Shown here: positions 1 through 64,000 of the stretch, piece after piece
How positions within the stretch are numbered: the first letter of the stretch is position 1
How the letters are laid out: the number at the start of each line of letters is the position of its first letter
Assembly: GCA_030704615.1 (NCBI GenBank)
Contig: CM060731.1
Location: forward strand, 90,644,001-90,708,000
DNA from: Takakia lepidozioides
Taxonomy: Eukaryota > Plantae > Bryophyta
Direction: 5' to 3'
DNA length: 64,000 nucleotides
Notes under the pieces: model-generated
The model's database searches: none
What the model was told of the DNA's origin: nothing
What the model saw: the letters and a program-made list of their open reading frames with translations, nothing else
Made by a program: the position numbers and the translations under genes

Positions 1-3000
1 AGCTGTCGGAAGATACCATCAGTCGCTTGGTGGAAGCGGTGGTTGCCAAGACTTGCAAGGTAGGCAAATTTTCTTGTGAGTTGTATCAGGAAACTGGCGC
101 CTTGCGTAAAGGGAGTCAGTTATTGTTCGTGGATGGGATAATATCCGAAACTAACGTGTCGTTGTTGGTGGACACAAGAGCGTCGCACTCCTTCATGACA
201 CCGGCAACGGCACAAAAGCTGGGACTCCCGACAAGTGACGTGGGGGCCTCTATTGAGGTGCGTTCTGCCAAAGGAGAACCGCAATTGGCGACAAGGTTGG
301 CGTTTGATGTTCCTCTTCAACTGGGGAGTTGGGAGGGACGTGAAAACTTCACCATCTGCGAGATCGATGGAGTGGATCTCATTTTGGGGATGACATTTTT
401 GAGCAAATCCGGAGCGGTCATAGATGGCCGCAAGAGAGTAGTCACGCTGCCATATGGGAATGGTGGCGAGGTCTTACGAGTGTCGGAAACGCCCAAACCC
501 GTGGGAGGGCGAATAAACCTCCTATCAGCAAGGGAGTGGGCCATGGAGGAGGCACACGAGCCCCAGTTTTTGCTCTACATTAGAGAAGTGAAGGGAGAAG
601 GCGATGGGGAGCCGAGCCCAGATTGGATCAAGGGGATTTTGGAGAAATACCAGGATGTGCTGCGGAGGATTTACCAAGCGGCTTGCCACCGCGAAGAGGA
701 GTTGACCACAAGATTGAGGTGATACCGGGATCGGAACCGCCTGCCAAGGCACCCTACCGGTTGAGCCACAGAGAGTTGGTCGAGCTGAAGACTCAGCTCA
801 AAGATCTAATGTCAAAGGGGTACATCCGGCCGAGTAAGTCACCTTACGGAGCCCCGGTGCTATTCGCAGACAAGAAGGATGGGACGCTGCGGATGTGTGT
901 CGATTACAGGGCTTTGAATAAGGTGACTACCAAAAACCGATACCCTTTGCCAAGGATCGACGACCTTTTTGATCGATTGGCAGGAGCGAAGTATTTCAGC
1001 CGGATCGATCTGCGCTCCGGCTATCATCAAATTCGAGTGGCGGAAGGAGATGAGGAGAAGACCGCGTGCAGGACAAGGTATGGTTCATATGAGTTCTTGG
1101 TGATGCCTTTTGGACTCACCAACGCTCCCACGACCTTTAGCACGCTGATGAACAGCCTTTTCCAGGAGTGGTTGGATGACTTTGTGATTGTGTACATCGA
1201 CGACATCTTGGTGTATTCGAAAACAAAGGAGGAGCACCTGGAGCACCTCAAAAGGGTGTTCCAGAAATTGCGGGAAGGGAAGCTGTATGCCAAAGCTTCA
1301 AAGTGCGAATTCGGAGTCACAAAAGTGGAGTTCCTGGGGCATGTGATTACACAGGATGGGATCACAATGGATGACAGGAAGGTGAGGGCAATCTTGGACT
1401 GGGAGCCTCTGACTTCGGTCCCGGGAGTGCGATCCTTCTTAGGACTTGCCTCCTATTACCGGAAGTATGTGAGAAATTTTGCCAAGATCGCGGGGCCGCT
1501 GTTAGACCTTCTGTGTAAGTCCAAAGTCTGGGCATGGAACACCTTTTGTGGCCAAGCTTTTGCTGAATTGAAGCAGCGGATGGCGGAAGCTCCAGTCTTG
1601 AAAAATCTCGGAGTTCGATCGTCCGTTCGAGATTCATACAGATGCGTCGGACTTCGCGATTGGGGGTGTACTGATGCAAGATGGACGTCCAGTGGCTTAT
1701 GAAAGTAAGAAACTGAATGAAGTGGAGCGACAGTGGCTGACGCACGAAAAAGATATGAAGGCGGTGGTGCACTGTCTTGAGCTTTGGCGCCACTATGTTG
1801 GTTCCAACCCAGTGAAGGTGTTCACGGACAATGTCACGGTGAAGTATTTTGCCACGCAGCCCAAGTTGTCCCCAAAACAACTTAGGTGGCAAGATACTTT
1901 GGCGGTGTTCGACGTGGATATCCAATACAAACCGGGACGGGACAACGTGGTGGCCGATGCTTTAAGTAGAAAGCAGCAGCTCATGTTGGTGTACAGGGGC
2001 GAGACGGCGCTCCAAAGGAAGATCCGGAAGGCTTGCCGGAAGGATGAGCTGACGAAGTCCGTGATGCAGGACTTGAGGATGGGGGTTAAATCGCAGAATT
2101 TCAGCTTGTCGATATCGCCTGGGAGGGCAGGTCTCACCACCTGCAATGGTACCAAGCGGCAAAGGGGAATCCGAAGTCTCTACGTGCCGAAGGGAGGGAT
2201 CAGAGATAGCCTCTTGAGAGAATGCCATGATAGCTCGCTTGCGGGCCACGGCGGAGCCAAATGCATTGCGGCACTCTTGAAGAAAGAGCATTTCTGGCCC
2301 AAACTGAGGGAGGAGGCAGAGGAGTATGTCAAGACATGCACCACATGCCAACAAAACCGGAGCGAGTACAAAAAGCAAGCGGGGCTGTTACAACCCTTGC
2401 CGATTCCAGAGGGGACTTGGGAAAGCGTCTCGATGGATTTCATGACTGCTATGCCGTTGTCAAAAGGATTCGATGCAATCATGGTGGTGGTGGATAGGTT
2501 CAGTAAAATGGGCCATTTCATCCTCACCAAGGAGACGGCAACGGCGCAGGAAACAGGGCGACTTTACTTCGCCCACGTCTTAAAGCATCATGGAGTCTCG
2601 AAGGATATTGTCTCGGACCGCGATCCAAAGTTTACGAGTAAATTTTGGAGGGCACTTTGGAAGAAGATGGGGACGAGCCTGAAGATGAGCACCGCCTTCC
2701 GACCTACGACCGACGGCCAAACGGAAAGAGTGAATTCCGTAGTGAAGCAATTCTTGCGGAATTACGTGTCGGCAGACCAATCAGACTGGATGAAACACTT
2801 AGACGCGGCAGAGTTCTGTTATAATAACACAGAACACTCCGCAACGGGAGTTTCCCCTTTTGTATTGGTCTATGGAAAAGCACCTCTGGTGCCGACAAGT
2901 TGGGCCGCCCAGGACGTTGAGCAACCGGCAGTAGCGGCGGTACTGGAAGAACGCGAGCGTTTGTTGAAGCTCGCAAAGTACAACATTGCCAAAGCCAGGA

Positions 3001-5117
3001 AACGATATGAAAGGCAGGCGAATCGGAAGCGGAGGGAAGTGAAGTTTGAGGCAGGCACGGAGGTCTGGTTGAACATCAAGAATTTCCGACTACCTCCGGA
3101 AGTGAGTCCAAAGTTCGTACCTCCGTATGCGGGACCCTTTCGCATCCGGAAGGTTATGAATGAGGATGTGTATGAATTGGAGCTGCTGGCAAACAGCAAG
3201 GTGCATCCAGTATTCCACGTCTCCCTTTTGAAGCCTTACTTCAAAGATGAAGCGCGTCCGAATCGGCATCAAGTGTTGCGTCCGCCACCTGTGCTGTTGG
3301 ATCATGAAAATGAACCTGAGTACGAGGTGGAGGCAGTACTTAAGTCGAGGAGGTTCAAGAACCGAGAAACGGAGTATCTCGTCAAATGGAAGGGCTATCA
3401 TCATGTGGAGGCATCTTGGGTGCGTGCCTCAGAAATGGGAAACGCATCCGAGGCGGTTGCAGTTTTCGAAGGGCGACCTCAAAAGCGGAAGAAGCGTTGA
3501 TGGGGACATCAACCTTGGAGCGTGGGGGAGGAAATGCATGCTTAGCCCGGCTTAGCTAGCTTAGGAATCCGATTGCAAAAACTTGTATTGTACAAAAATT
3601 TGTTATAAAGGAAATGGGTTCCAAATGTTGTGCGTCCTATTTTGTTTGGAATGGTGATGCATGGTGTGGTTGGCTAGTGTGTAGAATGCATGCTAGCTTA
3701 CAAAAGTGGGAGAGGTAAATTGGGTTAATCGTGTGTTTGCGCAATGCCGAAATCAGGTGACTCCCATCCAAGGGGCAAGGAAGCTTGTGCCTTCTTTAGG
3801 AGTTCACGTGCTAGTGCGCACTCGGTGCGTACGCATACTATAACAGCGCTACCGAGGAGGTTGCTTTGTAGTGCGGGCTAACGCGGAAGCTACGTGCTTC
3901 CGTTCACGTACTATAATCGTGTAACCTCGGGACGAAGTCGTAATGCGGCTTCGGCGTGTTCCCGTACCTCAGGCCAGCATTCCAAGGCAGACCCAATTGT
4001 AGTGATTGGGGCGCGCGGTTGGTTCAAGGTTACCTTCCTAGTCAAAGAGGGTTCGAGGTGAACCCTTGCTCAAGGTGATGCCAAAAGCGGCATCATGAGC
4101 GGTCGCACGCAATGTTGTGCAGTAAGGTGATTTGATCCTCGGGGAGGATCGTTCCTTGGCCTTGAAGTAGGCCAAGAAGAGTGCACTGGGAGGAGCTTGA
4201 GAGGCTCCACCCTTGGCCGGGACTTGGAGGAAGTCGGCCGAAATAGCTAGTGGAGAGTAGAGTCAAGTGTGGGGTTTGGTTCTTTGCCATGGGACGCCAT
4301 GGTACGGAAACAAACTCCTTGATGTGGGACGCCACAACTTGGATGTTCGTTTCCACAAAATGGACAAGCCGATGAGGACATCGACTCCCTGTTGGTAGGG
4401 GTGTGTTTGCCTTGAGGGCAGGGGGTCGGGACACAAGAGGGGCTGCCCCTGTGGTAGGGGCAGTGGCAGCGATAGGTATGGGAGGCTGAAGCACCCTTGA
4501 GTGCCCAAGGCACTCAAGGAGGCGGAGGCGCTCACTAGGTGGAGCCCCGCACACCGGGTTGCGGTGGGGGTGGCTCCACAAGGGGTGGTGGTAGCTTAGC
4601 GGGACTTAGTAGGGGTGGCATAGGACTCACCCTGGGGCGGAGACTGTGGTGGGGGTCGTGGGGAGTCTTGGGACTCATCACGGTCCATACGGGCCGTGGT
4701 GGGTGGGCCAAGACTCACCGCGACTCATCACCGGGAGTCAAGGGTGTTCGTGGTGGTTCGCCATAAAATGACATGGTTGTTTGTGAAACCCCCGCGGACA
4801 GTTACAGAAGTATATATAGGGAGTAGTAACCCCGAGAACGGTGCAAGCCCGTTGGTGACCAAAAACTAGTGAGTAAGCGAGCGAGCCGGAAAGCGACCAA
4901 AGAGTGGGGAGCTATTCCGGACTGCCAACTACCAAAGGGAATTCTGCTGGTTCCAAATCGTTGGAGGGTTCTTTGGGAGATCAAAGGGGGACCGTTATGC
5001 CCCGGTGAGCAGCCGGAGCTCCAAGTTGGCCGGACGGCCAGGTTGGGAGTTAGGCGCACGCATCAAGCGAGTAACTATGACTTGAGGGGGGAGCTTACCG
5101 AAGTGAGGTGCGCGACA
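1..5117 (+). mobile_element. Ty3/gypsy chromovirus LTR retrotransposon (window starts inside it): protease-RT-RNaseH-integrase-chromodomain, then 3' LTR
   Basis: ORFs 27-722 (LVDT protease), 623-1702 (YIDD RT) and 1674-3500 (RNaseH, H-H-C-C zinc finger, SMDF/SDRD/GQTE integrase, GPF motif, chromodomain YEVEAVL..EYLVKWKGY). Frameshifts near 660 and 1605. Confidence 0.95.
3535..5117 (+). repeat. 3' LTR of the first gypsy element
   Basis: Follows pol stop and polypurine tract (GGAGCGTGGGGGAGGAAA). Begins TG, ends ...GCGCGACA, TATA-like TATATATA at ~4811. The 5' LTR is outside the window, so the end is inferred. Confidence 0.65.
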
Positions 5118-8019
5118 CTGCAGCTGCAGCGGCACAGTTCATAAAACCAGGCACCTCAACCATGACCACAGCTTCTGAAAGAGGATCAAGAGAGGGAGTC
5201 CACAATCCCTCTTCTGGCACTTCTGGGCATGTCAAGATGCTTTGCGGCAGGCAGACTGACAGAGGCTCTACAGACTTTAAACCAATGAGGCATTTCAGCA
5301 GATTCAGGTATGTATGTCTGTCCTTTGCTTAAGTGCATCAAGATGGAAGGTCTGGACGCTGATCCCTGGCAAACGCCTTCACAATATTTGGACCCTCTGC
5401 CTCCTCTTGGCTTAGTGATAAACACCGTAAACAAGCCCGAAACTCTAAATTGTACATCCTCCATCCGGGAAATCCACATTGCTTCTTTCAGACAGATGAA
5501 CTGAGTCGTGGTATGATTCAATTATTGATAAGGAACTCAATCCGTATTGATATGCTTTGAATTGAGTTATATAAAGATCTAATTGTCTTCTTCTCTCGAT
5601 ATTGCTTAAGGCTTGTTTAAAATGGAGGGCAAGAAGACGGGAGCCTCTCTAAGCTTGAAAAGAGAGGCACTTGACTAGCTGAAGGCCATGGCAGAGAAAT
5701 ACGCTCTGCCTAATGTAGGTAAGCCCTGTCTTTACAGTGCCCTTCATATATTTCCAGAGCTAGATAGTTTTGTCCTAAAATTTTGAACATTCTTGATCTG
5801 GTGATGATCATAGGCAAGGCACTCCCTATTGTGATACTGTATGCGAAGCAGTCGAATGACGACATAGCGATTTCAGCAAAGGTTCGTGCTTGAAGACACC
5901 TCAACAATGTTAGATCTTCCAACTAGGTTGCAAGATCAACGTGAGACAACTTGACCTATGGGAAGGAAATTCTGCACAGATTTCTGCTGGTGATCTGCAA
6001 TATGTCAGCACCAAGGGTTGCCTGGAGAGATCCTGGCTGTTTGAGCGGCTCAATCAGACTGCCTGTATAGAGTTCTGGTTGATTAGTCGTGCATTGTGTA
6101 TCTCTCATTGGTGCAACTTGCTGGTGACACAGGTGCAAAACACAACTGAAGTGACCTTGTGACAAGCTTTCAAAAACTTGACGATGTGGTGATTTCCCAA
6201 CCTAACTTTTCTGGTTCCTTTTCCCAACGAAAGTGCTCATCCTCTAGTTTGGACCACCATTATAACCTGGTTTCCTTCATGAACGTTGTTCTTCTGTGTG
6301 TTGAAATTTTGGGATTTTGCATGGTTAGTAATCTGCACATTGGCGAAGGTGCATTCCTAGCTAATGCTTGGCAATGCTTACTTTGATGGGGTGCTGGATG
6401 GAACTGTAGCCTCTTGCCCTCAGTAATGTTGTTACACTTCTATGGCCTGATGGTGTCACAATTTGTCAACCAAATCCCGTTGTATCCATGAAGCACTCCA
6501 CTCTTGCTCTCGCATAAATTCATAAGCTAATTGACGTAAGGCCATGACAGAATAATAGAATACATGGCAAGTAGAGTTCATATATAGTGCATTTTGTTCA
6601 GTGATTGCTTAGTATGCTACCAAACTGTTGACCGGAAATTTTCCTGCAACATGTAGGAAGAGGAGAAGAAGAAGAAGGACAACTTTGGTGTTTATCTTTT
6701 CAGATTTATGATGCATGGACCCCTTATCCAGAGGGCATAGGACATGTTAGCCTAGGAAAGGGCACCCTAGATATGTTATTGGGTGAGTTCTAATTCCCAT
6801 TTGTTCACACTTATATCACCAGCAGACCCTTAGTTCTTCTAGGAGCAATCCATGTACTAAGTTAGTAGGTTACAAATTTTATGGATCATTTGAAGCTGGG
6901 TTGCTGGAGGCCAGTCACTGACCTCCAGCAGTCCTACCCACCACCACATGGCTATTTGCTGAAAGCTTGTTGACACAAAGGTACTGTACATGTAAATCTT
7001 AGGGACCATGTCTGACAATGAGATTTGACTCCTGATGGAGTTGATTCCATCGAGGGAATTAGGTGCACAATGCATCATGTGAAGGGGACTGGGAACCTAA
7101 TTTCATTAGATATCTTGAAATGTTTTTGGCTGTGTGGGCTCAGCATATCAAGTAGTTGGAAGGTCTGGTTTTAAAGTATGAGCTTGGCAGCAAGGACAAG
7201 GTGAGAACTCTTTCCTTCTCTTCATAGTGCATGTTGTTGTTTAATTCATCCTAGAGCTTATTTTGGAACTATTTACAAGTAGGCCACATTGCAAGAGGAT
7301 GAGATTTGGTTGCTTATTGCTATTCAGTATCTCAATAATATATAACCATACCTGCAGGCTGCAACCCTTCCAAACAAATTAGAAACAGGAGAAATGTGTT
7401 GATTTCTTTTCCCTCCTTTTAATTATGAGGTTTGTGCTTAAATGCAGAGGCATCTCAAAGGAAGGCTGCAGACAAATTATATGGTCTTTGCTTGCTGCAT
7501 GGGTTCAGGAGGAATTTAGCTGCATTTTTCTACCCTAGTCTGCACCATGTTGATACCTAGGTGTTCACAAAACTAGGTACCTTCTTCTTCTGATATTAAT
7601 GTCCTCTTATCAGAGCAATGGAGAGTAGGAAGAGAGGGCACGAGAGGGCAGAGAGCATTTTTCCATTGTGTTTCCAGCCTCATGACAATTGGTTTGCTTG
7701 ACTTTTGTAGGTCAATTTGAGATGGAGGAAGCTTTTGAAGTGAAAGTCATACTCGTAGATGGAGATGAAACAGAAAGTAGGGCTGGTTCTGTTTTCGGTG
7801 CACATGGTGCTACTTACAAAAGTATCCGATCAAAAAATACAGGGTGATGAATTACTTGTGTCATCAAGTTTTGAAATACATGTTGATGAACTTTCTGACT
7901 TTGTTCTTTCCTGTGATTCTTGCATGTGAATAAAGCATTGATTTGCACAATCATTTTTTGTCACTTTGTTCTTTCTTGTGATTCTTTCTTGTGAATGAGG
8001 TTCTTTTGATTCAATGTGA

Positions 8020-8666
8020 CATCCTGATGACCAGTAGTTGCTACGCCTGGGTGGGTCATATGGGTTACTGCAGTCAGTAGTAGAATCACTGTAGCAGTAG
8101 AAGTCATGTCCACGACTAGGCTTCTACTATAGGTAGTAAGCAATATCACTTTAACATCACTAAACAACCTCCAATTATACATTGACATGTGTCATATCCA
8201 ACCAAAAACACCTGGCAACGAGCTCCCATAAGCATAGTCGTGGTTTTGACTGTGAAATACATTTAAAAGTTCAAAACAAACCCCTCATTATATGCCACGT
8301 GTCCAGATATTAGCATGGTTGTAGTCAGGATAATGACTGCAGATCCTCCTCATGGATATGCCATGTGGCAATTTCGGGAGATGCCATATGGCGCACATCC
8401 ACAAAACCTCCTAGACTTATTAAAAAGAGACAGTGTACAGTTTGCAGCAGCACACTAAGTCATATATAGTAGAAGTACATATGACTGCCACATGACAGTG
8501 AGATGTATCACTTGGTTCATCTGACTGCAGTCATCCATGACCGACCATACTGTACTCATTGTATTCACTTGGTTTGCACGACTTAAAGTCATTGCAGTCA
8601 TATGTACCGTTTATGACTACGGGATAGTCATATATACAGTCATATATACCGCGATATGTTGTAGTG
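8020..8666 (-). mobile_element. Partial non-autonomous CACTA element, same family as 10432-11264, inverted
   Basis: Ends in TACCGCGATATGTTGTAGTG; ~8490-8666 is the reverse complement of ~10432-10610; many ATGACT/AGTCAT subterminal motifs. Left boundary approximate. Confidence 0.75.
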
Positions 8667-9229
8667 ATGGGGATTTTTTGTTTTGGATGAGAGATGTCAA
8701 ATTGTGATAAGAAAAGGCTTGTGAGTCATGTGCGTTCTAGGGGTGACGAGGTGTTGGGATAATTTGGCAGGTCGGTTTGTATGCTAATTTTCATTTGGCG
8801 TAGGATGAGTAGTGTGCGTGCAGTAGGGGAGTGTAGGCAGGCCTGTGGGTGCAAGGATGATAGTGAGTAAAGGCCAGCTCCCAGGTTTCATTTAAAATGT
8901 AATAGGCATGTATAGTAGAATGTATAAATATATGGCTTAATATTAAAATAAAAGAGTAACCTCCAAATATAATTCAATGTTTCATAATATTTTACAATAA
9001 TTTTTTTCAGAGGGAAAATATTCTTATTACAATAGACTATATATTTTTTGGATTTTATTTGGTGCAGTCACATTTTTCAATCCTGGTTAAAGACTTGAAG
9101 CAGCCCAAAATGATGCGAATAATAACGTCATAATAATTTGAGTACAATGAGTTGAGTTGAAAGCATGTGATTTGGCAAATGTAGAACCATTCACATGTAT
9201 ACAAAACAAATACAAACATCAATAAACAA

Positions 9230-9480
9230 AATTCTAGCGACGACCGAAGGTCGGAAGCTAGTTTAGCGTAGAGCAGGAATAGGGTGCTATAGTGCCACGT
9301 CATCATCACCACGTTTCGTAGCCACATCATCGTCGCCACGTTTCGTTGACAATTTTTTTGGGGTCTGCCCGGACTGCCCGCCAGGAAAACCCCATAGCGT
9401 CAAGTTTTTTCGGAGCGTGCCCGGACTGCCCGGTTCTTGAAGTTCTTGAACTTCATAAACTGCAAGAGCTATGCATTTTC
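9230..9480 (+). repeat. Dispersed repeat or TE terminus; inverted copy at ~56810-56970
   Basis: Both copies share hairpin-like GACCGAAGGTCGG..CTAGTTT, AGCAGGAATAGGGTGC..AGTGCCAC and TGCCCGGACTGCCCG. Confidence 0.6.
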
Positions 9481-9761
9481 CGCCATCGTTCACCTTGCAA
9501 GCTCTCAACAGTTTCACTGCTCAATGCAAACCGTGGCTTTTCTCTCACTCGATTGACTTCGGTTTTCCTGCAACGGCTCTGCAGATCACATCAGTTTGTT
9601 TGCTTAGGCTTGTGATCGCCGTCACTAATCAGCGTCCCACATTGCACTAATTTCGCAAGTCGAGGCTTCTCATCGCTTCTACCCAATTCCAGTTGTCTGC
9701 TTATCGGTGCGAACTTCGCTGATCTGATCTTTGCAAATTCAGCATCAACCGTTCGCTGATT

Positions 9762-10075
9762 GCTGTGCATAAGGCATCAAGGTGAGAGATGGATTGTTCC
9801 TGGGATGAAATTGCCAAAAGGATGTGTGCTAAAGAAAACATTCGTCTTCTTAGGCTTTGTGGCCATAAACCCTGTTCTTGCTGTGGAGAGAGGAGAAATG
9901 AAAGGAGGAGAAACCCAGTTCTGTGCAAATAAGGCATCAAGGTGAGAGATGGACTGTTCCTAGGATGAAATTGCCAAAAGATGTGTGCTAAAGAAAACGT
10001 TCGCCTTCTTAGGCTTTGTGGCCATAGACCCTGCTCTTGCTTTGGAGAGAGCAGAAAGGAAAGGAGGGGAAACCT
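9762..10075. repeat. Two-copy tandem duplication of ~158 bp
   Basis: ATAAGGCATCAAGGTGAGAGATGGA...GGAGGAGAAACC occurs twice; the repeat is also visible in ORF 9701-10165. Confidence 0.85.
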
Positions 10076-10204
10076 AGGGGGAGTGTAAAAGGAGACTAGA
10101 AAATAGAAAGATATAATGACCACCACCACAGTCTGAAAGAGTATAGTCTGCCTAGAAAACAACACTCACTTATTGGATCCTACACAATGAGCCAAATTGC
10201 CCTT

Positions 10205-10390
10205 CCACCTCATGGAATAAAAGTACTAGGATTTCACTTGCGCCATAAGCTCCTACTTATACTACACCTCTTAAGTTATTTCACAAAGTCGGACTAGACT
10301 CAAGCTCAACGGGGTCTTATTTCCCCGTTGATTGTTGCAAGCCTGTTCGCTTGGCTATGATTTCGCTAGATAATAAATAGGGACAGTGGA
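10205..10390 (-). pseudogene. Degenerate nuclear 25S/26S rRNA fragment
   Basis: TTCACAAAGTCGGACTAGA.TCAAGCTCAAC.GGGTCTT.TTTCCCCG...GGGACAGTGG is the reverse complement of the conserved LSU rRNA core, with many substitutions. Confidence 0.85.
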
Positions 10391-10431
10391 CGAGGCTGAC
10401 TATCAGTTTCTTTCTGCCTACCTCCTGTGTA

Positions 10432-11264
10432 CACTACAACAGATCGCGGTATTTATGACTGTATATATGACTATTCTGCAGTCATAAACGGTACATATGA
10501 CTTCTATGACTATAAGTCGTGCAAACCAAGTGAATACAATGAGTACAGGATGGTACGGTCCGGATGACTGCAGTCAGATAAACCAAGTGATATCTCTCAA
10601 TGCAGTCATATATACCATACTGCAGTCGCCGCTACCGCGCCACCTGACGAGGCGCAATTGATTAAAAAAATTAAAAAAATAATCAAATTTTTTAAAAATG
10701 ACAAATGCCGTATCGTACCGTGTTGTGCCACGTGGCATAATACATTTTATAATAATGAAAAAAACAACGTGGCAGCCCATCTAAGGTGCCATGTGCTATC
10801 CCTAGCTCGCCTACTAACCCTAGTGCCATCTTATCCATTTGATTGTACTTAGAGGAACGTCCAACCTTTTTACTATAAGAGTTATAGTTCACTACTTGCT
10901 AACCAATACACCCATTAGTCATTTATATGATCATATGGTGTTTTAATTGTATTATACACACCAAATTACAAAATCCCTAGTAGTCATCATGACTATGTAA
11001 CCTCATCCATGTACATTGTAGTAATGGAAATGACTATCAGTGGTGAGCTAAATCTGGTCAATTGTCGTTGATTAGCCTTCCGCCCATTCTGGAGCCATGT
11101 AGTCATACAGACGACTACTTAGAGAGTCGTTTATATGACTACAGTCGTATGAACGACTGCGGGAGGTCAATTTCATATAAAAACATAGTGCAGTCATAGT
11201 CAAAGTCAAGAAAACCATGACTACCACGGTTTGGCAGTCATAATTACCGCGATCTGTTGTAGTG
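10432..11264. mobile_element. Complete non-autonomous CACTA element (833 bp)
   Basis: 20-bp TIR CACTACAACAGATCGCGGTA / TACCGCGATCTGTTGTAGTG; 3-bp TSD GTA on both sides. Confidence 0.93.
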
Positions 11265-11299
11265 GTATAGTCTAGATGATATCTGAAAATCCCTCAATA

Positions 11300-11700
11300 G
11301 AGCCATTCTTTGGTGGTGGGAGCTGAGAGAAATTCTTCAGCATTAATCCCTCTACAGTGCAAAAATTAAGTGAGATCCAAAGCTTTACGTTTAGCTGTTT
11401 GAACCACATTTGTCTATGTGCATCCGAGTTACAATTGAAGCTGGCAGAAAGTCAGGGTTGCCAGACTCGCACACGCCTTAAGAACACAAATGAACATGAC
11501 CTTATCAGGTATCACCCCTTGTTGTATCATTTGTTCATAGACCTCAATGGCATTCCTACCACGACCATACTTGGTATAATCTGCCATCATTATAGTCCAC
11601 GAAAACATATCTCGTTCAGGCCTTTTGTCAAACACACGGTGTGCATCGTCATCGTCAACACTGCACCGTTAGTAGTCCTTAACACCTGTAGTTGTTGAGA
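11300..11700 (-). pseudogene. PLS-class pentatricopeptide repeat gene fragment
   Basis: VFDKRPERDMFSWTIMMADY..G.G..AIEVYEQMIQQGVIPDKVMFICVLKACAS is a typical PLS PPR motif; truncated. Confidence 0.85.
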
Positions 11701-11789
11701 ATTTTTGTTTTGAACAGATGTTGAAGGACCATCCAGAATCTCTTGTCATTATCCGGTATTTGTTTCTGCCATTAGAGCAACCTCAGAGT

Positions 11790-12310
11790 CCAAATCCACG
11801 TACATGCGTACAAGATTGCTAGAAAACACTATGACAGAGCTTACCCAAAAGGTCAACGATAAGACGGACGAGTCTCTGAGAAAATATGGAAGCACTATAT
11901 GTGCCAATGGATGGAGTTCTGTTACAAACAGACCATTGTTCAATGTCATGCTCGTATGTCCAGCTGGGGAACATGCTTGGGATCGGTGGACACTAATGGC
12001 GAGAAGAAAGATTGACGTTATCAATGTGGATTGACGGACGGACTTCATCAAATAGATCGGAAGTGATAGAATTGTGCAAATATGCACGGACAATGTCGCT
12101 AACATGATGAACACTGTAGACATGTTATTGGCACGATATCCCTATATGTACTACCAAGGCTGTGCAGCTCATATCTTTGACCTCCTTGGAAGATTGGGGA
12201 AAAAAACAGTGGGTGAAACAATTTGTGCGGTGAGCGAGATCGTTGTGTCGTTCATCCGCACACACCACATTACTTTGGCAATATATAGGAGGCATGAACC
12301 AAAATACAGC
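11790..12310 (+). mobile_element. hAT transposase fragment (DUF659-type), cut by an LTR insertion
   Basis: G.TIC.NGWS....RPLFNVM, VQICTDN.ANM, CAAH..DLL; frameshifted. Confidence 0.8.
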
Positions 12311-15300
12311 TGTCAAGGACGAGAACATGATTGAACACAAACAAGAGATCAGACCAGAGGTACAAGACTAGACAAGAAGTCAAGGTCGGCGTGGCCGAAT
12401 GCATGATGAGTAAATAGGAATCAAGACGATCTTTATAACAATGAACAAGAGTACAAGATATTGGAACACAACTTGAATACTGGAATGCTGGAAACTGGAC
12501 TGGAGTACCAGATACTGGAAACTGGGCTAGAGTACTAGGAAGTGGACTAGAGTACTGGGAACTGGAAACAAGAGTAGCTTGAACTGGTGTTGGCAAGACT
12601 GAAGAGTGTCCAGTCTCGCCTCCTATATATACTGGCTACTAGGAGGTTTCCTAAGAGGCTTCCCCAAAGGAGGTTTCTTGATGAAGAAGTTTCCTTAAAC
12701 AAAGGAGGTATCTTGATAGAGAAGTTTCCTTAAACAAAAGAGGTATCTTGATGGAGAAGTTTCCTCCAAAGGAAGTTTCCTGAGCAGTTTCCCAAGTTAC
12801 TCTCGGTAATTTGGTAAACTCCCGGTAACTTGGTAACTAATGGTAATTTATGGTAAATCATGATAGATCATGGTAACTTTCAATAACATGATAACTTGAT
12901 AACTTCTGGTATTTACTCCTGGTAAGTTCCTCTGGGCTATGTCCGTGACATCACCCCCTCCTTTAGCGCTGAATTCCTCGAGGAGCGGTAAAATCTTGGA
13001 CTTGCTTAGAGTTGGAGAACCTCCCTCCTTAGTGTGCATCAGGTACACTGAATGTGGAGTTTTCACCTTGAAGCTAACTTGGCTGGCATCATCGTTATGA
13101 CGTCTTATTGACGTGTAGCTCGGGGCTTAGCTGGATATCGTTGATGAAACTCTTGGACTTTGTCAGATGCATTGGCAAGGTTGGATGAGGGTTCTCACGT
13201 TCGTTCACTGATGTCGTAGCCTTTCCAATATATGAAATACTCAAGACGTTTATACTTGATACGGGAGTCTAGGACTTCGTCGACTTCATACTCGATTTCC
13301 TGATTGACTTCGATTGGTGGAGGTGGTACGAAGACTTTCCCTGGAATATTCGATAGATGATACAACTCCAATAATGAAACATGAAAGACTGGATGGATGC
13401 GCATACTTCGTGGGAGTTCAAGCCGAAAACTGACCGGATTTATTTGTCGACTAATTTTGAATGGTCCCAGACGTTGATAATCCAACTTCTTTGATGGTCG
13501 CGAGGTTTGTATGTTCCGTCGAAGAAGCCACACACGATCTCCGACCTTGAACTGGGGTTGGAATTGGCGATGTTGATCTGCATACTCCTTGTATTGTTTT
13601 TGAGCTTCTGCAAGGTGGAATGTAAGCTCCCTGTGAATCGTAGCAAGATGAGTAGCAAGGTTTTCTACACCAGGGCTTCCAACAGTCTTCATGTGGAAAG
13701 GGTTTGCTCGAGGATGATGACCATAATTGGAGAAAAATGGAGTTTGTTTGGTCGAAGAATGTATAGTGTCCAATTTCCAAGACCACTGATTCAATCCTTG
13801 TTATTGTAGATCGTTTTACAAAGATGACACATTTCATTCTATGTAATAAGACAGTTACCGGCGAGGAAACTGCAAGAATCTGCCTCAATAATATCTACCG
13901 CATTCATGGACTCCTGAAGGACATCGTATCTGATCGAGGACCACAGTTCATATCAAATTTCTGGAGGGGATTATTTCACATATTGGATACTAAGATCAAT
14001 CTCTCTACAGCTAATCATCCACAAACTGATGGACAAACCGAACGCGTAAATCAGATTTTGGAGCAGTATCTTCGCTGTACGATAAATTATCACCAAGATA
14101 ATTGGACGGACCTTCTGTCATTGGCTGATCCAATTCCATTATTTTGTTGAAGCCGAAATGTCCTGCAGCCGGAAGATCATGACATGTTTGAAGAATTTGC
14201 AGTCGTGTAGGTCCTGGAGGTACATATAGAAGTCCCTTGAAATAAAGTAAGTCATCTTTGAATTCAAAGTTGTTTGTAACATGTGGGTTGTCTCGATATA
14301 GACGAATTTGCCGAAAATAATGTAGCCTAGAAATTCGACCTCAGACTGGAAAAGACATTTTTCCAACTTGGCATATAGTCTTCTTTCTCTTAATTTATCA
14401 AGGACAAGGCGTACATGGCGGCCATGTTCTTCTTCATTATGTGAAAATATCAAAATGTCGTCCAAATAGATGACTACAAAGTCATCTAAAAATTCTCGGA
14501 AGATGTCATTCATCATGTGTTGGAAAATTGTTGGAGCATTTATAAGGCCGAAAGACATAACACTGTATTCAAAATGTCCATACTTTGTTCGAAAAGTTAT
14601 TTTCCATTCGTCTCATTCTTTTATCCGTACAAGGTTATAAGCTCATCTTAAGTCAATTTTGGTGAAAATCTTCGCTCATCCAGTTGGTCGAGAAGCCCAC
14701 AAATCAGCGACAACGGATAACGATTCTTAATTGTGACTTTGTTGAGATCGCGATAGTCCACACACATGTGTAATAATCCGTCCTTCTTTTTCACAAATAA
14801 GATGGGCGCCCCCGCAGGTGATTTTGAATGTCGGATGAAGTTCTTCGATAAATTTTCATCAATGTACTCACGTAATACAGCCAATTCCGTCTGGGATAAG
14901 TTATAGATTGGGCCGAATGGTGGTTGGGCTCCTTTTTGCAACTCAATTACACAGTCATAAGGTCGATGTTCTGACAATATGTCTACATTTTTCTTCTCGA
15001 AGACATCCTTGAAATCTTGATATTGAGTGGGTAATGTCAAAGTACATTTGTCTGTTGTGGTCTTGATCGGAGTCGCATAAAGTGCAAATGTCGCATCCTT
15101 TTTGGTAGCTCTCATGAAAGCTCTAGCTCCAAGGAACATGGGTAGAATACCTTTGATATTTCTACATTTTTGTCTTGCAGAAATTTTTCGTGATCGCCAG
15201 TCAATGTCATGATTGTGAAGTACGAACCAGGGAAGTCCAAGGATCACATGATTCGTTGGAGACTGGATGATGTTGAAAACAATATGTGATGCTTGATCTT

Positions 15301-16400
15301 CAAGCTTCACTTCAAGTGGTCGAGTTTCATGGTCAACATTTTCTGATGCTAACGGTCGTCCATCGATGACTTCAACGGGGGCCGATAGTTTCTTCTTTAC
15401 GAGCGTTAAATTGTGTTGCTTCGCAAAGTTTTTGTCAATAAAACATGCTAAAGCCCCTGAGTCCAAAAGTGCTTCTACAGAAATATCTCGATTTGCACTC
15501 TGATTTTTACCAGAACTATGAAGCAAGGTGTAGGGTCTGGAGGTAGAAAGAGACCTTTTTTTGGTGAGGAATTTATGGTGTCCAACCACATGGTCCCTAC
15601 TGTGACTGGACATCTTCGTTTTCCGACCTCCTCGTATCGAACACTTGAGTTGCGCCCCGAGCTTTGAATCTTCCCTTGTTGGGACAGTTTAATGTTATGC
15701 GATTTTCTTCTCCGCAATAGAGGCATAATCCATTCGAGCGCCGTCTTTGTTTTTTCTTGTGGCGTCAATGGCATGATGCGTTGTCGACCATCCAGATTGC
15801 TTCTCTTGACATCTTTCAAACAAACGATTATCGCATGCAATGACTTGGGTGATGAATTCACTCAGTGTGCTCACGTTTGGCATTGTTAGCAACAAATCTT
15901 TTACATCCTCTTTTAGCCCACATCGAAACTGACTAATGAGGCTCTTCTCATTCCAGTCGAGGTCGCACGCAAGTTGTCGAAATTCGGCAGCATAAAAAGC
16001 AGGATGTGCTCATTGTCGAAGATTTCGCATCTTTGTCGCTCAGGTTCCAAGGAGAAATGAGGATGCATCAGGGATTGGACATGCTTTTCTAGATTTTGCA
16101 TTAGTAACCATGCATTAGTCCCATTACTGGTTGCTTTCCATCAAACTCCCGCAAGACAATTAGCACTGGCTTTACCATATAAACAAAGTTCTCACATTTC
16201 TTCCAGAAATCATCATTGCGAATGATGTTCCGAACCTTTCAACTTTTGCCCAATGACTTGGCTTTAGTGCCGCAACGTTCGTGTGTACGCCTCCCATTGA
16301 GGATCGATGACGATGTGTTCAAGACTGCTCTTCACCGTCACCAACCGATCCACCATCAAGAAGTTAGTGACAAAACGAGTTTCGTCTAAATTCCGGAGGC
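12311..16400 (-). mobile_element. Second Ty3/gypsy chromovirus, degenerate and rearranged
   Basis: 3' LTR 12311-12950 (TG..CA, PPT adjacent), chromodomain/GPF (13195-13794), YLDD RT (14139-14558), LLDSGA protease (14648-15613), gag remnants to ~16400. RNaseH region deleted. Confidence 0.9.
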
Positions 16401-16403
16401 TGT

Positions 16404-16602
16404 TGTCATGGACATAGCCCAAAGGAACTTACCAGAAGTAAATACCAGAAGTTATCAAGTTATCATGTTACCAAAAATTACCGTGATCTATCATGATCTA
16501 CCATGATTTACCATTAGTTATCATTAGTTACCAAGTTACCGAAAGTTTATCAAATTACCGAGAGTAACTTGGGAAACTGCTCATGAAGCTTCATTTGGAG
16601 GA
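16404..16602 (+). repeat. Truncated LTR of the same family in the opposite orientation
   Basis: TGTCATGGACATAGCCC..AGGAACTTACCAG...GGGAAACTGCTCA is the reverse complement of ~12760-12950. Confidence 0.85.
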
Positions 16603-17894
16603 TTGCATTCCGAAGACTCTGCTTCTGAGGCAGATTCGATGAGTGACGATACTGTGTCTCGGAGGGACTCATCTGCCTCTGATAGTGGAGATGGGTCTGA
16701 TGATGCTCCCGACAATGCATATGACCCGTTTACGTTCACAGAGGACGATGTCTATATCCATCCGACCTTTGATGACCTTCTTGACGAAGTACGTATCGCA
16801 GATGACGGTGAAGCTGCAATTGTGTCCTCCCCAGAATATGGTCTTTAAAATGAAGTCGGGGTCGACTCTCGCCCCCCAGTACACGCTGAAGCCACCGGTA
16901 GTGGCCAAATGGAGCTCGGGGGTGATGAACTACCACGACCGAGCGACGTACGCAACCCTGTTCATACAAACGATGGTGTCGAACCCATTGTACAGTCGAC
17001 GGGACGAAAACATGCCTCGCTAATACGGCCAGCTCCACCACAATCCAAAAACCGATCCAGCTCCCCATCAACACAACGGGCATTAAGGAGCAACAAGGTT
17101 GATCTGTTTTTAACACACACGCATCATTCTGCTCCATTGGACCGGACGGAAGTTGAAGCCTCGGATGATGACAACCTGCCACTACAATTCCACCTTAACC
17201 GACTTATTGCGCAACAAACTCGTGGTTCCTCACATGCCGGACCATCTAATGCCAGTCCACCTCAGGCACACCCCTCTCCAAAACCTCCTTCGAGACCACC
17301 TTCGACGGCGTCTCAAATCCATAAACGACAGAGAACAGTCCAGCCTTTTGTATGCGATCGGCCCACAAACAGACCAGATACCGTGGATGGTATTCAAGAC
17401 CGGAGTGAGAATCGACCTCAGAGAAAATTAAATGTGGTTCGAGGTCGCTTACAAGTTCAAAGGCCTAGACATGGAAGGTCGGATAGGCAGGACGATTCCA
17501 GCACTGATCATGGTAATGGTGGTGAAGTCTAGGGGGACTCGGATTTTCAACTCATCAGAGCATCAAGATTAGGATCTTCTTCATCTCGTCGTCGAAGCAG
17601 CATAAGGAATTGAAGCAAAAAACTTTAGGCATCCACCAACACATTTTTGTAGACATATTTATTTTTATGTAGTGAAGCAATACTTGCGTGTTCCTTGTCA
17701 CTATGAGTATTTGTATTGATGTTGTGTATGTCTTGGGAAATAAAAGATGTTGCCCATGTGTATACCACCCAAAATGTCGGCGAAGACATCGTCACTTGCC
17801 CATGTTTGTGTTTGGTGCTTTGCTTTTGTAATGAGAAAATAATTGTGCCAATGCGCACAACTGTGCAGAAAATTGTCGGTTGTCGATTGTTGGT

Positions 17895-18152
17895 TCTCAT
17901 GGCGGTCGTATCGAATTTTTTTTTTGCTGAAAACATAGCGACCACCAATATGGCGGTCGCTTCCAAATATTTAATTATATTAAAAAAATCGGTGGTCTCT
18001 TGTGATTAAATTATTATTTAAATGGAGCGACCGCCAATGGCGGTCGTTTCCATTTAATTTGTTTTTTAAGTGCGGTCGGTTTTTGTTTTTGTTTTTGTTT
18101 TTGTTTTTTTTGTTTTTTTTGTAAATGCAGCGACCGCCAATACTGGCAGTCG

Positions 18153-18190
<38 letters not shown>

Positions 18191-18622
18191 GTAAATTCAG
18201 CAACCGCCATGACTGGCAATCGCTTGTGTTTTTTAATTTTTTTTAATGCAGTGACCGCCATTACTGGCGGTCGCTTCTATATTTTTATATTTTTAAAATG
18301 CAGAGACCGCCATTACTGGTGGTCGCTTGTATATTTTTATTATTTTTAAATTCAGCGACCGCCATTACTGGCAGTTGCTTTTAGTTTTAGTTTTTTTTAA
18401 ATAGAGCGACCGCCATTAGTGGTGGTTGTTTTTTTTTAATTTGTAAATTCAGCGACCGCCATTACAAGCGGTCGTTTTTTTTTTTTTTTTTTTAAAAATT
18501 TAATAGAACGACCGCCATTAGTGGCGGTCGCTTTTATTTGTAAATTCAGCGACGGCCATTACTGACGGTCGCTTTAATTTGGTTTTTTTGGAAAATGAAC
18601 GACCGCCTAGGTGGCGGTCGCT
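17895..18622. repeat. Array of ~12 hairpin palindromes GCGACCGCCA-TTAC-TGGCGGTCGC with T-rich spacers
   Basis: Copies at 17938, 18027, 18130, 18200, 18251, 18303, 18355, 18406, 18452, 18508, 18549, 18599. Confidence 0.9.
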
Positions 18623-18779
18623 TCTAAAAGATGTGCCCTGCGCGTGGCTCGAGGAATGAGGGTGGGGGGGCGGCATATAAGCCAAGGGAGGCTCATTTTC
18701 CTCTCACTTCCTCTCCACACAACTTCTGTGTGCGTGACATGTAATTATTCCACGACATAATTTGAAGTGGTCTCGTCAA

Positions 18780-19127
18780 CTCCTGGGAGAAGGCGGAGCT
18801 CCGCCTTCCCGTCGCCAGTTTTTGCTCAATTTTTAGCCATGACTAAATCTGTAGGGTTCCCCTATCTCTTCGCCTTTTTCTCGTTTTTTATCTCCCTATG
18901 TAGCGGTTCCATTAAAATCCCCTCTGCTCCATATTTAGCTCCATCTCTTGCCATAGCTCGTTGTATGGCTTTCCACACTGTCTCACAACCCCTTAACATC
19001 TTTGCTTCCCCTTCCCCTCCCAGTATGACTCGCCTCCTCCTCCCGCTTCCTTTAAGCCATTTCTCGTCCATTTTCTCTTCGATGTACATGCGGAAGTGTT
19101 ACACGATCGTTATCTGCCTCCCTGCCT
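18780..19127 (-). repeat. ~340-bp dispersed repeat ending in a GC hairpin; diverged copy on + at ~61785-62120
   Basis: Translations correspond (RRRVILGG..EAKML.GC...AMARDGAK..G.L.EPLH); terminal hairpins GAAGGCGGAGCTCCGCCTTC and GGGAAGGCGCCTTCCC. Confidence 0.75.
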
Positions 19128-21624
19128 GGTGGAACAGGCGCAACAGCTCTCAAGCTCAACTTCAAGCCAGAAGAAGCTTCGCGTTCCTCACTATGTCTCT
19201 GGCTAGTTCTATTTCGTTCATTTTATTGCTTAAGGATATGTTTGGACCAGTGTTGGGAGGTTATTACCTTTTGTAAGACCCGCTGGTTTTGGGTATTGGC
19301 AGTGGGAGGTTGTGGACATACCCGCCGGAGACCAATATTAGATTTTTTTTTAGGATTTTACATACCCGGGGGTTATCAATGAAGCCCATTATCAAAATTA
19401 TTAGACAACATATCAATAACAATCAAACATGGATGATAACCTACGTTATGGGCTGGGGTTTAAAAAAAAATCTTCAATCATTTTTTAAGAGCGCCCTGTC
19501 CATATAAAATTTATACAAATATTATATAAATGTACAAATATTATCTAATCACTAATTAATACTAATACTAATTTATTTATTTAGGTGGCTAGAATATAAA
19601 GTTAGTTAGTATTCCTAAGTTCTCTAAGTAGTCTGTATTTTTTAAGGTATGGTGTGTAAATTTGGGCAATGTTTGACAATATTTTAAGTATTAGTATCAC
19701 TTACCAGTTTAATATGTTTTTAAGGGGGTGCTAAATCCCTGAAGCGAGGGGAATCATAATATCACCAAAACTTTATCCGAGGGTCCGGATCTCAGCATCA
19801 ATATCAGCTCAGCACGTAACCGGCGGGTAGGTTATAACCATGTACCCTGCGGGTCCGGGTCCACATACCCGCATTAATACATGTATTGATACCCTCTACG
19901 TACCCAATACCCTCCCAGCACTGGTTTGGACCACGTTCAATCTGCGACCCCCATCTCGTCGAGACAGGAGCATCCGGTCTCAGAGCAGCTACCTCGAATA
20001 CATACGCGGTGCACGGCATCCCCACAGGCCCGCAGGCCACCCTCTATTTTACATTATTCTTCAAGGTGTTGTTTTCACTCTCTTTATCACTCTTGTCTGG
20101 CAACAACAACCCGCTCAGCGATGGAAGCTCTATCCCCCGCCCCGTCTATATCAGGCTGAAAGTCATCACGAATTTGCTACACCCACATTGACACATCCCC
20201 CGCGATGGATTACCGCGCCTTCTCAACGCATGTATGCAGCTAACTCCCTATGGCCGCCCCTCCCACCACCGCACACACCCACCCGTTGTGACCCAAGTTG
20301 GAGAACAGTCTCTCGTCCACGTGTTTACATTGGTTATAAGCTGGGAGGAGGTTACTGCTCACACCCCCACTCTTTTTATCAAGTCCAGCTGTTCCATACG
20401 GTGCAAAATACTCTACAAATGGCAGATCATGTTCAGAGGCCTCCTCCGGGCCTACAATATTATGAAGTTCTTCCAGAATGGTAGAGAAGTTTTGCTGCGA
20501 ACGTTGAGCAGCAGCACCCTCCTCCGCTGACAGATCGCTGACATCGGTCGGTCCCGTTGCCTTGGCTGCAGCAGAGACGCCGCCAACATCACCTGTCTCA
20601 AAATCAAGCAGGAATTGGGTTTCAGCTCGTGGAACCAGTTTTGCGGGAGACTGCTCCGCCCTCCCTCTGATTGCCTTCTGCTTCTTAATCTTTGTAGGTG
20701 AAGGTGTCTGCTGCATTTGAATATGCACTGCCCTCTTTTACTTCATTCTCTTGGGGGGCGGGGAAACGGCCTGGTCCGGTTCCGAAATCTCTTCAAGCAC
20801 GGGCTGCTTCTTCTTGTTCTTTGCTGGAGAAGGGGACGACCCTTGCTGGCGATTGTCCATGAGCTTCAACCGTGCGTCTTTGTCTTGTGCTTTCAACTTC
20901 AAAGCCTTGCCTTTCCAAATAACGTCTTTGAAACGCACAGGGCTAGGCCCGGCAGGAAGACCTGTGCTCGTGGATCGGCTGGGTGTGCGTGCTGCAGCTA
21001 CCTCCATGGATTCTTCCTGCAGCTCTTCGGATCCGTGTGATCCCTCCACCACCTCCATCTTTCGAGTTAGGCATGCAAACATCTTATGCATTCAAGTGTC
21101 CTAACATACAGTCTAACAATTGCACAACGAAAAGGAGGGAGGGTTTTGGTGCTCGATCAGCTGCGCACATCCCGATAGCACGGAGCTCTCACTGGAGGCT
21201 GCGTTGTCTGCTGCTGCGCGATGACCATCTCCTCCTGAAGACGCATCTGCTTCTTCCCCTTTGGCATTGGCCTTGGTCCGAAGTACAACTTGCGAAGCTT
21301 GCGACGACGTCTCTTCTCTGGTGCAGGAACTTCCTCCCTTTCAGGTTGGAGCATAAGAAGAACAGAGACATGGAAAAGGGGCGAAGAGTGCAGATGGAAA
21401 GGGCGCGAGAGGGGTGAATGAGCAACCACGACAAAAGAACATGAAACAGCGGGGATGCACCGCTTGGGTTCGAAAGGTTGGGCTGGAAGTGTCTCCTCGT
21501 GGACTATGCGTCATTAGGAAATTCGAATTGTTAAAGGTACGCGTGTAGTTTGCCGGACAGACATCATTTTCCAACGGTCAGGCCCCGCCGCCTCTTGCCA
21601 CTTCAGCCAGCATGAATGCAGACA

Positions 21625-23240
21625 TCAAAATGCGGCGCCGCATTACTACCATTTGATCTCGCCTTACCTTTCGCATCCCGATGCAGGATAAAAATGCCAA
21701 GGTGGACTCGAGACACATAGAAATGCGGTGCGCATTTCCGTTGGGCCACGTGTTCATTTATCATGAAGTAGGAGCCAGTATGGGAATGCTGAGGGGCATT
21801 CCGTTGGAACTGTTGGAAATTGTATGCCACGGACGGAAATACGGCACTGCATTTTCGTCCCAGCGTCTGTTGAGTTACAGTGAAAACCCGCATTTCCGTT
21901 CCAAGCAGCGTTGAGTTGGATGCACAACGGAAATGCGGTTTCATGCCTGAGATGGAAAACGGAAATGCGGCGCCGCATTTCCATTCGACTGTTTCATGAC
22001 TTTCATCCAGAACGGAAATGCGGTGCCACATTTCCGTTCCATGGCTACATGCCTTACATGTTGGACGGAAATGCGGCGCCGCATTTCCGTTTAACTGTTT
22101 TATGACTTACAATCACAACGGAAATGCGGCACCGCATTTTCGTTCCACTGTTATGTACCTCCTACCTGATCGGGCTGTTGAGTTGGTGACTCACTTTTCA
22201 GGGCCCGGGAATATTGTGTTGACACTGAGGGAGAACCGGAACAGGTTTATGTTGGACGCGCGCGAGTACCACGACGATGTTGAGGATCTCCCACCCGCCA
22301 TGGAATACCTGCATGTTTTCACGAACCTCACCAATATAGATGTCTTGTATCTTCATGTGCACCATCTCCATCCAGATACCGGCAATGGTGGCTAGACGAA
22401 CACAACGCCACTCCTCATTATGGACCTGTTCTTTGAAGACTTCGTCGTCCGTGTAGTCGATCTGAACACAATGGAATAGGCATCGGGACGGGGAACCTCA
22501 GGACATTGTCGGTTGCGTTTCAATTCTACAGGCCGTGGTAGTGTTGTCCTCCATTTGGGGAGATAAGTTATTTAGAGAGGACAAATTTTGTGACTTCTTC
22601 CAATCCAGAACAAAAATAAAATTTTGCTGAAGTATGGATTTCTCTTCTGAATCGAGATGTGTTGAGGTTCTTGTACTTTCTGTTGTTGTCTTGTGTGCCT
22701 GAAGTCTGCAAGGTTTTCAATCGGAGTTCGGAGTCCACCGTCAACATGTGATTTCTTACTGTCTTACTATTTTGGCATATGTTTCACAATTTAGAAAGAA
22801 ACATCCCGAACGGAATGCGGCACCGCATTTCCGTTCAACCATGTGCCCGGTGGTACACGGGACCAAAATGCGGCACCGCATTTCCGTCGGCTCACTTGCA
22901 AAGGAAGAGCCCGGACGGAAATGCGGTACCGCGTTTCCGTCGGCTCACTTGCAAAGGAAGAGCCCGGACGGAAATGCGGTACCGCGTTTCCGTCGGCTGC
23001 ATTCCAAAGTAAGAGCCCGGACGAAAATGCGGCACTGCATTTCCGTTCCTGCCTATCCAAGGTGTCCCAGTCGACGGAAATGCGGTGCCGCATTTTTGTT
23101 CAACCATGGCTTACTTGTCCCATTTTACCGAAATGCAATACCGCATTTCCGTTCCAGTTGACGGAAATGCGGTGCCGCATTTCCGTTCACAATCAGAGAG
23201 AGGATGATGTCGAATGGGAATGCGGCACTGCATTTCCGTT
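21625..23240. repeat. Palindrome array of copy 1 (GGAAATGCGGYRCCGCATTTCC), split by an ORF cassette
   Basis: 53-bp spaced runs at 21961/22014/22067/22120 and 22917/22970/23023/23076/23129. Confidence 0.92.
22153..22566 (+). pseudogene. Orphan ~137-codon ORF inside the copy-1 array, with two in-frame TAG stops
   Basis: MYLLPDRAVELVTHFSGPGNIVLTLRE...LDAREY...GG*TNTTPLLIMDLFFEDFVVRVVDLNTME*ASG...VVLHLGR*; non-repetitive and protein-like; absent from copy 2. Confidence 0.55.
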
Positions 23241-23381
23241 CCGTCATGTGCACTGGGATGCTTTGTTCCGATACAACAGGAATGCGGCCTGTCTTTAAGA
23301 GCACAACTTGGTTGTCTAACCGTTTTAACTAACACTCCTGGCACTTGTCAGTGCGAACGGTCATGTCTGCATTGAGAATAT

Positions 23382-26300
23382 GGTAGGATCCACCCTTAGG
23401 AAAAACTGTCAGAAGATGTTATTGGTTCGCCGAATTGGCCATCATTGTCATACATACTGGATATGGAATCGGAGCTCTCACCTTCATGCATGTATCTTGA
23501 AACATTCTGCTCGACTTCAATGTGCGACTTCCAATCGTCGATGGATTCTGCAGTTCCAGTTACGTGGTGCCACTAAGCTTTGGTCTGTCGCTATAGGGAA
23601 CCTCACACTTGCCAACTTCGTGTTGTGTTCGATGGCTCCCGATTCCTACACTATAGTTTGCTGTCCTCCGCAATTTGGGAGAGCCAGGATCCCAAACGAG
23701 GGAGGACTTTGCAGAGTGACTGAGACTTACCTATGTTCCAAATTCAAGCTCAAACCGGGCACAGTTTATTTGGAAGAAGAAAGGAAGGATGTTCCTGGAT
23801 AGGTTGATCAGACCATTGTCGTGCCAGGTGCCGACGGAGGTTGCGGAATGGAGTGGCACGTACCCCCATCAGACACCATCTTGTATCGCGCTGTGGGAAT
23901 GCCCATTCCCTTCCCGAATCAGTCGTTGCCCACACCATCCACAAAGGAGTCGGGAAACCGACAGGCGGCCACTGCCACCAGAGAGGTATGTAACGGATAA
24001 TCATTCCCGACCTGGACCGTCAAGACCCTCCATAGCTTTTTGTGTGGAGGTATTCGACATTTCAGACGAGGAAAATGAGTGCATGGAGGTCCCCATGTCC
24101 TCCACACGGTCGTCCAAATCCGACATGGACGTCACTGCAGGTGCTATGCATGTACCACCGAGCATAACTCCAACCCGCTCCATTGTGCAGCTCCTACGGC
24201 AACATCCTCGATGGTTCCCGCTCCGAGCTGGCTGCTCTCGACTATGCCAAATTTCTAGTCAGGAAGGTAACGTATCTACCTCCCGAAGTTGATGGTAATG
24301 TGATCTTCGAGTTTCCACCTGTTACTTTGTCAAACAAAGCCTCAGGGATGTTAACAGACATGGATCGAAAGCATGACGGACACCCCTGGTGTGTGACGAA
24401 GACCAGTAGCACAAAAATTGCTGATGGTGTTCGTGTACGATACGTCCTCTGTGCGGGGAAGCTGAGGTGCCTCAATCCAGCCTGCTTCCACTTTCTCTCC
24501 AAAGGAGGGCGGAGAAACGAGACGGATTGGACTGACACAACCCATCATCCATTCATTGTCTCTAGCTAGGCTCCAACGGGTATTTTCAAGTGCGCACATT
24601 GCAAAGAACCACCGACATGCATGTCCATGTGCAGAGCCAAGCAATCTTATGTCATCATTTGCTCCCGGACTTGACTAGAGCTTGCATACACGTTGGGGTC
24701 CACTGCCACCCCTTGGCAAGAGGCAACATGCGGGAGGCTGTGCACGAAGCACACGACATCATAAAAGAGGAGGTGAAATTGAGCCCCGGAGCCAGACCAA
24801 AGCAGATTCAGCTCAAGGCAGCCCGTAAAATTGCTCTTGGCAAAATTATGTCTGAAGATGGAAAGGACCGAGTGCCCTTGAACGAAGAGGAGATGCTTGA
24901 CCTTTTGGAGTCCGTCTCGCACGTTTGTAGTCCGAATGTGCGGAATCACATCGTATCTTGCAAGCAGGAGTTCGGCCGGGGGTCGGACATGCACTCAATC
25001 CTGGAGGTGAAACGAAGGATTGGATATGACTACATCCAAGGTAGCAGGTTTCCAGGGCAAGGCAACAAATTTGATCGTTGTTATATTTTTAAAATGTCAA
25101 CGTGTGGGCCTGGGAGTGGAGTCGACTTGGTCACTCGAATGACAACTGGAAACTTGTCGAATGCTTGGGTGATGTTTGACCACATCAAGCGAATTACAAA
25201 CCATCAATGGGTGACCATGGGTGCGCATGTTTATGACTATCACTCAAAGAGGCTCATGACGATTGCAATCTGCGAGATGAAAGGGGAGGACACACAGTCG
25301 GAGATAAATCTGTGGGAGGGCATAAACGAACAGATGGCAAAGGCAGGTTTCCCAAAGCCCAATTTCAGGGGATTCATGGCAGACAACGCTCAGGCCAACT
25401 GGGCAGCGGTGCGGCGTGTGTATGGTGAGGACCCCAATGTTCCAATGGAGGGGAAAGAGAGATCATGTGGATTCCATTGGATGCAGAGTCTATCTCACTA
25501 CACTACCAAATTTGTTGCTAGCTCATTCCAAGCTGAACACTGTGTCCTTTGTACGGCGTGGAAGGATGCACCCACATTTGATGACGCAGATGTTAAGTTT
25601 GCTATCATGAGGCTTGGTGGAACACGTCAGGTGCAGTGGAGACAACCAATCTGGGAGCCTTGCACAGCTGGTTGGGGTGGTGGCATTTCCGGTATGGAGA
25701 GTTCGGATAGTACAAGCGGGAGGTATGATGCTAGACTTTTGCTGCAATTGTCGTTCTATTACGAACCTTTCCATTTTTCCCTCACCCTTGTTTATATCCT
25801 TGTAGGAGCGGTGCCTGGATTCTGACACGGACATGCCAAACACGAATATGGCTGAATCAGTCCACTCCTCCTGGCAAGCGTCTTCTGCCGCACATCTGGT
25901 GGACGTAGTGACGGCCACAACGGAGGACATCGACAGAGCAATTATGCAGCAAGCCAGGTACTACAAGTTCTTGAGCCGGAAACAATGGGGCTTTGGGCCG
26001 GATAGGGATGAATTGTTGGTACGAACAGCTTTGAGGTCGAAGAATCCACTGAAATGGGTGACAACATTGCGAGAGAAGATCAAAAGGACGCATCTGCACC
26101 GTAGAGGTGAACACTTAGAGGGGGACGTCCGTACTCGCCTTATGAGGCGGAGGATTGAAGAGGAACCCGGGTGTGAAGAGGATTCCTGGAGATCCGACAG
26201 GAACATTCGGTCAACACCTCGAGGTCCCGTCATGTTGCCGCACAATCTGTCTTCCATCAGTGGAAGCTTAAGAGTTTCCAGATCGCCATCGCCTTCAAGC

Positions 26301-27198
26301 GAGGATTCCGTGCGAGAAATTCCCACCGCTCGCCTGCCCCAGATTCCGCCCGCTGTTATGCAGTATGGCCAAGCCATTGTGGAGACGATTGTATCTGCGT
26401 CACAGTGGAGAATTGCTTGCACAAGGCCGACGTTTCGAGGCAGGTGTTCCGCAATTTGAGTGGATACACGGCAACGTTGTTTAGAGATGATAAGGAGGAA
26501 TCCAGATGGGGCTGTCCGTGCTCCTACTTTTACAGGAAGATTTGTCCATGCAAAGTTTTCGGAGGCGACAAGTTCTGCAGGCATGACATTATGACTTGCG
26601 TGTATGGAAAGCCCAAGTACGGCATACAAACAATGCTAGAGGCTCCCCCAGTCTGGCCGGTGGAACCAGGATGCGATCTGAGTCAGGTTGAGGCCGACGC
26701 CCTTACTGCCGCAGGATTTCGGATGGTGCAGCGCACTGACGTCCCAAACAACCATTTCCGCTTCCACAGCCTCCACCACCGACCACTATGAGAGCAAGAA
26801 CAATGGGATGCAACAACTCTAAGCATCCTACACACCGTTGGGGGAAACCGAAGAGGCGGAAACCTCCCTCAAAAGTGAACAAGACAAGGATGGGGAATGC
26901 ACTTCGGATGAGCTGTACAATCTAGAGCTCAACAGAAGTGCCCCCACCAGGCTTTGGGCATATGTATCAGATGGCCACGGCAAGCTCAGCTGTCCGCAAT
27001 GAGGTGTACACCATCACCATTTCAGAATTACCCACCTGCAATTGCACCGACTTCTAGATCATGGCAAACAAGGGGGCATCATACGTGTACCTAAAGAGAC
27101 TCCGGTGTAATTCCACAACTCATCACTTCATACATGCACCAGGGTTGAGCCCCCAAGAGGTGTACATTCTTCTGAATATGGATCCAGGGGACCAGTGA
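23382..27198 (+). pseudogene. MULE transposase, copy 1 (GCM-like ZnF, DDE, SWIM), disrupted
   Basis: ORFs 24183-24569, 24590-25825, 25833-26459. Motifs VMFD, FMAD, CGFH, NMAES. The SWIM CPCKH segment is lost by a small deletion. Start approximate. Confidence 0.88.
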
Positions 27199-29688
27199 GT
27201 TTGGCTTGCGGGCCACAAGACAATGTTATGCCCATCCTTTTCGAAGTTTCAGTTATAGTAGAATTGTACTGCTGCAAGTACCTCTGACTCTGACCACAAA
27301 AAGGTTCGATTTATGTCTTCCCTACCAGTAACCTATTTTGCTCGAACTAAGATAATACTATGCCATTAACTTCTGTTTCCACGTGCTTGTATTTTTGTTT
27401 TTTGGGGGGTTCCTGTTTTTCTGCTCTCCCAAACTTTGCTTTCCTCATTGGACCCCCCGCAAGGAAATGCGGCGCTGCATTTCCAAGTAACGTCGTAGGT
27501 ACTGGTAGTTGCGGCCTTCGTCATAGTAAGATAGTCGCACCGAGTCTTCAGGGGGCCGACCGTCGTGAACAGCGAACCCCTCAAAAATCTCGCACGTGCG
27601 AGCTGTAATGCGGCACCGCATTTTCCAGTTGAGTCGCAAACCTTTCCCGCCGAATGCAGGAAGAAGAAAGAATTTTGAAGCACTGCAGACTCTATTGTTG
27701 CATTGGGATCATACAATCGCGGCAAAAGGGTCAGCTTCATTCCAATGTTAGGGCATATGAAACCGCAGAATACTCTATACAGGCCAGTATGCGGTGTCTT
27801 TTTGCTGTGGTATATTGGATTTCTCGTTGCACGGTCAGTCATTTCCATGAGCAGATCTAAAAAACCATGAGCGGAATTGTTACTGACGACATATCTTCGC
27901 CGCATTACAGGATCTGGAACTTCCAAAAACGGCAATGTCAAATTAAAAAATATTATTTTAATACTTTTTTAATCTGCCGCATTTCCAAATTTGGAGGAGT
28001 CCGCTCATGAAAACCGCGTGTCTTGGACTTCGGCTCACCACTCATGCGGCTCTTGCGGCTCATGGCTCATGGTTTCTGCTCATGAAATAGTAAACCTCCG
28101 GCGATGCATCATTCAGATCAGTGTCTAGGCTAGGAGGGGAAGATCGCTGAGGACTTGAGGCTTCTGCAATCGTCACTATAGGGGCCAAGGGTGCCTGGGA
28201 ATCACCCACCCAGCTGGGGCTGGCTGGCATTGAAGAAGAAGGGGGATCCAGGTAGATCAGGCCCTTGGATTGGGCCTGGTGCGCCATGAAGAACCCGGTT
28301 CCAATGGAGGGCTGTAGGCGCCTGGGATCGCCGAACCTGGAGGGACTTGCTCTTGAGGGAGCCGATCTGAAGGCTTGATTGAGAAGAGGACCCATTGGTG
28401 GAGCAGAGAAACAGCTGCGGAAGACTCGAGACTTAAGGGAGCTGGAGAAGACTGGGTGGGAGATAACAAACGAGAATGAGAATGAAGAGAGCAACGAAGG
28501 AAGAGAGAGCAAGGAGCTGCAGTCTTTCGAGAGAGACTGAAGCGGCGCGCGTACAAAAAGGAGAGGTGACGAGCTTGGCTAAGCAGCTGAATGAAGGCAC
28601 TGGAGCAGCGAGTGAGGGATGCAGGTGGGGAATTTAGTGAAGGTGACGGCTGCCTGGTGGCAATAGCAATAGCCAGAGCTTGCCGGTGATCATTACTCGG
28701 ATGAAAGATGGAGTGAGATGATTGGCTCGGGCAGGGTTAATGAGGGAAAATGGGATGAGGTTCACTAGCAAGGCGGCTTAGCATTAAGGGAGATTGATGA
28801 GAACTTACTTGTGGTATAGATTCCTAAACATGCCAGAGGGATGAAGATGGCTTGTTCATCAGGGGATGAAGCCAAAACTGGAGTTTGAAACGACCTATCG
28901 GTTGAGGACTTGGGCGATGATGGTTCAAAATGAGAGAAGGGGTACGGGGGTTAGCTTCAAGGACATGATGATGATTCGTACGCATGAAGCTGGAGACGAG
29001 GATGAAGAAGCACCATAGAGAGCCATTCACGAAGGGCTCTCTCTCACCGCATAACGCGGAGCTCTTCCTCCGCCTCCATCTTTCGCAGTTTTCTCCACAA
29101 AATAGAAGTTGATTCGGAAAAAAAAAAAAACACTCAATTTTATAAAAAAAGAAAAAAAGAAAATGTAATGGACGATTTTGTATTCAAAAATTAATATTAT
29201 TCTGGGCTCGTCCCTCATCTTCTTTGATGTGTATTTTGCCTTATGGCATCTTTCAGGGTTTAATTTTTCCCTCCTTCAATAAAGTAATTGGCCAACGCCT
29301 TTTATTTAAAAAATAATATATCTATTATTTGTTTTTATTCTCTCATCTGCTCACATGGCTAAACCTATTCTCAAGTTTAGCCACAGAGGGATGACGTGGC
29401 CTTATGTGTGACTGCGTCTGTCGCTCCACAAATCCTTTCGACAGTGCCAGGACTTACCTCCATGCAGGTAATGTAACTACACGTAAGTGCATTTAGAACA
29501 CTGGTATTACCTCCCTGAAAGTATAACTTTGAACTAGCTTCCTTTGAATAGTACCCAGGTGTGTCAGCGTGAGAGTATTGTATACATGTCGGTATCACTG
29601 TGTCAATGAACAACCTCCTTGGAGGTTGTGTGTGATCTGATTTATTGTGTATGTGTATCCAAAACCACAACTTGGAGAAGTTACGAGA

Positions 29689-29719
<31 letters not shown>

Positions 29720-29726
29720 GGTGGGC

Positions 29727-32700
29727 GATGGAGTCGGGGCTTCTACCCCGCAATTTGTACACCGCCGCTGTGGGGCACGCTGCGCCTTGCTCAACACGTC
29801 GTCGTCCCTTTGCAGCCATAGTCAAGCTCGGCACGTCCTCTTTGCAAGTTTGTAGTCGTTCTGTATTTTGTTCTCGGAATGAAATACTTTCCTCAGGAGC
29901 AGGTGTCGCGTGTCTGGTGGACAGATCACCTATGCCTTCCAACGCTCAGGTTGTTTTTTCTCTCCTTTCGGGCACTGAATTGCGGATTTTTTCGCATTCT
30001 CAATTACATCCATTCTATGAACCCGAGCAAGATTTTATTTGTCTTCTTCCAAGGTCTCAATGACCAACATAGATTCTTCAAAGGACACAGAGAGCAGCCA
30101 GATGCTCGATCCTATGGGTGGACCACTCTATTCATATTAGGGGTGGGAACTATGAATTCTCTCCAATACAGAGTAGCCATAATACAGGGCAGGCCTTGCA
30201 AGTCAAGTCGCCATCCTCGCATTCGTTCGACATGCTTGGACCGGGTGGTTAAGGCGTCAGTGGAGAAAACACATCTTGCAGTACTTAAAGGAATAGTCGT
30301 ACTAAGATTGTGACAGGCTCGGGACTTTTTACCGGGAATATTCCCTTTGAAGTTCCTCAATTTGTAGCAATACATACCTGACAGAGTCTGTCTACTTTGT
30401 GAAATTTTCGACATTGTTTTGCAAACGATATCTTAGGCATGATTCGCCTTTACTCTTTGCTCATTTTCATCTGGTTATACGTTTTGTACAGTTGCTTAGA
30501 CCACATGATGGAAAGTTCAAGACCAGCTTTTATCGGCCTGCTGGTATTCGGAGCCAGGCTGAGGCTGTTGATTCCTATCTTTCTCCAAAAGGGAAAAACA
30601 AGAAAGGTCTTTTACAACTACTCAGCTTTAGGGGTATCTGTGTATGTATTCCACTCAGCTTCTTATGTTTAGCGCACTGTGCCCACATATAAGGGTTCCG
30701 GATTGTTACAGGAGTTACCTGGAGTTTGCAGCATGGGGCACACCCAGGTTGTGCCAGGGCATCGCCTCACCAAAAATGAGTGCGAAGGGGGCAAGTCTGT
30801 ATGGAAGAATGGTTCATCATAATATGCTGTTGCACCATACATACCTGGTGCTTTAATTATGCCTAGTTAGTACCCTAAAGGGTCATGGAGGCCCTAGGAC
30901 TTGTGCTGGCTTCATTTTCTGCTTGTATATGTCATATGCTATACCCCAAAATATGAGATTTGGTCTTTCAGTCTGTTCATGGGAACAAGCTGCTTGCAGG
31001 TGGTATTGCACATTTGGAGCTTGAGACTGGGAGTAGGAAAAAGAAGACATCATTTGATGGAATATTTCTGCTCTTGCTACTCAACATGACAATGTTCATA
31101 GCTGACCATTGGTTCAAGGTTTGACTTTGATGACCTTTCTTTTTACCGATTCAATCACACGCTTGAAAGAGATCATCGGCACATGTCTTGGCAAAACTAT
31201 GATTTTCCTGATAGTGGCTGCAATCAGTGTCTTTCTGCTCTAAGTTGAGTTTAGCGGCTGTCTGTGGCTATGGCATCCACTGACTCCTAGTGGGCAACTA
31301 AATATTCCTGTATGCACATTTCTGTGTTTGTGTAGACATGAGTTGTATTCATGCTTGTTGTAGCCAAGGGAGAGATATGTTCTTGTTGGTATCGCACTAC
31401 AGAGCCCAGCAATACTCATCTCCCATTAACTTGGCCCCACAGAGAAAGAGGAAATACCTTTATGGGTTGGGAAATGTGGGGGCATGCAGCTGCGAGGCAT
31501 GAAGATGCTGTATTTATATCATGATTATCCCCATTGGTATCAGTTCATCACATCTACGTTTTGCCACGCCAGCTGGTATGCTCTTCGTGTTCCTCACTGG
31601 CCACTTGGAGGGATATCTCTTAACCTGTGTCTCATGTGTGGCAAATCTGTGACTACATCTCATTGGTCCCTCTGGAGATTTCCAAGACCATGACTTGAAA
31701 GGTGGAATGTTTGTCCTTCAGGATGAATGGATGCTAATGGTAGACTATCAACCTTAGTTGGTAGTTGGTAGGTTGCATACTACATTTCAGACTATTTGAA
31801 GGCTTCAGCTGTGCATGTCAGGGGAGAGGAAAAGGGGAAACAACTTGGGTGTTTGTATGAATTTTAATTATAGTTTTAGGTGACAGGGCTTCAGTCTCTT
31901 ACCCTGTGGACTTTTAATAGTCTAGTTGCTCAATATCAGAACCCATGTCTGTTGGCTGATTGTTTCTTGCCAATAGATTTGAATCCTGGGGCCATGTGGG
32001 TGTTTGCAGAGAGCCATTATTAAAATGAATATAGTGTACCCACATCTGCATCCCCCTGCTTTTGCAGGAGCCACCTCTCCAGCAACCTTTTCTTCTTGTA
32101 CATTTTTGGTACGTCCTCTTCTCCTGGTGACAAAATATTTAAGTTACACATTAAGAAGTGTCTGTTTTTTTGAGGATGTAGCACTCATACAATTAAAACC
32201 ATATTAGGTGTGTTTTTTCCCCTTGAACAATCAATGGATGCTTCTAAGGAGATGAACAAACAGGAAGAGAGATAGATCATGTTCACAAGTAGTTGCTCTA
32301 ACTGTTGTCTATGTAGTCAAATGGGCGAAGAAGAAGAAGCAGGAACAGAGACACGAAGGCGTCACAAAGAATGTACTCATAAGACGTTTGCCGTAGCCTT
32401 GTGGCTTGACCCCGCGCTCAGTTTGAACGGAACACAAAGGGACAGAACCTACCTCTGTCAGGGGCTGACGTCGGTAGTAAGACGTACCTTGGTAAAGAAC
32501 ATTGATCCGGGTTTTCCAGATATCCTCTAGAAATCCCTTCACACAAGCATCAATCTGCTGTGTGTGGTTTGCCCAGTAACTAGGCCCCAGAAGGGCCTAG
32601 GCTTTTGGCTCAGCCTCCAGACTTTCAAAGTTGGTAAACATAGGTACAGGCACAATTCCCTTGATAGATTTGAGGAGAGCGTCTCTCTGGTGAGAGTACC

Positions 32701-34270
32701 CTGGACAGTGTATCAGGAAATGAATATTGTCTTCGGGTTGCCCACACAACGGGCAAGTGCACTCTCCCTTTCCTCTCTGCTTCTGTTTACTGTTCAAAGG
32801 TAGGCTTCCTCACCTGAGTTTAAATATCAGTCTGGTGCCGAGAGTGGGTAGACCCTTGAGGTCATCCATGATATCCTCCCCCATGTCACAGACTGGAAAC
32901 AGGTTCAGGCGTCACAAAGAAAGAGAGAGAGAGGCTAAGAGGGAGAGATGTTCTGTCTTAGGATATTAATTATTGTAGCTCGTATTTCTCTGTAATTGTT
33001 TTTGCGAAGGTAAACTGGTGGAGGAAGAGGAGGGCAGCTTGGCTGTGTGGATATCCTACTTGGTGACAGGCATGGGAGCCAATCTGGTGTCATGGTTGAT
33101 TCTACCACGGACTGTCATATCTGCTGGAGCATCAGGGGCTGTCTTTGGACTTTTTGCCATCAGTGTACTTGTCAAGGTATGCATCCTTGCTCCTCAAACT
33201 TGGTTGATTCCAGTTTGTTTTCTTTGCTCCATCTGTATTTCTTCCTACTTTTACTTAATTTGTTTGTTCTTTAAAAGAAGTGCGCTACATTGCTGATGAG
33301 TAGAAGGGCTGTAGGTCTGTTCCTTGTTGCTCTGTGAACATAGTTTTTGTACATCTCTGACCCAAGACTTCTGAGTGACTTTGTCATTTTCTGTCAATTG
33401 TGTGTTCTTAGTATGTTGCAGTGGTGATGTCATGCCAATTGAACTGTAATGGTTTTCTAGAGTGGAGTGCTTGAAAGTAAGATGGGGCCCAGAGCATAGT
33501 TTTCTGTGTGGATGGATTTTTTCCTAGCTTTGTGTTCTATGAGGAAATGAAGGATGACGGGGGCTGGGGTGGTTGCAGATAAGCTTTGACTGGCGGAAGA
33601 TATTGGAAGTGCTCATTTTGGGTCAATTTGTTGTGGAAAAGGTACGACGTATCTCATCACCATTTAGGGAGTAGGTTCTTTAATGATCAAAGGCAGGGAG
33701 TAATGGGCTCATTCATTTGACCTTAGTATGTGAAGTTTGGTGAAGTTAGGTCCTAGCGAGAAACCCAGATTTTAGGATTTAATCCATTGAGATACGTGCA
33801 GTGTCTCACTACATGCAACAAAATCAAATGGTACCATCCTGATATGGATGTGCTGTAGAGAAAATTGAAGAGATTTGTTGGGCACCACTTGGAAAGGTAG
33901 GGACCATTCTCTTTTCTGCAGTGGTTGGAAATGTGGTCCGATCAATCCCTCAGTGTGTCAATGTGGTCCTTGTTGCCAAGTCTGTCCTTCTTGCCATCTT
34001 GCCAGCCACTGTCCGAACTGAGTCTGATGTTCTAAACACCAAGTCGTGGCTGGCAGTCTGATGAGAACATTTTTCTGTATCTGGCAGGTGATGGAAGCAG
34101 CACGGGCATCAGCACAGCTGACAGGTAACGCCTTTGGACCAGCTGCCAATATCAACCATGTTGCACACCTCTCCGGGGCTCTTGTGGGAGTGGCCCTCAT
34201 TTGGTTGATCAATCAGATTCCAAACTTGGGAGATAGTCAGTTGAAACAATCATCCCATTTGAAGGATTGA
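29727..34270 (+). CDS. RBL11: Chloroplast rhomboid-like intramembrane protease (RBL11-like), multi-exon
   Basis: GT-AG exons 31000-31118, 31490-31575, 32068-32108, 33010-33176, 33579-33641, 34088-34270 give WYQFITSTFCHASWSHLSSNLFFLYIFGKLVEEEEG...GASGAVFGL...NHVAHLSGALVG (catalytic GAS and H). 5' transit-peptide exons uncertain. Confidence 0.9.
32372..32906 (-). mobile_element. 5'-truncated LINE in a rhomboid intron
   Basis: 15-bp TSD AGGCGTCACAAAGAA (32357-32371 and 32907-32921); C-terminal LINE zinc knuckle CPLCGQPEDNIHFLIHCP. Confidence 0.85.
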
Positions 34271-35408
34271 CCGAAGGACAGTAGCATATTGGCAGCATTA
34301 GACTCTTGTTGGACTGAAGCTGTTCTTAAAAGGCTTCCAGCATTTGATGTGGTTCATTTGGATTTTTTCATTGAACTCTGGTGTATCAGACATTTATCAT
34401 TGTTCCTTGTTGAAAACAAACTGCCTATGATTCATTATTGTATTGTTCAAATACCTACAAGATGCTTGAACTATGTTTTTTTTCCAGGTGCTAATATATC
34501 CTCTTTGGAGAGGTGATAGTATGGTTGTGGGGGACCCATGAAATGATACTTCAGCAAACATCAGAGGGCATACTGTTGTTTTTCCCAGCTTTAGTGTAGG
34601 TTTAACATCTAAGATGTGGACATCAGCAATCCACACATCATCATAGCTTCTGATATGTACATATAGGATGCCAGCTAGTGCAGAGCAAGCTCTCTAAAAT
34701 CAGAGAGAAGGCCACGCAAAAGCCCTCCATGGCGAAGCCCGACGACAGGTTTATCCATCATTAGGGGGAATGGTGAAATGGGTGATGTTGATGAGAAGCC
34801 CAATGGATGCCTCTACCTCCATCTTTTTAAGTAACGCACAACAGTTATGGTAAATGGTCCTAATAATGCTCACTTTCAGCATGCACCTGTCACATTTTGC
34901 TTAACCTAATGGAATTTCAGTTTTTCTTTTACATGGTCTTTTTTTTTAATAGTTGGCAACCCATACATATTTTTCATTATGTGAAATCTATAAAATTGAG
35001 AATAACCCATCAGGTTTTCATGCAATGGGTATGGGATCTCTAGAAACATAGAAAAATCCCTAATATTGCGCACTTGATTGTGCACCCTCATGGTAAAAGT
35101 CACAACTAAAATTGCAGGACAGCCAATGGCTACACTCTCACTGTAGCTGACAGGAGAAACAAGGGAGCACCGCAGATACAACCTATTTCGTTATGCCTTA
35201 AATCTTACTTTTGGAAAGAAGTTGAAAGTGTAAGCAGATCCCCAGAATATCTAGTTCATGTTGTCTGTCCAGCTTCACAGCTCAGGTTTGGAGACATAAT
35301 CAAACCCCCTCAAAATCCACTTTTTGGAACAAAGGCTGTTGTTTTCACAATGACTTCATTTGCAATATGAGGACTCTCATACATCCTTACTTTTGCGCAT
35401 GAAACGGC

Positions 35409-36360
35409 TTACGCAGAAACAACAAGGAAGGTGAGAATAATCAATAAGGCAACCAGAAAGACAATCATCATCACTTGTCCCTTCCATCCAGCCTTCTTCA
35501 TCACGATAGCCAACCTTTTCTGCGCACCAACCCGCAGAGACATTCCCATTTCCCTGTTACCTCAAGACGAGTCGCAATGCTTAATGCATAACATGTATGC
35601 AAACTAGTCTTTCAAAGAAATCTTTCTCTGACACACACTGTCAAGTACACAAACGAAATGCTTACTCACTAGGCAAACTGAGCTCTTTGATTGTCTTGGA
35701 TAGGAAGGGAGGGTAGTTGTGACAGATGACCTACCTGAACAAACTCAAGCCTGGTAAATGTGTTGTTCATGTCATGAGCCAAATCATCAATAATTCTCTC
35801 CTGCCAACACCATTGCATCCCACACAGATTGGTCCACCTATTGTTTTGCCTCATCCAAGCTGTGAATGACATGCCATGACCGATAGTTTTGACCATCAGA
35901 AAAAAAATTCTTTATACCACTCAGGACCCCCAACGAGCTTACGGCACAGTAGTGTGGAACACACAACCAACCAAAGGAAAACGACCTTCTATCCCCTGTC
36001 TTAACAACAGAGACGAACGAGCTAAGGGAGGGGGGGAGTCTGTGAGTGGATCACAAGTAGGTCCAATCAGCTCCCATTTCACAAACAAGAGAGACAACCA
36101 TGACCATATCATATGGAGACAACATCCTACTCTGCTGGTCAGGGGAGAGAACGGATGGAAGAAATAGAGAGACCCATAACTACATGAGTTTGAGAGTCCA
36201 ATGTGTTATGATTGTCTACTAGGCTGGCAACCCAATCAAACAACCAAGTAGGCAATGGTGAGAAAGCACCTGTCCAGACAACTCCTCATGAATGGTGAGT
36301 CCAACACCACCCAAGCGCTCCACGCTAGCACTCAGCTCATCCAGATCCTCATCTTGTTCC
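35409..36360 (-). CDS. SYP61: Syntaxin-61-like Qc-SNARE, last three exons (5' exons not located)
   Basis: Exons 36270-36360, 35735-35800, 35409-35519: EQDEDLDELSASVERLGGVGLTIHEELSGQ|ERIIDDLAHDMNNTFTRLEFVQ|KRLAIVMKKAGWKGQ plus TM helix; GT-AG junctions, in frame. Confidence 0.88.
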
Positions 36361-37154
36361 CTGCAACCACACATGCAAGCTTCAACACAGAAGTACTCAT
36401 TCCCACAAAAAAACTTAGGTTTCAGGAGCAAAAATTGTTGTCGGAAGAAACTCGGTAAATCCTCGAAAAATCAATGGACTGTGCAAATTATATCTGAAGA
36501 GCAGGCATTCGAAAGTTTGCCTTAAGATGGAAATGGGTGAGCATGAATTGGGTCGAGAGGTGAGTGTCAGACAAAGATACAAACACAAGCACAAGATATA
36601 CGTAGTCATGAAAGCAAAACCATCACATCATGTCTCTGTAAGATAAGTCTTTTATCCTCATGTACAACAGTGCCATCCGTTTCTCCAGAACACGTGTTCA
36701 AACCACCTTGTCTAGTTCAGCACTTCTCTATAGCTTGCTTCCTAGTTCCAAGTTGAGTTTTAAGCTAGAGCTTGCTGCAATGAGCTGGATTTGGATCCTC
36801 TTCCGCCTTAAGGGGCCACGGTGCAGCCAGGGCGAGTGTGTAAACAACCAACTCACCTAATTATAAGTGCATGTCGATCAAACTCATTGGCAAGAAAACT
36901 ATCATGTACAGTTTGAGTGGTCTTTGATTCAGAGAGGTCGGCTCACCACCTGCAATCGGTGGGTGTTCAGAGAGGCCGGCTCACCACCTGCAACATACCT
37001 GTGCCACCACTTGCCACATATCAGGCCCAACCTTAGAACATGTGGAATATCTTTCAAGCAGATATTTAGATACTACCCTAAAAAAAGCCTTAAGTGAAGC
37101 TAACACATTTCTGAGGTACGTGGTGTTCAATAATACCATTGTAACATAAACTCC

Positions 37155-39060
37155 TTAGGTAACCGGAGGCAGCAAAGGTGGAGGTAAACCTTGTTCCATC
37201 GATTCCTTCACTGCTTGCCTATATCTTCTGTTGATGGAGTCTTCGTCATAGTCACTGTCTTGAGGAGCACTTACCTCCTTACCTTTGCGTCGAGTCCGCC
37301 CAGACGATGAAGCAGCTTTGCTCTTCCGTGCTGCTTCTTTCTCCACCCTTACCCTCTCACGAATTGCTTTGGCAATCTCTTTCTGTTGTTGTAGTTCTTC
37401 TTGCCTTTTAAGACGTTCAGCTTGTTTTTGTTCTTTGTCTTTGGCCCTCTGGAGGCGGCCAACTTCCAATTTCTCAAGCCTTTTTTTCTTCCTTTCCTCT
37501 ATATCAAGTTTGCGTTGTTGGCCAACTAAGACCTTTGCTTCCTTCTGCAACCGCTGCTCTCTCAAATATTCCTCATACTCCGAGCCGGTGATGCACGCTT
37601 GCGATGCAATAGTCTGCCCTCGATCTTCTGCAATATGAGGTGGCGGGAGGCTTGGTAATGTAAGAAGATCCACAAGTGTCGGCCTAGGCTCATCAATGCT
37701 AAGCTGTGACACACGTTGTGATAACTCTTCTTCTTCACTAAAGACCATCATGTCCAAGAGAGACTCTGGTGGATTTTCATTGTTGTCATTGAGAGGGCTC
37801 TCATGGGTTGATTCTTTGTCAGACCCTGAGTCTTCATGATGCCCTGAACTTGAGGTCAAGAACCCCTGTCAAGGTCATTGGAGTCAAATATTGTACTTGG
37901 GCCCATATGAGAGTCAAGAGCATGTGGATCTAATGGAAATATCCCTGTTTTGTGGAACCCTGCTTTAACGTTCTCCACAGTGCAAGTTGCCTCTAGGGCC
38001 TAAGATGCCAAAGTTGCCAATGCCACTTTATTGCCACCATTCAACCACTTTGGGTTCGCTGCAATCATCTCTTTCCGTAGCTGGCCGAACCTCAGCTTGA
38101 ATGCTCGGAAGACTGCCACATCCAATGGTTGAAGCCTATGTGAAGTGTGAGGGGGTAGTAGGGCCACTTGTAAACCCATATCTCGCGCAATTTTCACAGC
38201 CTCCTCTGTGAGATGGCTTCCATGGCCATCCAACAAGAGAAAATGTAGGTTGTCAGGACTTACTCCTCCAGGCACGGACTGCTGAAAGTGCTTTAACCAC
38301 TCAATGAACAGGTCATTATTCATCCACCCACTTGGCTGCACACTCATTCGCAGTTGATGATATAGTTCTCACGAATTGAATTTCCAGAAAAATGGTATTG
38401 AGATGGTATCTGCTGTCCACTTGCGTTGATGCAAACTACAACTGTCAGCCATTCTCGATTACCAGAACTCCTAGTCAAAACTGCCTTGTTTCCTTTCCTT
38501 GCAATGACTTTGGCTCCACCAATCTTTATGCTTGCTGAAAGTCCTGTTTCGTCGACATTCCACACATGAGTTGGTAAGAACTTGGACCTGGCATATGTTT
38601 CACCAATGAACTTGTAGAAGGTACTACATCGCTCTGGACTCACATTCTTTGCTCTCTTAGCATCGAGGCCTTGTGGCGTCCGCAAAACAAGGTGTGGGTG
38701 CCTCAATTGGAAAAACCTCCACCACTTATTCCCGGGCATTCCAGCTTTGAAAGGTGTGGAATGACCTTCACAAATTTGCTTGACTTTGCTTTTTAACATT
38801 TGCAAAGATACACAATGGGCTACAACTTGCATATCCTCACACCATTTCACCAGTGCACTTTCTTCATCTGGTCTCAAACTACACCAGTTTGTGATGCCCT
38901 CCCTTGTCACACGTCAAACAATTGGCAAGCAGATCCACCCTGTATTTTGCTTCAGCTTCAGAAGGACCTGCCGCATGCGGCCTAAATCATAGGCTTTCCA
39001 AGCTTGGGACCCTTGTTGGCCTCCACACCAATTTTTCTGTCCTTAGATCTTTGCCGTGAC
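37155..39060 (-). mobile_element. pogo/Fot1-like (CENP-B HTH plus DDE_1) transposase, degenerate
   Basis: EESALVKW...KWWRFF..RHP, WNVDETG, LLLDGHGSH, LPPHTSHRLQPLDVAVF, and a C-terminal K/E-rich coil. Confidence 0.88.
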
Positions 39061-40061
39061 CCTTCACCTATAGCAATCCTGACAGTTCATTGGGAAGTAG
39101 CTGTGCCACTGCCTTCCAGTATGCATTGTCTGTACTTTTATGGAAGTTCTCTTGATTTGCTGGAAAAACCTGCCCAATAGACAGCATGGCCCTTATGTTC
39201 AGTGCACGTATGTGCATTGTATTTAGATATGTAAATCTCTACGTAAAATATAGACCCACATATGTAATAGTTTGTATACATGTGTGTCAGTGAATTTGAC
39301 CACATGCCTGCACTCAACGATCTTACTCTTCCGTTGCAAACTTACTGAATGAATGCATGGGCACTTCAAACCTTCAGATAATCTCCAATGCCAAGGCAGG
39401 GCAGAGGACACTCAAGCGCATATACAACTCACATGAGGCAGCTAAAAGGGATAAATGTTTCTCTTGATGTCCAGATTGCACGGTTCCCTTCTGCATCTGG
39501 ATCTCAGTATTCATGGATCATTATTGTATGGCAATATGACAAAATGATGAGTCGGACACCAGTGCAACCATTCACTGGAAAAGTTAGAGAGTCTCTACAC
39601 ATGAGCAATAGACAAATCATATTGAACAGCCTAGTAGTGATTTTGGTTTCTTGACTGTGGTGACATTGATTCTTTCTACCTTTGTCAAGGGCTGTAGGGA
39701 ATTTCAAATTGGTGACTCTTGAATTTATCCCACTGTCTCTCCAAACAAGAGTTGGGTCCTTGATTCACTTTCATCTAAACCTGAAGGGCCTTTCTTTCTT
39801 GGCAATTCTTGGTGGCTGATGGCCCTCAGTCCTGATTGCTGCTACATGATTGTGTAGCCATCATACATGTTGATCGTTCAATGACAGAGACCGGATATAG
39901 ACATTCATCCTTCAGATTTGACTATTTGGGAATATCAGTGGATTACTGCCACACAATTTCAAAGAATCTGTCAAACTCTTACATTATTCAATCAGAAAGT
40001 GCTCCGCATTGTGAAAAAATAGTATACCCTTGAAAAAGAGCTAACCACAATGAGTACTTAC

Positions 40062-40448
40062 TTCGGGTCTGATAGGAAGTTCAAACAGATGTGGAATCCC
40101 GAACTGCTTCACCACCTGTACTCAGATTTGATACGGCCCCCATCAAAACCACTTATGAATAAACAAGGTAGTCAAAATTGGAAGGGTTTAAGATATGGAT
40201 GGTTTCAAAAGGTTTCACCATGATCCACCCACACTAAAGCCATTGGAGGATGGCGGTGCATATGAAAACATGAAGGTGCAATGTATAGCCCACATTCTTG
40301 TGCATTTGTTGGTAAAGATATGCTTTGACTCACTTTGAGTGATACAGTAATGCGCATACCTTGGAACCCGAGCCCTGGCCAAAAGGTAGTAGCGCTTCCC
40401 ATCAGCTTTGAAGCAGCACATATTCTCCACTACTGCAATGCACGGAAT
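40062..40448 (-). pseudogene. HCF101: HCF101 (Mrp/NBP35 Fe-S scaffold) two-exon fragment with a 1-bp frameshift
   Basis: Exon 40360-40448 IPCIAVVENMCCFKADGKRYY(P)FGQGSGSK and exon 40062-40115 VVKQFGIPHLFELPIRPE; intron retained. Confidence 0.82.
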
Positions 40449-41399
40449 CTGGGCACAAAAAACATCATGCTATTATTTGGCCTTGATTTCTGTTATATCC
40501 ATGGGGCTGACAGCCAAGCCGCTACAGCAAGAAACATCTATTCAACTTGCAACATGGCTGAGGACCTTAAGGATGATTTGAAGGGCCTAGCTACAATCAG
40601 CACTAGACTAAAATCTAAATTGCGGGCGGGAGTCTACCTTAGAACAATAAACAGATGCAGAAAAGAAGAGGATAATGCCAATGCGGGCTGTGTGGTCGGC
40701 AATATTCATTTTCTGACCTTGCTGCCATGACCCGTTTGGGAGCTAGAGGCGTAAATATGCTGCGGTGGCATTCAACGACAGAAATCCTTCCATCATAGGT
40801 AATCTGGAGCTTGAAATCCGGCCCTCTTACACCAACGAGCTAACTTGCTGAATTCAACATGAAAATTTAGGGACGACTCTGATAATAGGAAAATTAGGCT
40901 GAAATGTGTTGAAGAAGGTGCCTTCATTAGCAGTGCCTTGTTCTATCAATTGTGATGTTGCCGCTGCTGTTTCCAGTTGACCATTCATGGCTGCATCCTC
41001 ATTGTCGCTCCATTGTTGTAGATGTAAGGTTCATGATTTTGAGTATAAGACAGATTCCATAACCGCATTGACCTGTTTCATGATATTTTGTGGAAAATGT
41101 GATGGCAACTATTTTTATGAAGATCTGATGGTGACCTTGTATGTAATTGCTCTGCCAGATCGATGGAGTTCACGCCATGGCAATGCCCGATCTCGTGACA
41201 ATCTGGGGTCTAGTGTTTAGAGGAGTCAAAAGAAAGACTTAGACTTGCCCTTCCTAAGGGTACGCTGGTATAAAAGTATGACGCCTCCCGAAGGGAGCGT
41301 AACTTATGGTGTCACTTGACCCCGAAGGGACGTTGGTATACACTCAGTGCAGCAGAAATCGCACCCAAATGCATTTAGGTCTGATCCATTGAACACGCC

Positions 41400-42500
41400 A
41401 AATGTCATTAGTGAAGTCCTCCCCCTATGTTTCGAGCCTCTTTGCCTTTGCTTTAAGCCCAAGTGCAATCTCTTATGTATCCAAGTGCTTCTCCCATGTA
41501 GAGGCCCAAGTGCGACCTCCAGTGTCCAGTGTCACCTAAGTCCAAGTGCAATCCCAAAACCCACTTTGCTATTTTTGCAATCTCCCATGTTGAGGCTTCA
41601 TATATTGATATATCCACTTTGCTATTTTTCGCGAATTTCCAGCGACCAAAAGCACTTGAAAATTCCAAATCTCCCAGGTGAAGGGCCAATCATTGCTCTA
41701 GGAAAGCCCACTTTGCTATTTTGTGTGAATTTTCAGCGACCCAAAGTACTTGGAATTCCACATCTCCCACACCGCTGGTCCAAAAATCATGAGACCAAGC
41801 CGGTGCACCCCTCCTCATCGAGGGCTTTCCAACGGCACCAAGCACCAATGCTGGCGAGGTTTGGGAGATCTCAACGACGCTACAAAACAAAACAAATGTC
41901 TCGCTTCATATATTGATACGCTTCATATATTGATATGAAGCAAGCCATATCTGGGGTAGCCTGTGCCGTTGGCCCAGGTGTCCAGTGTCATCTAAGTCCA
42001 AGTGCATCAATATATGAAGCAAGCCATATCTAATCATTTTTTGCCCATAGAGCCTACGACCAGATTTGAACCGGAAACCTTTCCCTTGATATCTCTCATG
42101 TTGAGGCTCCAATCATTGTCCAGTGACCAAAAGTACTTGAAATTCGTTTTAGCCATATCTCATCATTATATATTTATTATTATTTATTTTTCCACAGAGC
42201 CTACGACCAGATTTGAACCGGAGACCTTTCCCTTGATATCTCTCCTCTCGAGGCTCCAACCATTGTCTCAGGAATGCCCACTTTGCTATTTTTTTTTCCG
42301 AATTTCCAGCGATCAAAAGTACTTGAAATTCCACATCTCCCACACCGCAAGTCCAAAAATTATGAGACCAAGCCAATGCACCCTTCCTCGTCGAGGGCTT
42401 TCCAATGGTACCAAGCACCAGGGCTAGGTCCCCGCGGTTTGGGACATCTCAACGTGGCAAAACAAAACAAAACAAAACAAACGTCTCGCTTCATTAGAGA
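41400..42500 (-). mobile_element. Degenerate copies of the non-autonomous Helitron-like family at 57-59.7 kb
   Basis: Shares GTAGCCTGTGCCGTTGGCCC, the tRNA-like block, GAGGGCTTTCCAACGG..CCAAGCACC and (AAAAC)n. Confidence 0.75.
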
Positions 42501-43888
42501 GCATAGCACCTTACGGGGCCAGACTTTTTTGCCAGGTGAGGATGGTCAAAGTAACTGTGACAAAGGGATGGAAAAAATGGAAGTTGCAGCTTAAATGACA
42601 TGGTGATTGTCAAGATGATCTATTCAACTTTGCTATAAATTCACACCTTCAGCTTACCACACATAAAACCCCGTAAATGCACTTGCAGCTACATACATGT
42701 TCCTACATTACTGACGTAGTATGAAAAGATTCACAATGGAATTGCTGTCGAAGAAGCTCTCAAAAGTAGTTGCTACCCGAGCATAAGGTAGGATTTGAAG
42801 TTACTCATGTTCAGTACAGAGTCCATATGACAATCGGCATATTAGCTTGCTAGATACTAAATCTTCAGTAACATTGCTAATTCATAAAAACTTGCTATTC
42901 CATTTGGAGCTAGTATTGAGAACAAAATTACATCAGAGAGACAAATCCTTGAACAAAAGGGCAGAGATCTTAGGTGATCAGTCTGCTACTAACCTGTGAT
43001 AAGAGGAATTATGTAGCCCACAGCCTGCACGCCGCATCCCAAGCGAGATATAGGGCATCGACTTCGGATTTTGCTTGGTTGTATTGGTGACAACTGGGCA
43101 CCAATACATAGCAGCATCAGAGTTAGGGTTGCCACACCAAAAGGGAGCAAGAAAAACTACGTTCTCCTTTCAGCTCTAAGGGACGAAGCTTGTCGAAATA
43201 AGCATCCAATGACTTGAGACCTTGTAAATCCTTTCATTTTTCCTCTAAACGGCCTCTTCCAGAACCATGGCTGCCTGCTGACACCCTCTTGTTCTTTGAC
43301 TCTGAAATAGGTACGGATACCGAAGGTGGTCCAATTGCCACACCATTCCTTACTGCTTCGGGTGTTGTGGACCCAATTAATTCTCTCTTGTGGAGCTTGC
43401 TGAAATATGCAGGGGGCTGCTATTTCATGAGCCATGAGCCATGAGCCATGAGCCATGAGCGGCATGAGCCATGAGCAGAGTCGTAAGTGTCGAAAAAAAC
43501 ATGAGCAGGACTATTTTCCGGAAATGAGTGTCCGCGGGAATAGGGTTTAGGGTGTCACGGTCATAGGGGGAGAAGGACCTCCCGATGAAGGAGGTTCGGC
43601 AATGTTTTTTAGAATTACATATTGAAAGGCAATGTTTCGCGAATGGTAGGGTGGTACTGCTCTGTACAATGGGGGCCCATTTCAGCCTACCAGCCACTTG
43701 CAAAATCCACCCACACTCCCAATCCCAAACGAAATGAGGAATGATGCATTCTGGGAACGATGGATACAGAATAGAACAAAAAGAGGGCACAATGGGGTTT
43801 TTATTGATCCACATGAATTGCATTTGAAGCATGTCTACTGTGCTGATTGTGCAAACAAATCTTTAGCCCTGTGCCTTCTGAATACAAG

Positions 43889-44452
43889 TCACGTTGTCAA
43901 TGGGACTTCGACTGCTCTGAGAACTAGCTCATGAGTCATCGGGCTCCTCCAGGTAAACTGGATTGCAGCCGTTGTACCGCCCCTGTTGATGTTCACCACA
44001 ATGTCGTGCCCTTCAATCATACCACCATCGAATATGGAAAGCTTCACGTTTTCGTCGTCCATACCAATGCAAATGTCCCCATACAATGGAGAAGAGGAGC
44101 GCACTCCTTCAAGAGTATACGTCTCTCCGATGGAATCCACCCACGTCCACTGGCAGCAGTTCCACCGCAACAGCATAGCAGTGCGCATTCTTCTGCATGG
44201 GTGCCCGTCGTAGCTGGGAAAATCGGAATCAAGGATGCGCAGGAGCCACGTACTCCTCAGACCAAGATCGTGACCCCGCTCGAAGACATAGTGGCCTGGG
44301 ATATACTCAAAAGCGGACAATGTTTCCACATTCGAACCAGTATCTTCTGTGTAATCTGTGTACCAAATAACGATGTCTCCCAATGTGGCCAAATACATTG
44401 CATAATCGAAGCCTCCATAAGGGCAGTCATCCCGGTTCCGGAAGCACGACAT
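43889..44452 (-). CDS. Orphan cargo ORF A (187 aa, uninterrupted)
   Basis: MSCFRNRDDCPYGGFDYAM...LGDIVIW...WNCCQW...YGDI...DGGMIEGHDIVV...ELVLRAVEVP; paralogous to ORF B. Confidence 0.75.
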   Translation of the reverse strand: MSCFRNRDDCPYGGFDYAMYLATLGDIVIWYTDYTEDTGSNVETLSAFEYIPGHYVFERGHDLGLRSTWLLRILDSDFPSYDGHPCRRMRTAMLLRWNCCQWTWVDSIGETYTLEGVRSSSPLYGDICIGMDDENVKLSIFDGGMIEGHDIVVNINRGGTTAAIQFTWRSPMTHELVLRAVEVPLTT

Positions 44453-44962
44453 CCTTGCAAAGAAGGACCTGAGGACCTCTTTGATGCCGATGACAATGAC
44501 CTTGCGGACAACAACAAAGCCCTTAGATTTTTGAAATGATGAGAAGCGGAAGAGCAGTGCGGGCTCCAATAATGGAGCATTTGGGTCCCACGTACCCACC
44601 AATCATCGTGTAACGTGTTCATCACGCCAGCGGTGGATGAACCGATACCTCTTTCTCATCCACGGGGTATAGTTTGAAATCTGCCACCAAAGTCCATCCC
44701 CCGGATGGAAATTCGGCGCCGCATTTACATCGAAGGGGGGATGGACTTCGTCGTCTCGAGTGGCTATAGGCCCACCTGGCACTTACTACCCATAGTTTGC
44801 ATGGCAGGGAAGGAAACTGAAACGGCTACATTCATGGAGCAGCCAATCTTCATCCGTGCAGGTTCCTGTAGGGGGGAAATTTAAATGTGCCCTGGAGTGT
44901 TTGTGAGGAATTGCAGCGTTTGCTTGAACTTCTTCCAACCACCGCGCTGCTCTTTTTCAAGG

Positions 44963-45541
44963 ATGTCGTGCCGTCGAAATCCTACCGACTGCCCTTATCA
45001 TGGCCACAATTATGCTATGTTCAAACCAGAATTAGGAGACATCATTGTCTGGCTCTCTGTTTTCACATACGCTTCTGGAATCAAGCGGGAGTCTTTGCGC
45101 GCAATGGAGTATTTGGAGGGCTATTACCGCTTTGAGCGAGGTGAGGGCGAGGGTCAATGCGGTCCGTGGGTCCTGAAAATTGTTGACCTCGATATACCAA
45201 GGTGGAATGGGATGCCGGACAGATCACGCACGGCCTCACTTTGGCGTTGGAACTGCTGCTAGTGGACCGGGAAGGACGGCACCGAGAAAAACTATATTCA
45301 TGGAGTTCACTCCGCTCTTCCAGTGTATGGAGACATTCGGCTGAGTTGCGAAGACGAATCGCACGGGCACATGAGGCCCACAGTGACCTTGTCAATGTAT
45401 GATGGTGGTATGATTGATGGGCATGACATTGTCGTCAGCTCCACCAAGGGCACCAGATCGACCGCATCGCAGTTTACCTCGAGGTGCCGCATCAGTAATG
45501 AGCTTGTTTTGAGGGCTATCGAAGTTCCGTCGACTTGGTGA
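44963..45541 (+). pseudogene. Orphan cargo ORF B (~192 codons), paralog of A, one in-frame TAG
   Basis: MSCRRNPTDCPYHGHNYAM...LGDIIVW...WNCC*W...YGDI...DGGMIDGHDIVV...ELVLRAIEVP; same CAAGGATGTCGTG start context as A. Confidence 0.75.
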
Positions 45542-45814
45542 CGCCAATGTAGAAGGAGTAAGGGCTTAGATTTGTCTTGAGTTGCTAAATGTGAGACACC
45601 GTGTTTGATCAATAAAACAACCCATCGTACCTCACTTCTGTGTGCTTCTGTTTCATCGTGTTCAAGAACTGCCGTAATTGGCCCACTGTTTACAATTTGT
45701 GGTCTCATTTCTACAATGTGTCTGTCCATATGAATATACCAGAGTCAGCGATATCAGAGTCCTGAGGTGAAGGAAATCCATATATGCGTAAAAGGAAACA
45801 TGTACACGCCGAAG

Positions 45815-46740
45815 CTCGGAAATTCGGCACCGCATTTCATTTTTCTCCATGCAGCGATTTCTGGCAGCTCCCTTTTCTCTGTTGTCGTCGTAACGGAAAT
45901 GTTGTACAACATTTCATTTCCTAACATGGCATTACCATACTTCGAATTGGAAATGCGGCACCGCATTTCCATATTGGACCTTGAATTGTCCGAGCATGTC
46001 CAGTCGCTAATGCTTGTCCATGTCCATACTTGAAATGCGGCACCGCATTTCCATGTCCGTCATCGAAATTTCGTACCGGACAATGAAATGCGTCACCGCA
46101 TTTCCGGAGAGCACAATGGAATGCGGTGCCGCATTTCCGTCCAACAAGACGGAATGCCCACACGGGTCTGGAATTGGACAAACAACGATGTCTCTTTTGG
46201 AAATACGGCGCCGCATTTCCATGTTTGGCAATCGAAAGTTTTTATAGAACAATGTAATGCGGTGCCGCCGGTGCCACATTTCCGTCAAAGGGTCTGGAAT
46301 TGGACAAACAACGATGTCCGTTTTGGAAATGTGGCGCCGCATTTCCATGTACGTCATCAAAATTTCTTATTGGACAATGGAATGCGGTGCCGCATTCCCG
46401 TCTAGCATCATGGAATGGGGAGCCGCATTTCCGTCGATGGGTCTGCAGTTGGAGAAATGTCCATCTCCAAAATGTAAATGCGGCACCGCATTTCCATGTT
46501 TGACCTCCGCATTTCCATTTATCCCCATGGAAGGAGCTGGCAATCGGCAAAACTGCCGTGTCGAAAACGGAAATCCGGCACCGCATTTCCGTTCGGCCGA
46601 ACAGTTTCTGATGTCCAAACCATGAAACGGAAAATTGTTCTTGCCCCGGTTTTGGAAATGCGATGCTGCATTTCCAAAGGAGGTTTTTGCAGTTGCCACA
46701 TTTCCGTTCCAACATTGAAATGCGGTGCCGCATTTCCGAT
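45815..46740. repeat. Left cluster of the 22-bp palindrome (~15 copies, mostly irregular spacing)
   Basis: Copies at e.g. 45949, 46031, 46084, 46199, 46325, 46378, 46569, 46716; some pairs are 53 bp apart. Confidence 0.88.
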
Positions 46741-46873
46741 TTTGGGAGGGACCAGGTTTGGACGATGTTGTCGTTGAGAAGCACATGGGAGAGGGGACAT
46801 GAAGGACGGGGAGAATTTCCTTTATATACTCTAGAAGGGAATTTAAATGTACAGAGAGTTCATTAAAATTCTA

Positions 46874-49800
46874 TTAATCTTGAAAATCATCACTATCGTC
46901 GTCCTGTCCTTGACTGTCCTGCTCCGCCTCCACCCCGTCATTGTCTTTTTCATCTCCAGCGGACTGCTCGTTGGCCAGGCTTTCGAAAATCCCATCTTCA
47001 CCTTGCGGAACCGACCATCTCACCTCCGTTGGCTCGTCGTCCTCCCTGTTTGCATCGCTCTCATCCGCTGAATCACATATGAACTTTCGCACCCGTCTAC
47101 CTGTCTCAGCTGTTGCCAACTCTTTCCTTATCCTTCTGTCCTCCCTAGCCATCTCCAAAATCTGCTCTACTTTACTGGGATTCTCACATCGTCTAATCGC
47201 TGTATTTGCGAGTTTAGCTGCATAACTAGGAAGGAGTAGTCCTTCACCGGGCTCGTCATGAAGTCGCCCCTCGCAAATAATGGGACATTCTTCCTGGCAG
47301 GAAGTGTAGGCCCTACATGTTTTGACCCGGATCCTGGAATCCTGCACATAACAATCACCAACGAGACCAATGAGAACCACAGTCAGGAAATGCGTTTGAC
47401 AAAAAATCACCCAGAAGGCTTTGCAAACTTACAATGTTTGCACTCACTCGTATTCCGGGTTCTCCTCGGCATCAATGTCCACTGTCTCTTCCTCCGACTC
47501 CGACAAATCCGAGGAGTCTTTGGCTTCAATGGGAGCCTTCACATTCCGTTGTGGCCCTTCCAGATGGGATCCCCAGACGGATGTGTCCTCCTCGTAGGCA
47601 AAGAGGTGCCGGTCGGAAAACCGCCCAACCCACATTGAGGCACCTGTTACAATGCCATCCACACATTATGACATGGCCCTTCAGATGTTGCAAATTAAAG
47701 CATAACGAGAATTTGCAGAACAGCATACAACAAGATTCTGCATACCTGTCCCACAGATGAGGTCGAGCACTGTGCCCTCCACGTCAGTGCATGTCTCCAT
47801 AATTGTCTGAATGAAGGCAGGACTCCGAGTCCGTGAATACCGCAGGGGTTCAGTTGAAGTGAGGCTATGAGGGAGAAGTTCCGTGGGAACGTTGTTGAAC
47901 AGAACGTCGTAATCGATGGGGTCGCAGTTCGGGTCAACCAACAATCCCTCCTTCCGGAAAGCAAAGGTGGAGTTCTCCTTCACAAAGCAGTATGCATTGA
48001 ACTGCTTCGTCTGCATACACAGTGGGGAACGATTAGAAATCGAATGCGGCACCGCATTTCAAAACTCCTAAGAAAATGAAAGGACGAGTGTCAATGTCGT
48101 AATTACCTTCTTCCCTTCCGACCGAAGGCCCAATGTGTTGATGCACGTCCACTTCTTCTTCAGAATTGGGACGGCGCTCTTGCGGGTCTACTTCGCAATT
48201 CCTGTTTGCGTGTTTTTGCCTCTGCTCGCTAGGACAACCACACAGCCTCTGTCGTCCAACACCCTGCAGGCGAGCCCAAATCCTTTCTTCCAAAAGTCCT
48301 CGGAGTACCTGTTCCAAGATGGCAAAGCTTGCAGTCCTTCCACAGGCTCTCCGTCCGGAATATCCAAGATGATCATATCGCAAGACCACTCGGTGGCATT
48401 TCCGCCCCTCCTGCAATCCTTGTCTGCACACACCGAACGAGACCATATTCAGAAACCCAGGGGTGTCGGAAGGCTCTTTGGCAGCCGCCTTTTTCAGTGC
48501 TATGCCCTTCAGACCCTCCATGGTCTTCATGTATGCCAACTTGGCTGCCCGTCCATCCAAAGAGCAGGGAGGAGTCTGCCGCCTTCACCTTGAGGATGAC
48601 ACACTCCACCATGTAATGCCAACCAATGTGCTTGGCATGGTTCTGCTTGATGTACTCCCACCAGGCAAGAAGTCAGTGATTCTCGTCCCACACAAAGAAC
48701 ATTTTACCCGACATATGGCCGAAGTCTGGATCACCCTTTAGCGTTGCCTCAAATCGTCGTTGCGAGTGTGCCAGTGGGTATCCCATGTTGACAATTCATC
48801 CGCAGTGGGTCCACGAGATTCGCCGTCCTCATTCTCAAGGGAAACGTAGAAGTCTGGCGAACCTAGACGGTACCCTTCTCGAAATGCAAACTTGAGCTTA
48901 TCCACATCTCCGGGAAGTGCCTGCCTGACGATGGGAAGGGAGACCATGCGACAGAGTGGGATTCGAAGAGTCCGCTGGAATACCCTGCTGCCCAGAACTC
49001 TGCCAATGCTACTGTGTGTCTCCTCCAACATTGTATCCGCTGCACTTTGGAATTCCTCCGGAGACTGCTGGTGGCGGTAGGGGCTGAGCGGCTGAAGCAT
49101 CCCCAACTGGAGCTGCACTCTGGGGAATCTTTGCGGGCAATTCTGCAATCGCAGAGGCCTCATCCGGGCCTGCAGTATTCTGAAGATCTTCCTCAACGGT
49201 GGTCAGGTCTTGCTGCGAACGTTGAGCGGCAGCACCCTCCTCCGGTACCACATCGACGAAATCGGTCGATCCCATTGCCTTCGCTGCAGCAGAGACGCCC
49301 TCAACATCACCAGGTTGGAAATCAAGTAGGAACTGGGCTTCAGCTCGTGGAATCGGTTTTGCGGGAGACTGCTCCGCCCTCCCCCTGATTGCCTTCTGCT
49401 TCCTCATTCTTGCAGGTGAAGGTGTCTGCTGCAATTGAATCTGCCTTATTCGCGTGGGTGGGGGGGAAACGGCCTGGTCCGGTTCAGAAACAAGTTGAAG
49501 GACGGGCTGCTTCTTCTTCGTCTTTGCTGGAGAAGGGCTAGACCTCTACTGACGATTCTCCATGACCTTCGAACGCGAGTCGCTCTCTGGGGCTTTGAAC
49601 TGCAAAGACTTGCCCTTCGAAGCCGCGTCCTTGAAACGCACAGGGCTAGGCCCGGCAGGAAGACCCGTGCTCGTGGATCGGTTGGGTGTACGTGCTGCAG
49701 CTAGCTACACGGACTCTGCCTGCGGCTCTTCGGATTCCTGCGATCCCTCCAGCACGTCCACCTTTCCGGTTAGGCATGCAAACATCTTCTGCATTCAAGT

Positions 49801-50045
49801 CTCCTAGCATACAGTCTAAGAATTGCAGAAGAAAAATGAGGGGGGTTTCGGTGCTCGTTCAGCTGGCTAATCCCGATAGCACGGAGCTCTCACTGGTGGC
49901 TGGGTTGCCTGCGTGGCCTGATGCTGCGAGATGGCAATCTCCTCCTGTAGACGCATCTACTTCTTCCCCTTCGGCATTGGCCTACGTCCGAAGTACAATT
50001 TTCGGAGCTTGCGACGATGTCTCTTCTCTGGTTCGAGCATAAGAA
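46874..50045 (-). pseudogene. Intron-containing gene: basic/low-complexity N-terminus, ParB/Srx-like domain, beta-class amino DNA methyltransferase-like domain, acidic tail
   Basis: ParB-like: RIPLCRMV...VRQ...DVDKLK..F..GY and FFVWDENH*LLAW (48661-48699; DGNHRL-like). MTase: DMIILDIPDG (motif IV), A.RVL...G.VVV, then RSPAFIQTIMETCTDVEGTVLDLICGTG|ASMWVGRFSDRHLFAYEED (motif I) joined across GT-AG introns 48011-48106 and 47644-47745. Several frameshifts and stops. Confidence 0.75.
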
Positions 50046-50389
50046 GAAAAGAGACAGGGAAAAGGGCGAAAGAGTGCAGATGGAAAGGGCGCGAGAGGGG
50101 TGACTGAGTAGACACGACAAAAGAAGATGAAACGGCGGTGATGCACCACTTGGGTTCGAAAGGCTTGGACGAAAGTGTCTCCTCGTGGACTTTGCGTCAT
50201 TACGAAATTCAAATCGTTAAGGGTACGCCTGCCGTCCGAAAAACAAACATCATTATCCAACGGTCAGGCCGTGCCGCCTCGTGCCACTTCAGTCAGATAG
50301 AGTGCAGACATGTGCCACAATTCCGTTGCTCCACGTGTTCACATTTCATGGCATTTCTGTCTCAGCGTCTGATGAGTTGGAGTGAAAAT

Positions 50390-51592
50390 GCAAATGCGGC
50401 GCCGCATTTCCGTTAAGTACCATCCCGAAGCTACACATACCGTACTTGTTGGAAGAAAATGCGGCACCGCATTTCTGTTCCACCTTCACAAACCTTAGTT
50501 GTTGAACGGAAATGCGGCACCGCATTTCCGTTCTGGAATGTCGGAAGGTGCGATTCGGACGGAAATGCGGCACCGCATTTCAGTTCCCGTGGTTTATGAT
50601 TTTCAATCTGAACGGAAATGCGGTACCGCATTTCCGTTCCACCTTCACATACCTTAGTTGATGAACGGAAATGCCGTGCCGCATTTCCGTTCGGGAAAGT
50701 ATGAAGGTCTCACCTGGACGGAAATACGGTGCCGCATTTCCATCCCACAGCTCCATGCCTCATATACAAAACGGAAATGCGGCGCGGCATTTCCGTTCTG
50801 GAATGTCGGAAGGTGCGACTTGGACGGAAATGCGGTGCCACATTTCAGTTCCGATGGTTCACGATTTTCAGTCAGAACGGAAATGCGGTACCGCATTTCC
50901 GTTCTAGAGAGTATGAAGGTCTCAAACGGACGGAAATGCGGTGCAAAATTTCCGTCCCTCCACTCCATGCCTGAGATAGAAAACAGAAATGCGGTGCCGC
51001 ATTTCAGTTCTCGTTGTTCATAATTCTCAATTAGAACGGAAATGCGGTACCGCATTTCCGTTCAGGAGAGTATGAAGGTCTTAACCGGTCGGAAATGCGG
51101 TGCAGCATTTCTGTCCCTCGGCTCCATGCCTCAGATACAAAACGGAAATGCGGCGCCGCATTTCCGTTCTGGAATGTCGGAAGGTGCGACTCGGACGGAA
51201 ATGCGGTACCGCATTTCCGTTCTGGAGAGTATGAAGGTCTCAAACGGACGAAAATGCGGTGCAACATTTCTATGCCTCAGCTCCATGCCTCAGATACAAA
51301 ACGGAAATGCGGCGCCGCATTTCCGTTCTGGTATGTCAGAAGGTGCGACTCGGACGGAAATGCGGTGCCGCATTTCAGTTCCCGTGGTTCATGATTCTCA
51401 ATCAGAACGGAAATGCGGTACCGCATTTCCGTTCTGGAGAGTATAAAGGTTTCCCCCGAACGGAAACTCGGTGCCGCATTTCCGTCACACTGGTGCATGA
51501 CTAAGATGCAAAACGGAAATGCGGCGCCGTATTTCCGTCCAACAGGAATCGAAAGTATCACTCCGGACAGAAATGCGGAACCTCATTTCCGC
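50390..51592. repeat. Main palindrome array: 23 copies, 20 consecutive at exactly 53-bp period
   Basis: Starts at 50508, 50561, 50614, 50667 ... 51462, 51515 (every step +53); 22-bp palindrome plus 31-bp spacer. Confidence 0.95.
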
Positions 51593-51715
51593 ATGCGGAA
51601 CCTCAATGGGTTGCATTGTTCCGAAACAACACAATTGCGGCTTGTCTTAATGAGCACAACTTGGTTGTCTGACGGTTTTAACTAACAGTCCTGGCACTTG
51701 TCAGTGCGAACGTTC

Positions 51716-54700
51716 ATGTCTGCACCGAGAATACTGCTGGATCCACCCTCAGGAGAAACTGTCAGGAGATGTTATTTCGTCGCCGAATCGGCCATCATTG
51801 TCATACTTACTAGCTATGGAATTACACCTCCCACCTTCATGCATGTAGCTTGAAACAATACTTTCCACTTCAATGTGCGACTTCCAATCGTCGATGGACT
51901 CCGCAGATCCACTTACATGGTGCCTGTGAGCCTTTGGTCTGTCGTTATACTGAACCTCACACTTGCCAACTTCGTGCGGTCTTCGATGGCTCTGAATTCC
52001 TACGCTATAGTTTGTTGTCCTCCGCAATTTGGGAGAGCCTGGATCCAAACGAGGGAGGACTTTGCAGGGTGACTGAAACTTACCTTTGTTCCAAATTCAA
52101 GCTCAAACCGGGCAGAGTTTATTTGGAAGAAGAAAGGAAGGATATTCCTGGACAGGTTGACGAGACCATTGTTGTGCTAGGTAACGACGGAGGTTGCGGA
52201 ATTGAATGGCACGTACCCCCATCAGACACCATCCTGTACCGAGCTGTGGGAATGCCCATTCCCTTTCCGAATCAGTCGCTGCCCACACCATCCACAAAGG
52301 AGTCCGGAAACCGACAGGAAGCCACTGCCAACAGAGAGGTATGCAACGATAATCATTCCCGACCTAGACCGTCAAGACCCTCCATAGCTTCTCGTGTGGA
52401 CGTATTCGACATTTCCGACGAGGAAGATGAGTGCATTGAGGTCCCCATGTCCTCCACACGGTCGTTCAAATCCGACATGGATGTCTCTGCAGGTGCTATG
52501 CATGTACCCTCAAGCATAACTCCAACCCGGTCCATTGTGCAGCTCTTACGGCAACATCACCTCGATGGTTCTCGCTCCGAGCTGGCTGCTCTCGACTATG
52601 CCAAATTTCCAGTCAGGAAGGTAACGTATCTGCCTCCCGAAGTCGATGGCAATGTCATCTTTGAGTTTCCACCTGTTACTTCCTCAAACAAAGCCTCAGG
52701 GATGTTAACAGACATGGATCGAAAGCATGACGGACACCCCTGGTGTGTGACGAAGACCAGTAGCACGAAAATTGCTGATGGTGTTCGTGTACAATACGTC
52801 CTCTGTGCGGGGAAGCTGAGGTGCCTCAATCCCGCCTGCTTCCACTTTCTCTCCAAAGGAGGGCGGAGAAACGAGACGGATTGAACTGACACAACCCATC
52901 ATCCATTCATTGTCTCCAGCCAAGCTCCTGCAGGTACTTTCAAGTGCGCACATTGCAAAGAACCACCGACGTGCATGTCCATGTGCAAAGCCAAGCAATA
53001 TTACGTAATCCATTTGCTCCCGAACTTGACTAGAGCTTGCATACACGTTGGGGTCCACTTCCACCCCTTGGCGAGAGGCAACATGCGTGAGGCTGTGCAG
53101 GAAGCACACGACATCATAAAAGAGGAGGTGAAATTGAGCCCCGGAGCCAGACCAAAGCAGATTCAGCTGAAGGCAGCCCACAAGATTGCTCTTGGCAAAA
53201 TCATGTCTAAAGATGGTTCAGACCGCCCTTGAACGAAGAGGAGATGCTTGACCTGTTGGAGTCCGTCTCGCACGTTTGTAGTCCGAATGTGCGGAATCAC
53301 ATGGTATCTTGCAAGCAAGAGTTCGGCCGGGGGTCGGACATGCACTCAATCCTGGAGATGAAACGAATGACTGGATATGACTACATCCAAGGTAGCAGGT
53401 TTCCAGGGCAAGGCAGCGAATCCGATCGTTGTTATATTTTTAAAATGTCGACGTGTGGGCCTGGGAGTGGAGTCGACTTGGTCACTCGCATGACAACTGG
53501 AAACTTGTCGAATGCTTGGGTAATGTTTGATCACATCAAGCGAATTACAAACCATCAGTGGGTGACTATGGGTGCGCATGTTTATGACTATCACTCCAAG
53601 AGGCTCCTGACGATTGCAATCTGCGAGATGAAAGGGGAGGACACACAGTCGGAGATGCATTTGTGGGAGGGCATAAACGAGCAGATGGCAAGGGCGGGAT
53701 TGCCAGAGCCCAATTTCAGGGGATTCATGGCAGACAACGCTCAGGCCAACTGGGCAGCGGTTCGGCGTGTGTATGGTGAGGACCCCAATGTTCCAATGGA
53801 GGGGAAAGAGAGATCATGTGGATTCCATTGGATGCAGAGTCTATCTCACTACACTACCAAATTTGTTGCTAGCTCATTCCAGGCTGAACACCGTGTCCTT
53901 TGTACGGCGTGGAAAGATGCACCCACATTTGATGACACGGAGGTTAAGTTTGCTATCATCGAGGCTTGGTGGAACACGTCAGGTGCAGTGGAGACAACCA
54001 ATCTGGGAGCCTTGCACAGCTGGTTGGGGTGGTGGCATTTCCGGTATCGACAGTTCGGACAGGACATGCGAGATGTATGATGCTGTCATTTTCGTGCAAT
54101 TGTCTTTCTATGACGGACATTTCCATTGGTCCCTCACCATTGTTTGTGTCCTTGTAGGAGCGGTGCTTGGATTCCGACACGGACATGCCGAACACAAATA
54201 TGGCAGAATCAGTCCACTCCTCTTGGTGAGCATATTATGCCGCACATCTGGTGGACGTAGTGACGGCCACAACGGAGGACATCGACCGAGCAATCATGCA
54301 ACAAGCCACGTACTACAAGTTCCTGAGCGGGAAACAATGGGGCTTTGGGCCGGACAGGGAGGAATTGTTGGTACGAACAGCTTCGAGGTCGAAGAATCCA
54401 CTGAAATGGGCGACAACATTGCGAGAGAAGATCAAAGGGACGCCTCTGCACCGCAGAAGTGAACACCTAGAGGGGGACGTCCGTACTCGCCCTGTGAGGC
54501 GGAGGATTGAAGAGGAACCCGGGTGCGAGGAATATTCTTGGAGATCCGACAGGAACATTCGGACAGCACCTCGAGGTCCCGTCATGTTGCCGCACAATGT
54601 GTCTTCCAGCAGTGGAAGCCCAAGAAATTCCAGATCGTCATCGCCTTCAAACGGGGATTCCGTGCGAGAAATTCCCACCGCTCGCTTGCCCCAGATTCCG

Positions 54701-55482
54701 CCCGCTATTATGCAGTATGGCCAAGCCATTGTGGAGACGACTGTGTCTGCGTCACAGTGGAGAATTGCTCGCACAAAGCCGTCGTTTCGAGGCAGGTGTT
54801 CCGCAATTCGAGTGGATACACGGCAACATTGTTTAGAGATGATAAGGAGGAATCCAGATGGGGTTGTCCCTGCTCCTACTTTTACAGGAAGATTTGTCCA
54901 TGCAAAGTTTGCGGAGGCGACACCCTCCCAGTTCTGGTTCTGCAGGCACGACATTATGACTTGCGTGTATGGAAAGCCCAAGTACGGCATACAAACTGAC
55001 GTCCCCAGACAACCATTTCCGCTTCCACAGCCTCCACCACCGACCCTGTGAGAACAAGAACAATGGGACACGACAACTCTAAGCATCCTACACATCGTTG
55101 GGGGAAACCGAAGAGGCGGCATTCTCCCTCAAAAGTGAACGAGACAAGGATGGAGAATGCACTTCGGATGAATTGTACAATCCAGAGCTCGACAGAAGTG
55201 CCCCCACCAGGCTTTGGGCGTGTGTATCAGATGGCCACGGCAGGCTCAGCTGTTCGCAATGAGGTGTACACCATCACCATTTCAGAATTACCCACCTGCA
55301 ATTGCACCGACTTCCAGATCATGGCGAACAAGGGGGCATCATACTGCCCTTGCAAGCATCTGTACTACGTGTACCTAAAGAGACTCCAGTGTAATTCCAC
55401 AACTCATCACTTCATACATGCACCAGGGTTGAGCCCCCAAGAGGTGCACACTCTTCTGAATATGGATCCAGGGGACCGGTGA
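51716..55482 (+). pseudogene. MULE transposase, copy 2: GCM-like ZnF, DDE core, SWIM
   Basis: DGHPW..CAGKLRCLNPAC..CAHC..C..HVGVHFHP; VMFD, FMAD, CGFH; intron ~54074-54158 then NMAES; SWIM CNCTDF..CKH. Stops and frameshifts present; start approximate. Confidence 0.9.
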
Positions 55483-56973
55483 GCTTGGCTTGCGGTCCCC
55501 AACCATGGTACGCCCATCCTTTTCGGAGTTTCAGTTGTAGTAGAACTGTACTGCTGCAAGTACCTCTGAGTCTGGCCACAGAAAGGTCAGACTTATGTCT
55601 TGCCTACCAGTAACCTGTTTTGCTCGAACTAAGATAATACTATGTCATTTACTTCTGTTTCTACGTGCTTGTATTTTTGTTTGTTGGAGGGTTCCTGTTT
55701 TTCTGCTCTCTCAAACTTTGCTTTCCTCATTCGACCCCCGGCAAGGAAATGCGGCGCCGCATTTCCAAGTAACGTCGTAGGTACTGGTAGATGCGGCCTT
55801 CGTCATAGCAAGATAGTCGCACCCAGCCTTCAGGGAGCCGACCGTCGCCAACACCAAACTCCCCAAAAATTTCGCACATGCGAGCCCTAATGCGGCACCG
55901 CATTTCCCAGTTGAGTCGCAAATCTTTCCCGCCGAATACCTGAAAATGACAGAATTGTGAAGTACTGCAGACTCTATTGGTGCAGACTCTATTGGTGCTG
56001 ACTCTATTGGTTCAATCGCGGCAGAAGGGTTAGCTTCACTCCAATGTTAAGGCATGTAAAACCGCGGAATACTCTATACAGGCCAGTATGCGACATCTTT
56101 TTGCCGTGGTATACTGGATTTCTCGTTGCACGGTCAATCATTTCCATGAGCGGATCTAAAAAACCATGAGCGGACTTGTTACTGACGACATATCTTCGCC
56201 GCATTACAGGATGTGGAACTTCCAAAAACGGCAAGGTCAAATAAAAAAATAAATTATTTTAATACTTGTTTAATCTGCCGCATTTCCAAATTTGGAGGAG
56301 TCCGCTCATGAAATCCGCGTGTCTTAGACTTCGGCTCACCGCTCATGCGGCTCATGCCTCATGGTTTCTGCTCATGAAATAGTAAACCTCGAAATATGCA
56401 TCCAGAACTATCCCCTGCGAGCAGCCCATCCTTGTGTCTCCCTGATGTTTTTGTCTGTTCTATCCTTGCTTGTGGTTTGGTTATCAGCCTCCAGTGTTGA
56501 TGTCGATGGATTACTTTTAGCCTGTACCTCATTCTGCTTAATCTAACTTGGAGGAAGACAACACAAACGACATTATGCTCTCCCCTAATTTGACTTCCAT
56601 ACCTCAGGCAAATCTAGCTCTTTGCAATTCTAGTAGACCCTGAGCTAGTATGAGTGTAGACGCCTATAGCGTCCATTATTTTCTTTTTGTTCCTCACAAA
56701 ACTGGATACAGGTTCGATGGCCACAAGCCTAAAGCACTGAGCAAACAATGCTTATGAGTACGTTATCTCTGTATCTGTCAGACAGGACTCAACACCGCCA
56801 TGAAAATCCGTTCAGAGAGTTCAAGAAGCTTCGGACAACTCAAGAACTCATTGTCGGTTTTTTCGGGCAGTCCGGGCAGGTTCAAAAACTTTGACGACAA
56901 TGATGATGTGGCACTTTGGCACCCTATTCCTGCTAAAACTAGTCTCCGACCTTTAGTCCTCGTTAGAATTATA

Positions 56974-59695
56974 CTAGGGTAGCCTGTGCCGTTGGCCCAA
57001 GTGTCCAATGTCATTTAAGTCCAAGTGCAATCCCCTATGTATCCAAGTGCGTCTCCTATGTTGAGGCCCAAATGCGACCTCTAGGGTAGCCTCTACGGTT
57101 GGCCCAAGTGTCCAGTGTCATCTAAGCCCAAGTGTAAGATCTTCTATGTATCCCAGTGCGTCTCCTATGTCGAGGCCCAAGTGCGATCTCTAGTGTAGCT
57201 TATGCCGTTTGGCCCATATGTGAAGAATTGAAATCTAAGACCAAGTGTAATTTCCTATGTATATAAGTGCGTCTCCTATGTCGAGGCCCATCTAAGCCCA
57301 AGTGCAATCTTCTATTCATGTATCCAAGTGCATCTCCCATGTAGAGCCCCAATTGTCCATTGTCATCTAAGCCCAAGTCCAATCTCCTATGTATCTAGTG
57401 CAATTTCCTATATTGTATCCAAGTGCGTCTCCTATGTCAAGGCCCAAGTGCAACCTCTAGGCCCTAGGGTAGCCTGTCCCGTTGGCCCAAGTGTCCAATG
57501 TCATCTAAGCCCAAGTGCGACCTCTAGGGTAGCCTATGCCGTTGGCCCAAGTGTCCAGTGTCATCTAAGTCCAAGTGCAATCCCCTATGTATCAAAGTGC
57601 GTCTCCTATGTAGAGGCCCAAATGCAACCTCTAGGGTAGCATTTGCCGTTGGCCCAAGTGTCCACTGTCATCTAGGCCCAAGTGTAAGATCTCATATGTA
57701 TCCTACTGTGTTCCTATGTCGAGGCCCAAGCGCGACCTCTAGGGTAGCCTGTGCAGTTGGCCCAAGTGTCCAGTGTCATCTAAGCCCAAGTGTAAGATCT
57801 TTTATGTATCCCAGTGCGTCTCCTATGTCGAGGCCCAAGTGTGATCTCTAGTGTAGCCTATGCCGTTTGGCCCATATGTGAAGAATTGAAATCTAATACC
57901 AAATGTGATTTCCTATGTATATAAGTGCGTCTCCTATGTCGAGGCCCATCTAAATCCAAGTGCAATCTTCTATTCATGTATCCAAGTGCATCTCCCATGT
58001 AGAGCCCCAATTGTCCACTGTCATCTAAGCCCAAGTCCAATCTCCTATTTATCCAGTGCAATTTCCTATGTATCCAAGTGCGTCTCCTATGTTGAGGCCC
58101 AAGTGCAACCTCTAGGCCTTAGGGTAGCCTATGCCGTTGGCCCAAGTGTCAAATGTCATCTAAGTCATCTAAGTCTAATCAGTTTTTTTCCACAGAGCCT
58201 ACGACCAGATTTGAACCGGAGACCTTTCCCTTGATATCTCTCCCGTCGAGGCTCCAACCATTGTCCTAGGAATGCCCACTTTGCCATTTTTGCTATTTTT
58301 CCTGAATTTTCAGCGACCAAAAGTACTTGCACATCTCCCACACCGCGGGTCCAAAGATTGTGAAATCGAGCCCGTGCACCCCTCCTCGTCGAGGGCTTTC
58401 CGACAGTACCAAGCACTAGCGTCGGGGCCTTGCGGTTTCGGACATCTCAACGTGACAAAACAAAACAAAACAAACAAACTGGCTTCCTTCATAGATTGAC
58501 TAGGGTAGCCTGTGCCATTGGCCCAAGTGTCCAGTGTGCAAAGTGCAATCCCTATGTATCCGAGTGCGTCTCCTATGTTGAGGCCCATGTGTGAAGAATT
58601 GAAATCTAAGCCCAATTGCAATATCCTATGTATCCAAGTACTTCTCCCATGTAGAGGCCCAAGTGCGACCTCCAGTGTTCAATGTCATCTAAGCCCAAGT
58701 GCAATCCCATATGTATCCAAGTGGGTCTCCTATGTTGCCCCAAATGCGACCTCTAGGGTAGCCCGTGCCGTTGGCCAAAGTGTCTAGTGTCATCTAAGTC
58801 CAAGTGCAATCCCCTATGTATCAAAGTGCGTCTCCTATGTCGAGGCCCAAATGCAACCTCTAGGGTAGCCTTTGCCGTTGGCCCAAGTGTCCAATGTCAT
58901 CTAAGTCCAAGTGCAATCCTCTCTATATCCAAGTGTCGAGGCCCAAATGCGACCTCTAGGGTAGCATGTGCCGCGGGCCCAATTGTCAAGTGTCATCTAA
59001 ATCCAAGTGTAAGATCTTCTATGTATCCCAGTGTGTCTCCTATGTCGAGGCCCAAGCGACCTCTAGGATAGCCTGTACATTTGGCCCATGTGTGAAGAAT
59101 TGAAAATCTAAGACAAAGTGCAATTTCCTATGTATCCAATGCGTCTCCTATGTCAAGGCCCAAATGCGACCTCTAGGGTAGCCTGTGCCGTTGGCCCAAG
59201 TGTCAAGTGTCATCTAGGCCCAAGTGTCAAGTATCATCCAAGCCCAAGTGCAATCTCCTATGTATGCAAGTACGTCTCCTATGTCGAGGCCCAAGTGCGA
59301 CCTCTAGGGTAGCTTTTGCCGTTGGCCCAAGGGTCCAATGTCATCTAAGTCCAAATGCATTTTTTTCCCACAGAGCCTACGACCAGATTTGAACCGGAGA
59401 CCTTTCCCTTGATATCTCTCCCGTCGAGGCTCCAACCATTGTCCCAGGAATGCCCACTTTGCCATTTTTGCTATTTTTTGTGAATTTCCAGCGACCAAAA
59501 GTACTTGGAATTCCGTATCTCCCACACCACAGGTCCAAAAGTCATGAGACCAAGCTGGTGCACCCCTCCTCCTCGAGGGCTTTCCAACGGTACCAAGCAC
59601 CAGCGCGGGGCCTCGCGGTTTGGGACATCTCAACGCTACAAAACAAAACAAAACAAAACAAACAAACAAACAAACAAACAAACATCTCGCTTCAG
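56974..59695 (-). mobile_element. Two head-to-tail non-autonomous Helitron-like elements with tandemly amplified 3' ends (~105-bp units)
   Basis: On the minus strand: A|TC start at 58495, imperfect hairpin CCTGTGCC-GTT-GGCCCAAG next to CTAG|T at 56974. A second unit ends at 58500. (AAAC)n microsatellite near the 5' end. Confidence 0.72.
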
Positions 59696-59799
59696 AATCA
59701 TAAAATATATTTCCAATCAAAATGAAATAAATGTTGAACTTTTTGTAAAACTTGATTTTATTTATTTGTTTTTATTTTTTGGTAGATAACAGGGACTTT

Positions 59800-60860
59800 G
59801 CCTTGGAAGCTTTATTTATGTTTATTTTTGGTGGGGAAAAAAGTAAAACCCCTAAAAGTACCATGAAGGTATACACACCGTAGACAATGAAGGGCGACTC
59901 GACCTCCTATTGGAGAATTCCAAAAAATTAGGGCATTATGCCTAATGTAGTGCTGAGCGAGTAGCTCACCCAGGGAGCTTCTATCAAGCAACAGTCTAAG
60001 AGCAAGTGTAGGTCTTGCCAGCAGAGGTAGAGTCCTAACGAAGAGCTTGATGATGACTACTACTCTACTGCTATCGATTTGCTCTTGGAATGTCAACGGA
60101 ACTTGAGTCTCGCAGCTGACTTGATGTGGTGCCAGTTAATGTCTCTATCAAATTCGGGGGAGAGTGTGGATGGGCGTTCTGAGCCCCCTCCAGGCGACTG
60201 GTGGGCTGGCAGCCCAGTTGCATTCACTTGGTGAAGTGGTAGTGCAGATGTGCCCTTGCTTGCCCCAGGACGATCTGAAGTCTGCATGCAGGTTGGCTGC
60301 TTGTTGAGGGTGTCTGTCCATTTCTGCACACAGTTTTATCCATGCCTTTCTAGCATCAATCTGCAAATCCCAGAATATGTGAGCTAATACTCCGGATAGT
60401 GACAAAGTTTCACCAAAGAGTGACCAGGAGCAGCGTACTCTCCATAGTTGCCATAGTGTAGAAACCCGGAGGCTTTCAAAGATTGGGCAATGAATGGATT
60501 TCGATTTGGAAGTTGTGTCATAGTTTAAAAGTAATGTGAGTGGCGTCTGTGGTTGGGTATCCCAGATGGTGTAAAAAGCTTTTATGATTCTCCAGATTGA
60601 TTCTAGGCCCTGGCACGAGAGAAGGCAGTGTTCTAAAGATTCTAGCACTCATGCGGAGCAGCATGAGCATGAAAGAGCGCTCTGGAATTGAAGCCATTCT
60701 CCCACCTTGAGCACTCTATTGGCAATTTGCCATAGGAATGCAGACATTTTTGTGTACCTAACAAAGGGCGACTGTCCGGGACAAATGGTAATCCTCCTTC
60801 TCTTGCCTGCTTCATTTCAAGTGCAAGTTCACCCCTCCAGAATTGAGTGCGTTGACCTAA
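59800..60860 (-). mobile_element. LINE (L1-like) 3' fragment
   Basis: ESLEHCLLSC zinc knuckle and LWQLWRVRC motif, followed by an A-rich tail. Confidence 0.75.
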
Positions 60861-61106
60861 AATGGTTCTCGTGATGTGGCGAGTGTCACACATATTGTGT
60901 CCGTACAAAATTTTGTAATAAATGGCTGCATAGGAAAGTGTGTTCTTGATAATGTCGTTGAACGAAGGTTTCTCAATTTCATGGCTTGTATGCATTTGCA
61001 ACATTGGCTTCTATCTGGATTTAAGTCTGTCTGGCAATCTGCATGAGCCAAGGGTTTAGGTGCAAGCCTTGGGGATGATGTATGTATGCACTCTCGGGTT
61101 GATCAG

Positions 61107-61243
61107 CGCAAGTTCAAGGGCACCACACTGATGCCTAACATTGGTTATGGGTCAAATAGGAAGACAATGCATGTGCTGCCAAGTGGTTTCGTCAAATTTT
61201 TGTTGCACAATGTGAAAGACCTAGAACTCCTCCTCATGCACAA
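61107..61243 (+). pseudogene. RPL32: 60S ribosomal protein L32 fragment
   Basis: [45 protein letters not shown]; no flanking exons. Confidence 0.88.
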
Positions 61244-62613
61244 GACCTGGAACTCCTCATAATTTGTGATGTTTGTGCAAACGACATTGATCGTTGTGCT
61301 TGGTTTAGATAAATGTTAGAATGATATCCTCGTTCAACATTCATCCACTCTCTCCTTCATCCATGATATTTCATCCACGTTCGTCTCTCTATCCAATCTG
61401 GAGGTTCGATGCTAATGTTAGGCTTGCATCGAAGTTTCACCTGCTGTGGGCAAGCCTCGACTTCTTTGAGTTGGGGGATGTTTCCGCGTGAGCGCAGCTA
61501 GGCTCACACCACGTCAGCAGTTCTTGCCACGTTGGCTCTCGGGTCTGACTCCACGTCAGCAGACCTCGCCAGCGTGGTTGGTACCATGTCACGTCAACCC
61601 ACGTCATTTCCATAGGGACGGGCCTATAACCGCGGACCGAATAGGCAGAAGGGGGCCTATAGCCGCAGACTTGCGCATTTGGCACATAGGGAACCATATA
61701 CATGTGGGCGACGAGGCGAAGTGCAGAAGAAAGCTTATATTGAATGTTGCTGAGTGTTTGCAGAAACCGAATATAGCCCGCCCGGTAGGGAGGCAGATAA
61801 CAATCGTAGAACACATACGCATGTAAATCGAAGAGAAAATAAACGAGAAAGGGCTTAAAAAGCATGAGGAAGAGGCGAGTCATACTGGGAGGGAAGAGAG
61901 AAGCAAAGATGTTGAAGGGCTGTTGGGCAGTGCTAGAAGCCACAGAACGAGCTATGGCGAGAGATGGAGCTAAACACGAAGCAAAGGGTAATTTAGTGGA
62001 ACCGCTACATAAAGGAGTAAAGACCGAGAAAAATGCGAAAAGATGGTGAAACCCTATAGATTTAGTGATGGCTAGGAAATTTAGCGGAAACTGGCGGCGG
62101 GAAGGCGCCTTCCCCCAGGAACTATCCTTCCTACACATACCTTTTAAAGTAAAGTATATACATATAATGACATGGCACATCAAGTCATTGGAATTACTGT
62201 AGTTACGACTACGATTTGACGTGGTATTTGAATTATAATTATATATAATTATATATATACACCTTATATAATTACGTGGAAATTACAGTCATAATAATCA
62301 CTTCACATACAACTCCATAAATGTTGATTAATAAGGCACAATTATATTATATTATGACGTGTAATATTGAGTCATTGAAACTACTTAGCATACAATTGAC
62401 AGATTATGATTTAATGCTGACTTGGCCAACTTTGATACTTAGTGATTAGTAGTTGATTTGGGAGTGGTGTCTATGACTCAAGTGCTTACAATCACTATGG
62501 TTGTAGTGCCTACAATCACTTGTGACAATAAAGGTAATTCCAGAATGGCGAAGGACCCGGAATTTGGGAAGGGGGGCTGCCAGGCAGCTACAAAAAATTG
62601 TGGACATTAATAA

Positions 62614-63420
62614 TTAATCATCATATTCATCTTCCTCCTCTTCCTCCTCGGTATTAGGACGCACAACAATGTCTCTAAGACTTATTCTTGCTTGAAGAGT
62701 CTCTTCCGCATTAAGGTCAAGCGCATCTTGTAAAGATGCTTCTTGTACCACATTTGGAAGATGAGTAGGTTCCATCAAACCTATAAAATCTGCATTCTCA
62801 TCTAGATTCACCTCATTGATTTCAGCCACAACTCGTTTAGCTCATGGATCTTTATGAAGCACCACCTTCCATCCCGGCTTGGTGGTTTCATCGGAAAAGA
62901 ACACTTGTTCTACTTGGGCTAGAAAGATAAAAGGCTCATGATGCTCTGGTAACAGCCTTCTGAAATCAACGGAAAGAAACCCATATTCATCTCGCACCAT
63001 GGTGGCATTGTCTCCCACCATATTGGCTCTCACCCATGAGCAACGGAATACAATGGGCTGTAAAAGACCATAATCTACATTGAGAATTTCCTTTATCACT
63101 CCAACATATTGCAAAGGAGATGTAATAGGATTACGATCTCGTGCACTACTCCTACCCTCATGTTGAAAATTGAGGCGACGCCACTATCAAAAGTTACGTT
63201 CAGACGGGAGGCTTCATCATCCACACGATAATGATTGCCATAGGCTTTCATTGAGCAATATGAATATCAGTGGCTGTCAATGAAGGGGGAAATGATAGAT
63301 ATACCATATCTTTGTTGTCCACTTCATTCTCCCTTGCAAATGCACTTACCCGGGCTCTAACCCAAGCTGGAAAGAACTCCAACCCATTCATTGTTGAGGG
63401 ATACTCAATGGGGAGTGCAC
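62614..63420 (-). mobile_element. CACTA transposase C-terminal fragment (DUF4216-like)
   Basis: YVGVIKEILNVDYG...FRCSWV...DEYGF..VDF....EPFIFLAQVEQVFF...GWKVV. Confidence 0.85.
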
Positions 63421-64000
63421 GTGTGGATCGGTTTCGTCTCCATGAAATTGTGAATGCATCATCGCACGTTTTATTATACGCTCCTTCTCTGCTGCATATG
63501 TGCTGACCACAACAAAACATAATGAAAACCAGTCTATATATAAAGAACCCTTGAAAAAGGAGGACATAATAATCCTAAGTCCTCTTAATAAATCTGTAGT
63601 GGCTACTCAGTGATTGAAATGACTTGAGTCCACTCACACGTAGAGCCATATGACCTTTTGCAACGATACCTTCAGTAAGACATTGGTGAGCTTTTATTCA
63701 TATATAACTTAAATCATTGTATGCATTGCAAGCAAAATGACATTCTGGAATTATTTTTACTGGCATGAGTAAAACTTACGACTACATGTCATGTCTACGA
63801 CTCATACAAGGACTCATGTAGTCATTAACACTACTACCAGTCATCTTAGTAGTAGTATTGATGACTCGTGCCGGTAAAGGTAATTCCAGAATGGTGAAAT
63901 CCCATGCAAATGCAAGAGGGGGGGGGGGGCACCTTCCAATATGGTAAGTCCCATAGAATTGATCTCCTCTTTACCCCATACCTTTAAGTGTTCTTCTTCT

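Follow-up and report, generated by a model that had tools for sequence, protein, structure and literature searches.

ParB-like accessory genes have been described from large DNA transposons of algae. In the red alga Bostrychia, Plavaka transposons include inverted-repeat arrays beside ParB-like PAG3 genes (10.1101/2025.02.11.637652), and in Ectocarpus, Sola1-1_Ec32 encodes a protein with ParB and N4mC/N6mA methyltransferase parts opposite the transposase (PMC12477816). A bacterial array of similar layout is sopC of the F plasmid, which consists of 12 units of 43 bp, or four helical turns each, with a 16-bp inverted repeat, and the Pu-Py centre was reported for all 205 sites (PMC3177203). Among the Mutator-like elements of land plants, the Arabidopsis VANDAL transposons have the VANC anti-silencing system, whose motifs are 8-9-bp non-palindromes diverging between families (PMC5735166; PMC10398659).

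The window analyzed here is a stretch of 64,000 nucleotides from the bryophyte Takakia lepidozioides (contig CM060731.1). It includes two copies of one Mutator-like DNA transposon of about 13 kb, with an array of palindromes between its two divergent genes. The array is a real, structured cis element of this transposon. The locus is a land-plant variant of the ParB-accessory/inverted-repeat cassettes known from algae, with quantitative signs of helical phasing.

As in the algal cassettes, a ParB-like accessory gene is encoded by a large DNA transposon, and self-binding of its product is a proposal there too. The position of the gene opposite the transposase and its methyltransferase-like tail are shared with Ectocarpus Sola1-1, and the tandem inverted-repeat array adjoining the ParB-like gene is shared with Bostrychia Plavaka. 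The difference is the GCM-type Mutator transposase in a land plant, and the likeness of the accessory gene, designated here as gene B, to PAG3 and the Sola protein is one of description. The text consulted of the algal papers contains no analysis of period, phasing or spacers; their supplements may describe array geometry.

Structure of the transposon and its genes

The features of the two copies are listed in Table 1. Copy 2 is bracketed by the target-site duplication GAAATATGCA at 43402 and 56391. MULEs generate target-site duplications of 9-11 bp, and the 10-bp duplication of copy 2 is thus of the MULE type. Classic MuDR elements have long terminal inverted repeats (TIRs), while non-TIR MULEs exist too. 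Copy 2 is without long MuDR-type TIRs and has just the short imperfect TIRs and the CATGAGC repeats. From left to right, it is composed of the gene A inverted pair, an irregular palindrome cluster, gene B on the minus strand, the array and the transposase on the plus strand.

Table 1. Coordinates of the features of the two transposon copies, as positions in the window.
Feature	Coordinates	Strand	Description
Copy 1 of Mutator-like element	20434..28098		Right terminus intact, left end missing; right-end motif at 28078
Gene B 5' part and upstream region, copy 1	20434..21620	-	Aligns to 49152-50311 at 84-87%
Degenerate and half palindromes, copy 1	21622..21945		Centres 21636, 21729, 21845, 21886, 21939; from PWM and half-site scan
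Left run, copy 1	21957..22145		4 palindromes at 53 bp, centres 21971-22130; spacers related to copy-2 types
Small ORF, copy 1	22153..22479	+	108 codons, one in-frame stop; inside the block between the copy 1 runs
Right run, copy 1	22807..23241		9 palindromes, centres 22821-23226; steps of 53 bp (seven) and 34 bp (one); spacers show no relation to copy 2
Mutator-type transposase, broken	23720..27200	+	GCM-like zinc domain, DDE domain, SWIM finger
Two dispersed palindromes 3' of transposase	27459..27628		141 bp apart; same positions in copy 2 (55755, 55896)
Copy 2, full length	43412..56390		Imperfect terminal inverted repeats of about 20 bp; CATGAGC repeats in subterminal position; target-site duplication of 10 bp (GAAATATGCA)
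Gene A	43889..45541		Inverted pair, 49% amino acid identity to each other; one palindrome (44717) between
Irregular cluster, copy 2	45814..46740		14 palindromes and 3 half-sites; spaced near whole helical turns
Gene B, broken	46874..49545	-	Acidic N-terminus, ParB/Srx-like domain, methyltransferase-like tail; palindrome 48050 in inferred GT-AG intron
Array, copy 2	50386..51593		21 palindromes at exactly 53 bp and end sites at 65 and 54 bp; five recurring spacer types

Copy 1 is without everything left of 20434, and a search of this copy for the left-end motif found none. The two copies align in three blocks with 81.5-88.6% identity (blastn), and both gene B and the transposase are broken in both. 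In place of the left part of copy 1, positions 19278-20433 consist of an AT-rich, MITE-like part and, after it, a stretch of low depth that appears to be single-copy.

Homologue searches with gene A and with the small ORF of copy 1 found none. The small ORF is absent from copy 2 and exists elsewhere: related contig pieces show 8 and 40 differences over it. Contigs from one public sequencing run cover every bin of both stretches compared, with 7,125 contigs on 4.5 kb of copy 1 and 15,737 on 2.2 kb of copy 2, which indicates that the element family is highly repeated. The summed contig depth, which is not equivalent to copy number, is high across the copy-2 array and far lower over the block 22216-22970 of copy 1. 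There is a weak hint here that the small ORF and the right run mark a minority subfamily. Among the listed differences from the copy-2 stretch towards other copies, 19 A>G and 16 T>C were counted versus 8 G>A and 6 C>T, the excess expected if the copy-2 sequence decayed by methylcytosine deamination. The array and the small ORF are also touched by a few contigs from runs whose RNA origin is a guess, and these contigs were kept out of the evidence. No Rfam match was obtained at the gathering score for positions 19500-28500, and no description of this land-plant family was found in the literature outside subscription journals.

The transposase homologues, 53 of 491 candidates, show 36-48% identity, and the ORF in the window is 46% identical to the homologue P0003. 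The top match of the P0003 model (pLDDT 75.6) is ISCth4 (Z 10.5, rmsd 4.2, 178 residues aligned), which characterizes it as an IS256/Mutator-type DDE transposase. The same model is similar to 1ODH, a structure of GCM bound to DNA (Foldseek E 2.6e-3; Z 5.8 and rmsd 4.2 over 129 of 157 residues), and the alignment indicates that the transposase in the window retains the Cys/His metal-ligand pattern of GCM. The SWIM finger in copy 2 was detected with an E-value of 0.031, below the curated cut-off. The combination of a DNA-binding domain of WRKY-GCM1 fold, a DDE domain similar to that of Mutator/IS256 and a SWIM finger at the C-terminus is that of the described WRKY-GCM1-type MULE transposases (PMC1702500). 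The additional ubiquitin-like N-terminal domain, seen in the P0003 model, and the extra accessory genes are different from these.

Gene B has 119 homologues, with the motif [DE]GNHR in 33, and the ParB-like segment of copy 2 (48562-48968) aligns to homologues at 42-46%. Gene B of copy 1 ends before this domain. The fold was modelled on the homologue P0071 (pLDDT 77.9), not on the protein in the window, and the top matches of this model are the ParB/Srx folds of PadC (Z 8.0, rmsd 2.8, 98 residues aligned) and KorB (Z 7.9, rmsd 2.6, 93 residues aligned). Its Foldseek list is led by Noc, Srx and ParB with E-values of at least 0.01. Behind its ParB domain, the homologue has a helical region that matches HTH structures at just Z 3-4 with pLDDT 60-70, and the broken gene B of copy 2 appears to be without this region. 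The tail of gene B includes DIPD and LDLICGTG, read by eye, which we take to be methyltransferase-like motifs. This tail matches the tail of P0082 (E 4e-5), and it gave no hit among the profiles of Pfam, NCBIfam, PHROG or PDB sequences. Pfam named no family for the gene-B homologues, and a word-indexed search with a gene-B piece returned no homologues. Profile searches against PDB sequences found neither GCM nor ParB; the fold searches alone did.

The array lies directly upstream of gene B in both copies. In L002 and L003, two related loci that look like one locus seen twice, a gene-B-like fragment on the minus strand lies upstream of the transposase, at the same divergent position. Three 55-bp tandem units of different sequence, heavily decayed, were observed at 6517-6690 of L002, just upstream of the related transposase.

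Several other features were seen in the window. Positions 2099-2218 were considered as a third gene-B copy and rejected, being antisense of a Ty3/gypsy pol segment; this antisense strand closely matches the ParB-like part of gene B (tblastn E about 1e-5) and is possibly a captured piece. ORF pieces resembling a pogo/Tc1-type (CENP-B-like) transposase, a family label given by eye, lie on the minus strand at 37155-38913. Long inverted-repeat pairs with 81-90% complementarity (8496-10602, 12762-16602, and 18802-19132 with 61778-62107) are probably ends of other DNA transposons. A complex satellite-like repeat with units of about 107-111 bp is found in two places, 41450-42500 and 56970-59680.

Palindromes, their spacing and their spacers

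The palindrome has the 18-bp core AAATGCGGNNCCGCATTT, a symmetric 8+2+8 structure with 56 matches at two or fewer mismatches against 0.03 expected. Using a PWM, 58 sites were recognized, 17 in copy 1 and 41 in copy 2, all inside the element; the same scan of the 43 kb of the window outside the element gave no site. All 58 lie outside the inferred coding exons, including the one (48050) in the inferred intron of gene B. No copy of the motif was found in 14 related loci, and a repeat scan of six of them revealed no comparable array. A second, unrelated palindrome array with T-rich spacers (GCGACCGCC...GGCGGTCGC), probably of another transposon, was seen at 17938-18621. Its steps are 51, 52, 52, 51, 46, 56 and 41 bp, and it is not clearly phased overall (mean cos 0.11).

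The arms are much more conserved than the spacers. By parsimony on one tree of 31 distinct spacers, the 16 arm columns of the core show 16 changes, about one per site and half of them at one CpG, and the 23 spacer columns show 157 (6.8 per column), counts that are approximate because the tree was built on spacers. Of the 116 half-sites, 98 retain the inner CG of the arm, while the centre varies. The central dinucleotide is Y-R in 56 of the 58 sites (CA 18, TG 16, CG 13, TA 9, other 2). This corresponds either to CpG decay or to a required flexible step; the arms are protected under either explanation. One palindrome of copy 2 (45891-45919, centre 45905) has a mirror-symmetric double change, ATGTTG-TA-CAACAT, suggesting hairpin-templated copying.

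A step of 53 bp, equal to five helical turns, is common to both runs of copy 1, as the initial annotation had recognized. The right run had been placed at 22917-23129 there; it starts at 22811 and reaches 23237 with one 34-bp step. The two runs of copy 1 are 691 bp apart (13x53+2), with a block of about 650 bp including the small broken ORF between them. That the 53-bp phase is carried across this gap was considered and rejected, as an offset of 2 bp is within chance. The degenerate and half palindromes of copy 1 are spaced by 93, 116, 41, 53 and 32 bp.

Other spacings are irregular: 21, 30, 32, 33, 34, 41, 63, 65, 74, 77, 82, 85, 93, 116 and 141 bp. These fifteen distinct spacings, which exclude 53 and 54 bp, cluster near multiples of 10.5 (p=0.002 with the period fixed and half-sites included; the distances are not fully independent). 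The p-value is 0.03 with full sites only, and 0.06 with the period free and 53/54 excluded. Over all 17 distinct distances, the best period is 10.6, or 53/5. A spacer length of 23 bp is common to about six mutually unalignable spacer lineages. The conservation of spacer length alone is modest, with p from 0.02 to 0.10 when judged by the indel rate of the flanks on units chosen by their 53-bp step, and it was weaker in another run of the test. The proposal that the conserved geometry suggests selection is supported by the slow change of the arm columns, the retained inner CpG and the spacings near whole turns.

The flanks of the array align closely between the copies, as had been noted before: identity is 84-87% beside the array and 94% in the transposase exon, and 29 of 311 four-fold sites differ. 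The spacers were compared with a null of real 23-mers from the element (mean 9.0 matches). All three spacers of the left run are related to the 20 spacers of copy 2, sharing 16, 15 and 16 of 23 bases (P for 15 or more, 0.002; for 16 or more, 0.0004), and 16-17 of 25 in a separate comparison with the copy-2 types. The six distinct spacers of the right run share 7-10 of 23, which is chance level. Shuffle tests and gapped tests, with the reverse complement included, agree. The two spacers quoted in the initial annotation are both present, at 22886-22916 (repeated at 22939-22969) and at 23045-23075, and its statement that the spacers of the two copies differ thus applies to the right run and not to the left run. 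The array differs more between the copies than the flanks do, yet it is unrelated in the right run only.

The spacers are not unique in either copy. In copy 2, five types are arranged in the order EABECDABCDBCDACDABCD, and in the right run the neighbours R2 and R3 are identical. The copy-2 types share 2-14 of 23 bases among themselves. They are thus as far apart from each other as copy 1 is from copy 2, and sorting of old units suffices to explain the difference without fast point substitution. It is likely that the copies differ through turnover of old repeat units and not through new spacers. Inversion of spacers was considered as the source of the right-run types and rejected, with no convincing reverse-complement match to the copy-2 types. 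The array had also been described as the fastest-evolving part of the element, in an arms race with host silencing. This is supported in part: the array does differ beyond its flanks, but unit sorting can account for the difference, an arms race is not needed, and the palindrome, the part that a protein would read, shows no divergence from one copy to the other. The spacers gave no indication of an external origin: in 197 kb (the window and 14 related loci) the best match was at most 18 of 23 bases, the best E-value against phages was 0.1 (four records at E 0.1-6 were taken as chance), and the palindrome had no exact match in viral and prokaryotic contigs.

Candidate binders of the array

A symmetric 8+2+8 core repeated on one helix face, and present in every non-coding part of the element including the inferred intron, points to a dimeric protein as the binder. 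The array is predicted, with moderate confidence, to be a helically phased loading site for the ParB-like protein of the element, probably for self-marking. The ParB-like accessory protein would bind each palindrome as a dimer, and the bound protein would regulate or chemically mark the element. Spreading from the array, methylation of adenine or cytosine by the C-terminal domain, and an anti-silencing effect are predicted. Selection would act on the arm sequence and on the spacing, which puts the sites on the same helix face every five turns, and not on the spacer sequence. Slippage in register, or unequal exchange, at the palindromes would add and remove whole units, and old spacer types would thereby sort differently among subfamilies. 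The subfamily of copy 1 would be distinguished by an additional small gene and by right-run spacers of its own.

The ParB-like protein is preferred as the binder because of the sopC-like geometry, the association of ParB with inverted repeats in Plavaka, and the ParB-methyltransferase opposite the transposase in Ectocarpus Sola. Both sopC and the array consist of tandem units of fixed length with an inverted repeat and a period of whole turns (four for 43 bp, five for 53 bp). They also share a central dinucleotide restricted to one class, degenerate end units and an adjacent ParB-family gene. The centre is R-Y in sopC but Y-R here, and the sopC units are fairly conserved while the spacers here are diverse (PMC3177203). 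A segregation role is unlikely for this array, as the element is chromosomal and eukaryotic; no ParA-like gene was found among the window ORF pieces scanned.

The transposase is the other obvious candidate. If its GCM-like zinc domain is the binder, the palindrome would be two head-to-head GCM-type half-sites, and the array would serve for autoregulation or self-activation of the transposase. The similarity of the P0003 model to 1ODH and the Cys/His pattern kept in the window protein agree with this explanation, as does the right run, which lies immediately 5' of the transposase. Between the half-site ATGCGG(Y)(R) and the GCM target ATGCGGGT, six of eight bases agree, with ATGCGG common to both (PMC2172107), and the AtMu1 transposase alone is described to activate cognate copies (10.64898/2026.08.24.746577). 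However, common arrangements give Z-scores in the range of 5.8, the identity to GCM amounts to 13%, the putative GCM recognition strand is unlike that of homologues, and WRKY-GCM1 families diversify their target sites (PMC1702500). The termini moreover have a different tandem motif, CATGAGC, of the kind that is the usual target of a transposase; this separate motif further favours the ParB-like protein as the binder of the palindromes. The low Z-scores of the HTH matches in the gene-B homologue and the lack of the motif in the 14 related loci, for their part, count against the ParB-like protein. Binding by the transposase is considered rather unlikely, but it is a serious alternative.

It is improbable that the array is a nearly neutral internal minisatellite, in which slippage of whole units maintains the period mechanically and correction on a hairpin template maintains the symmetry. 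The duplication of higher-order units in copy 2, the identical neighbours R2 and R3, and the very stable folding (z -13.9) are compatible with such an origin. The symmetric double change at 45905 is compatible as well, but it is the one such change noticed among 58 sites. Against a minisatellite stand the occurrence of the same arm sequence at dispersed, non-tandem sites with unrelated flanks, the retention of the inner CpG while the centre varies, the single length of unrelated spacers, and the phasing of the irregular spacings.

Binding by gene A, by the small ORF or by a host factor, with the array acting as an enhancer or a nucleosome-positioning element, is quite improbable. Gene A and the small ORF are without assigned function, the two gene-A copies have one palindrome between them, and the last palindrome of the left run is closely followed by the start of the small ORF. 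Against this, the small ORF is missing from copy 2, which has the longer array, and the 43 kb of the window outside the element contain no site.

A CRISPR-like memory array with fixed-length spacers acquired from outside would resemble this array in its palindromic repeat and its unalignable spacers of constant length, but this explanation can practically be dismissed, since spacers recur within the arrays, the left-run spacers are homologous to those of copy 2, no source was found in the window, the 14 loci or phages, the repeat is absent from the viral and prokaryotic collections, and no Cas family was found by a Pfam scan of 19 window ORF pieces.

For the proposed phased loading site of the ParB-like protein, VANC and the algal ParB cassettes provide analogies that make an anti-silencing role plausible, and self-marking is likewise an extrapolation from these systems. 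As in VANDAL elements, a Mutator-like element carries accessory genes, the motif is found in non-coding parts, among them introns and the region 5' of the transposase, and motif arrays are gained or lost between subfamilies by tandem-repeat turnover (PMC5735166; PMC10398659). The long conserved palindrome and the fixed phase are different from VANC motifs, and a Pfam scan of 19 window ORF pieces, which are pseudogene fragments, found no VANC domain (DUF1985/DUF287). A more far-reaching proposal can be made tentatively and is open to doubt: a land-plant Mutator family may have rebuilt ParB-parS for epigenetic self-defence. A ParB-like clamp-methyltransferase fusion would load at the sopC-like five-turn array, spread, mark the element and counter silencing, and accessory genes and arrays would be swapped as cassettes among subfamilies.

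According to the proposal in the algal papers, accessory proteins with a ParB domain bind the transposons that encode them and modify these, with the target site left undefined in the text consulted. The Takakia element offers a precise candidate site, an 18-bp core with a Y-R centre, a 53-bp phase and 58 natural variants, which makes the hypothesis directly testable. If it is true, this family would show that transposons can protect themselves by a second route, different from VANC, and it would offer a compact module of bacterial type for sequence-specific epigenetic targeting.

Follow-up and report, generated by a model that had tools for sequence, protein, structure and literature searches.

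The window, that is, the whole stretch of 64,000 nucleotides analysed here, harbours a Mutator-type DNA transposon of 12,979 bp (43412-56390), both ends of which were found (Table 1). In the window, the 10-bp word GAAATATGCA is present at two places only (43402 and 56391), abutting the element ends, and its length fits the 8-11 bp of MULE target-site duplications (PMC6446971). Over its 21 bp, the terminal inverted repeat (TIR) agrees with the reverse-complemented right end at 17 positions; it is below the typical MULE length and agrees with the short end of the Mutator superfamily, where TIRs are long in most members and short or absent in some. A sequence-only reading of this DNA had proposed that a methyltransferase-like gene is carried here by a transposable element, and these boundaries confirmed it. 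The carrier is a many-copied, 13-kb element, and its host is likely a land plant.

Table 1. Positions of the features of the Mutator-type element and of its truncated second copy in the window.
Feature	Position	Strand	Remarks
Second, left-truncated element copy, 82-89% identical	20434..28098	+	DNA comparison; without methyltransferase exons; 17 palindrome copies
Left target-site duplication, 10 bp	43402..43411	+	Partner 56391-56400
Whole Mutator-type DNA transposon	43412..56390	.	Flush target-site duplications; right end shared with partial copy ending 28098
Left short imperfect TIR, then CATGAG subterminal repeats	43412..43432	+	Partner 56370-56390
Accessory ORF A, 237 codons between stops; ORF B is its inverted paralogue	43889..44602	-	ORF list, DNA identity
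Accessory ORF B, one internal stop	44885..45541	+	ORF list
Cluster of 13 palindrome copies GAAATGCGGYRCCGCATTTC	45819..46736	.	Between ORF B and 3' end of methyltransferase-like gene
Likely last exon, acidic C-terminal tail	46874..47341	-	Candidate intron 47342-47447 from splice signals only
Exon C: motif I end, next helix and strand (RHLFAYEE), acidic linker	47448..47643	-	Homologous L004 exon, profile alignment
Intron 2, 102 nt, phase 1, GT..AG, splits motif I	47644..47745	-	Two in-frame stops; comparative
Exon B: strand, target-recognition region, RSPAF helix, motif I VLDLICGTG	47746..48010	-	Homologues, profiles
Intron 1, 96 nt, phase 0, GT..AG	48011..48106	-	Two in-frame stops; palindrome copy at 48041-48060
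Exon A: motif IV region, helix, LDDRGCVVV strand	48107..48448	-	DIPDG 48364-48350; copy-specific stop 48188-48190
Likely ParB/sulfiredoxin-like N-terminal region (LRIPL..., ...VWDENH*L)	48631..48968	-	33-48% identity with L001
Low-complexity N-terminal region, same gene	49012..49956	-	Start codon uncertain, candidate ATG 49956
53-bp tandem array, palindrome in each unit, 23 copies	50391..51589	.	Between divergent gene starts
Mutator-like transposase, broken copy	51814..55482	+	Ordered motifs, SWIM-like finger

The transposase motifs start at 52717 (DRKHDGHPW), 53526 (FDHIKR), 53724 (FMADNA), 53817 (CGFHW) and 54194 (TNMAES), with a SWIM-like finger at 55297-55359 (PF04434, E=0.031, under the cut-off). 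We take them to form the pattern of DDE residues, CxxH insertion and SWIM finger, and their order is as expected in both copies. The MULE families of Pfam were not matched by the transposase pieces scanned. The N-terminal region of the transposase carries a cysteine/histidine region of its own. ORF A shows 64% DNA identity to 44954-45542 (ORF B) and had no match in Pfam and NCBIfam scans. The methyltransferase-like gene lies on the strand opposite the transposase, with divergent starts.

The peptides DIPDG (48364-48350), RTRSP (47833-47819), VLDLICG (47770-47750) and RHLFAYEE (47611-47588) lie in one minus-strand frame. Both the peptides quoted in the sequence-only reading and its GT-AG intron (47644-47745) are present; excision links ...ICGTG to ASMW... 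in frame and completes motif I. That reading invoked spliceosomal introns and named this one alone; a second (48011-48106) is also needed. The position and phase of intron 2 are identical in the relatives L001 and L004, and the position of intron 1 is identical in L001, a distant relative (approximately 40% identity). Similarity to the exon-fragment proteins P0001, P0002, P0003 and P0005 ends at the motif I intron, and similarity to P0015, P0016, P0018 and P0019 ends at the intron 48011-48106. This comparative evidence supports the spliceosomal nature of both introns. Three contigs from two runs presumed to be RNA contain no splice joint, and one of them enters intron 1; the runs may be DNA, so these contigs count neither for nor against the introns. 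The L004 exon homologous to exon C reads GSTFIAARALGHHVFGL, and the low-complexity N-terminal region is shared with the partial copy at 20434-21625.

The gene product had been assigned to the beta-class amino-methyltransferases, and this assignment was substantiated. The spliced product scored 20.6 bits against a home-made profile of 30 phage beta-class methyltransferases, compared to 5.4 bits for the best of 2000 shuffles, -0.9 for the reversed sequence and 17.3 for the unspliced read-through. In hhalign it was colinear with beta-class amino-methyltransferases (96.8% over 184 columns), while the reversed sequence reached 0.65% and 60 block shuffles at most 2.3%; the 22-residue tail of row L001BC in the input is out of frame and added noise, not signal. 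Against YhdJ as a single sequence hhalign gave 2.8%. PrmA, taken for the alternative of an RNA or protein methyltransferase, gave 0.35%. The motif IV region lies N-terminal to the SAM-binding motif I, as in the beta class (PF01555), and each of the two exons, searched separately in the ESM Atlas, led to PF01555 clusters (0.87 and 0.89), which count as leads only. A permuted beta-class amino-methyltransferase ancestry of the product is thus supported at the sequence level.

A PF01555 profile check, suggested with the earlier assignment, was divided in its outcome. Neither the exon pieces nor the intron-containing read-through passed the Pfam cut-off (best, homologue fragment P0002, E=0.13), while the home-made profile gave the score above. 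Pfam, PHROGs and NCBIfam scans of the pieces returned no significant methyltransferase, ParB or MULE match, and with the pieces tried they overlook the methyltransferase-like family. No methyltransferase was found in the PDB with the A7 profile, and PDB sequence searches returned nothing relevant. Without seeding, AlphaFold gave a poor model (pLDDT 45), whose fold search matched nothing. When 23 phage enzymes served as seeds, the resulting model matched beta-class structures (Z 13.9, rmsd 4.0, 183 aligned), a circular result. MT-A70 structures ranked below the beta-class ones in the seeded model only, and this contrast is not independent because of the seeding. A phmmer search of 1.84 billion representatives recovered 7 fragments of the transposon's own methyltransferase-like family and nothing else, and word-based protein searches (weak evidence) found no longer homologue and no full-length annotated protein. 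In tblastn against phages the read-through had no match and the ParB piece one chance match; the viral contigs, one metagenome and one genome scanned yielded no relative. L081 was discarded as a relative: its 14-residue match falls in a frame antisense to an ordinary bacterial gene. L082 and L083 show the same match and were discarded as well.

The N-terminal region upstream of the methyltransferase-like domain is conserved with L001 (33-48% identity), which reads DGNHRL where the window has VWDENH*L. We take this as the DGxHR motif, from which the ParB label presumably follows at motif level. Library searches (Pfam, PHROGs, NCBIfam, PDB) gave no ParB match for the region, and the phage loci contain no ParB-like neighbour. 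By its sequence, the region is likely a ParB-type domain.

Motif IV reads D-I-P-D in the window and, with the same codons, in X5, a contig of high depth that stems from another study. The distant relatives P0015, P0017 and L001 read DCPM, DYPI and DCLR, an aromatic residue being absent in all three, which are decayed copies and probably of one lineage. DIPD is consequently not a decay of the window copy, since the same codons stand in the separate-study contig and the distant relatives are also non-aromatic. The comparison across copies recommended earlier therefore moved the caveat on DIPD, originally attached to this copy or the whole family, to the family level; catalytic death would be its probable consequence. 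Position 4 of motif IV is aromatic in 23 of 23 phage beta-class enzymes, where position 2 varies, and in 0 of the 4 readable family members, none of which fits [DNSH]-P-P-[YFW]. Some minor subfamily may carry an aromatic in motif IV; the difference rows listed were 40 of 67 for X2 and 18 of 24 for the diverged X10 contig. In motif I (D-x-F-x-G-x-G), the Asp and both Gly are retained in the window, and the Phe is replaced there and in every exon B homologue reaching the site. The aromatic residue of motif IV has a base-stacking role according to the available part of PMC4738411; loss of methyl transfer is inferred from this established role. Its absence wherever the site is readable suggests that the protein likely binds or shields the transposon's own repeats and does not methylate DNA.

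It is unlikely that the family instead encodes an active, non-canonical amino-methyltransferase, which would mark the palindromes with 4mC or 6mA and hold the flipped base with another residue. Several features are retained, namely Asp and Pro in motif IV, a motif I of the form D-L-x-x-G-T-G and an acidic residue following the next strand; the W of the conserved PxWN segment directly after motif IV could supply the aromatic ring, and the frame appears to be under purifying selection (see below). Annotations call the algal relatives putative N4C/N6A enzymes, and unusual motif variants are described for some eukaryotic clades in the accessible text of PMC4738411. These points are opposed by the lack of the position-4 aromatic in all readable members, compared to its presence in all phage enzymes, and by the replaced motif I Phe. 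If methylation did persist via a non-canonical site, land plants would have a 4mC/6mA writer encoded by a transposon.

The 20-bp palindrome GAAATGCGGYRCCGCATTTC has 57 matches in the window (0.02 expected), all within the two element copies: 40 in the 43412-56390 element, every one of them outside the mapped exons, and 17 in the partial copy. The palindromes occupy internal spacers and one intron, while the termini carry a different repeat, CATGAG. A short motif has thus multiplied in tandem across non-coding sequence, including an intron, as for the targets of VANC. In L001/L003, the same gene is linked to the transposase N-terminus and to a different, approximately 51-bp array, with the transposase fragment downstream on the same strand, not divergent. 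Neither the element ends nor the palindrome arrays nor the ParB-like N-terminus had been noticed in the sequence-only reading.

Transposases can bind and activate their own copies, as far as the available literature goes, and the palindromes may therefore be transposase sites. The gene might serve transposition or a partition-like role (dimerisation, synapsis or target capture via the ParB-like part), with the methyltransferase fold as a scaffold and the transposase binding the palindromes. Two distant lineages show linkage of the gene to a transposase N-terminus; the transposase carries a cysteine/histidine N-terminal region of its own and has the main array immediately upstream; and many MULEs require a second ORF for integration (PMC6446971). 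However, the palindromes are scattered through spacers and an intron instead of being concentrated at the ends, where CATGAG is found, and their layout fits VANC targets as described in the available text of PMC5735166. We consider this role quite unlikely.

The window copy is broken by two stops (48188-48190, TAG, and 48673-48675) and a frameshift near 48753, and is unable to make the protein. Both stops are absent from approximately 100% of the summed contig depth, which represents the family majority. Among the differences listed between the window copy and this majority, 12 of 19 coding differences are synonymous (P=0.008; transitions-only expectation 0.34), as are 6 of the 8 scorable differences listed for the diverged copy (P=0.02). 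This pattern suggests that the gene is likely maintained under selection without the canonical catalytic residue. A passive relic, hitchhiking on a successful transposon and long without function, with DIPD as the founder's inactivating mutation, is improbable. The stops and frameshifts of the window copy would agree with it, as would the database homologues, all of which are short decayed fragments, and the outcome of the word-based searches. It is contradicted by the synonymous excess within the family and against the diverged copy, by the family majority free of the stops, and by a distant, AT-rich lineage, itself non-aromatic, in which introns and motifs persist at approximately 40% identity.

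The suggested link to the 4mC enzymes of Marchantia and bdelloid rotifers found no support. The family shares its broad class, the permuted beta type, with them and probably its host kingdom with Marchantia, but a transposon source or vector of those domesticated enzymes is highly improbable, as MpDN4MT1 has TSPPY and N4CMT SPPY against D-x-P-x in the family, MpDN4MT1 is described without extra domains and N4CMT as closest to phage/bacterial enzymes in the available parts of 10.1101/2021.02.12.428880 and PMC8885841, and phmmer recovered fragments of the family itself alone. The origin of those enzymes is left unexplained by the transposon gene.

The analysis shows both ends of the element, the divergent arrangement of its genes, the introns, homology to methyltransferases, DIPD at the family level, an excess of synonymous differences and 40 non-exonic palindromes. 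On this basis we give about an even chance to a non-methylating DNA-binding helper, encoded by an accessory gene with a likely ParB-type domain and a non-aromatic beta-class domain, that recognises the palindromes of the element. The stretch first noted (47444-48440) would correspond to the C-terminal half of this intron-containing gene, and the protein would join the likely ParB-type domain to a beta-class amino-methyltransferase domain devoid of the base-stacking aromatic of motif IV. Such a helper would bind the element's own palindrome arrays and might, by analogy with VANC in VANDAL, alter silencing or the assembly of the transposition complex. A more specific form of this binding helper is possible, though doubtful: a second anti-silencing system of land-plant Mutator elements, independent of VANC and built from an ex-bacterial ParB-methyltransferase. 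Here the catalytic aromatic would have been lost, and the protein would persist as a reader that binds SAM and DNA, loaded by a ParB-like clamp on the lineage-specific palindrome arrays and shielding CG-rich repeats from host 5mC. The system offers a high-copy element with defined ends, likely from a land plant, together with a 20-bp candidate target and evidence of selection on a protein that has no canonical catalytic residue; these make the choice between writing a mark and binding to shield directly testable.

Transposon-borne ParB-methylase accessory genes have already been reported in algal transposons, so the idea is not new; the available texts of PMC12477816 and 10.1101/2025.02.11.637652 report no assay of them. 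A literature search for a land-plant report returned algal cases only; Iyer et al. 2011 (green algae) and the 2025 version of the Marchantia paper in Cell were outside its scope and may bear on novelty. In Ectocarpus, the Sola1-1_Ec32 element encodes an accessory protein with ParB-like and N4C/N6A methylase parts, proposed in the accessible part of PMC12477816 to bind and modify its own element. By that description, both systems combine ParB-like (here at motif level) and amino-methyltransferase parts in one gene opposite the transposase of a large DNA transposon; ours differs in its Mutator-type carrier and likely land-plant host, and has a non-aromatic motif IV. The Plavaka elements of Bostrychia encode PAG2 (PF01555 + SET) and PAG3 (ParB-like + 2OG oxygenase), with homologues in Chondrus Mutator elements, according to the available portion of 10.1101/2025.02.11.637652. 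As here, PF01555-type and ParB-like domains occur on giant DNA transposons beside tandem inverted-repeat arrays. In Plavaka, however, each of the two domains sits in its own gene beside a different partner, and Pfam detects PAG2, whereas here the two are fused and under the Pfam cut-off.

The likeness to the beta-class enzymes M.MboII, M.RsrI, CcrM and M.PvuII (PF01555) lies in the order of motif IV before motif I and in the colinear profile match over 184 columns; the family differs from them in lacking the [DNSH]PP[YFW] aromatic and the motif I Phe, in having spliceosomal introns and in its identity of approximately 12-18%. MpDN4MT1a/b of Marchantia and N4CMT of bdelloid rotifers are likewise eukaryotic, permuted and of prokaryotic origin, and the rotifer gene also gained introns (10.1101/2021.02.12.428880, PMC8885841, available parts). 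They are described there as active host genes with (T)SPPY, unlike this many-copied transposon gene with D-x-P-x. The Dam-like domains of DIRS/LTR retrotransposons are also transposon-borne amino-methyltransferases (PMC4738411; 10.64898/2026.05.21.726589, both as far as available), but of another group (unpermuted or Dam-like) and on retroelement carriers. Those on DIRS elements are called likely inactive in the accessible part of PMC4738411, a precedent for transposon-borne pseudo-enzymes.

Finally, anti-silencing by VANC has been shown experimentally in Arabidopsis VANDAL elements, with target motifs of 8-9 nt (PMC5735166, available text). Compared by description, both systems are Mutator-type elements that carry accessory genes, and in both a short motif has multiplied by tandem repetition in introns, intergenic DNA and upstream sequence. 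They differ in that the motif here is a 20-bp palindrome and the accessory protein, of putative function, is of prokaryotic methyltransferase origin.

The peptides behind the sequence-only reading of a beta-class N4C/N6A DNA methyltransferase all lie in a single minus-strand frame, and the intron it had placed in the Gly-rich motif does interrupt that motif between exons that join in frame; the feature was real and seen correctly. A further intron and a TAG stop (48188-48190) lie between the two methyltransferase motifs. Both introns are predicted from splice signals and conservation, and the domain would require splicing because both contain in-frame stops. At L001, a distant homologous locus on an AT-rich contig (~42% identity in the exon between the introns), both introns occupy matching positions; L001-L003 are a single locus (99.8% identical), and L004, another copy, shares intron 2. 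The similarity of protein fragments called from unspliced DNA breaks off at the intron junctions. Other family contigs carry 8 extra bases at 48434, and in many the match to the window stops at 48562, where loose ends occur on either side. The window copy may be internally deleted, or a longer family form may exist, because the spacing from the ParB-like region to motif IV is ~2.2 kb in L001 vs ~0.3 kb here.

Pfam, PHROGs and NCBIfam scans of gene pieces gave no significant match, and one homologue matched PF01555 (positions 149-188) at E=0.13. Since these libraries miss the domain, a custom profile was built from 30 non-redundant phage beta-class enzymes, drawn from 75 loci retrieved with E. 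coli YhdJ. The spliced product scored 20.6 bits against it, colinear from motif IV through motif I (best of 2000 shuffles 5.4; reversed -0.9). In hhalign, an alignment of the window product and 14 family fragments gave 96.8% across 184 columns of the phage alignment (reversed 0.65%; 60 block shuffles ≤2.3%; PrmA 0.35%), and only 2.8% with single-sequence YhdJ. ESM Atlas returned PF01555 clusters for each exon alone, as leads only (0.87 and 0.89, the latter fourth in its list after three clusters without a name). The unseeded AlphaFold model was poor (pLDDT 45); when 23 phage enzymes were used as seeds, the model agreed with beta-class structures at Z 13.9, a result made circular by the seeding. 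Beta-class ancestry, as first proposed, is well supported by sequence, and the corresponding fold is a prediction.

The position-4 aromatic of motif IV is described in PMC4738411 as stacking the target base. This position was aromatic in 23/23 phage enzymes, while position 2 varies among genuine enzymes, DIPY included. The window reads DIPD, and distant relatives, all decayed copies, read DCPM and DYPI (protein fragments P0015 and P0017) and DCLR (L001); the motif I Phe is replaced as well, in the window and in every homologue that reaches it. Contigs of the family are very numerous (11,995, 6,267, 2,268 and 170 matching 2.5 kb, in four runs from two studies). In run X5, the whole depth at 48356-48420 comes from one 337-nt contig. 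Over 48309-48420 this contig departs from the window at 48413 alone, which leaves the motif IV codons identical to the window's. The suspected loss in motif IV recurs across copies, as DIPD in X5 and as a missing position-4 aromatic in P0015, P0017 and L001; the family differences listed cover 40/198 and 40/67. A 1464-nt record at 48210-48367 in run X10 is a diverged subfamily (~85% identity, same species label), and loose ends matching it were found in X5 and X2. Judged by its catalytic motif, the gene fails as a candidate active beta-class enzyme. An active enzyme of non-canonical kind is a rather unlikely alternative.

The gene lies inside a transposon, as the reading of a transposon-borne methyltransferase had it, on the strand opposite a transposase. 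The order of the transposase motifs is, we assume, the Mutator pattern; the SWIM match was weak (E=0.031). The 10-bp duplication falls inside the 8-11 bp given for MULE target sites in PMC6446971. At L001/L003 the gene is adjoined, in tandem orientation, by the N-terminus of a transposase and by an array of ~51-bp units whose sequence differs from that of the element's 53-bp array; a eukaryotic small-molecule methyltransferase gene adjoins L003. This last gene, the presumed chromodomain-type gypsy elements of the window and a matching dataset labelled 'plant metagenome' point to a land plant as host. A different repeat family stands on both flanks; the transposon may have inserted into the region of another mobile element. 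The ~51-bp-unit array at 17991-18626 is possibly another palindrome-array element.

Features of the window
Feature	Coordinates	Strand	Remarks
Methyltransferase-like gene	~49950 to 46874	minus	
Intron 1 (predicted)	48011-48106	minus	
Intron 2 (predicted)	47644-47745	minus	GT..AG, 102 nt
Mutator-type element	43412-56390		imperfect inverted repeats of 21 bp at the ends; flanking 10-bp duplication, a word with no further copy in the window
Transposase, broken		plus	divergent from methyltransferase-like gene; D, D, CxxH, E, SWIM-like motifs
Element copy, left-truncated	20434-28098		without methyltransferase exons
Inverted paralogous ORF pair in element	43889-44602; 44885-45541	minus; plus	divergent, 64% DNA identity; no match in Pfam or NCBIfam; palindrome copy between them at 44708
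Repeat family of ~107-bp tandem units	56974-59663; 41686-42494		flanks element on both sides
Array of ~51-bp units	17991-18626		hairpin-like core GCGACCGCCATTACTGGCGGTCGC; adjoins region shared inversely with 61778-62107
Ty3/gypsy pol remnants (presumed)	584-3500; 13195-15688	plus; minus	chromodomain-like ends
ORF remnants, presumably pogo/Tc1-type transposase-like	37155-38913	minus	N-terminal helix-turn-helix region

The region upstream of the methyltransferase part shares 33-48% identity with L001, where it contains DGNHRL, which we take to be the ParB/sulfiredoxin motif; library searches gave no support for ParB identity. A 20-bp palindrome, GAAATGCGGYRCCGCATTTC, occurs 57 times in the window (0.02 expected), with 40 copies in the element and 17 in the truncated copy. 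Within the element the sites lie in spacers and in the 53-bp array that separates the two gene starts, and intron 1 has a single one; mapped exons hold none. The array (50391-51589) has a CpG observed/expected ratio of 1.36, the element genes 0.73 and the flanks 0.45-0.58; the high array value may reflect homogenisation or protection from methylation, and the palindrome itself holds CGs. Layout, homology, motif loss and the synonymous excess described below are observed; palindrome binding and its effect are what we infer. There is about an even chance that the product is a non-methylating helper, whose ParB-like and methyltransferase-derived parts would bind the element's palindromes without methylation and, once bound, shield or organise the element. 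An unlikely alternative is that the product has a structural part in transposition and that the palindromes are bound by the transposase.

The window copy is dead, with the TAG, a second stop (48673-48675) and a frameshift near 48753. Both stops are missing from ~100% of summed contig depth in DNA runs, and the frameshift is absent from L001 and some contigs. Over 47449-48448 the family shows at least 28 majority or near-majority differences (9 intronic, 19 coding) among those listed; 12 of these 19 are synonymous, against an expected fraction of 0.23 for all changes (P=0.0002) or 0.34 for transitions only (P=0.008). The diverged X10 contig (18/24 differences covered) has 6 synonymous among 8 scorable ones (P=0.02), a count that excludes 10 listed past its one-base gap. 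This synonymous excess in both makes it likely that the protein was under purifying selection while motif IV read DIPD. A passive relic would suit the dead window copy and is very improbable for a family with this synonymous excess.

That the family was a source of known 4mC writers is scarcely credible despite the shared class: MpDN4MT1 and N4CMT are given as carrying (T)SPPY (10.1101/2021.02.12.428880, PMC8885841), whereas the window gene has DIPD. Transposon accessory genes of this sort are already known. In Bostrychia, Plavaka elements are described as carrying two genes beside arrays of inverted repeats, one PF01555-SET and one ParB-like, and Mutator elements of Chondrus are described as having homologues (10.1101/2025.02.11.637652). 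In the literature searched, of incomplete coverage, no land-plant report of such a transposon gene was found. New here are the Mutator carrier, the likely land-plant host, a protein without the motif yet selected, and a defined candidate target. The preferred reading of a palindrome-binding helper would parallel VANC, described as acting on VANDAL via motifs that have multiplied in tandem within introns and spacers (PMC5735166); the window's palindromes are also amplified in spacers, an array and an intron.
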